A stretch of 54,281 nucleotides of DNA, filler included, from Sphacelaria rigidula (GCA_964200075.2; 3 parts of 3 records of this genome joined end to end with filler, not necessarily neighbours in it), one strand, 5' to 3'. Shown: positions 1 through 54,281, numbered from the whole stretch's first letter. Notes: generated by a model not told the origin, from the letters alone. Translations and numbers: made by a program.

Positions 1-680
1 TAGCTGAATTCCTCCAACATGCATGCATGCCCATGCATTGCACCCAACACTGCATTCTGGCTGCTCTCATCGCACCATCACCGCTTTGGAGAAATTCGCC
101 GGTGAGAACCAGCTGCACACAGCGGCTTGGCTCATATCACCACATAGAGCTCCAAAAAACGCGCTCGCCATTTGATCGCCGTGCATCTGGAAAAATTTCA
201 GCCCAACTAAGGCTTCTGTCATCTTCCACGAGATAAATGTTCCAAGATTTCAAGGTTTCTCATTGTTGCATATCACATGTGAGTGGGAGTGTTTTTTATT
301 TCGTACGTTCATCCCGTACTATAATAGTTACCCTGCCAGTATGGGTTCTTGCACAAGATATGGAAAATATCACCCTATCAAGGTGGGCCTTAGCACAAGG
401 TATCGAAAAATAACCTTGCCAGGTTGAACGCTCGCCCAGGGTATGGGATATCACTCTGTCAAGGTCAGTCCTGGTGCGAGGTATTGAAACACTACCCTGT
501 GCCAGGTCTACAAACGTAGAAGGTATTGCCATCAAACCCTGTCAAGGTTTTCGTACGACAAGGTACTGTCACGCGACCCTGGCAGGGTTCCGTACCCTGT
601 ACAAGGTCTTCACAGGGTCTTCACAGGGTGTTCGCCCTGACAGGTACCCCGCAGGGTGTAGCCGAGTGTCCATCGGTGAT

Positions 681-1430
681 GCCCGTTGTGGTGCGTGAGG
701 GTGTATCCAGGCCACAGTGCTCTGCGGAATCGGCGCGCGCCGCAGACACTTTGAGAGATGATGAGTTTGCAAGATGGAACGCACGTGGCAACCCCGGTGA
801 AGTTCGGCGGGTGGTCTAAGAACTTGACTTGTTTGCCCATGCATATAATGGTGCTCTGTGTCAAACCTTTTTTTTCTTCTGGTGTCGCGTTCTGCATTCG
901 TTTGCGCTTTTTTCCGTGATGGGGCGGTAGAGCATGCCCTTGTTGCGTGAGGGTGTATCCAAGCCGCAGCGCTTTGTGGCATCGGTGCGCGCGGCAGACA
1001 CGCGGAGGGGTTACGAGTTTGCGAGATGGAACGCACATGGCGGCCCCGTTGAAGCCTGATAACTTGACCTTTTTTCCCATGCATTTTGGTGCGCTCTGTG
1101 TCACTTTTTTTTTTCGGGGTAGCGTTCTGCATTTTTTTTGTGTTTTTCTACCGTGGTGGGATGGGGCGGTAGAACATGCCCTTGTGGTGCGTGAAGATGT
1201 AACCAAGCCGCGGCGCTTTGTGGCATCGGTGCGCGCCGCAGACACGTAGACGGGTTACGATTTTGCGAGATGGAACGCACGTGGCAGCCCCGGTGAAGGT
1301 CGGCACAATGCCTGACTATTTGGGTTCTTTGCCCGTGCCTGTTGCTCCGTGTTTCTTTGTTACTTTCCTTGTAGATGCCCTCTTACTTGTGGAGAGGGAG
1401 GCGACCACGCCGAAGAGCGTTGTGGCATCG
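681..1430. repeat. Diverged tandem repeat, ~200-255 bp unit, 3-4 copies
   Basis: gccc(t/g)tgtggtgcgtgagggtgtatcca...tgtggcatcggtgcgcgccgcagacac...gcgagatggaacgcac recurs at ~681, ~936 and ~1178, partially at ~1377. Confidence 0.85.
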
Positions 1431-1584
1431 TTTCCACGTCACGGCGAAAGCTATATATTATTCGCCGCGTGAGCAATTTGACCATTCTATGATGCGATCA
1501 TCCTAACGTACAGGTCGTGTGAAATACCACTCAACGCGCAAGACCACCGTACTTGAAACTTGTGGTCAGCCTTCCGGAACGATT

Positions 1585-4500
1585 GCCTTGTGGTCGCGCA
1601 GCTGTCGTATTTAGCGTGTATGTAGCGCGCAGCCGACGAATTCGCGAGACGGGAAGCTACGTGCAACCCCTATGAAGTTTAACACGTGGCTTGACAAGCG
1701 CGTTTGTTTGCTGTCACTCTTTTTTTTCTTTTACGCGGGAGTCGTTTTTCATTTTCACGCCCCACCCACACACGTGTCGTGTTGCAACCTACACGAATAA
1801 GGGAGCTTTTTTTTTTTTAACCAAATTTCATTTCACGGCGCCATGACCCCCCTCCTATTTCGTAGAGGGAATGACGTTATTTCGCAAGAACTCTCGCTGT
1901 GGGGTTGATCCAATTTTTTTGCCAACGGTATCGTCCCCTGTGGTATTTGAACTACCTTGGATCCGAACGCCAGCGTACTTCATGTTTATTTTCGAAGGCG
2001 GCGACACCGTCAAAGTCGACCCAGGGGCTCCGTGATCAGATAGCTCTGTACATAGCTCTGTTTTTGTTGTAGGTAGACATCACATAGTTGGAGGTAGGCA
2101 CAGTACCATATCGATTGTTTTTGTTCTACCGCGCTGCACTACTGGCGTTTAGAGTTGACTTGGGTCGATTTTAGGTGATCTTTAACGGCTCACGACGAGC
2201 AAAGTGATGCCGATCAAAACTTCGAGCCAGTGGTTTTGAGCTCCATGGTGTGTTCTGTGCTGTGTGGCGACTTATCGAATGATGTAGTCACATCTATCAA
2301 GGGCGATGACTCGTGTGAAGTCGGCCACCCAGAGAGCTAAAAAACAGGACCGTTGCAGCAGGAACCCACGGCGACGGCACAGTATTTCTCCAGTTTAACA
2401 CAAAATCAAGGAATAAAAACTGCGTGCGGGCACAGGGCACGATTGTGCTGAGGTGCCCTGCTGATTTTGTGGCACGTCGTGGTCTGTGCGACGAGCATCG
2501 GCGGTGGCAGAGGATGTGACCCAACTGGCCTTGCGGCGTAAAAAATCAGAGAGGTTCCGTAGAATCTTGATGGCACCATTCGAACTTTTGGTCCCATTTT
2601 TTTCTGTTTTGTGCTGGCTGCAACACGTGTGAACCCCCTGTTCTTTTCCGCCAAAGTCGTTTTGTGTTCTGCCGGCCATTAGGGATGCGCAAAGCAGCGT
2701 TGCTGTTTAAAGCATTGCTCTCTGCTCGTGTACTGAGTTAGCGACAAAGCCGTAGCGCCTCGTGGCAGCGCTTTCCAGCATTACTGAAGGTGAACATATC
2801 CGGGACAAACCCTACTTCGGCTTTTGATATCCTTTAAAGTGGGAGAACATCCGCGCTGGGTTGCGCGCTGGGTTGGGGCAACAGGTCACCTTGGCATGTC
2901 AGTGATCGTCCCAGAACACTGGTGCAGCAGCATGGGACTTTCGTGGCGTCGTGTTCAGCAGTGTCCAAGGAGTCTTCGCGAACGACATCATATTTTTCTC
3001 TCAAATATTCAGTGCACGATGTAGCCAAACATTTGCATGGTCAGATATACCGGGACTACTGTCCCTGTTACAATGTCCGCGTATGACACGCTCCTGTTCG
3101 ATGATCCCTGCAAGACACACACAGGCAGCCAACAGCAGTAGCCGTTGTGCCCATTTTACTCAAGAACGAAAGGGTCCAGCTCCACCGAGCGTCAACCGTG
3201 CCTGAAAATCAAGCGTGATATCAGGTGAGACCGTCCAATCGCATGTAAAAAAAATTGATGAGTTTTCCGAACAATAAATAGCCTTATGGCGGCGCAGCTG
3301 TCGTGTAGCACGTAGCACGCATCCGACGAATTCGCGACACAGGAAGTCGTTTTGCAGCTTGCCGCCCATTTTGGCGGTGCGATATTGTGCAAATCAGCGG
3401 TGGTGTTTGTGGTATGCCTTCTGCTCCTGTGTTGGATTATTGTCAAAGCCGCAGCGCGTCGTGTCAGCGCCTTGTGTTGGTGCTGCGTAGCATAGTTCTT
3501 TTTGCCGATCTGGACATGAGGCCCGTTATCTTGCTGTTGATACTGTTCAGCATGGGAGAATTGGCACTGGGTTTGAGCAATATGTCAGTCTGCACGTCAG
3601 CGATCATTCCTGAACTTGGGTTGTTAACAAACACTGGTACCGCGGCATTCCGTGTCCAACAGCGTCCATGAAGTCTTCGCGACCAATCAAGTGTTTTTCT
3701 CTACGTGATTCAGTGCACTTGTAGCCGAACGTTTGCGCGGGCAGATATAGCGTGACGGTGTCCCCTTAATATCTATGCGTTTATCGCCTGATATTCGTCC
3801 TTTACATGACATTCAAGAGGCAGCCAACGGCAGGTTCCAGCTCCACCGCGCGTCCACCGTGCCTGCAAATCGAGCGTGCTATCAGGTAAAGAGTCGGGGA
3901 GACCCTTCGACCGTATTCTGAAATTTTTGGTGCGGTCTTCCAGAACTTACGCCTTGTGGTCGCGCAGCTGTGGTTAGCACGTGGCGTGTAGCCGACGAAT
4001 TTGCGAGACAGGACGTACTTTCTGCCAAACTTGTGGTGCGGTCTTCCAAAAGTCCAGCCTTGTCTGGCGCAGGTCGTCGGTTGCACGTGGCGCGCAAACG
4101 ACGATTTGAGAGATATCAAGCTTCATGCATCCGTTATGAAGTTCCGCGCGTGGCCTGATGGGCTGTTTTGTTTGCTGTATTCCCTCTGCACTATCTCGCC
4201 GAATTCCTTCTGCATTTGACCGCCCACCCTATTTTTCTCTTCCGCCGAAGTCACTGTCGCGCCTGCGCCTGCGCCGTGCGATCTTGTGTAAAGCAGCTTG
4301 TCCGCTGCGTGCCGATCATATGCAAGAACTTCGTTTGTTTTAAACATTGGTAAAGCAGCGTGGGTTTGTCATGGCGCACGAGTGTTGAGCAGTGTCGAAG
4401 ACTTTTTGCTCCCGAACCGACTATTCTTCTCTCGTTGATTCAGGGAACGACGTAGGCGAACATCGGCGCGGGCAGTATACCGTGACGGCGTCTCCAATTA

Positions 4501-4840
4501 TCTCTTGCGCATTCGTCACCCTTGATGCGCGCTCTTGTTCGATGTCCCGCCCACGACCCACAGAGGCAAATCAAAAGCAATAGCCAGTGCGCGTATTGTA
4601 CTCAAGGACGATAGGTGTCAGCTCCGCCGCGCGTCAACCGTGTCTTCGAATCGAGCGTGTTACCAAGGTGAGAGTCAGGCAGACTGTCCGTCCGTACTGC
4701 GAACTTGGGTTTGGTCGTTAGAGAACAACGGCCTTGTTTGTGGTCGCGCAGCTGTCGAATATTTGCACGTAGCGCGCATCCGACGAACTTGCGAGAGGGA
4801 AGTTATGTACAACCCTTGGGAAGTTCCGCGCTTGGCCTGA
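1585..4840. repeat. Diverged long-period repeat (~660-780 bp spacing)
   Basis: gcctt..gtggtcgcgcagctgt...gccgacgaatt.gcgaga at ~1585, ~3281, ~3951 and ~4731; cagctccaccg.gcgtcaaccgtg at ~3177, ~3838 and ~4619. Confidence 0.8.
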
Positions 4841-6801
4841 CAAGCTTATATGCCTTGCTACGAATTCCGCGAGCCGTTGTGATGTCACTTGGTATCGCAA
4901 CGATGCAGCTAAGCCCACTGCGTAGTGTTCAGTATCGCAGCTATCGGACTTATCGCGACATCGCAACAGGGGTGCCCTGGGGACAAGTTGAACGAACAAC
5001 TTGTAATTGCATTTTCCGCACGGGACGCGGGACAGTCGGGGTTATAGCATCCATCGGGTGCCGGGATGCGATGAGCACCAAAACATACAACGATTCAAAA
5101 CACATCGCACCCCGTTGCCATGATTCGCACAATTAAATACGGTATTTGATGTCAGGTCATGAGTCGTGTGTCAAGATAGCCAAATCGAACCGACGCAGCA
5201 GTCTCACCCGTGTAGAAACATGGTACCGACCTTTCCGCTCCCGGTTTTGATTCCTTCATCTTTTGTTGGACTTGTATAGAAAGCAGGCAATACGCGGCCG
5301 TGGAGTCTGGTTTCACCGCATATTTTGATGGATCGACTATACACACGCGTCTTTGTAAGTTGCCTCGCAGACCTTGACGTCCGCCACTCATCCACATGAA
5401 GCCATTCCGGCCTGTACCAAAACCAAGGCTACAAGTAACTCTTTCATTGACATACACAGAAGAATCTTGCTATTTTTTCGTGCGCGCGACATTGTTGGAT
5501 CCTGCGAGCTCGAGCGATTTGAGAAAGTAACGACAAGAAATCGAAGAAGGAACTGCACCATGAGACACAGGAATCACGGTACTTCGCAGGCGAAAATGTG
5601 ATACGGCGGAACTTTTTCGGTGCTTGGCAGCTAGCCCCTTTCCCTTCCTTCTCATGACCCAATCAGCTTCGTGAACACACGATGTTGGTGTTGGGACGAC
5701 GCCGGTGGAGTCTGTGCCGAATAGCGTATACAAACATCAAACCCGTTCTTAATGTAGACTATGTGCCGTTAACAATCAACACGCGTAGCGCAGCGCCATA
5801 TCTTTGAGATTTCATTAATCACCTTCGCGGCTTGATGGCTGATGTTTCGTCCACAAACGAAAAAGCTTCGACTCGCTTCCCTGATCAAATTTGCTACCAA
5901 GCCACCTCCTTGTTTGTTCCCTTCAGTATTATCTACGCAAAGAGCAGCAAAATGGCAGAATGAAACGGGCACAAATCTATTATTCTCCAACTTTTGACCA
6001 GACGCAACATTTTATTTACTTGGACTTATCTGGAGCACCGGAACGTGGAATGACGATTCCGGAACAGATCAAAATTTGCCACGTATAAAACGGCCTGAGC
6101 ACGCACAGAGGCGCTCTCGTGCGCCAGGCAGGTGAACAGGGATGCCACTTAAGGCGTTTCCACACTCGACTTTCCACTAGACGCGCGCCTTCTGTCAACC
6201 TTTGAACCCATCTTGCGGCAGACACGCCTCAGCTTCGCGCAGCAGTCGTTTCACCATACTTCGCAGCCGCCAGACTCTGGGAAAGGGGAACAGATGTGGA
6301 AGAGACCGTTCCATGACGAGGTTCGTGACCCTCAAGATACCAGGCACATGTTTGCATGCTTTTGAAACACAGCTGGGTATCAGAGAGAGACAGAGCATCC
6401 ATGATGTAGTTTGCTTGCCACAACCGTCCTTCGACCGACTTCGTTTTACGTTGAAGTCAACGGCACTGCCTGATCTGTTGGTTGCAATGGACAAAGTTCA
6501 GCGCTCCCACCTCCATCGACTTAGCGAGAAATCACATTTTAGGCCCCCATCGCGACCGACCTGCGGATAAATTCTGAGAGGCGTCGTCAGACAAACTCAT
6601 AATGTATTCCAAGCACCCTGACAGGAGCCTGCATGCCTAAATTAATGGCATCAAGTGCGCTTGCCATTCGGCCGGCTTTTCAAGCGACGCCCCCCGCTCT
6701 CCATCGAGATGTTCGGTTAAGCCTATTTTCACATGATTCCCTACCGTTGCTTTCCCCATCGCATGCTCGCCCCCAAGGACAGAGAGAGCGGTGCTTCCGA
6801 G

Positions 6802-7789
6802 ATGTTGCGGCTTCTTTACTTTGCCTTCCTCTACTGGCGCTACGAGGGGAACCTATGCGAACTCTTGACTTTACGGGGACGGTCTGAGGATTCGAGCATC
6901 TCAGGGGGAAATATCGACGTGGAGAACAACACCAACTCGCCATCAGCCCCAGTGGATGGTTCTCATGGGCAAGAGCGTTCCGGGGGGACCCGGCACTATG
7001 CGGGTGCCGGGCAATACACGGAAGGAATCAAATTTGACACTGGCAACAATGACCTGAAGAGGAGTGTCATTGTCGAAAGGTACACAGCGTTGACGGTGCT
7101 GACGTCAATTGCGTCCGATTTGGACCTGTTCGCCGATTGGTACTTTTTCAAAGAGGCCCTCGGAGAACAAACCCAACTCATTTACATATTAGCGCTGATT
7201 TTCTCAGCGATCGGGACGATCATGTACTTCTTGCTGGCGGTGGAGTTTCACCCCATCAGCAAGGTGTGGGCATGCTGGCGGACGGTGGAAAGACTCGGCC
7301 CCGATGAGCATGTGCCCCTTGGTTTGCAACTGGCTATAAATGTCGTAGTCGAAGATATCCCGCAGCTTGCCATCACCATTGTGGTCATTGCAAATGACAA
7401 ACTTTCTGCAGCGAGCGTGCTCAACGTCGCTACAGCTAGTTTTGCTTTGTTGGCAAAAGCGGCGGAGGCATTTGCGACCCGACACGACTTGCCTATGTCC
7501 TCGGAGTTGCGCCTAATCGAAACAGACAAGGGGGTCGTCCGGTACCTTGTGGATCAGCGACGCAATGCTGACCGGTTAAAAGAAAACGCGGTTAGGCTCG
7601 CATTGGCTTGCAACAGATATCGCCAGGAGGAGATATCGGAACAAGAATTTGGGAGAAACAAGCGTCTCACAGCCATGGCCTTTGAAGTCTTCAGGATTGA
7701 TCCGAGCTTCGTCTTGAGTGGAGGACGTTCCGATATTCGAGAGAAATTGGGTGGTTCACGACTGGACCTGTACGGCGCTCAGCTCGAAG
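6802..7789 (+). CDS. LRR gene exon 1: N-terminal region, four hydrophobic helices, helical linker, first half-LRR
   Basis: Within ORF 6733-7836. Hydrophobic segments ALTVLTSIASDLDLFADWYFF, LIYILALIFSAIGTIMYFLLAV, LQLAINVVVEDIPQLAITIVVIA and SAASVLNVATASFALLAKAA. Ends RLDLYGAQLEG at donor G|gtggga. Confidence 0.85.
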
Positions 7790-10700
7790 GTGGGAAGCCT
7801 TCGGTCTCTAGATGCTTTACTCTTGAGAACACGTGAGGCATCCACGACCGCTATTTTTCTCACGTGCAGAAACCACTTGCATCTCGTTGGGCAAAGAGCG
7901 GTCCGAGGTTGAACGTTCAGGAACGGCCACGGAAAGCCTTTCGCTCAAAAGTGATGGATGGACAACACGTGGTACGATCCTTTTCTCTGTCTTGCACATA
8001 CCTCCGTAGGTCAACGCGGCCAGACAATAATATCCGGGAACTGACCGTTTTCTCTCGCTGCAAAATCCAGGACCTATCCCGGCTGCGCTGGGCGATCTGA
8101 GGGACCTGCAGGAGTTTACTCTCAGCTCCAACAAGTTTGATGGTGAGTGATTTAATTCATCTTCCACCCGCCCCTCATACTTGCGAGGCACTATCGACTG
8201 TCCTTGCATGTATTTGTTATTTTCGAAAAGTCTGCCGGCATCGCTCTTTGCCACAGAGCGAGGATGTTAAACGGCACTGATTTGTGCTGTTTGAATGCTC
8301 TACAAACATTCGCCAGAGTCATGCAAGCACGGTTCGGCTGGCTGTCCTCAGTGCCCTTGTGAGCGTACGGGATGCCGTTGGACAACCTGGCCTTGCTGGC
8401 CCACACATGACCTTCGAAATCTACGATTCGGCACATGCTTCGCCTCGGTTGGCCTGTATACTTGAGAGCCATCTCGCTCTACGTTGCTGGATGAGGGCGT
8501 TGGTACGACGATGTTACCAATCGGTTACGTACCGTGGTACAACACAGTGGGTTTTTGAGCGCTGGCACCTTATTCACGGACACGGGTCGTGGTCGTTTTT
8601 TTATTTTGCCGAACACATCGGAACCCACCTTTCCGTCGGGACTCCTCTGCCCCCAGTCGTGAAGTAAAGGGACATAAGTATTGGAACACGTGGCAATGCA
8701 TCTTGGTGGGACTGCTTCGTGTCGGAGCAATCCTGACAATTCAACACTAATCAAGTTTTGAAATATGATGGACAAGACGTTCACAACAGGGAAAAATCGA
8801 GTCAACCTCCGAAGAGGGAAACAGACTGGTGGACCCTCTCACATAAAGAAAAAAAAATGGCGAAAGCCGCAGAAGGTTGGATGGTGAGGTAAGTCCAGTG
8901 TCGTCTCCTTCCTGCGTGACCCTTGCTGATGAACCCCCATACTTCCGAACTAAATGGGACGAGCACACAACCGAAATGTAAACTAAAAACACTTCCAATC
9001 TGCTCGCTCAGACCAGGATGTCCGCAATAATTGATTTTCATAGCATCTACGGCACTGCACTCTGCATGTGAGGTACACACTGCGTTTTCCTTCGTTTCCC
9101 CTATCCGAATATGCAGGGAGCATCCCGTCGCAGTTGGGCAACCTTAGCGCTCTCACAAGACTCGACATCAGGGGCAACAACCTGACCGGCGAGTATCGGT
9201 ACATTTTTTTCGGCATTCATCATGCATGCAATATGATTTCGGATGAAAGCCGCCAGCACGCCTATCACCCCAACAGAGACGAAGCCCTCGTGCCAGGAGA
9301 GGTGGTGGATTCTTGACGTTTTTGCACAACGCAATGCAACACACCCATATTTCGTGCTGATCCGACTGCAAGGAGCCTTTCGTTCCTTTTTTGCCATATA
9401 GGCTCAAAGCACAGGTAAAGAAACGAATGTCAGTGTCTATCCGCCTCGCCGGCATATCACAGAGTTTCAAGAGAAAGTCACTCAGACGTTGATGAGCCGA
9501 AGAGATAACGCACTGATTGCCTTACTAGATAATCGGCGCGTTTGTTCCGGTCGGCTGAAAGTTGGGGGTGTCATCTGCGCATGCGTTGTTATGCGGATAC
9601 CAAATCAACGCATCCAGCTCGGTTTTTCGATAGCGAAAACAGAAATCAGGTACGTATGGGGTTTGTGATGCAGGATTCGGACGGGGCATGGATTATCCCT
9701 GTTCGGCTCTTCGGGGTCCAATCGCCGAAAAGCAAGCAGATTACTGCAAAATTCCATTTGAATTACGCTTCCTGCGTTCATGTTACGGGTCAAGTGTCTC
9801 CTTGGCTTCTGATTCTGCCGTTTGCCGGCACATGCCCTCAAGCTCTATTTCCCCTTGTACCCCTTGCACCCACACGATGGTTACAGGGAGTATCCCGGAG
9901 GCATTGGGAAACTTACGTGCGCTGACCGAACTCTACCTGAACGCGAATAAGCTGACCGGTGAGCTTGAATTGAAGTTTTTGTCCTTATTTAAAGACAGAT
10001 GTAGCTCCGTGGATAGCCGTCGGATTATCGTTCAGGTTTTCCAACGAGCTCAACGGCCGTAGCCACAGGACTTGTTGGTCGAAGGAAGATTCTTAAAGGC
10101 CGGGCTCTGTTCTCTTTGGCTGAACGTATTCACAGCCTTGGGTGTGTACGTGTTGCACCCCCGAAGGATGGTCTACACTTGGTTGATACATTTGCTGTAT
10201 TGGAAATCGCTCTGGTGTTTGAGGTTTGGCGACAAAACCAGGAGGAGGCGGTAACACTTGTGGGGCCGAGGGTGAAACTTCGTTTTCGTCTTGATAACGA
10301 GGCAATAATCGGCGGCGGGAGGAAACCAGGAGTCCGGCAAATGAGGAAACGTTCGACACCACGGTGCAGTTATCGAGCCCACAAGCGCAACCGTGACGTT
10401 CCCTTGCAAAACCCATGCAGGACCCATCCCCGCAACCTTGGGGAAGTTGGTCTTGCTGAAGGAGGTTCGCCTTGACGACAACGAATTGGAGGGTAAGTGA
10501 AACGTGTCCCGCTGATCCTTCGTTTCGGGTGTTCCACGTGCCAGATTCTAGTCGTGGTTCTCCGGCGCGTTTTCGCCAGCCATGTCCTCCCAGGCTACTG
10601 CTGGGTTAGGGATTCAAGTTTATGCTTTCCCTCACTCTTACCATGGGCAATCGCAAGAGGAGAGAGGACAAACCTCAATTTTGACCAATAGACAAAAGGT

Positions 10701-13700
10701 ATGGAGCAATGATCGCAGCATTACATGGTGCAGAAGCAATGTAGACTAAGCCGCGGAGTATTTGCACTCAAGGTCACATCAGAATAGGCGGACCTCTCTG
10801 AAAAACATTGCGATTGTGCAACAAGCTTGGCCCACATCGCGATCTACCACAAGCCACATCACGTAGTACCCACAGCGCACGCAAGGGTCACGGCCAGCCT
10901 TAACAGGATGATCCAAGCGCACGGTCGAACAGGTCTGGTCGTGTTGGGTTCCCCAGCGAACAAGCAGCTGAAACTTGTTTTACGAGGTTTGGGTCGTGAA
11001 CGAAAACTGTACCATGTCACCGTTTCTCAGATCATTTTCCCACAGCCCGACACACCTTTCCAGCGCACGAAAACGTCAGAGAGGAAGAACTGCGACGAAG
11101 AAGGAAACATTTCCGCGGTTTCGCTTGGACCTTGGCGGGGTTTTTTTGCGTGAACGAGGCTCGTGCAGTGTGGCATACGAAGTATACCGCTACGAAATGT
11201 ACCATTTGCACCGGGCGATTGCACTTTGATCGGTCTAGTGTCAGTGCTTCACATCCTGTCCTTTCCGAAAATAACAAATCGCCTTGAATTGCTCCCCCCG
11301 CTTGTTCGCCTCGCGTTCTCTTCAAGAGAATATCCCACAGGCATTGGGCAACCTTACGGCCCTGGAGACTCTCTGTCTAGAAAAAAACAAGCTTACAGGT
11401 GGGTACCTGGAACAACGCAAGGGTACCTTCGGTCGACAAAGTCAGCGGTACCCCCGTACAAGTGGGCTACCCTTGTTTTTTAAATCGCTTGTAGGAGGCC
11501 AGAAGGCAAGTCAGAGATGCTCTGCATTCTGCTGTAGCCTCGATTTTGATTACGAGCGCCTCGCCTCTCACACGTACTGTATCTCGCCTCGTGCTTTGCA
11601 GGTGACATCCCTCCCCAGCTCGGCGATCTCACGAACCTTTCTACTCTTACCCTTGGTCACAACGAGCTGACGGGTGAGACTGTGAAAGGTTGCACTGCTT
11701 TTTTCGCATATGCATATTGCTGACATCGAATACTGCCGATACCCGCCTTCTGTCAAAGCACGTACAAGAAGTTGACTTGCCGCAACAACAGCGGAGGAAA
11801 CCTGCCGACTTGTCGGTGCATGCTGTCGATTTTCGTTTGTCGAGCGGAATGATCCTCTCCTCATTCTCCGCGAGTTCAATCCCGGCAGGAAGGGGTCAGC
11901 ACCTACATTCTGCTAACATCATTCGTTGCCGTTCGCGCGTAGCCGCATTGCGTCAGAGCATGACCAAAATTGGCCGTTCGTATTCGCTTTTTCTGCCGTT
12001 ATCCGAAACTTCGTACAAATAATCCATTAACTGATTCCCGTGTTTCGACCGAAATTTACCTCTCGTTCTCTGCAGGTTCAATCCCGTGGCAACTGGGAAA
12101 TCTGACACGTCTGTACACCCTGCGCTTCCAAAAAAATCGCCTCAAAGGTGGGGGGCTCTGCAGCGAAGTGGCGATTTGCCTACCTCGAAGGTCGTTGCCA
12201 CCTCGTCGTTTGGTTTTTGCAAATGGTGTGATCTTGATGCGGGATGATTGCCAGTCTTTTTTGACATCTGATCTCCCTCGTTCATTGCAGGTCCGATACC
12301 TTCGCAGCTGGCTGGGCTCACTGGCGTAAAACAAATTTACTTCACGGGAAATCTCTTTTCAGGTATGAGGGGGGAGTTTTCGACGGAAAACCTGAATCAA
12401 GGTGGTGTCATTTCCAGTCAACCAGTGCTTCATTTTCGAATGACAATCGAACTCATGGTGACAGCCTCCATCCAGTCTCCTGGACGTATGCACTTTAGCC
12501 AGGCGTTGACGTCACAAAACCTGAGCGTGTGGACTCAGTTCAGTTATGCTGCGTTCTTTTGATCCGCACAGCTTGTATTCGGCCGCCAAGCTCGGCAAGT
12601 AAGAAAAAGGTCCTACTGTCCTCGAGGTCTGTGCAAAGGATATTGAACAACAAATATGTTTTAATGATCCTTGATTTCCAGCCAAGTACGATGTCCCCTC
12701 ACACCGAGGCAAAGCAGTTTTTGGAACCACTCAGGGGTTCACCATAGTAAATCATGCAAATAGGAGAAATGTCACGAAATTTTTAAATGTCGTGTCTTGT
12801 AAAGAGTCAGAGAAACAACGTATATGAGAGGGCGTCACAAGGATATGTTTGCCGTACTCAATATTGAAACTGTAGGGCTGAGTCTTTGCCAAGCAGAGCT
12901 ACTCTTCCAGATTCGAACATCTCAGCTGATGCGAGCTTTTGGTACAAGGGAAGGAATCCCACCCCTCACTGCCTCATGGTCACAATATTCTGTTGTCGTT
13001 GTCTACACAGTACATTAAACCGTCCGGGGAAATTCGGAGTATGGCACATCCATATCGAATAGTATTATTTTCTGCTCTTTTTTGGCGGACGATCTTCTTC
13101 AAATGTACGAGTATGTTCGCGGTTGAGGGCGCTAATGGCGCCCCGTCCCCGCTGCGCGCAACCGCAGTAGAAATCCTGGAACCTAATGCCGAGTGGTTGA
13201 TGGGTACGCGCTGTGTCTCTAGCACGCACACATACGACCAATCGGACTACGTGACGGACACAGGTCCATATATGCTTTTAAAGATCTGAAAGAAGGCGCG
13301 CGCCGGCGCACACATACATACCCTCTCACTCTCACCCCGCTCACTTTTACCCGCCGGCTAATTCGCCGCCGCTCTCTTTCTATTTTTCCGGCATACTTCG
13401 ATTTCTCCCGAACGATGCCTGCGTCATGACATCGACACACGTGGTTTGAATGAATGAACACTGCCCTCAACACAAACGTACATTTGCCACAAATACATGT
13501 CGACACCAAGCACATGCACACTCGACGGTGAGCTGTCATTCTGAATCTCCGAAACGCAAAAAACACCCGCTTTTCCGACTGTTGAAATAAGAGAAAAAAG
13601 CATTCGAACGGCCGATAACACCGAGCTGCGCCTCGGCGAACTTCGCAGCAAACTCGACCCGATAACGTGCATGGCACGGGCTCAACCCTCACATCTGCAG

Positions 13701-14898
13701 GCATATACGCATTGCAATGCCGAAACTCGCGTACAACCTCAAAAGTGCTACACCGATCTGGACCTACCTTCAGCAAGACAGGTCTAGCTTGCTTTCGGCA
13801 GTGCTCTCGGTGTTCAAAATCATTCGAGAGAGACCGGACCAAAATTTGGAAGATGCACACGTCATGCTTCGTGTCTACATCACATTATATTTCAATGTGC
13901 ACCTATGCAGGTCCAAGTCGGGGAAAAGTAACACCATGTCGATACACATACATCATGGCGACGCCCATAAGAGCAAACCTGACCACTGCACGGCCAAATC
14001 GCTGATGGCTATCGGTGCACCGTGCTTTCGATTGGCAAATGTTTGCAGCTCACGGAAAACTCGAGAATATTTTAACACACCCACGCTATCGGTGGGCCTT
14101 CATTTAAACTTACGTGCGTAGACAACTGTCTCTTTGATGTGTATGTGAACAGTACGTCACGTAAGTGTACCATTCCTTTGTTTCGTCTAACATGTTTTGC
14201 GTTTGTTCCATTCTTCGTCACATTTCACCCACGAAGTTGTGCCAAGTGGGTGTTGTCGGCCCCACCCTACGTGCACCGATGCTACGTACATGGTGCCCGA
14301 ACGGGTGAAGTTTCGGCGGCAATTTCAAGAATTGCGTGCTTCATTATTTGGATCCCAATTGCTGCCTTTCCATCGACAACCGGATTTTTGTACGTGCGAG
14401 TACACTTGAATTGTTGTCGCTACTGACGACGTCATCGGACGCGCCTGTCGTTGCTTGATTTCTCAATTACTTAGACTGCGGCCGACCCCACGAGTCGCGT
14501 CTTGCTTTGTTCGGGACGGAGTGCATGTCTGCACGCCTGAATTGTTTTGTTCGGGATGTACACTTTCCTTTTTGAAGCCTTTGTCGTGGGGGCGGAACGA
14601 CCTCCTCTGTTACAACTTTGTTCTCATGTATCTGGTCGTAGAACCTTGGGTATTCGTTTGTTTTAACGACCTACCCCGCTCCCAATCAAATCGTGTCTCG
14701 GCCGGTAGTTCATCTCGTCGTTCGTGCTTGTTTAAAAACAATCAGATAGTTTGAAGCGCATCATTTCGGGCGTCTTCAGCTCATTCTTTCTCTCTCCCCT
14801 TACTTCCAGCTGAAGAGGTGGCCCAGCTCAAAAGACTGATCCCAAGCTGTCGCACTTGGGACGACGGGGACTATGGAGGTTTGAGACTTGTATCGTGA
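6802..14898 (+). CDS. Spliced gene: 4-TM XK-related-like membrane module + 8 exon-encoded LRRs + LRR C-cap (~550 aa)
   Basis: Exons 6802-7789, 8071-8142, 9117-9188, 9887-9958, 10421-10492, 11327-11398, 11602-11673, 12076-12147, 12291-12362 and 14810-14898. All introns are phase 1 with AG acceptors and GT donors (GC at 9189). The joined frame is open to TGA 14896-14898. The start is uncertain: ATG 6802, ATG 6733, or an upstream exon via the AG at 6776-6777. Confidence 0.85.
8071..8142 (+). CDS. LRR exon (72 nt) GPIPAALGDLRDLQEFTLSSNKFDG
   Basis: tccag|...G|gtgagt, plant-specific-type LRR consensus. Confidence 0.9.
9117..9188 (+). CDS. LRR exon (72 nt) GSIPSQLGNLSALTRLDIRGNNLTG
   Basis: tgcag|...G|gcgagt (GC donor). 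Confidence 0.85.
9887..9958 (+). CDS. LRR exon (72 nt) GSIPEALGNLRALTELYLNANKLTG
   Basis: tacag|...G|gtgagc. Confidence 0.92.
10421..10492 (+). CDS. LRR exon (72 nt) GPIPATLGKLVLLKEVRLDDNELEG
   Basis: tgcag|...G|gtaagt. Confidence 0.92.
11327..11398 (+). CDS. LRR exon (72 nt) ENIPQALGNLTALETLCLEKNKLTG
   Basis: ttcaag|...G|gtgggt; the first residue is E instead of the consensus G. Confidence 0.85.
11602..11673 (+). CDS. LRR exon (72 nt) GDIPPQLGDLTNLSTLTLGHNELTG
   Basis: tgcag|...G|gtgaga. Confidence 0.92.
12076..12147 (+). CDS. LRR exon (72 nt) GSIPWQLGNLTRLYTLRFQKNRLKG
   Basis: tgcag|...G|gtgggg. Confidence 0.9.
12291..12362 (+). CDS. LRR exon (72 nt) GPIPSQLAGLTGVKQIYFTGNLFS
   Basis: tgcag|...G|gtatga. 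Confidence 0.9.
14810..14898 (+). CDS. Terminal exon of LRR gene: C-cap AEEVAQLKRLIPSCRTWDDGDYGGLRLVS*
   Basis: Strong pyrimidine tract ttctttctctctccccttacttccag, phase 1. NLFS-AEEVAQLKRLIPSC resembles a typical LRR C-terminal capping helix. Confidence 0.75.
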
Positions 14899-15775
14899 TG
14901 GCAACGGGGACAGCAACGCGGCTTCGACCTCTTCGCGATCACACCTTTGGTCTGGAGCAATGTCTAGAAGAACACGTCCCACCCGGAATGGGGTAAGGCA
15001 CCTTCTCGCTTTGGGGTTGCGGAAGGAGGGATCCTTTTCGGAGGGGGGGGGCTCGGGATTTCCGAAAGATGTCCCCCGTAGAGTCTACGGTGAACCTCTA
15101 AGTCTCTTCGAGATGTTTTGGCTTTTTGACTGACGCCGGTGGTCAGAAATGGGGAGAAAAGACGAAGCGACGGCGGGAGGTAGCGAAGATCTCGTGTATC
15201 TGTCTCATGGTTCCGGGAGAGCAGAATTCCAGTTTAATTCAGAAGCATGATGTATGTCGTCTTCCTGGTTCAAGTGCTGTGGTGGCCGCGGCTCTGCCGA
15301 GGTGTTTCTAAGAAAGTTCGCCGAGCCGCGCGAGCGTTTTGTTCTCACGCAGTCATTGGTTTGTGAATTTCACGAGAGGCAGCGGGGCCAGAACAAACAA
15401 ATACGTTCAGCACAACAGAGGAGTTCCTTGATGGGAGGGGGTTTCTCTTCAAGTAAGTAGTTTGTCAATCGGCTAGCTCTGAACAGTGCGCCCTCCCATC
15501 GCGGGACTGCCCAGCAGTTTCTTAAACTGGTATTCGGTGGGCTCCATCAGGAATGTTCCGGCTGGCGACGGACCAAAGACGAGGGCGTTTGCTTCTGGAA
15601 TGTCCGACGTGCGGCTCTTCTAGGGTTTACCGTGTGGTGTGCTTCACGATTCAAGAATGTTTTCACCCCCCTTCCCCCCGGAGAGCAGGTCCTTAGCTAC
15701 CTTAGACACTACTCGGAGTATTTTTTCATGCATGTTTTCGGTGCCCCGCCATGGACGTCATATGTTGCGATCAAC

Positions 15776-16697
15776 TGTCAGTGACGGGTATCTCGACTCT
15801 CTTGTGTCGAGACTTTCTTGGTTCACCGATCTCCCCTCGCCGGATGTTAGTAAGTATGTAATGAAAACCACATACGCACCTTGTGTGTATAAAGGTGGTT
15901 CCGCGAGTGTGGCGTGGGCGGCGATTGGCCATGGGCCAACTCGATGGAGCTAAAACAGTGCTCGGCGCATTTTCCGTTTTCTCGGCCGGCGCCAATTTTT
16001 CATCAAGTGTTCCTCGGCCTGCATGTGTCATAGAGTACAGCCGTGGCAGAATTTTCCTGGAATTTTCGGGGCAGGGTTTTTTACCTCGGCGTGTACCGTG
16101 TTGGTGGGAGATTTCCCACGTGGTGAGGCTACAAAAGGCGCCGCCACTTTCTTGGCTTGGTGTGTGCGTGGTTTCCCATTTTCCTTGTGTGGTTTCAGCA
16201 GCCACTTTACATGGGTTGACGTGCAGGTGTTTGCTCTCAACCGAGTATCCTTGAAGTATGTGTGCTAGTGTTTCCAATTTTGGATATTTTTTTCAGGCCC
16301 GAGTTCTCAAGTATCTCAAGTTGTGGGTGGCACGCACTGCTGTCGCAGCGGAGACTCCTCACCTGTCTCGCGTTGTGTGTCATGGGCCGCGAGGCTCCAA
16401 ACACTAATTCCTGGGACCCTCGGCGTGCTCTGTTCTCTCTACTGGCGACGTGGGGTCTCCCCGAACTTGTTCACTCATTCAACTGGCTCCTGACAGTCTA
16501 GGCGGTTTACTTCCCGTGACTTGCTATGGTATTGTTATTTTCTGCATTTCAACTAATTGCTGCTCAGCCTACTTTGTACGCACGTTCTTGTGCTACTTCA
16601 GTCGAGCACACAAAGATAAAACGTTTCTAGCTACTGACTTGACACTATCACTACGGGGTGTATTGCTACAGTGCTCTCATACACGTTTTATTTGACA
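15776..16697. mobile_element. Possible solo LTR / repeat fragment
   Basis: tgtca...tgaca termini. ccgcc occurs at 16698-16702 and 15746-15750 but is not flush with the left terminus. Confidence 0.25.
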
Positions 16698-18031
16698 CCG
16701 CCTAGGGTAGACTAGGCTCTTTATGCCCTAGGGTAGGCAATGGCCCCGAATAGACAGAATTTTAACATTTTGCCATGACACCATGCGAACATACAACTGC
16801 CATTACAGTGAGTTGTGGGTTTGATAGGACTGCAAAGCGGGCACGAACTGGAAAGCGTTGGCTTAAGAACATGCTTGCATCGCATCGCTCGGCGTAGATT
16901 GAGGTCCTTCCGGTCGGTCGACATATCTTGACATTTAATACTTTTCCGCCACGTGACGTGAGATACCATACCCCAGGTATTGATCTTGACGTTAAAATTT
17001 CAGCAAGGGCGATGGTGGTGACTTTCATCGCGGCACCATTCCAAACATCTAGCAGAGACCTCCTTAAGTATGTCATGTGTACTTGTCACCGTCGGTGTCG
17101 CGGAGACATTCCAATTTCGAATTTTTGCATATTTCGTCAAATATTCGAAATAACAATGTCCCGGGGACGAAATTTCAAACTTCAATTTTTGGCGGGTGCC
17201 CGTGGGCAATACAAACACATCTAAAAACAATCCGAGATCAATTGGAGCATCTGATGGCGCGGAATCTCCACTTTTCTATATTCCGCCGCAAAGGGTCCCG
17301 AACTGGAACATTTTTCCGAACCTTTTTTCCTCTCTCCCGTGTACGCGAAAACACGTTGACGACATACCACGCCCGAAACATGAAAGCCAATAGCAGACAA
17401 CAGGAGCCCCAAACAGCGTTCTTAGCGACCTTTGTGGAAAAGGAAGGTGTGTGTATCTGTCTCTGCGCGTGTATACGGGTCCGCGTACGTGTCCACCACT
17501 GAGCTGGCAGGCGCGCGCATGCAAGACAACATCGATCGACCGTGCGAGCCCCACGCGCCACGGCAGCAGTTGGAATCGACGGCTTTCCCCTCCCATAGTA
17601 CACAGATAGGTTCTTGTGAGCCAATAGTTTATTTTCGGAGCGCCTCTGCGATATGCTTTTTCAAGCCACCTGAATCGTGCACGTGAGATAACACCACCTC
17701 AAATTTGCACGATATAACCCCCCCCCAGAAATGTTACGGACGAAATAGTGTTGTTCATAGTTTGCCTTTAGTGGTTGTTCACATGCGTGTCTCTACTGTA
17801 CAAGTCGAGTGCTAGAGCGAACAACAATAGCATTTCGGTCATGCAGGTTACGAGGTTTTGCTAGCTCATGCAAATATGACTTACTTTTACTATTTTATAT
17901 GGTTACACATTTCACCATTCCGTTCGGCACAGTTCGATTTTACTATCATGTCAACCTTCTAGCATCTGCTCGCTGCTGGAATCAAACACCTTACTGTCTC
18001 ACCGTTACGCTTGAAACAATCGTAAGCTCAC

Positions 18032-18131
18032 NNNNNNNNNNNNNNNNNNNNNNNNNNNNNNNNNNNNNNNNNNNNTTAATTAATTAANNNNNNNNNNNNN
18101 NNNNNNNNNNNNNNNNNNNNNNNNNNNNNNN
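18032..18131. other. Artificial scaffold linker N44-TTAATTAATTAA-N44
   Basis: Six-frame-stop spacer between N runs. Confidence 0.97.
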
Positions 18132-18268
18132 CCATAGCGCCACCGCTACGGCCTTTAACAAAAATCCGGCTATGTCACCTTCTTCGTCTCTTCATCGCGG
18201 TCAGTATGATACCATATATGCGATTATTGGGTGCATATTGCGGAAGGCAATTGCTGATGACACAATTT

Positions 18269-18295
18269 TGGGTGATCACCGTGAACCAGCCTGTA
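18269..18295. mobile_element. Isolated right TIR of the same TA-flanked family, near the scaffold gap
   Basis: tgggtgatcaccgtgaaccagcctg|TA matches the TIR of 29622-30926. Confidence 0.55.
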
Positions 18296-19759
18296 GGCGT
18301 TTGGAGTTGTGACAAAATAATGATTCTGAACCCCAAAAGTGTAGTGTCTACCTCAGTCTACCAGCGGGGGGGTCGCTGTCTAAGGGTTAAGCCCAAACAT
18401 CCCAAATTAAGCTGGACCTTGACCCTTGGACCGCGATGTGGTTAGTCCATCTATATCACAACACTTTTTTCAAGTGAAATTGACACCGATTCTGCAGGTG
18501 ACTTACCCTTGCGGTCAATTTCACTTGAAAAATGTATTGTGATAAACAGCTGGGGTATAGCTGATGACGTGTCCATTATTCCTCCGCGTTATTCGTTTAT
18601 TAGCCTGGTCATAGGTTTTGGTCGTTCAGGCTCTCATTCACCAGCATCATTGTGTAACTGGTCTACAAGAGCAGAAAGTCCTGTCCTGTGTAGGTTCATG
18701 CACGTGAGAGTTAATGAATTAGCATGCAGCGGAGAAACAACTCTCCACCTACACAGTAGTCACGCCAGCATCCTCATATTCCTGCCGCCCACGTCCCTCT
18801 TTAAAAGCACCCCGTCATCTGTTGGTGATCAGTCACGTACAGTGGGCAATCCATGCGCATGTACGTCTTACTGTCTGTTGTCTACGCTCTCTGTAGCGTC
18901 AATCATACGGAATGACTGTATCCATCATTTGTATTTGTATGTGAGAACGTGAGGCTGTATTATCACCTCGAGACATGGTGATTGCATTCGAGCTGAATCC
19001 AGGTCGGAAGCCATCCACGCCACGTACGCCCAGAACTCCCAAGATCAACAGTGCCGCAAGTGTCCTCGTGGGCGCCATATCGTAGTTGGACCCAAGCTAC
19101 ACAGCTACCGCGGATGCTTGCTGGCTGTGGGAGAAGTAAGTGGCTTTTCGGGTTAATACCCAACGACCCGCGGTCAACGTACTTGAGTCTCTGGACACTT
19201 TCTATGAATCACGGGTCTGACATCCAAGTCAAGGGCGAATGTTTGTTGCAGAGTGCTGTATTCACTCCATTTGCCCGCGTAGTGGGGCGACAGTGTACAC
19301 CAACACAGGCGAAAACGATGTACATAACCACTACAGGCACAAGGAGCGGCAGCATCTACTCTATCATATAATCCCAGGTGTAGTGTTTGTGTAAACCCTC
19401 TTCCAAACAACAGAACATCACGTCCCTTCCCACGCAACATGCAGATGTCACTTTGGGCAGTCAAGACCTCAAGGAGCCTTCCGCTGCACACGTACGATAG
19501 GGAGGAGCGAGCCTACACCTCCACCCCCACCAAGATAGGTGGACACTGCCTCGATCATGTTCGAAACGGCCTAGACTTATGGAGCGGAAGCGACCGCCCG
19601 ACCCCTCCCAGCAACGAGTTTGAAAAAGACACTACTCAGCTCTTACTACCGACCGGCCGCTTTGGCGGCTTATCTCCATGCGCCGGTGACGTAATATTGA
19701 GGTTTGGAAGAAGGTCGCAGAGACGGCCCGCTCTACATCGGCGGGCGCACACCCACAGC

Positions 19760-20959
19760 ATGAACAAAGTTCTGCCTGCGGAACCGCGTCCTCGTGCTGG
19801 ATCTTGTGCCATGTTTCCTATGTACGTAGCTCCTGTGGAGTTGCCGCCAGACTCCTTGGCCTGGCGGCATATTCCAGGCGCTCACAGCGAAGGCGAACGC
19901 GTCATGATGCACCTGCAAGAAGAACACGGTTCCTCACCGTCGCCTTCTTTTCAGCAGCAGGAGCAGCTGGACCGGCAGGACCGACAGCCGCAGCAACGGC
20001 ATGGCAACTACTACTCTAGTCGTAGTGGTAGAAATAGTGGTGACCACGGTGGCGTGGCGACGAAACACGCAGGCGCGCTGATGGCCGTGCTGCTGTCCAA
20101 GCTTGCCAACGGCAATGGCGTCAGCAACACCAGTGTAGTTTACGGGGAGGAAAAAACAGACGCGATAGTACTGGGCCCTGAGTCTTCGGGGAAGGTTCGT
20201 CACACCCACACGGCGGCAGATCACCTGCGCAGCATTGACGAAATCACAATAACGCCAAGAAGCTTGGCCGCCGAAGACTTGCTTGCCGGCGGTTCCATCA
20301 ACGGCGGTGCTGAAAGTGGGATCCCCGCTCTGTGTGAACGAAGTCCCCTCACCAGTAGCGCGGCGGCGGCAGCGGCGGCGGGGGACGGAGCTACACCAAC
20401 TGCCGACCCGTCCTGGCAATGGAAGTCGAGATTACGGCAGGCGACTAGCTACTCCAAGCTCCGGCGGTTCTCATTTGTTCGAGAGCTGGGCCGTGGTTCC
20501 CACGGCATCATCCTGTTGGTGAAAAAAGTCCCTAGCGGTGAGCTGCGCGTCCTCAAGGAGAGCAGTTTTCTGTCAGAGGCAGTCAACGAAGCTCGGCTAT
20601 TGCTGCTGGCGGGAGCCGGTAAAAATAACGCGGAAGGAGAGACGAGTGGGGATGGTGATGTCGATTCAGGAGTAGATGGGGGCATGGGAGGGAAGGAGAG
20701 GGACGACACTGATGCACGTTTTTTTTCTTCTCATGACAGCAAGCGGCACAACGCGGGGCGGGGTAGCAGATACGTTGGCCCGAACACGGAAGGGCGGCAG
20801 GGCGGTGCGGCTTGGCTGCTACAACACAGCGGAGGTCTCGTTGCTAAGGAGGATGGAGACGAGAGGATTCACGGGAAGAAAGGACAAAGAGTGGATGATC
20901 CTGGCGTGGTGGGCGCCGCCGCCGGCGAGCGACCCGAGCAACGCGGTGGGGTAATAAAG
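19760..20959 (+). CDS. Kinase exon 1 (low-complexity N-terminus, subdomains I-III, long insert)
   Basis: Part of ORF 19439-20968. ATG at 19760 (MNKVLP) is a plausible but unproven start. Donor AAG|gtgcga. Confidence 0.8.
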
Positions 20960-23900
20960 GTGCGATGAGTGAACATTTTGATGGAAGATTTGCCGCACCT
21001 GAAACGCTTTCGAATTTGTAGTTCCCCCGGCTTGGCTGCTGTCACCCCCCCAACACGCACATTGTGGGACATGCTTTTTCGTTCGTGTGGCCGAAAAGAG
21101 GGAAATGGCAAAAATGCGCAGGCGCAAAACCTGCGCACAAAAAACATATTAGAGCCGCTTGCTGTGGAGATCACTCCATTCCCCACCTATACACATATAT
21201 ACATACATATATACCAAACCCCTTCACATATTTCGCATTATTGGTAAACATTTTCAGCCTTGTTTCAAACATGTAACCTCCTTTCACCACGCCACGCACG
21301 CGCCCTCTGACGCCTTGAAACACCCCACCCCTACATACTATAACGTCATTGGGATACGCGCATGCAGCTTCACGACTTCTTCGTGGAGACGCTTGGACAT
21401 ACACCCTTGGCATTTCTAGAATTGGAATTCTGCGGTGGCGGTGACCTGCACGACCTCATACTTGCCAGTGAACGGGATGATCACGTGGGTGGTGAGATAC
21501 ATGGGGATCGCCTGCTGAAGCCGGCGATCTTCGGAGGAGGGCAGGCACGGGATAAGAGGGGCACGGGTGTGCCAGCAGATCAGATTGCCAGGGTTATTCT
21601 CGGCTTGTGCGAGGGTCTGCAATGCCTTCACGAGGTTAGCATGGCACTATTTTCTGCGGGGGCCATTTTTCGTCCGTCTTTCAGGGCTGTTGGTGGGCGG
21701 TGTGATTAGACTCTTGCCTTTCCTGAAGCTTTTTGCACTTTTTTTTACTCGCCCCAAAATAACGGTCGTCGCTCTCCGGTGTGTGCACGCACGCTATGTG
21801 TCTGTGTCTCGTTTTTCGCTATGCCCTTCATTCTCCAGCGGGGCGTACTCCACCGAGATCTGAAGCCGGGTAACGTGTTGCTTACCAAATCGGGCGCCGT
21901 TAGAATTGCAGACCTAGGGGTGTCCACAAGCTTGGAGCCCTCGCGGCCCCTAACTGAGCACGCCGCGGGCACGATCCCGTTCATTGCTCCGGAAGTCCGC
22001 AAGTTTCTCTTGGGGGCGAAGGTCCACTACTCAGGTACCTTGATTATTTTGCGTCCATTCCTTACATACCCGTGGCCGTTTTTTTGTTTTCATTCGTTGC
22101 GTTTTATAATTTCCCAAAATATGATACAGCAGCGTAAATCTTGAGGACATCAGTCTAAAAAAGGTATGCCATTCACGAAACAAATACGCGACATCGGGGA
22201 CATGTGCTTCACCCGTGCCCTGAAAAAACGGGGGAAGCATGTTTTCTCGCCTCGTATGCCTGTTCGAAGAAGAGCGCCCGTCGACGGCAATCCTTCTTGC
22301 CCTAGTTAGACAAGATTTCGACAACTACATCTTACCTACGAGTAGTCATACTTTTCCTACATGTTTTTTCTGGACTGCCCTACCCATCTTTTCTAGGCGT
22401 GTGCGGACTGCCTGCAGTACGTACAGTATCCCACTTGGTCGGCGCGTGCTCCACCCAAACTTCCAACGACAGTGACCACGGCACTCGCAGAACGGGTTCT
22501 TTACTGGCTTGCTCGTCATTCACCAAACACAACGGCCAAACTCGGCGTGCCCTCTTTCGAACACAGTATGAATCTATGTTCTCACGGTGGCAACCAATTA
22601 GTAGGTGTTTGAGGGGAAAAGATCCCTCGTTTTTTGTGTTTTCGTTCTGCGGCTTTCCCCCCGATGAACGGATGGGTCGGGAATATGTGCAGCTCTCTCG
22701 TGTCAAGCACATAATGGCGTCGCCTTGTACCTCTCTGCCGACTCGCGACGCAAAGTGCATGTGTTGTAGGGTGGCGCGTGCTGCTCGTGACAAGCCTCAG
22801 AAGCAGTAGTAGTACTAGGATAGTCTCTATGATCTCCCCCCGAGAAACACTCTCGATTTTTGTTGACATTCCGATGATATAACCACTCGAAAACCTGGTC
22901 ACATGAACAAATGTATCACACTCGCTTGGGCGGCCTGCTATACCCTGACATCTGAATACAACAATGACACAACAGTAGCACTTCTACAGCGGTATTGGCT
23001 TGTGTAAGCCCATGGACGGAGCCGACCACTTTGCTGCCCGTGCTGTACATAGTACGTGATCGCATGCTGTTACTGCCGCGCATGTTGTCATCAATCAGCC
23101 ATCGAAGGTCACGTCAATCGATGATACACCGTGCAGCCCAAGGGCTTCCGCAGGCAGCACACTCTACTGACAATAACACGTGCGCTCTCTTTCGCGAGTC
23201 GGCAGAGAGGTACAGGGCGACGTCATGATGTGCTTGACACGAGGGGATTGCACATTTTCCCGATCCGTCCGTTTATCGGGGGAAGAGTCGCGGAACGAAA
23301 ACACAAAACCGATGGATCTTTACCCCCAAAACGCCTACTAGTTGGTTGCCGCCGCGAGCAGGTAGACTCGGAAGTCCATATCCGAAAAAGGATACGCTGA
23401 GTTTGGTCGTTGTGTTTGATGAATGACGAGTAAGCCAGTAAAGAACCCGTTCTGCAGGTGCCGTGATTGCTGCTGCTGGAAGTTTTGATAGCGTACGCGC
23501 CAACTACATGGTATACTGTAGGAACTGCAAACAACCCGCACCGACCTAGAAAAGATGGGTAGGGCAGTCTACAAAAGGCATGTAGGAGAAGTATGACTAC
23601 TCGTAGGGAACATGCTGTCGAAATCTTGCCTAACTAGGGTAAGACGGGTTTCGGTCCACGGACGCTCTTTTGCGCATGGCCGTATAAGGTAACAAAACGT
23701 GTTTTTTTTCACATTTTTTTGCAGGCACAGGTGCAGCACATACCCCCCAAATGATGCGCTTAAATAATTCCTAGCCAGAACAATGTTGGCATGTGATCCC
23801 AGTGTCGCGTGTGTGGTCCATATAGTACCTTACTTGTCAGGGCGAAAAGCATGAAGGTAGTCCTTTTTCTAGACTAACCCCCACAAATGTGTAGGGTGGT

Positions 23901-26900
23901 GCAGGAGTAGCCCCAAAGTATCCGTGTTTTAATCCCGCATGATACCCTTGGCCCCGCCTAATTTCAAGTAGGCAAGGACGGCAGAGCTTCTTGTCTGATG
24001 GCTACCTTCACAGGTGCCGGTGGCTTCACTATAAAATGTTGAGAATACGCCCGAGACTTCTCCAAGAAACCTCAAGGGCATCTCGTTGCGCGTGTAGTTC
24101 TTTCCGCATTTATTATTTTCCGTCACATTTTCAGCCCCTACCCTTCCACGGGACGGGACGGGTTCGTGGTTTCAAGGGATCCAGCCGTGTCCCGTTGTAC
24201 ACTCCTTACATTTTGTTGTCGAAGACTGGATCATGACCAACACTCCCGCACCTTGTCGACTCGTCAAATGAAAAGTCTCTTCGGAGGTCACGTCCTCACA
24301 TTTTCAAGATCGAAACTCAGATACTTTTCAGCATGAACCCAATGTATGTCTGCCTGGAATAGAACCTGCACGCTACCGACCTAACTGGCTTCGCTTGTAC
24401 CATTCGAACCACTGGGGCGCGGCGGCCGCTATGATTCTCATGATGGCTACGTGGTGACCTCGTCACAAAATCCGTAGCAGCACAGGGGGATCCTTGATGG
24501 AACTTTCGTGGGGGTGTAGTGGCACCCGATATCATGGAAGGTCCACGGGAGGCTTGTCGTGAACCCGGTTCGTTGAGGCACGCAATGCACGTTCGCTTTC
24601 TCGTGTAGTACCAGCATCGCCGTTGCCCGTCGATAAGGCACGAAACTATATCGCCGCGCGCGCGTACAAGTTTTGGTACTCGCAGGCAATACTTGGATCT
24701 AACACTTCAGCTATCGTTACTTTTAAAGCAATACCCACGGACCGCTGGTGTTCGTTAGAGGGTGTGCGTGTAGGCTTGTGCGTGAGAAGTATGCCCATTT
24801 GGGCTATGCGCCGAAAATTATAGAACGGCAACTAGGGCGAGGGTACGCCCACCGGGGCAGCCTTGTACTGTGGTAGCATCATGGACATGCCACGGTTCCA
24901 TCATTTCACGGACATGGGAGGAATGGTCCGTGTGACTGAAATGAGAGTACCATGGCAGTCCTATTGAACTATTCGGGAACCATCTGTGCGAATACGCGGG
25001 TAGCCCTACATGGTGCACTTTTCGAGCGGCCTGCAGAAGGCTCAAGGTGTTGATACAAGCTCGGGTGAACAGGTGCCTGTATGTATGTACGGAGGAAATG
25101 GAGTGCATCCCAAAGAAACTGGAGGAGTATATGGGAATCGGGACCATGAAAAGGTGGTACGGACATCTGAAAGGAAGATGAAGATTGGCGGGAAGGAAAG
25201 GAGAAGATAAGCAGTATATCAAGGACGAGGATGGGAAACACGAAAACCCAATTTGTGAGACATGGGAACAATACTTGTCTACCTTTCTTCATGCATCGTG
25301 GGTGACTGTCGATCGGAGTGTCATCGAGAAGATCGCGCAACGGTCGAAAGGGTTGTCACTTGGAGATCCCGCAAGCGCGGATGAAGCAGAGAAGGTATTG
25401 AGAGATATGGCTAGCGGCGAAGCGATGGGACCTGATGGGCTAACTGCTGAAATCCTCGAGCTTGGATTGGTTGGGGAGTATTACGGAGATTATGTACCAC
25501 TTCGACAGGTTTGTCGTTGCTGTTTGGACGTCAGGGGAGGTGCTGAAGCCGCGGGAAGACGCCAATATCAAAGTGCCACACAAGGACGGAACCAAATGTG
25601 ATAACGAGAGGAGCATCTCTCTCGTAGCAAATAGTAAACTTCTCAAAATCGTAGCCAAGAGGCCAGGTAGTTCTTATGAGGATGCAAGAATTTCATTGAA
25701 GAACAACACGGATTTTGGCGTCAGGGATAAACCACCTATGTGAAATTCGTAGTACGCCGACTGCAAGGGTCAGGACGAACGAGTAACATCCCATGGAAGA
25801 CGTGCCCCATGGACCTGCAGAGGCGTACGATTCCGTAGACCGCATGCTCCTGTGGGATGTGCTTGCAGGTTCCGGACCGATCATCAAGGTGATCGGCATG
25901 TTCATGTGCCACGATGGTGGACGAGCTGGGGTACAGCTGCCTGATGACGGATCATCTGCGTGGTTTCCACGGGAACCGTAGGTAAGGTACCGTAGCGAGC
26001 GTTTCCCCGGTATTTACCGGGGTATCCCATACTGTGGTATGCGTCAGTATCGTAGGTATGAGTTTTGGGAATACGTGATCGAGCGGGTACGGTAGGTATT
26101 GAAATTTCGAAATACCGTAGTATCGTGGATATCGTGGATATCGTGGATATCGTAGGTATGAGTTTTGAAAATACCTGATTGGGCGGGTACGGTAGGTACT
26201 GGTATCTCGAAATACCGCGGTTTCGTAGATGTCGTAGGTATGGCATTTGAAAATACCCGATTAAGCGGGCACGGCAGGTACTGGTATCTCGAAATGCCGT
26301 GGTATCGTAGATATCCTAGGTATGGGTTTTGAAAATGCCTGATTGGGCGGGTACGGTAGGTATTGAAATCTCGAAATGCCGTGGTACCGTAGATATCGTA
26401 GGTATGAGTTTTGAAAATACCTGATCGAGCGGGTACCGTAGGTACTGGTATCTCGAAATGCCATGGTATCGTAGATATCGTAGGAATGAGTTTCGAAAAT
26501 ACCTGATTGAGCGGGTACGGTAGGTATTCACATCTCGAAATACCGTGGTATTGTGGTATCGTGGGTGTCGTAGGTATGACATTTGAAGATACCCGATTGG
26601 ACCGGTATCGGTAGGGTATGAGATGTCCCAAATACCGGTACCGGGTATCTACCTCACCTACGGCGGCTATGGTGGTTTCATATCTGCAAGGCACTTGGAT
26701 AATTATACATTCCGATCGCGGTGTTCTTCAGCATCCTCGGCGCAGCATCAGTCGTCGTGATGTTACAGCGTGTTGCGGTAGAGCCGGCCATCGGCTGGGA
26801 CTTAGCATATCTACATGATGCGCCAAAAAGTAAGGATGATGAACCTCTGGAAGAGACACGCTGAAGAGGGTGCGCTGGTCATTCGGGGAATGTTCTACGC

Positions 26901-29900
26901 GGATGACGCCGGCATAGTCTAGAGGTACCTAAACGTGCTTGCCAGAATGATGAAGGGGTGGCCTGTTGAGAGTTGGGATGAAGGGTACCAGAGAGAGCAA
27001 CACACAGTCCATGCGCCTGGGGCAAGTACCTAGCCCCCCAGAGACTGCACTGCACACCTAGGCGGCGGATAGCCCAACGGCACAGGAAGATAGCCGAGGT
27101 TGTCTGCCTTGGCTGTCAGCGTAGACGCTGATGTTCCCATCGAAATAAAGCGCAGTATCGGCGTGGACATGCCTCCGGAATACAGTCCCCAAGTACACCG
27201 TCGACCCAATGCCCAGCTCTTTCTGAAACTTCGGATGATTCAAAGCTGAGGTGGTGGACATCATGCTGTACGGATGTGCTACATGGACACTGCGCCCGAT
27301 GAACTTCAAAAGCGTGCGCGCTGCACATCCACAAGCTGTTATTGCGAGCACCGGATCCGGTAGGAAGGGTCACACTCGACACAAGGCTCTTTCATGCGGA
27401 GCTGTGCTTGAGATAAGCTGCGAGCGTATTGAGACGGCCATCCGCAAGTGTCAACTCTGGTTCGCGGGGGCCATTGTATAGCAAGACGGAGCACGTCTTG
27501 TAGAGCGCATCATATTCGGACGGGTGGCCACGCAACGTTTTAAGAAGACTGACCGAACACTGCGAAGGCCGCCTTGAGGGAAACCTGCGGGCGCTACTGG
27601 CTCTCCCACGCATGGGAGAAGATGGATTTTTTTGTCGACTGTATGAAGATTTCAAACTGACAAGATCGGGGCAGTGCCGCAAACAAGAGGGGCAAACGAC
27701 GGTTAAGGGTCAAGAAGCGAGTGGAGAAGTTCGAGGAGACATAGCGACGCAAAGACAGACGCGAATGGGACCGCCGATAGGAAAATTTCCACCGATAACA
27801 CGGCAAGAACAACAGTTTGCAACGAATCCTGGATGGAAATGGACGAAAGAGTGGGTCGCTCTCGTACCCGACTAGGGATGAGTGCGGGAGGCAGGGGGCA
27901 ACACGAGAAGTGGTGAACCTGTGTAACATTGGTGCTTAGCGGTGTTCCTACCTGTGCACGTTCTGCTTTGCCCTTGGGTTCCATCGCTCCCTTCTCTCAA
28001 GTTGATTTTCTCCGCTTCATTCCCTCTCTTATACTGTAGCAGCGTTTCGTGTCTCGCTCCTGTAGAGATCGTGGGCGAGAGTTCTTGCCCAACTAGTGTG
28101 GTTCCCAAATCACTGAGCCGCCTACTGCGTCCACAGCCATTCCTGTGTCGTCTCAAGTTTTTATGTGATTTACGCGTGACTTCTTTCCTTGAAGGCATGC
28201 TGCAGGAGCCGGCCACTTTGTTGGGGAGAAATTCCCAGCTTCTAGCTGGGTCTTGGCTGCCATCGGGGTTGTGTTTTTGTTCGGGCCTAGTTGCGTAAAG
28301 TCTGTCTAAGCTTTTTCACCCGACAACGTGTCACAAGCATTGCTTATGGAACCGGAGCCTGTCACAAAAAGTCACTTCGTCAGGGAGAAATCCTCAGCTT
28401 TTAGCTGAGTCTCGGCTGTGATCGGGAATGTGTGTGTGTGTGTGTTTTCCGGGCCTAGTTTTTTGTCCGGACCCGGTTGCTTGAAAACTGTCACAGCTTG
28501 ATAACTCGACAACGTGTCACAAATGTGCCACAAGTATTGCCTATGGAACCGGTTCCTGTCACAAAACGTAAATTTGAAACAGCAACACATGATCGTGTAT
28601 TGTCGTGGCTTTGAGCAAAGCGCAGCAGAAAATCTAACAGCAGCAAGTTATATGGAGGTAGACTACAACACAGCAGGAAAGCCCAGCCTACATGCCTCAA
28701 CCCCCCCTCCGGCTCCCTGGAGAGCACGCGTTTCTGCTCAAGAGGGCGCGGGAGTGCCGAAACAACCGTCCGACAAAGGAGCTTGTATGAGTATTGGCAC
28801 ACCGGAGCGTGTCGCAAACGAATTTTGAAAACGGCAACACACGGAACCATAGGCTTTTACTCAAATTGGCGCTACCCTCCTGGTTACACGTATTGTTGAT
28901 GCTCCGTCCAGATGGCACGATAGCACTTGTTCAACGAACCGTGTATTGTCGCGGATGGAGTCAGGCCGTCCATGGATGTGTGCGCGTTCTATGGCATATG
29001 TCGGTGCAATGGCTGATTTCTCGATGGAGCACTAAAGTCGCGAAGGGCCGTGTGTTGTAGCGGAGTAAGGCACAGCACAGCAGAAAATCTGAGAAGCAGG
29101 AAGTTTCATGGAGGTCGACAATGCAGTGCAACGTAAAAGAAAAAAAAAAACGTATCAGCGCAGTCACCAACGAAATATCGAAAGAGCAACACAGGACAAA
29201 AACGTTTTCGCTCAAATCGCCGACGAGCCGCCGGAACAACTCTCGTGTTTACACTGGAACCGAGTATCCGGTCAACAGTGGAACTTGTTTACCTCTTCGC
29301 ATGAACTCTCCAATGGCAACTCTCGTTTTGTGGGTAGAAGTACATATGGCTCCTACGTTACTCGTATTTTGTCGGCCTTTGCTTACTGTCTTGTGTTCAC
29401 GTGTCAATGTGCCAGTTCCCGTTTGTCGTAACTGTGAACGCGGTGCAGCTGTTGCAGTTGGAAACATGCCGTTTGACGGGGTGGTGTATTCATAACAATG
29501 TGTTGCGTCACTTGCGGGCGAGATTCAGCGTGGCGCGGGGATATCAACCGTTGTAGTGAAGGTCAAGATGGCTAAGACCCCCAACTCCCCAGGAGAGGCG
29601 CTAGGGGAAGAAATCTGGTTATAGGCTGGTTTACGGTGATCACCCAGTTTTCACCCAATCTCCACATCCTTCAAATCGTAGTAACTGTCATCGGCTGGGG
29701 AATCTAACGGGAAAAAATATATTTTAAACGGTTACTACGGGGGTCGAAGTACCCTCGAAACCGTGATGTTTCGGTGATGTCGGGTGTTGCCGTCGTCTAA
29801 TTTCCACTAAGGATACGCACGAAAGACCCAGGAAGCCTCGTGACGGTGTGCCCTGTCTTTCTAGTAGAAAAGCCCAGATCGCCCTCAAACTTGGCAGTTC

Positions 29901-31486
29901 CGTAGGTACTGGTGCTCCAAATGGCAAAAATTGTATTTTTTGACAATATTTCATGATTTCTCCGTTCTCTACCGGCTTCCGGGGGTTCCGGGTTGAAGAG
30001 GTACATAATACCTCCCAAAAAAGAATAAAATGATGCGTCCTGGGATAGTCCAAGGAACACATGTACAAAGTTTGGAGGAGAAACTCGAGAACCTCACACA
30101 GTCTTTCGTGCCTTGACGTAAAATTCACCCAAAAAGACGTTTAAGTACTAAAATCAAATAGTTAGGAGTTGCACATTTCAAGCCCACGTCCTCCACAAAC
30201 GCGCAAACCTTCACGCTGTTATTAGGAGTTAGACCCTGAAAGTTTGCGCAAGAATGCAATGTGTTATTACGCAACATGCTTCGGACGGTGGTGTTTTTAC
30301 TTGTTGAGTTTTTCACCGTTTTTCGGGGGTCCGACGCGATCCATGTCGTTTTTCGAAGTAATCTCCACTCTGGGACCCCGGAAAACCGGCTCTACGATGT
30401 TGTTTTAATATTTTCTCGTGAATGAGCTGTCGTCGCTTAACCCAAGAAAGAGCTCCACAAAATTTCGTCGTAAAACTCGATCAACGGATGCTTGGATTTT
30501 CATGTTAACGTTAAAGAGGGCCCAAAAACGCCGTTTTCGTACTATAATCAAGTAGTTAGCGGTTTCGCCGCGGCACGTCAAAGTTCATCGCACAAAAGCG
30601 AAAAACCTCACGCCGTTTCGAGGAGTTGAACCCTGAAATATTGCACAACTGTGCCATGGGTCATTACGCAACTTTGGATTAACTAAGTTTTTCGAGTTTT
30701 GTTTTCTTTACCGTTCTACGGGGAACCGACTGGATCGATGTTTCCCCGGAAAAACTGGGACCCCCGAAAAATGGTGAAAAAAAATGGAGAGTGAATAAAC
30801 CTCGACCTTCGGAAGTTGCGTAATGCCCCATAGAACATCTATGCAAAATTTCAGGGTCTAACTCCTTAAAACGGCGTGAGGTTTTGCCGATGAGTGTTTT
30901 TTGGGTGATGAGCCTGAACCAGCCTGTAGGTAGCGTCGTACCTCTTGACGTGCCGTAGATAGTGAGCACTATTGAAATACTATGCCTTGTTCGGATGTGT
31001 TGCACGGCACTGTACCGTAGTACACTGCGCCTTTTTTTGCGCTGCTATACCGTCTGTGAGCTGTTTCAGCTGTTCAGATTGTCTTGAGCCGGTTTCTCAC
31101 CTACCTGAGGGTATGCGTATGTTTCCTTTTCCGACCAAGGGAATTTTCGAAAAAACGTTCAACCCCAAATGCTGATTCTCGCCTCGCTAGCCTGGTCGCT
31201 AGTCAAGCATCTGTATATCACTGTTTGAATTATAGCGATACCTTCTATCGCCCTCCCAACCCCCCTTCCCCCCTCCTGCTCTGAGTCAGGTAAAGCAGAC
31301 GTCTGGGCTGTCGGGGCCCTCATGTATGCAATGGCCGTCGGAGACCCTGCCCCGGCGGAGCTGTCTACTACCCGTCGCGCTGAGCTTGCTTCTGTCGTGG
31401 GGCACCGCACGGGAAGCGAAGCTCTGTCGCTCATAGCGCACAAGACGCTCGATCCTGACCCTGCGAAGAGGCCGTCGGTTCACCAG
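19760..31486 (+). CDS. Ser/Thr protein kinase, NEK-like (3'-incomplete, at least 620 aa)
   Basis: Exons 19760-20959, 21368-21634, 21839-22034 and 31290-31486 join in frame. Motifs LGRGSHG, VLK, EAVNEARLL, LELEFCGGGDL, HRDLKPGN, DLG, GTIPFIAPE, KADVWAVG and LDPDPAKRPS. NEK-like assignment is inferred from motif style. Confidence 0.88.
21368..21634 (+). CDS. Kinase exon 2 (subdomains IV-VIa)
   Basis: tgcag|LHDFFVE...LQCLHE|gttagc. Confidence 0.88.
21839..22034 (+). CDS. Kinase exon 3 (HRD, DLG, APE)
   Basis: tccag|RGVLHRDLKPGN...HYS G|gtacct. Confidence 0.93.
22191..23753. repeat. Long imperfect inverted repeat (arms ~22191-22800 and ~23138-23753)
   Basis: e.g. cctacgagtagtcatacttttcctacatg...ctgccctacccatcttttctagg vs cctagaaaagatgggtagggcag...catgtaggagaagtatgactactcgtagg. 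Confidence 0.88.
25190..27630 (+). mobile_element. Decayed LINE (RTE-like) reverse transcriptase fragment in kinase intron 3
   Basis: Frameshifted RT motifs GEAMGPDGLTAEIL, DANIKV..KD..CDN.R.ISLV, AYDSVDRMLLW, MFYADDAGIV (YADD at 26896-26907), LYGCATWTL and IRKCQLWFAG. Boundaries approximate. Confidence 0.88.
25968..26671. mobile_element. hAT-type MITE (704 bp) with internal 82-bp tandem array, nested in the LINE
   Basis: 8-bp TSD GTGGTTTC at 25960-25967 and 26672-26679. CA...TG termini with imperfect TIR (cacgggaaccgtaggtaaggta vs revcomp catagccgccgtaggtgaggta). Confidence 0.8.
27640..28135 (-). mobile_element. Possible solo LTR (TGT...ACA, ~496 bp)
   Basis: Termini tgt...aca directly after the LINE end; TATA-like tataagag on the minus strand; no TSD found. 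Confidence 0.3.
29622..30926. mobile_element. Non-autonomous TIR element, Tc1/mariner-type (TA-flanked), 1305 bp
   Basis: TA|taggctggtttacggtgatcaccca ... tgggtgatgagcctgaaccagcctg|TA. Internal direct repeats (~30195-30280, ~30590-30675) and an inverted copy (~30813-30892). Confidence 0.72.
31290..31486 (+). CDS. Kinase exon 4 (subdomains IX-XI)
   Basis: gtcag|(G)KADVWAVGALMYAM...KRPSVHQ|gtgagt; phase matches exon 3. Confidence 0.9.
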
Positions 31487-31589
31487 GTGAGTGTTGCCGT
31501 TTTTTCTTCCCTTCCGTATCGCTGCTGGACTCAGCGTTTGTGTACCCTACACGAACTGGTTCCACCCCCAATATAAGTTTTTCTCCCCC

Positions 31590-34529
31590 GGGGCTGACTC
31601 CCAGCCTGTGGCGGGTGTGTCAACTGCGACCATGCACGCACACACCTGAAGTGTAGAGGAAAGGCATCACCGTCGACAGTAGCCACAACAGCAACATCAG
31701 TTATAGGGCAGCAACCGTCTCGCTTCCGCACCTGTTGCTTACGCTCGACGATGATGACGATACTAAATCCTGATGCAGCAGAATTTTGCCCGAGGGAGTT
31801 GTTCCCAACGGCAGAATTTGCCGCGGCTGCACAGCCCGCGGCAGCGGCACCAGGTAACCATCGCTGAAAACGTGGGATATGTAGCAAGGAGAGTAGAACT
31901 GCTAGGTATTTACACGTGTGCAAGCACAAGAAACGATGCGATGGTGGAACCGGTCGAGGCATGTCGGGACTGCTGCGCCCGGAACCATGTCTGGTAACCA
32001 GCACGCATGGAGCAATCTCCATTTCAGGACAGAAATATGTACTTGCATGTAAAAGGACAGAGGGGAAGAAAAAACGCCCCGCTCGGAAAAAGAGGCGCAG
32101 GAGACGAGCAGATCGGAGGGCTCCCGACAAGAGGAAAAATACTGCGAGGGCAAGGTCCAGGATCGGCGAGCTTACTGTCGGTACCTGCAATGTTCGCACG
32201 CTCGCTTTCAAAGGTGTGAATGGCATTGGCCACAGTAAGATTGTCCTGAAATCTTGGGAGAGTCTGGGCTGCAATATCGAGAGGGCCAATCGGTGTTCAG
32301 TGCGGCGGGATTTACGGTATTCTGTTCCGGTGACACAAGCGGGGTTAAGGGGAAGGCAGGACAAAATGGAGGTAGGGATCGCTATCAAGGAGTCGATTCT
32401 GGAGGAGATGGGGGGAAAGGTGCTACAGTCGAGTAGATTAGTGCTCGACTTATGAAGGTAAAACTTGAACTACACGGCAATTCCAACGCAGTATCATTTG
32501 TAGTTGGATATGCCCCGACGGCGACCGCTCCGCTCCGCGACAAGAACAAGTGTTGGGATGACGTATCCGATGCCATCTCACAAGTACGTGGCAAGGAACA
32601 TCTAGTTTGTCATGATGGATGCCAACGCCCGCACTGGAAAATGAAGGGGGGTGGGGTGGAGAGAATGATAACAAGGTACTTGGCGAATACGGGCGGGACG
32701 TACTGAACAAGAACGGTGAGAGGCTACTGGCCTTCGCAGGGGAACAACGCCTTACCGTGCTCAAAACATTTTTCCAGAACACTCAAGTGGGGCATATCGT
32801 TCACTTTCCAAAGCTCTAACGCTGGGAAGGGACGCTATCGCCTCGACTACGTTCTCACCAGACAGACGGACCGATAACTCGTACGCAAGATCTCCGTCCG
32901 CCGTCCACCACCCTGAAAACGCGAGTCTGATCATAACCTCGTATTTGCAAAGGTCCGGCTCCTTGGTCGCTTCGCGCCCAATTGCAAGATGCGGAAACAT
33001 GTACCAAGACGCAGAACCGCTGACCTTGAAAGGCTGATGGCTGCCGCAGCAGACACCGCGCCCCACGAAAGAAACCAACGAGGCTCCCACGGCTCGTGCG
33101 CGAGTGCCGAGACCAAGGCAAAGATCCACACTGCATGTATGGCGAGGGAAACAGCACGGAGGGCATCGACGTCAACGCCCACTGACACCACCCTCAAGGG
33201 GGGTCTTGAAGAAGACCAACAAGGAACTCGGTCGTGTTATCCATATGCGGTCGAGAGATTATTCGAGAACTAAGCCGACTTGAAGCACACATCGCAGAAG
33301 GTGACCAACGCGATTGCTACAGGCACCTGACAGGAATCGATGTCGAAGGGGGAAAACCATGTAGCTCACAGCAGGAATATATCCATGACAACAAGGGTAA
33401 ACTGCTCAGAGATGTGAAGCTCATCCGCGGGCGGTGAATACAGTAGATTGACACCCTTCTCAACACCAGGTTGCCCCACCTCAATTCAGCAATCATCGAC
33501 CAACTCCGGGCGCGACTTCCGAGCACGTCGCTGGACGTGGTGCCTACGATAGATGATACAGCAGATGCCATCCGATCTATGTCCAATGGAAAACCCGTTT
33601 GCCCAGATGATCTGCCGACTGAGCTGTTGACAATACTTCTCGACGGCGACGACACGAGCGGCCTACAGGGACTCCACGCTATCGTCGTTGATATTTGGGG
33701 CGGAGCAGCGGTACCACAAGAAAAGAAGGATGTCACCATCATAGTTTTCCACAAAAAAAGAATCGGACGGAATGTGGGAACCACGAAGGAATTTCATTTG
33801 TGTCACACGTCGGCAAAGTGCTCAAGATATTCGCCCGCCGCCTGAGCACCTACTGCGATGGCAGTGGAATCCTGCCTGAAGAGCTGTGCGGCTTCCGTCC
33901 CGGACGCTCAACTTTCGACGTGATGTTCAATGTCCGACGACTCCAGGAACTTGGCCGGAGACGACGGATCCCGCCCTACATGTGTTTCGTCGACCTCACG
34001 AAAGCATACGATTCTGTCGACCGCTCAATGCTGTGGAAAGTTCTGGAACGCTATGGCGTCCCACCCACCATGCTCTCGATCATCCGCCAATTCCACGATG
34101 GTATGCAAGCTCGGGTGTGCACGGACGAAGGGGAATACCCGGAATGGTTCGACATCGGACAGGGCCTCCGACAAGAATGCGTCCTGGCACCACTGCTGTT
34201 CAACGTTTTCTTCACGCCGGTGCTTGCGGTGGCCCTGGCAACCTTCAGCGATGACCCCGACATGTCGGGGGACCCGGTGCGAGTCCGAAAAATCGCATAG
34301 GGATACTTCCAACAGGAGTGTGCGGTGGCATGGGGCGAGTCAGACGTGACCACAGCAGCCGCAGTGGAAGAGGTACGGTCCTTATGGAGTATGCTGCACG
34401 CCGATGCCGCCTGCATCATCTCGCGGACATCATCGAGCCTCGAGAAGATGATGACGGTGATTATGACGGTCTGCGCGGAGTTCGGGTTGAACCGTGTCGG
34501 AAGTGAAGACGAAGACCATGCGACTGCTC
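31590..34529 (+). mobile_element. Decayed LINE (RTE-like; APE endonuclease + RT), 3'-truncated, downstream of kinase exon 4
   Basis: Endonuclease motifs TVGTCNVRTL, VVGYAPT, DANA, N.NG.RLL and SDHNLV. RT motifs GFRPGRSTFD, FVDLTKAYDSVDR, GLRQECVLAPLLFN, and YADD decayed to HADA. Multiple stops and frameshifts. 5' boundary approximate. Confidence 0.92.
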
Positions 34530-34578
<49 letters not shown>

Positions 34579-35016
34579 CCCTCGTTTCAAAACCTCTCCC
34601 GTAACTACGAAGAGGACGCGTAGCTTGGAACGCATCTATCTTTCTGCCGCTACAGCACAATAATACCCTGCCATGGTCTGCCTTGGGTTGCGACGCGCTC
34701 CTCCGGATCGACTGCAGCCGTTTTATTTTGCTTCGGTTCAAAGGTGAAGATGAAATATATATACACGGCAGGAACGATGTAAGTTGTTGTGCGCACGAAA
34801 TGAAGTTGTACAGTGTACAATCCGTACGTACTAACAATATCCTTCTCGGAGATATGTGTGTTCTGTTGTTTTAAACATGCGACAACAGACACGGCAAACT
34901 GTCATACGAGAACACTCATAACTATGTCCTAGATCATTCAATGCAAGCAACCAAACGGTTTTGAATGTGAAGACAACAACAACAACAACAACAACAACAG
35001 CAACAACAACAACAAC
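34530..35016. repeat. (TTG)n ... (CAA)n inverted microsatellites enclosing a ~390-bp core
   Basis: (tgt)n 34530-34578 and (aca)n 34973-35016, with inverted ttcaaaacc (34586-34594) / ggttttgaa (34957-34965). Confidence 0.8.
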
Positions 35017-35757
35017 CAAAGCTGTTCCCAACTTGAGCAAACTACCGCCGCTCAAGACGACTCGCGTCCAACGTTTGGAGTATGATATATTCACAATGAA
35101 GTTGTTCTTACTTCGAGTATTATTCTCACGTTTCTGTTCTGGGCTAGAGTTCGAGGACTGATTTGAAGTATTCTACACCGTCGACGATTCAAAATTGAAT
35201 ATATATATATATATTGCATACGCTGGACAATACAACACGTGTCCAATATACATTGGTCGTTCTTATTGTGATACGACAGCGTATTAGAGAATTTCGGAAA
35301 ACGTTTTTTTTTTTTTCCGGGGTGCAAATATCGCAGAATGAAGGTGCAAAATGAAACAAAAACATCATCGAAGAGTAGTTCAGGCGATACCGCACCACAT
35401 TTGACGGAGATGGAGGTCATTTTTCGCTACATTCTGATCCTGAGATATTTACACTCAGAAATAACAAGAGAGCTTTTTCCGAAACTCTCCCTTGTCTGAC
35501 CAATATATATTGGGGCCACGTGGGCGACGACCGCATATTGCCCAACCAATATATAGATGTATCAGTGCACATGAGTGCAAAGTGTATTGACCGAACAGTG
35601 TATGTTGGAGCGCACGCGATCGTGCTTCATCACCCGACCAATATATCTTGGAGCGAATGGGTGGGCATTATATATTGCCGAACGATATAATGCACTGGAG
35701 CGGGTTGGCATTAACCATATCGCCCAGCATCATATATTGGAGCACACGATTCCCGTC

Positions 35758-36048
35758 ACGCCTCAGTGGTCTAATGGTGAAACGTGAGGCAATAGACCGG
35801 AAAGTGCGTAGTTATTTCCGGCAGATGCATTTCGGTTTCCCCCTAAAACCTGTTTGATATCCGTCGGTGAAAACCCGAGGACGCGAGCAGCAGCGATAAA
35901 CCTTATTTGAGGAGAGTCGACGCGGTGCACGAGTCTTGATCCAATCCGCGATATGAAACTGCAACGTGTGTACACGGGATGACACGGGTTGATCCCTTGA
36001 GACGCCGGACCCGGGGAAGGGGTTTTGAGTGTGCTAAAAAAAAAAAAA
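35758..36048 (+). mobile_element. Putative degenerate tRNA-derived SINE with poly(A) tail
   Basis: A box TGGTCTAATGG (35767-35777), weak B-box-like gttatttcc (~35811), A13 tail ending 36048; no TSD seen. Confidence 0.4.
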
Positions 36049-36157
36049 TGATGGGTGACCTTCATCTTGCCGAATAAGAATATATTTTTCTATGTATATA
36101 TGGCAACAGAGCCAATTTGACTTCCCCCTTCCTCCTCACACACACCACGCCTACCCC

Positions 36158-36257
36158 NNNNNNNNNNNNNNNNNNNNNNNNNNNNNNNNNNNNNNNNNNN
36201 NTTAATTAATTAANNNNNNNNNNNNNNNNNNNNNNNNNNNNNNNNNNNNNNNNNNNN
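36158..36257. other. Artificial scaffold linker N44-TTAATTAATTAA-N44
   Basis: Identical to the first linker; followed by poly-T and poly-C runs. Confidence 0.97.
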
Positions 36258-36322
36258 TTTTTTTTTTTTTCAAGAGAACGACGGAAAAGGGGGTGTGCGG
36301 GGCGGGGGAGTTACGGTGTTCG

Positions 36323-36356
<34 letters not shown>

Positions 36357-36510
36357 CGCGCGCGCCCCTGCCTCTTCCATTGAGTGTTGCCTTAGGTTCC
36401 ATACTGTTTCGAAATTTCCGCACCACCGGTAAAGTCACCTTCCGTTGATAATCACAGAGCGCACTCCGACTAGAGTTGCCCGTGCGAACGTCTTTCGTTG
36501 TCTGGAAAAG

Positions 36511-37344
36511 GTATGCTGTGGTGAGATCCGATCCGATGGAATGCCGATTGAAAACGGCAACACAACCTTCACATCATTGCACACTGGCGACGCGTTAATC
36601 GACGTAACTCGTCTTGCAAGTGGCATTGGCGAACGCGTCGGCGGCACATGGTACCTCTCCCTTGACGGCGAAGCAAGTGAGCGTATTGCGGCGGACTCAA
36701 ATGCCGAGGATGTTCTGATCGCCGTCAACAACCTTACATCTTCCGGGAATGTTACCGTAACTGATGGAGTAGACGGCGACGGACCAAACGGCGAACGGTC
36801 GTGGGTCATCCATTTTCATGACTGGAACAACCCAAACCGTACCGCGACCAACCCAATCGTGACGGTAGGAGACGAAGGTTTGACCGGGACGGCAGTTTTG
36901 GCGACGGTTGATGGTGGGGCATTTGAAGTGTCGCAGTTTTGCCACAAAGCCATCGTGCAAGTATCATCCTCTCTTTCCGCGGGGGAAATCGACGATTGCG
37001 TTTTCACTGCTGGTTGGCAGGGGGGTGCCAGCTATACCGTCCCTCCGTTCGCGTTCGATGCCAACTCGTCGGTGGTTGAAGAAGCACTGGCGTCTATTGA
37101 TGGTGAAGCACTCGGGGAGGTGTGGGTGTCACGAGATGACGAATCTGCAGGTGCAATAGGTGGAATATGGAACATTACGTTCATCGAGAATGCAGAAGGT
37201 CGAACGCCGGAGTTGGGTTGTGGCTCGGACGCTGTAGTGTTACAGCTGGTGAACGCCACCTGCGTGGCTATCGGGGGTAACTTTTCCGTCGGCTTCGACG
37301 GAAATCTTACACAAGATATGTCCTACAGCGCCACAAATTCAGAG
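36511..37344 (+). CDS. Giant protein exon: beta-rich repeats
   Basis: ORF 36445-37380; GGTWYLSLDG...SWVIHF, WNITF; donor GAG|gtacgt. Confidence 0.85.
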
Positions 37345-40300
37345 GTACGTGAACAACTGGTTAGGCGTCGGGCTGACTAGCCTGAAATTGTCCCCGGCAG
37401 CCTTTGACGTATTTTCGCTGCAGCACATGATAGTAAAACCACTCAAAGGGGCATTCTTCGATGGTTAAGTACACTTTCATAACGTGAAACAACCGTTGCG
37501 ATCGTCTGAACAATATCCCCCTCCAAACGCCTGCATGTGGCAGTAACGCGCAAACAACGGTCGCAGCATTGACATCTCATCTACCCTTCCTCCTCTCGCA
37601 TCCTTGAAACTCCCCCCGTACATAGGCTGATCCGAATACTTTTCCTAATTCTAGATTCCTTCCCTCCTATTGGTTTTCATTTCTCATGAAATATCACAGC
37701 GGAGCACAACGGCGAAAGTCCCTCAGAACCCTTTCTCTTCGTGCCTGTTTATGATAGGCGGCAGCGTAGCCCGATCCCAGCCCATTTTTTGTGCTCCCGT
37801 TTGGCACACTTCCAACCCATTTCATTCCTCGGTACAAGTCCGCCTCAAGGAATCGACCTATCTATGTCCGGTACACGCGTTGCGTTTTGATATCGCGGGT
37901 GGTATCAGCACTCCCGCACCGCGTCGGCTCTCAGCGAATAAATTATGTTTGCTACTCACGCTCTCACGTCATTGGCAACGTAAATAAGGTGCTCGTAGGA
38001 ATCAAACCTGTGTTCTTCCGACCTGACGGATCAGAGGTACCATTCGGCCACCGGAACGCGGCGGCTGTTCTCCCTTATTCCTCGTGTTCCTGCCATTTCC
38101 TTGAAACAATTTCCATCAACAGCTGGAGGGAGCGCTAGAAGCTCTATCAAGCATCGATAACGTCTCCGTATCATCCGCTGCCTACGGACCAAACGGAGGG
38201 CGCATGTGGAACGTCACCTTCTCAGGGGCCACGGTAGAAGGCAATGTCCCCCTTCTGAATATCGACACCTCCTTCCTTATCGGCAGCGGTGTAACCGCTG
38301 AAGTCACGGAAACAGTCACTGGAAATCAGCCACGCGGTCGGTTCATGCTGCAAACTGATACGGCCCCTCGAGGTTGGCCAGAACATCGCTCCGGGTGGAT
38401 CGATGTCGGGGCTTCCGCTGCCAGTGTTGAGGCAGCGATTGTCCAGATCCCTGGAATTTCGGCGGTAGACGTCAACGTCAACCTGTCCCTTCCGACCGTC
38501 GGTCCAATAGCTTGGGAGGTTACGTTCGCGCATCGCCAAGTAGCGGTCGGAGATTACTACAGTGATGATAATCTTGGATTCGTTGCCACCGGACAATCTG
38601 GCGATCGCCCGTCACTTCATGTCGTTCGGTGAGTCATTGTTCACAGCAGGCACTTTAGAGACGTATCGCGCGCATTGTATACTTGTCAATGTTCTGGCGT
38701 GCTGTGCATCTCTTTTATACCCATTCGAAACCTCGTTTGGTGCTCGTTTAGTCCTCTTAGTCACCTCTCCTTTCAAATGCGACAGTACTTTGTTGATCAA
38801 ATGTAGCGCTAGGTCGCTGAATCACGGATTGTGACACTCTTTCAACATCGCCCCGACGAAAACGCTTAGCCAGATTGATCGGCTTGATGCCTTGTATACA
38901 TATTCTAAACGAGCTAGGCCGCAGCTGCACGGTGACGGTGTCAGCGCCGCTGCCATAACTCTGCGAGACGGAGAAAGCGCAATCGGCGGTGTATACAAGC
39001 TATACTTGATAAATGATGACGGTGAGTCTAACGCGACGATCGCCGCGGGCGCTTCAGCAGCATTGGTTCAAGAAGCTCTTGTTGAAGTTCTTAGTTTCCC
39101 GACGGAGACAAACGTGACTCGTTCGGGGCCATTGGATGATAGCCTGGCGTACACATGGAGCGTGACGCTGCCAAAGGGCACGAGTGTCTTTGGGAACACG
39201 AGTCAAGATTTCGGAACACTTTCGGTGGAAGGATCCGGACTTTCAGGCGGAGGATCTGTGGTGAATATCACGTTGGTTCGCCCCGGAACTCTACCTCTTG
39301 GAGGAACATTTAATGTTAGCCTCGGTGACGAGCATGAATGGGCTGCTTTGCCGCACAACGCAACGGACGTGGAGGTCGAAGAGGCAATCGAGTCATTCTC
39401 CGTGTCTGGCGGCAACGTGACCGTATCATCATCAGAAGTGCTCACTGAAGGACTCGCCACCATCGGAACGAACGTAACTGACAGGAAGTCTAAGCATTGG
39501 GCTGTGACGTTTGAGTCGTTGATGGCCGCAGGAGATGTACCACTGCTCGAGATCGACGCTTCCAATTTAACGGGGAGTAGCGGGGTGGAACTGTACGCCA
39601 ACGAGACCTTGAAGGGAGTAACCGCCGACATCCAACGTTTATCTATCAACGGATACAACGGGACATTTTCTATGTTCATGAGGCAAGAGGTCAACGCATC
39701 ATCCACCAACAATTCTTCTGCAGATTCATCCATCGTCTCGAGCCCACTCTCATGGGATGCGACTCCTTCGGAGCTTGCAGAAGCTGTGTACGACATCACG
39801 GGGACAAAGGCGTACATCGAACGTTTCCCTTTTTCTGCAGACAGCAATGTTGATGGCGACGGAGGAGGTTATGACTGGTATGTACTCTTTGCGGAAGCCC
39901 TCAACGAGACGTGGGGAAAGCTTCAGCTGAACTCCTCTGGGCTGACCGCAGATGACACATTTCTAGGCGACGATAGTGACCGAATGGCCAACCTGACCCT
40001 CTTCAGAAACTCTACCGCGATCGGCATAGGTGGCGGTTTCATCGTACGCTTCGGTCAAACCTGCAATGAACGTGCTTCTGGGGTGTATTGCTCTGTGATA
40101 GGAACTCCCCAACTACCCTTCGATTCGTCGGCTGCGGAGGTCACGGCGGCATTGATTACCCTACCAGCCGTTGTCGACGCCGCTGTGTATGATAATGGAG
40201 GCAGCACTGAATGGGACGGCATTGCACAACCCGCTCCGGATGATTTCGGTGTGGCTTCAGCGGGGGTGCGATTCCGAGTAACACTATCTAGTGTAGTATT

Positions 40301-43300
40301 CAATGCTTCAGATTCGGCTGTAGCGGAGTATTGGCATCAAACATGGACCGTAGATCGAGCGGCGATAGAATGGAGTGGAGATCTTGCCGTCGGAGGGGAC
40401 CTTCCTCTACTCCACATAAATGTTTCAGGAATGACGGGGTCAAACTCCCGCTCGAGGGTAAGAGAAGTCAGAAAGGGGCTTTCCACGCAGTCCGGAGGGA
40501 CCGTTGCCGTGGAGATTTCCCAAAACGCTGGTCGCGACTATACCTCCAGCGGTGTGACATACGTTTATGAGCCTTTGGTGTCTGTGGATGCTCTTGTTCC
40601 CGACCACGGGCCTGTGCACGGAGGGACTGAGGTGAGAGACCGATTTTACGACTAGGAGCTCATGACAGTCGTAAGTACTAACGATAAGCATCATTCAGAA
40701 TAGCTGGGTAACCTAAGCTTATGTCTTGCCTTTCTAACAGAGCGTGGACTCGGAACTACAATCGTTGCACCTGCCCAGCATGCAAAGTTATGCACAAGGG
40801 GAAAAGCCCGCCGATCTAGTGGGCTCACTTGACGAATGCAAATTCCCACTATTTTGGTTTCATGAAACACAACAAGTACCTTGCACCTTACCCTATGCGT
40901 GCCGCCGGCCCCATCATCTGATCGTTGAATATGACGTCTCCCCATAGGTATTGGTGCTGGGATCAGACTTCCGTCAATCGAGTAGACTCGCTTGTCGGTT
41001 CGGTCCAGCGGGGGTGGATCCACGAATGACCGTTCCGGCAGCGGCCTTCATCAACTCTTCCACCCTTATTTGTATTTCTCCACCGCGCCTCGCGCCTCTG
41101 GGATATCCCGCCAGTGCCTCTGCTGTGGTGGAGGTGGGTCATTTACAGAAATCGAGTTGTGGGATGCAGAACGTTGATCAGTTGTACCAGGTACTGGGTC
41201 TGCGCATCGCTATGAAAGTTTGATGACTTACGCGTAGAATGTTTCTGGTTGAGGGCAGAGCTGCTGTCGCACTAGATTTCACGATATTTGAGGATGAGCT
41301 TCGACTCAACGAGCGCTCCGCTGATGGATGATAGCCGCTTGCGCGCGTTGTCTCGGGGAATTTTCGTTTCGACGGCTTCCTGTACTGTATACCTTAAAAC
41401 GAAACATCATCTTTTTGTTTCCTCTCCTCCATCAATGCCCTCGCTCGATGAAATACAGGTTACCAACAACGCAGGGGTTGGCGGTAGATCAGTCGTTTCG
41501 TCTACATTTTCCCGCTCTGGAATTTCTTTCCAATACGAGGACGCCCCAAAGATCAACAACGTTTTCCCGTATCTCGGACCAGCGTCGGGGAATTTCAGTG
41601 TTCGGATAGCGGGCGGACCCTTCCCTGATACACCAGAGCTGAGGTACTGCGGAAATTGAGTAGTAGGACAAAAGCGGAAGCCATGTCGGGCACGAACGTT
41701 CACCTGACGTTGATGTGACCACCAATCAACGGATCGCCTATTATACCAAGTTCTCCCACGGGTGGATCACCAGTATGTGACAAGCTCGAGAGTCGACCTA
41801 CCTGATAGACTTTGATGTGTTGATACATCGATAAATTAGTTTGTGGTGCTGTCTGACGTGTTCCCCCGTATAGATGCAGCAGAGGTCGCATAATCCTTCC
41901 GACTTACCCTGTTGCATCTAATATGTCTGTGTTGAATTCTCGTGGCAGTAAGTCCCCATCATGTTGGCGTGTCGTCGCTAGAAGATGATGAAATTTTGTG
42001 TAGTATCAGCTTTTTACTGTAGGACCATACCAGAACTGAACAGGGATCGAAACGACCTGTCTCGATATCATGTCAGCTAGTAGGCTCCATGGCTTGTGCA
42101 ATAGCGTGGAAGTTCGGTGAATCGCACCCCGCACCTACCTAAAAAATAATTATGTATTGGTCACCGTATTGCTAAAATGCAGTATGGGCTTGAGCAACCG
42201 TCGCGACGATTAGCTGCTTCACAACATTCAAGCTGACAATCACGGGCAAAATGCACTTCGCTGCACATGGTCATGACCGCGATTGCCGCCCAAAGCCTTC
42301 CTTTCACATGAGCATTCGTTCAGTTGGTACCGGACTGGTTTTGCTCGTTGAACTTCCCCATTGCAGATGCCGGTTCGGTGGCGTCATCGTTGCGGCAACG
42401 AGAACATCACCGTCCGAGTTGCATTGCTACGCACCTGTCCTCGAAGCGGGCTATTATCCTCTCGAGCTGTCGCTGAATGACCAGGACTACACGAATCACC
42501 GGTTCCCGTTCTTGTTCTTCGAAGAACAGGTGCCTCTTCCATGTGGTGGAATTTCTCAGTATTTTCGAGTTGACTCGAATAATTGTTGAGGAGGTTTGTG
42601 CCTCTTCGTATTTCGTTGGTTGCATTTAGAGATGTTGCGTACTTCAGCGTCTCGGAGTTGTAGTGCAATACCTACGAACTTGAAATCATATTTGAGAATT
42701 TCGGTATGCATGAATATATATATATAAGCTAATGGTGAGTATCACAGTATTCCAAAATCACGGTACTTTTAGAGCGTATGCTACAACCCAGGATCAGGGT
42801 CTAATACTGATGGTGCATGTCGGAAAGCGCTCGAAGATGTGCACTTGTGAGGTATTGTTTGGTGTGGCCGTGGCGCGCTTCCTTGCAGTGCACCGTTTTA
42901 CAGCGGAGCAAGGCAATTGCCAGGAGAAATCTTGATGAGTTGAGCAGACGACGTACCCGAGTGGGGCGCTGCATCGCCGTGCTTTTCATTATTCATTCAG
43001 ACGTCACCCGCTGGTGTACAGCTCTATCTGAACCTTCTCTCTTTGAATCTCAGCCCTAAATCCCAACTATAGAGCTTACAATACAGAGCCGCGGAGCCGT
43101 TTTGGCTCGACTGAACACTGGCTATTGTACTGGTTCCGGGACCATTCCTGTTGGTACTTTGTACTGAACCGCACTGGCTCCTACCAGGCTGGTTGACTAC
43201 ATGCCTGAGAATCTCCGTATGAGATCCATGTCCAACACACAATCTGTACAGAAGACAGTACCACACTCTGTGCATGCATCTGGGCGATCCATTCCTTGGC

Positions 43301-46300
43301 CTCGCTTAGGTTGTCCCGATACTTTCGACCACACGAATTGTACTCTTTTGACGCCAGACGCGTTGTAACGCCTAATCCCGTTCCATACCCCACCATTACG
43401 TAGCGATTGATATCATGCTTTCCGAATACTTGACACTCCTATCCGACCAGACATCGATATTCAGTATCCAAACTTGCCACTCACAACTCGGAAAATGTAT
43501 TCGGGCCGTATCTTGCCCCCTGAACTTACGGTCAGCCCTCCTCCATCGATGTTTTCCTTCACCCTGTAACCAGGGCATCTCAAGAATAACACCGGTGTCA
43601 GGCCCCGCCGAGGCAGCAGGAACGCAGGTCACCTTCTTTGGTCAGGGTTTTGTTAACACTACGCTACTCGCTTGCCGATTCGGCTACGCCCCTCCAGTAC
43701 CCGCAGCCTTTATAAGCCCCAACGAGATATCGTGCGAGTCTCCTCCCCTTGTGTATGCACAATCTGGTACTGGGCTGATCAACACTGCAGAGGAGGGGAG
43801 GACGAGTGGACTAGACTGGTCTTCTCTGAGCGAAATCCGCCAGCGGTATGCTGATCCACTAACGGGCTCTATCCAGCTTTTCCCCGGAGCTCATTACTAT
43901 CCGTTGTTCTCACAACGAGCTGTCGGTGTCGAGGTGAGCATGTCGACGTTCGAAGGTTTAGTTGTGTTCACCGAATATAGGTACGATTCATGCGTGTACG
44001 GTCCCGGCCTACCTGACAACGATGTCATTGGTTCGGCTGCGGCGGGTTGACGTTGTGATGGGAACTTCGGAAACATCACAAAGTGAACTCCATGCCCAGT
44101 GTTCGAAGAAACGATAAGAGTTTTTCGGGGGAAAAAGGAGGGAAACGAACAAATGCCTGAAACTTAAAACAGACCGAAAGAGCTACTGTTTCCATGAACG
44201 GTGAGAGTCTACGAACGTTCCTCGCTGGTGACATGCGAATATATAACCTTATTTATCATTTTATTGGTATGCATCAAGCGTGGCAAACCTCGAAGATGCA
44301 GGTGTCGAGGTGCTTGATATGATGGTGCTGCCATATACGTGTCTTGTGCAAACGTGGGCTTTCCCTTTTTTTTCCTGTCTCGCAGGTAACTTGCAACGGA
44401 CAAGACTACACCGACAGAGGTATCGCATTCCTGTACCAGGCGGATGCTTCGGTACACAACATTTCGCTCGCAGGCGGTCTCGATCCCGGAGGCTCCAGCC
44501 TCTTCATAACCGGGGAAAACTTCGTGAACTCCACAAATCTCGCTTGCAGAGTCGGAGGGTACAAAACCGCTGCCACATTCTTGTCTTCGAGTCTTGCGCT
44601 GTGTTTCGTGCCACGCGCCGCGTTTGGCACGGCCTCTATCACACCAGAGGGTCATGAAACGAGCGCAGCTGACAATATGACTGCTCGGGGGCTTGGTCCT
44701 CGGAAGGGGGAAGCGTTTTCACCGACTGCGTGGTTGGGCCCCGAAGATGGCGCCGGCAAGACGTTGTACGTGGAGGTGAGGATCTCAAAGATCAAGCTGT
44801 AGTGTTGAACCGCGGATGGGCAGAAAAAACGTAAATTCCACGACGATACTACAGTTGAGTGAAACTGTCCCTTGGTCTGTCAATAATTATTGCCCCAACT
44901 CGAGGTAACAATCGAGGCACGGGTTTGCCAAATTTGTGTTGACGAAACGCGGGAGCAAGGGGTATACAGCAATCTTGCCAGTTTGGCGCTCTTCTTGTTT
45001 GTGCCCATTTTGGAACGTGTGACATGCTCTTGCAATTTCCTCGTGCCACGCCCTTTTGCCGACACAACTACCTAGGTCCGGCAAAGGTGGGAAGCAAATG
45101 GCCTTCATACTGTGGTGTGTTACTACACTTGGATATCGGAAGATTCTGAAAACAACTCTTTTTGCTCTGACCTTCCCATGCCATCCGCTGCCGCTGCTAA
45201 ATATAACTTTGCACTCCTGATCCTTTCACTCCGCTGTCGTTGCGAAATATTCTTGCAGGTCTCCAATAACGGTCTTGATTTTACCGCGGACCGTGTGACT
45301 TACACGGTGGAGCAATCGTGTCCTGGGGGAAGTTTCTGCTTGGGGCCTGACACCGACTCCATTCTGCCTTGTCCGCAGGTCGATTCATTAACAGTGCATC
45401 AAAACGACTTCGAAAGTTGGTTGAGATACGGCTACAAGCCTCGTACTATTCTTGAGAATGTGGCCTAAAAAAATGGCATGCACTTGACTCTATGCCATAT
45501 TGTCCTGTACCACAATCATTCCCTGAAAGTGACGGATGGAGGCATGTGTCCAAAACTGTCGATGAAAATGGTCAGCTGAAAAAGTTCCGTTTAGAGCACA
45601 TAGAGCAAAACATTCCTTGGCTCTGTGCCTTCTAGCAAAAGCGGGAACGGTGGAGTTGCCCTAGCGTGATTCCGACACTTTTCAGGACCAACGCCTCCGC
45701 TCCACACCCCGCGTTCGGCATCATGTTCAATTCTTCTCGGCGTCATGGAGTAGTTGGTTGGTTTTGAACCGGCAGCCTCTTCATAGACGCTGTGGTCTAT
45801 GCTTAACCCGCATCCGCTACCTTCTCCGACTGCAATATATCTGTTCATCCATGCCTCTTGTTGTATCGGAGGACAAGAGCTCAAGATTTACCATCCATTT
45901 TCGGCGGAAGTTCGGGATCAACGCCGTGGACTTTTAATTTGTTCTTTCTTTGTTCATTTTTGGTCTGTTTTGTGCTTGCATGACTCGCCCGACCAGGGAG
46001 CTTATTGTCCTGGAGACACGAACACAAACTTCACACTGTGCCCAAGAGGTACTTATCAACCTCTAGAGGGCCGCAGCGCATGCTTGAGATGTCCGGTGGG
46101 TTTCCATTGCCCTGACGTGGGCATGCCTGTTCCCAGGGTGTGTCCGGCGGGACGTGTTTGCGATGTAACCGGCATGTCTTTGGCGGATCAGCCCTGTCCC
46201 GAGGGTCACTTTTGCCTTGAAGGAACGGCGACCACAGCCACTACCTGCGGCCACCCAAGGTGCGTGCCGGGTACTGTCCGAGATTATACATTACCGATAT

Positions 46301-49300
46301 ATTATTCGATTGATTGCTTGTCGCACTTTATCTTATCTCACATATTCACGATACGTGTCGTGGTACCATACACTGAAATACTCCCCCCCCCGGTGACTTT
46401 CTTACGTAGGTGTCATCAACACCATGTGTATGCATTTGTCAAATCGAAAGCCTTTTGACGTCATCCCCGGCTGAGCGAAACCGCGCCTGTGTTCACAACA
46501 TGCGGTCACTTCGATCACCTTGGAATATTCGGACATGAACACATATATTCACCACGAGAACATCGAAATGTACGACTGATGTATGATGTGTCATCGCATT
46601 GTATACTGCTTATTCACATTGCGTTGTGATGCAAACGATCATACGTGGACACTACTACAGGAACGGGGACAGTTATCTCAAGTGTCCGTGGAGGGTAATC
46701 ACCTTTCCCCATGACGACACCGCTGAGATGGTATGCCACATCAACAGAAAGTCTTGGGATCGGATCCAGGCTCTCACTATAGCGGCGAAAAGAAAAATAT
46801 CCGAAAAATAAGCGGGCAATAAGTCAGTCTCAAATTTGATGCGGGACAGAGAATGTTTTGGTGACATGCACATAGAATTCTCACGGGAAAGTCTTTCGTG
46901 GAGATTGTTGGGTCGGCAACCCATGACATGCGAGCGACATCTAAAGAACGGTGGACGAGTATCCTCACCGCTAGCCAGCGGAAACGTTACGTCTGCAAGC
47001 CTCTTCTCATCAAAGAACGTATGGATGTGCTTGAGATTGTTGGGTTGGCAACCCATGACATGCGAGCCACATCTAAAGAACGGTGGACGAGTATCCTCAC
47101 CGCTAGCCAGCGGAAACGTTACGTCTGCAAGCCTCTTCTCATCAAAGAACGTATGGATGTACTTATTGAAGAGGAGTTTGATCTGGATTCTACCATATAA
47201 ATGGGAAAATAGCCACAAGTGCCCGTCAAGGACGAGAAACGTTTCACATAGATATGTCAGACACGTGTGATTTATATCATGCATATGTATAAATAATGCG
47301 TACACTAATGGAATACATATGTCGAAAGCACGGCGATTACTCCCACAAGTTTCGACTGCACGAGGTGTGCCTTGCACCGTGCGAAAGTATCTCTTTATTG
47401 CTTCAGTGACAATATTTGCATTTCGGTATTTGCATTGTACACCTTCCCAGAATTTAACGACAATGCTAACGACGTTCTCGGCAAGCACGCGGTGTCACTG
47501 ATCTCAATAATATGTAGTCAGAACTTTGTCAAGGTCGACGAAGGTCGACGAAGATGACAGCCTTTTACTGACGCCGGGCAAATGTTGTCGTCCTCTTTCG
47601 CCCCCTTACAGCCCGAGCTCGAGGCTATTCCCGACCCTGAGTCATGCGGAGCGCACATCAACCCTCAGACCAGGATATGAAGGCTTGGGGAACGATCTCG
47701 TTTTAGGGACGCGGGCCGTGGCATGCTGGAACAACGCCACTGAAGACTTTGGTCTGCAAGTGTCGAATTTGCCTGCAAGGTGAGGCTGTTCACGAGAACC
47801 AAACTATTGTGTTTTTCACGAGGTGGCGCACTTACCGTCAGCACTTTGCAGCCTGACACCTGACAACACATTCTGCGCAGCGCTTCGCTGTATGAAAGGG
47901 CACTCCTTTGAAAGTTATTGTCTCTCTGTAGTAGTGAATATACATCGAAGTAGCATGCTATTTCGGAAACACCTGACGTCAACATCATCAGGCAACAGGC
48001 AACCAGTAAGCTTTAAACATGCTCTTTTGCGCCCTCATAATTGACCATCCAACTGGATATGTCGTTGCTGCGCCGTTCTCCATGACGACTCATTTCCCCA
48101 TGAACGGCTCTCGTTTTGACGCTTCGGTTGCCATGGCCCCGCGGTTCAAACGCCGTCCGCTTTCTGTTTTGGTAGTTGAGTGAGGGGTATAATTCGAAGC
48201 GCATGGTGTAAAGATCGGTTGCCGGCGCAGGAACAATTCTGAATGTTCTCGTCGTCCTGCTTGTTTCAATGGCCAGGTTTTGGATGGAAGCGCACACTAT
48301 GCCTCTCACGTATGACTCGCCATTTTCGCCGCTGAGGGGGCGTTATTGCCTCGACAGTTCGTGCGCAAGGCTTGGGGACGAGGACAACTATAGGTCAGTA
48401 CGCTAAAACGAGTTTGTGCAAAGCGCTGCTGTTTGATTAGGCTGTAAGGTCAGCTAGCTGTTCAGCCATACATTTTCTCTGTCAGCCTATCATTCTACGG
48501 GCCAGTGAAAATGACAATTTGCTGTCTGTTTTGTACTGGTCATGTTTCTATGTTTTCCCCTGTGGCACTGGCGAATGCGGACCAGAGGCGTAGAGTATAA
48601 TGTCTGGCCAGTACGGTACTGGTTGGGACAAGGATAATTGACGACAAATAGGTATTGTGGGGCAAAAATCAGAGACACATCAAACGTACATCACCGGTCG
48701 CCCCTGTGGCTCAGTTGGTAACCTCAAAACCTTCTGACGGCCGGGTCGTGGGTTCGAATCTCGGTGAAGCTACACGATCTGAGTTTTTTCGCACACCATG
48801 CGTCCAACAGTGAAGATCGGCTATGTCGTGGGTACACAAAATTCGATTTCCCGGTCGACGAAGCGAAGGAACCGCTGAACCTCTCTCACGATAGAAATAA
48901 AGCAAGCACCGCAGAAGGAAGGTGAAATTCCCCATTAAAAGAAAGGATCCCTGTGCTGGTCTTCCTCCCGTGTGGCCCCGGTGTGCCCACATACCCCGAG
49001 TGGTGTAAGCTGGCGTCCAGAACAGATGGGATGACAGCACACACACATCAGAATACCTTGGATTTTGCCGATATACGCCGTCAACTCCAATCCCGATCCC
49101 CGTTGTTCATGTTTCTATATTTCGTCCTTTCCTCGTAACAGGGTAGCCGATGCTTCAGGATTTGACTACTCGTCATACCGTTTGCGACGACCCGTTCCTT
49201 GTCCTGCGGGAACGTATTGCCACCCTGGTTCAGCTTCCAAGGATATCGGTTTGGCCAACTTTTCAATGGCGCAGCCTTGCATTGAGGTGCGTTGTATCGC

Positions 49301-52300
49301 CAACAACAATATACGACAAATACTGTCAAGGGTATGTGGGCTGGCGAGGACAGGTGGCTCTGAGTTGCTCGACGACGAATGGGGCCGCTTCTAATCCTCT
49401 TGTGCAATTGTGCAGCGAGCTTTGTGATGTTTGAAGCTGTAAAATTTGGTCTCTTCAAGATATTTCGCGCGGGCTAGACCGTGCGTCGCATCCATCACGT
49501 ATCGAATATTTCGCGAGCGTCCACAACAAGCAGTGTATTCTGTATTATTACCCGACGTTTACTAGTTCCATCCGTCGTGACACCCGCCTTTTTGCTGTGT
49601 TTTGGGCAAAATTGATCTTGACACGCTAAAATTTCAAACCACACCCCATTGTCCACCTGCCTCCCTCCCGACTCTTCTCTTTTCCCCGAAAAAAGAGTAT
49701 GTTCTGTCCGGAGGGAAGCTCCAAGCCATCCGGGGCGGGAGAATGCCCGTCGGGCTTCTATTGTCCAGCTGGGATACGTTTATCTTGTCCAGTCGGCACT
49801 TATTGCCCTCGGGAAGGGCACTGGGATCCCATGCCTTGCCCCCCCGGGCATTTCAGTGCTATGGTCGGCCAGCAGGCCTGTATGGTGTGTCCTAGGGGGT
49901 ATATTTGCCCGGGGTTTGGTCGGATCGACCCTGCGGTGTGCCCGGCTGGAATGGTCTGCAGTCGTACTTCGCTGACTTCACCGAATCAACGGTGCCCTCC
50001 AGGTACGCAAAATGAACAGATCTTAATTATGAGTAATGGTTTCAAAATCTTTGTCAACGTCACCCACTGTCGACACTGAAACCAGGGCGTACATAAAAGC
50101 AATATTTTGTGTCGAGGTGATAAGCAATGACCGCGCCAGCCCCGCAAGTCAAATCCGAGAACATTTGATGACTACAGCTGAACAGCGTCAATTGACTTCT
50201 TCCCCATGTGGGGGTCCCACCGTAATGTGGTTCCTTCGGTGCGCGGGGGGGAGGGGAGGNNNNNNNNNNTAGGCTGGTGTGGAGTTGGGCCTTGTGTTCT
50301 CCGTTTGGTATTGTGGTGCCGGGGGGGGGGGGGGGGGAGGGGAGGGGGGAACTTGACGGAAGTCGAAAACCTGCGCTAGATTCGGCACGCCATATTTCGC
50401 GCGAGGCGCCGCACTTGAGCGAGCTCAAGCCCAAAATCCTCGTACTATGCCATCTGATTCGGCTCACGCGCAACCGCAGTGAAGGAGGGTGCCCACTATT
50501 TGTAGTTGGTTGGGTCGGAGACAGGTGGAGAGGTGCATACCCTGAGCGACACGAAAGGTCCTCGCTGTGGGCTTGATCCGGTGCTGCGTCCATGTGTTGT
50601 GGATAAAAATGTATAGCATGTAGTTCAGGATAGTACATCATGTCGAGTGTGCCAGTGGTTCAGGCCTGATCGCTGGGGGGTTCATCCGCGACGAGATATC
50701 CCTCCTCTACAAGCGCGTGGAAAGTACAGAGCCAGGTGTAGCTGAGACGTCTAAACTCTACATTTTCCTCTCCCGGATGTTGACGTGGCATTCCGTCACT
50801 CCCAAACAAGCTAGGTTTCTATCTTTGTCCCCACTGGCGTACGTTCGTACGCCGACATTGATATGATATTCCCTGCAGTTACGCCCTTTCTAGTGAGTCG
50901 CGACTGTTGCACAGGTACGTTGATACCTGCATCATCGTTATCGCCTTGTGTTTCGTAACCATACGCAAAAATACAGGATTTTACTGTCCCGACGGCACGC
51001 TTACCTCGGACCCCTTCCGGAATGACACGACGCTACGGCCGTACGCGTGCTCGCCGGGGTCTTACTGTCTGGGTGGTGTCGGTTACTCTGAAGTCCGCAC
51101 CGGAGACTATCACTATGCGCAGACTTGTCCCGCGGGGTTCTACTGCGAGGCAGCCAGGTAGCTATGTAACAACGAGCTCCTTGCTTCCGCTCTTCCCTTC
51201 AAAAAACGCTTGACGCCCAAGGAGTGCATGCGGCCAATTCGGCAACAAATGACAAAACCCTGATAGACGGCGAGAACGGTCGACGTGTTTCGAAGCAGAG
51301 TCAAGGTCGGCTGTTTGGCAGAAACCAGCGTAGCTGTGGGATGGGGATCCAAAGCGAACGAATACCAAGTACTAGATCATCTCCCATGAGTACCAATAGC
51401 GGTCGTTGAAACGCGTCAGCAAACCAGAAAGATGTACAGCATAGACATTAACCACCCGAAATATTGAGAAACCCCCACGGACCAACTGCCGCCTCTCAGC
51501 GTCGACCCCAACTGACCGCTTTCGACTCGCGGCCGAACATTATTGCGAATCTATCAAGCGCGATCTGCTGTGCTGTCCTCGCAATACACCTCAATGACTA
51601 TGATTTTTTGCAGTTCTGGTCCAACCGGGAGCGGTCTATGTCCGAAAGGATTCTACTGTCCAGCAGGCACAGCTGTCCCTATCCCGAGCCCCAAGGGATA
51701 CTTCAGCGACTTGGAAGGGACAGTTTCAGCGTCCGTTTGCTTGCCGGGCTTCTACGCACCGACAATCGAGGTGTGAAATGGTCGAAATGTGGAATGCGGA
51801 ACAATCGTTGGAGATGAATTAAATAGCTTGGTACATTTTCTCTTGGTTCGAACTACACTCTGTTCATACCAGTAGACTTGAGAATCGCGACAGGCACCAT
51901 CGTGTGAAGTTCTGTAACACCAGAGTACTCATTAAAAATGAACGTTCTGCGACCGACGGAAGAAACTGTACATGGTGAGATAATGTGATTCGTGAACTCC
52001 GCTGCAGGAGAGATTGTCGAAGAAAGCTGTCAATACTACTATCCAACCAGGTCATGTCTGGGGGGATCAGAACTATCAGTTGCCTTGCCTGGGTCTGTCG
52101 GTATTATACTCCAAGGCTCGTGATGTATCCACAATAGCCACTATGGGTGAAAGGTAGTAGTTTTCTCCTTTGCCGAGTAGTAGGTACCCGCTGGTACCCG
52201 TGTTGGCGATGAATCTTGACATCTCTCTGGCTGCTCAAATCTGGCGAATGTGAACGGGCTCGTCGTATGTGCGCATATCTCGTCGCAGTTACATACCTCA

Positions 52301-54092
52301 CTCTACTCTATCGTCTCTTGTCTTCCGTTTTCAATTTACCACAGTCTGAGGAGTGCTACCCGTGCCCACCAGGCACCACGTGCGCTGAAGATGGGACCAG
52401 TGTTGCTGATATCTGTCCTCCCGGAACGTATCGATCAACCCTCGACGAAGATGGAACCCCCTGTGCCGCATGCCCGCAGGGAACATGGTCCAAAAACTGG
52501 GAGCTCAGGTTAGGTTTCCTGGTACCAGATAGCTACAACGCAACTACTCAGTTCCACTTTCGTCGAAACCCCAACCTAGTAGCTACAGAAATGTAGACAG
52601 GAATAAAAGGACGGAAAATAGACACCAGAAGTGCAAAAAGATGGCGTCGAGTTGAACTTCAGCTTTTGTTCACCAAATAAAATTTTAGTGTCAGGACAGC
52701 GTTATGTTAACCTCCCAACCACAGACGATTGAGCACGTGTTGACGATACGTTGTGTCTTTTGAGGCGCGGGTATATCGCGGTATTCTGCACGGTACGGTA
52801 CCAGGTGTTTTCGGTAGGGTACGGTACGGTACGGTACAGTGCGGCACGAAGGACTCGCACCACGTCATCACGGGTAGAGGAAAAATCTATCTTGTAACAC
52901 CTCCGTACGGTAATGTGATGGGCTTTGCACTTTTTTGTGGCACTGCGGATAGTATCCAAATACTTTGATGAACCACGTTAGCCGTGGCACAAAACACCGA
53001 GGACAGCGTTTGTGTTTTGCTACCGATCCTGTGCTGGATGCCGTTCAACCGAACTCTGAGCCAAGCCAAAGTTGCGAGGGTCGCAATCGTAAGTTACGGT
53101 AGCACTGTCGACGGTACTGCAGAATCAGGCCCGATAATGCCTGGCTGAGTAAGGGTAGCTGCGACGCTGTACCATCCTATAGTATGCGGTCGATGTTGAC
53201 ACGCAAATATCTTGACATAGGCGGTGTTGGGGACATCTGTCGGTCTGCTGTTGAGGGACACCTGTCGGTCTGCTATTGATACGGTGTTGGGTGACTAGCA
53301 TAGTTTCCGTGGTCAATCGCACGGAAGTTCGGGAAACAATACTACACGTGAACAACCTCTGCATTCCGGTTCGTTCTAACAAGGGTTCACGATATCTCCT
53401 GCCCATTCCAACTACAGCCATGGTGTGCACGGACGCTGACCCATGTGCTTGATCAACAGCACTAAGTATATTGTGTATCACATAGTTCCATCAGCAACTG
53501 TTTGGACCGCAAAACTTCACGCTCACCCCATTAAACGTTTCGTGGTGGTGCATAGGGAAGCCGGAGAGTGTCAGCGATGTCCCACGGGTATGGTATGCTC
53601 GGTGGAAAGCATGGTACACCCCTGCAGTAGGGATGACCTGCCCACACCGTTCGAGCCCGTGGTCAGCGTCAACAGCCTTCCTATGTTAGAGTGAGTGCGT
53701 CATAGGGTAAGATGCTGTCGTATCATGCTACGCAATGCGCGTAAGGGAATCGAATTGGCATCGGATCGACAACACCGTATGCCTGATGTGAAATTATGCA
53801 ACGGAAACTGAGTAGTTTTATTTCTCACCTGTTTTATCGCATACCGTGATCCTACACCAACACTGTTATTTTTTCAAATAGAAGCACCGCTACAACGTGG
53901 TAGCTTTGACTACTCGCACGGGAAGGTTTTTCAACGTGGGTATTTTTTGCTCCAACCGTTTATCATGTGCTCTGGTTCGATTTTCGCAGATACATGTACA
54001 GCGAATTTGCTAGACCGGGATACTTCAGCGGTTACGAGTGTCTCCACCTCAATGACGGCTACGCCGACGGTACCTTGGACCCTGTCGATCAG
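36511..54092 (+). CDS. Giant extracellular multidomain protein (beta-rich GDxP repeats + 4 IPT/TIG + GCC2/GCC3 Cys-rich repeats), partial at both ends
   Basis: 19 phase-consistent GT-AG exons totalling 6198 nt (2066 codons): 36511-37344, 38123-38628, 38918-40631, 40948-41133, 41459-41643, 42367-42529, 43574-43933, 44386-44775, 45259-45378, 45997-46259, 47612-47779, 48277-48393, 49142-49286, 49696-50002, 50977-51157, 51614-51770, 52345-52508, 53556-53690 and 53990-54092. Many N-x-S/T sequons. The acceptor of the first exon is the least certain. Confidence 0.9.
38123..38628 (+). CDS. Giant protein exon: beta-rich repeats
   Basis: aacag|LEGALEALSSIDNV...WNVTFSG...GNVPLL; donor CG|gtgagt. Confidence 0.9.
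38918..40631 (+). CDS. Giant protein exon: beta-rich GDxP repeats and start of IPT/TIG 1
   Basis: ORF 38892-40655; WAVTF...GDVPLL, GDLPLL, PDHGPVHGGTE|gtgaga. Confidence 0.92.
40948..45378 (+). CDS. Giant protein IPT/TIG exons (40948-41133, 41459-41643, 42367-42529, 43574-43933, 44386-44775, 45259-45378)
   Basis: Recurrent P-x-x-GP-x-x-G-x-x-V-x-x-x-G-x-x-F...L-x-CRFG...C-x-x-P...VEV-x-x-N-x-x-D-Y pattern, four copies. Confidence 0.88.
45997..54092 (+). CDS. Giant protein Cys-rich (GCC2/GCC3, ephrin-receptor-like) exons
   Basis: Repeated CPxGxYCPxG motifs in 10 exons, e.g. CPRGTYQPLEGRSACLRCPVGFHCP and CPAGFYCEAA. Confidence 0.9.
46901..47164. repeat. Near-perfect 132-bp tandem duplication in an intron
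   Basis: gagattgttgggt... starts at 46901 and again at 47033; only a few substitutions. Confidence 0.95.
48694..49044 (+). mobile_element. tRNA-derived SINE in an intron of the giant gene
   Basis: Pol III A box TGGCTCAGTTGG (48707-48718), B box GGTTCGAATC (48751-48760), ~270-bp body, (CA)n tail, candidate TSD ACATCA (48688-48693 / 49045-49050). Confidence 0.75.
50260..50269. other. Assembly gap (10 N) in a G-rich intronic tract
   Basis: N run between poly-G stretches. Confidence 0.95.
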
Positions 54093-54281
54093 GTAAAAGA
54101 CAGTACGTAGTTTCTCTGTTTACCCGCTACAGCATGGCGGCGGCTGCGGTTCTGCTTTGCTTTTGTACGCAATCAATCGAAGAAGTATCAGGGTTCCGGT
54201 TGCACACGTCAGCAGACCCGAACGATCTCTAAGGCCCAATATTATTGACACCGTTTTGTTCAGAGATCTCAGAATTTTTCA

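Follow-up and report, generated by a model that had tools for sequence, protein, structure and literature searches.

A membrane module resembling one repeat of XK-related scramblases, joined to a cassette LRR array in Sphacelaria rigidula: a candidate sensor-controlled membrane effector

Gene structure and the LRR array

The window, that is the whole 54,281-nucleotide (54-kb) stretch of Sphacelaria rigidula DNA analysed, filler included, carries on its plus strand an expressed and intron-rich gene, the product of which is a 550-residue membrane protein. The spliced coding sequence is 1653 nt long and contains a single, terminal stop. From the start ATG at 6802, the frame of the first coding exon (6802-7789) remains open to a GT donor at 7790, a length of 329 codons plus 1 nt; on the basis of the open reading frame, the AlphaFold2 model and the contigs, this exon encodes the membrane module, preceded by an N-terminal helix and a disordered region and followed by a helical linker and half an LRR. 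The last coding exon (14810-14898), defined by contigs and the spliced sequence, encodes a 29-residue tail and ends in a TGA stop at 14896-14898, with the 3' UTR continuing past 15000. All nine coding introns are borne by spliced contigs from four public runs (X1-X4), the joints of which coincide with the predicted introns, and contig depth in these runs is 60-100 over the exons and 0-5 over most introns. Exon 1 is linked to every LRR exon by these transcript-like contigs, as the preliminary description had supposed.

Further upstream, a 5'-UTR exon has its 3' end at 4633-4667, next to a GT donor at 4668 (reading ...CCAAG/GTGAGA); this end was placed by the consensus of contig loose ends, which matches 4633-4662 exactly, and the contigs reach approximately 275 nt upstream of the junction. 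The 5'-UTR portion of the first coding exon occupies 6778-6801, following an acceptor AG at 6776-6777, with contig loose ends at 6773 and 6781 and an alternative acceptor AG at 6781-6782 in one run. As the 5'-UTR exon ends at 4667, the interval of 6802-14898 originally proposed for the gene holds as the coding span, but the gene itself starts further upstream.

The linker is followed by eight LRR exons, at 8071-8142, 9117-9188, 9887-9958, 10421-10492, 11327-11398, 11602-11673, 12076-12147 and 12291-12362, each supported by contig joints and a pattern scan. All are 72 nt long, in phase 1, and encode one 24-residue repeat apiece; the second is followed by a GC-AG intron (9189-9886), evident from both the contig joints and the spliced sequence, and the eighth by the 89-nt tail exon. 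With the half repeat encoded by the 3' end of exon 1, which closes that exon, this gives the 8.5 LRRs first counted. The tail carries an (L/I)P-x-x-C...W cap common to the relatives of this protein. A full scan of the 54-kb window, on both strands, for G-x-x-P-x-x-L-x5-L-x-x-L-x-L-x-x-N-x-L, with at least seven of eight positions matching, recovered the eight exons (7-8 of 8 positions) and one unrelated match at 45343.

In brown-algal LRR-ROCO candidate immune receptors, a 72-nt exon likewise encodes one 24-residue 'type I' LRR of the form G-x-x-P-x-x-L-x5-L-x-x-L-x-L-x-x-N-x-L (Zambounis et al. 2012, PMC3341825), in agreement with the exon rule first given for these genes, and all eight exons fit this cassette at 7-8 of 8 positions. 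Several features nevertheless separate the two. In the present gene the LRRs are C-terminal to the membrane module, whereas those of LRR-ROCO proteins are N-terminal, and there is no ROC-COR GTPase: a Pfam search of exon 1 returned no domain match, hence no ROC-COR, no NB-ARC (with TPRs) and no kinase, while the remaining exons consist of LRRs and the 29-residue tail. Nor, unlike at LRR-ROCO loci, did the both-strand pattern scan find intronic LRR relics in the 54-kb window, where the gene is single-copy, with no local paralogues. Exon shuffling or clustering, as is typical of candidate immune receptors in brown algae, is thus not in evidence at this locus.

The membrane module and its relatives

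The AlphaFold2 model of the exon 1 product, with pLDDT values of approximately 80-88 over the helices, opens with a conserved N-terminal helix and a disordered stretch, after which come four membrane helices, with a short helix between the second and third, and the helical linker. Helix 1 (residues 96-118, 7087-7155), delimited by the model and the family alignment, is acidic, containing D106, D108 and D112. Helix 2 (residues 125-146, 7174-7239) has the highest hydrophobicity of the helices. The short helix (residues 150-159, 7249-7278) lies in a K/R-rich loop after an invariant E-F-H, at the place of IH1 in XKR proteins. Helix 3 (residues 173-197, 7318-7392) bears a polar stripe of Q176-N180-E184-Q188-T192, and helix 4 (residues 203-225, 7408-7476) is Ser/Ala-rich, as first described, with N208, T211, K219 and E222 invariant. 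The peptides DLDLFADWYF and VEDIPQLAI noted at the outset are indeed found in helices 1 and 3 (DLDLFADWY at 7117-7143, EDIPQL at 7351-7368). Four membrane helices are therefore modelled, as originally described, but the term 'hydrophobic' does not suit helix 1, which has a mean of 3.85 acidic residues and falls below a Kyte-Doolittle threshold of 1.3. Only soluble helices and LRRs follow helix 4, the first being the charged linker (residues 232-316, 7495-7749), modelled as long helices, so that the protein contains one set of four helices plus one short helix.

The distribution of basic residues is markedly asymmetric. The segments before helix 1, between helices 2 and 3, and after helix 4 contain on average 3.23, 2.62 and 2.46 K+R residues, whereas the loops joining helix 1 to helix 2 and helix 3 to helix 4 contain 0.08 and 0.15. 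This sets both ends of the module in the cytosol, and hence the LRRs are probably cytosolic too, as had been suggested.

Sequence searches giving 19, 29 and 5 matches, combined with three added sequences, yielded 34 relatives in total. All those named are from brown algae (Ectocarpus spp., Pylaiella, Scytosiphon and Hapterophycus), where they carry the database label 'unnamed protein product'. Among them are 16 annotated gene models (ncbi or eukprot), of which 13 carry LRR Pfam domains. Precomputed Pfam lists for the full-length relatives hold LRR families only, except in three long models with extra families, which look like gene fusions; together with the unmatched exon 1, this bears out the view that no ROC-COR, NB-ARC or kinase domain precedes the stop. 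The first 14 residues of the protein are hydrophobic, and the N-terminal motif is kept in 24 of the 34.

All 34 relatives have D-x-[DN]-x-x-A-D-[WC], the middle position being D in 33 of them, and E-[DH]-x-P-Q-[LF] is similarly universal, P187-Q188-L189 being kept throughout with one L-to-F change; D108 and D112 of helix 1 and E184 of helix 3 show little or no variation. This is a small conserved brown-algal family that is in annotated proteomes already, but without a name. No published description of a family joining an XK-like module to LRRs was found in the literature searched.

Likeness to XK-related scramblases

XKR proteins are composed of two structurally related repeats, each of four TM helices and a partly inserted helix, so that the whole protein has eight of the former and two of the latter; TM1 and TM3 carry acidic residues as a hallmark of the family, and TM3 of XKR9 kinks at a conserved PQL (excerpts of PMC8298096). 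Scrambling by XKR8 requires D26, D30, E137 and E141 (excerpts of PMC8500837). D125, D129 and E313 of XKR4 correspond to D26, D30 and E141 of XKR8, XKR4 TM3 breaks at P316 and its vestibule is built by TM1-3 of the N-terminal repeat (excerpts of PMC12334663), while an XKR4 acidic triad given as D123, D127 and E310 binds Ca2+ (excerpts of PMC10495444). The XK motifs named at the outset, D-x-x-x-D in helix 1 and E-x-x-PQL, are placed at these same positions in the excerpts of PMC8298096, PMC8500837 and PMC12334663.

The algal module, as modelled, shares with XKR proteins (XKR8, XKR9, XKR4 and CED-8; PF09815) the order TM1, TM2, short loop helix, TM3 and TM4, with D-x-x-x-D on TM1, E-x-x-P-Q-L on TM3 and cytosolic termini. 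In XKR4, XKR8 and XKR9 these motifs form the helix 3 kink and a buried acidic cluster, the latter put forward as a Ca2+ site and lipid stairway; the equivalence of the algal residues to them is by helix order and spacing rather than superposition. As the algal module is a single repeat, it departs from the two-repeat architecture that defines XKR proteins. The algal protein, in which neither a C-terminal repeat nor a caspase site or plug helix was seen, ends instead in a helical linker and LRR array, and it shows no HMMER-level similarity to XKR proteins. The family is found in brown algae, whereas XKR proteins are described as conserved from nematodes to humans (excerpts of PMC12334663).

In HMMER searches, neither exon 1 nor any of 13 family members matched PF09815 at E<=10, and the sequences of solved XKR structures were unmatched by the module profile, the helix 3 peptide or the most divergent member. 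A Foldseek search with a model of the module only ranked XKR9 first (7p14; E 0.23, prob 0.97, TM 0.53) and second (7p16), XKR4 fourth (9boj; prob 0.96) and XKR8 fifth (8xej; prob 0.95), at identities of 13-17% and weak E values of 0.2-0.4, all above 0.2; neighbouring rows had a prob of 0.1-0.3. VIA-align gave Z scores of 12.1 for XKR9 (rmsd 3.7, 129 aligned), 10.8 for XKR8 and 10.3 for XKR4. In each case only approximately residues 1-189 of the XKR chain, its N-terminal repeat, were aligned. In a fold search independent of Foldseek, XKR9 was third (Z 10.9) and XKR4 fourth. A de novo four-helix bundle scored 11.1, an iron-binding bundle 10.9 and TARP or Cav gamma subunits approximately 10, level with these Z scores of 10-12, and by the tool's own caveat helical bundles may score so high without kinship. 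Among the nearest ESM Atlas clusters, PF09815 was the only Pfam family, with a score of 0.83-0.84, on 25% of the cluster's members.

The XK-like reading first put forward is partly supported: the top Foldseek rows, the restriction of the match to the N-terminal repeat and the motifs speak for it, the missing profile match to PF09815 or XKR sequences and the tie with generic bundles against it. The fold is probably akin to the XKR N-terminal repeat.

The same results bear on a simpler proposal, in which the module is a mere membrane anchor: a generic four-helix bundle tethering a cytosolic LRR adaptor, with the acidic and PQL residues serving packing and the XKR likeness convergent or due to chance. 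No sequence profile links module and XKR, the structural scores equal those of unrelated and designed helix bundles, and Foldseek E values are only 0.2-0.4, all of which this proposal would accommodate. A plain anchor has no need, however, of a near-invariant D-x-D-x-x-A-D-W and E-D-x-P-Q-L over 34 members, or of the helix 3 polar stripe; both motifs, on matching helices, are the XKR hallmark, and four XKR entries stand at a Foldseek prob of 0.95-0.97 against 0.1-0.3 for neighbouring rows. An anchor is a serious but somewhat unlikely explanation.

Candidate activity and alternative readings

The reading that we lean towards, by a modest balance of the evidence, is that of a brown-algal membrane protein joining a single XKR-type unit, similar to the N-terminal repeat, to a cytosolic LRR arm, and so a candidate LRR-switched lipid scrambler. 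The membrane part would be one copy of the unit that animal XKR scramblases carry twice, specifically the N-terminal repeat. Both of its ends probably face the cytosol, where the long helical linker bears the 8.5 'type I' cassette LRRs and the short conserved cap. Lipid scrambling, dimer formation, gating by the LRRs and any part in defence are inferences: the acidic core of helices 1 and 3 may thin or perturb the bilayer and thereby scramble lipids, possibly in a cation-dependent manner; a parallel dimer could rebuild the two-repeat XKR arrangement; and the LRR arm may switch this activity on binding a ligand or partner, much as animal XKRs are controlled by a C-terminal plug that can be cleaved off or by partners that bind them. 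On this account the protein is a candidate sensor-controlled membrane effector.

A bolder form of this proposal appears improbable. It holds that the protein is a single-repeat XK-type scramblase, paired to a two-repeat form and switched by its own LRRs, that executes the collapse of lipid asymmetry in defence or programmed cell death and represents the half that existed before duplication. Were this so, the brown-algal module would be a surviving form of the unduplicated half ancestral to animal XKR proteins, and brown-algal defence or programmed cell death would have a receptor-coupled executor of lipid-asymmetry collapse.

Animal LRRC8 (SWELL1) proteins are volume-regulated anion channels in which a four-helix pore domain, pannexin-like and with extracellular loops, precedes cytosolic LRRs that regulate membrane activity. 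The algal protein has the same domain order of four helices, linker and cytosolic LRRs, and might by analogy assemble into an oligomeric channel for ions or solutes that its LRRs gate, with the acidic core as cation site or selectivity element. Pannexin-type chains do occur in the fold lists at Z 8.2-8.7, and the equivalent acidic triad of XKR4 binds Ca2+ (excerpts of PMC10495444). However, the pannexin rows have an rmsd of 5.7-6.4 and score below the XKR rows, no LRRC8 chain is among the 50 matches listed in the fold searches, and the motifs, both the acidic one and PQL, speak for XKR; a channel is quite doubtful.

An inverted topology, with the N-terminal hydrophobic helix as signal peptide and the LRRs extracellular in a kinase-less surface receptor, as in plant receptor-like proteins, is very improbable: although the first 14 residues are hydrophobic, their motif is kept in 24 of 34 relatives and brown-algal LRR receptor kinases also use type I LRR exons (PMC3341825), K+R is approximately 8.3 on the cytosolic side against 0.23, the N-terminal stretch spans only nine residues between R3 and R13 (mean hydropathy 0.51 over residues 1-19), and the tail, with its one conserved Cys, lacks a disulfide cap.

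The favoured XKR-type unit with its LRR arm also differs from the LRR receptor kinases and the NB-ARC-TPR proteins in having neither a kinase nor an NB-ARC/TPR domain. A further 46 non-ROCO, non-kinase loci with type I exons are counted in excerpts of PMC3341825, and the Ectocarpus members of the present family may be among them, listed but not described.

Gene structure and transcripts

The gene is a complete CDS on the + strand (6802-14898), whose joined exons comprise 1653 nt and encode 550 residues with one terminal stop. Coding exon 1 (6802-7789, +; 329 codons and one base) is followed by eight phase-1 exons of 72 nt, each encoding one leucine-rich repeat (LRR; starts at 8071, 9117, 9887, 10421, 11327, 11602, 12076 and 12291, +), and by a last exon of 89 nt ending in the stop codon TGA (14810-14898, +). 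Transcript evidence was drawn from the contigs of four sequencing runs of one study, presumed to be RNA: nine contig joints match all of the predicted coding introns, and contig depth is 60-100 over exons versus 0-5 in most introns. As such joints are found at every coding intron, the transcripts do connect exon 1 to the LRR exons, a point on which the preliminary description had staked its reading. Eight of these introns are GT-AG and one, at 9189-9886, is GC-AG (donor GCGAGT), its joint being seen in all four runs.

Contig sequence upstream of approximately 6773 matches positions 4633-4662 and, together with the genomic sequence, places the end of a 5'-UTR exon at 4667 (+; donor GT at 4668), followed by a 2.1 kb intron (4668-6777, +) with its acceptor at 6776-6777. 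One run uses a second acceptor five bases downstream, at 6781-6782. Within this intron lies an open frame (4672-5136, +) that has no Pfam match. All four runs also contain unspliced contigs (9930-10449 and 10463-11355) that span introns 4 and 5, at a depth of 17-32 where spliced contigs reach 60-100. They may come from transcripts that keep these introns, in which case the LRR array would end with its third or fourth repeat. At 2447 nt, the last intron (12363-14809) is long; its contig depth is low (0-5), and it encloses a minus-strand open frame of 221 residues (13219-13884), again with no Pfam match.

Scanning both strands of the whole window with the 24-residue pattern G-x-x-P-x-x-L-x5-L-x-x-L-x-L-x-x-N-x-L, requiring at least seven of the eight positions, returned exactly the eight LRR exons and one unrelated match at 45343. 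This argues against the array being a chance feature and bears out the proposed cassette organisation of one repeat per exon, which is shared with the 'type I' 72-nt cassettes described for brown-algal ROCO genes (PMC3341825). The same scan identified no relic LRRs in the introns on either strand, and no local paralogue or second copy of the membrane module encoded by exon 1 was found in the window.

The membrane module and its brown-algal relatives

The structure predicted by AlphaFold2 with the family alignment contains helices 1 to 4 at residues 96-118, 125-146, 173-197 and 203-225, with a short helix (150-159) in the cytosolic loop that connects helices 2 and 3, all with a pLDDT of approximately 80-88. 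Long helices follow helix 4, up to residue 316. Ahead of the module, the model has an N-terminal helix, predicted with confidence, and a disordered segment (28-78). The preliminary description had read exon 1 as encoding four hydrophobic helices; the number stands in the model, but helix 1 is acidic (a mean of 3.85 D+E across the family) and would be overlooked by hydropathy. A polar stripe runs along helix 3 (Q176, N180, E184, Q188 and T192). Separated from the module by the disordered stretch is a hydrophobic motif beginning MLRLxYL (residues 1-14, positions 6802-6843), kept in 24 of 34 relatives with a pLDDT above 80, which might dock on the membrane domain.

These 34 relatives are the union of three word-indexed searches (19, 29 and 5 matches) and three sequences from a representative search. 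All those named are from brown algae (several Ectocarpus species, Pylaiella, Scytosiphon and Hapterophycus), each annotated as 'unnamed protein product'. LRR Pfam families follow the module in 13 of the 16 annotated gene models, the other three being partial or short. A C-terminal cap, (L/I)P-x-x-C...W, is common to the relatives, while the number of LRRs varies from about 3 to 12. The presence of two to six members in several species, and of two modules in one long model, suggests tandem copies elsewhere, outside the window. Three long models from another brown-alga proteome, P0160 (1261 aa), P0166 and P0169, have two modules or extra Pfam families and are probably tandem members or adjacent genes merged by the gene predictor.

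The scores of the relatives drop straight from about E 1e-67 to E 1e-24, for a divergent 220-residue member, beyond which the family searches detected none. A metagenome contig scan with the module-only alignment gave 322 pattern matches, of which tblastn confirmed none. The representative-library search with the full family profile (471 positions) retained the LRR columns, and its 40,795 matches were mostly LRR proteins, the N-terminal module being covered by only 14 of the best 150; dominated in this way by the LRRs, it is uninformative on remote relatives of the module.

Comparison with XK-related scramblases

The module had been described as a half-repeat resembling the XK-related (XKR) scramblases. 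No sequence match supports this: at E <= 10, neither exon 1 nor the 13 family members compared matched PF09815, with only noise from Pfam, and the solved XKR sequences were matched by neither the module profile, a 35-residue stretch of helix 3 nor P0171, the most divergent relative. Searches of PDB sequences gave no matches for the module-only alignment at E <= 10, none for the helix-3 stretch, one chance match for P0171 (E 1.7) and only LRR ectodomains for the full family alignment. What survives of the claim comes from fold rankings, weakly, and from shared motifs.

With the full exon-1 model, the first ten Foldseek rows include XKR9 (probability 0.98 and 0.96), XKR8 (0.90) and XKR4 (0.87); with the module alone, XKR chains occupy ranks 1, 2, 4 and 5 (E 0.23-0.39, probability 0.95-0.97, TM 0.45-0.54, identity 13-17%). 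VIA-align gives Z scores of 12.1 for XKR9 (rmsd 3.7, 129 aligned), 10.8 for XKR8 and 10.3 for XKR4, every time confined to the XKR N-terminal repeat (chain residues of about 1-189). A search independent of Foldseek places XKR9 third and XKR4 fourth, tied with a designed four-helix bundle (11.1) and other bundles, and hence geometry alone does not single out XKR. Among the nearest ESM Atlas clusters, PF09815 is the only Pfam family (0.83-0.84), on a quarter of the members of that cluster, which is a lead only. Unnamed Atlas clusters close to the query, from diatoms, Mucoromycota and Foraminifera, are candidate sources of stand-alone single-repeat relatives. Taken as comparisons of predicted models, the structure methods weakly favour XKR.

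XKR9 consists of two related repeats, in each of which four membrane helices are accompanied by a partly inserted one. IH1, the first of these inserted helices, lies in the loop that joins TM2 to TM3 on the intracellular side, the place that the module's short helix takes between helices 2 and 3. TM3 of XKR9 is kinked at a conserved PQL, and the hallmark of the XKR family is a set of acidic residues on TM1 and TM3 (Straub et al., PMC8298096). Scrambling by XKR8 requires D26, D30, E137 and E141 (Sakuragi et al., PMC8500837). In XKR4, D125, D129 and E313 are the equivalents of D26, D30 and E141, and TM3 is broken at P316, giving the spacing E-x-x-P (PMC12334663); the same triad binds Ca2+ (Zhang et al., PMC10495444). 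In the brown-algal proteins, helix 1 carries D108-x-x-x-D112 and helix 3 carries E184-x-x-P-Q-L; the helix-3 motif occurs in 34/34 members, and so does the helix-1 motif, with a single D-to-N and a single W-to-C substitution. Q145 of XKR8 would be the Q of the PQL motif. The family retains precisely the acidic triad and PQL kink found to be essential by mutagenesis. These motifs raise the module above a generic bundle, their equivalence being drawn from helix order and spacing.

The module and the XKR N-terminal repeat are probably true relatives. The strongest rival is that the module is simply a membrane anchor whose motifs are convergent, with which the tie to designed bundles and the absence of PF09815 matches are compatible, and against which the conserved motifs count; were the likeness convergent, the family would still be a conserved, unnamed brown-algal membrane-LRR architecture with a strikingly polar helix core. 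The combination of membrane helices and LRRs also resembles LRRC8, an oligomeric channel, but pannexin-type rows score below XKR rows in the structure comparison. A third arrangement, an inverted topology with extracellular LRRs, runs against the charge distribution: mean K+R reaches 3.23 ahead of helix 1, 2.62 in the loop joining helix 2 to helix 3, and 2.46 beyond helix 4, versus 0.08 and 0.15 in the two short loops. The positive-inside rule places both module ends on the cytosolic side, together with the short loop helix, linker and LRRs, in agreement with the location first proposed for the LRRs.

Possible function, novelty and neighbouring features

That the module scrambles lipids is possible but less likely than not. 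In XKR4, TM1-3 of the N-terminal repeat contain the functional vestibule, and a pseudo-twofold axis relates the two repeats (PMC12334663), which makes a parallel homodimer of the single repeat plausible by analogy; a homodimer prediction run from the sequence with no alignment scored 0.00, with an uncertain fold, and weighs neither way on pairing. The LRR arm would serve to regulate the module or to bind partners. Any role in immunity or cell death is conjecture. As a single-repeat XKR relative, the protein would be a candidate link from sensing to responses at the membrane, whether in algal defence or in cell death, and a new type of effector for the brown-algal LRR cassette toolkit, so far described for ROCO GTPases and kinases.

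A brown-algal family combining an XK-like or scramblase module with LRRs is not described in the literature searched, nor does one appear in the passages covered from PMC3341825, PMC11378527 or the Phaeoexplorer preprint. A further 46 type I LRR loci are counted by Zambounis et al. (PMC3341825) in a supplementary table, and Ectocarpus members of the family may sit uncommented among them. What would be new is the fusion of a single, probably XK-type, repeat to cassette LRRs, XKR scramblases being described only as two-repeat animal proteins in the XKR papers examined. A conserved single-repeat relative would offer a minimal system in which to ask whether the N-terminal repeat alone thins membranes or scrambles lipids and, coming from a distant multicellular lineage, would bear on the origin of the XKR fold by duplication.

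Elsewhere in the window, the two longest open frames (19328-20965, +, 546 residues; 38835-40652, +, 606 residues) have no Pfam match. A frame at 33692-34297 (+) matches the reverse transcriptase RVT_1 (E 1e-14) and is probably a retroelement remnant. Frames matching an IPT/TIG domain (43376-44047, +; E 1.6e-9) and an ephrin-receptor-like repeat (45787-46455, +; E 1.8e-6) may be exons of a downstream surface-protein gene.
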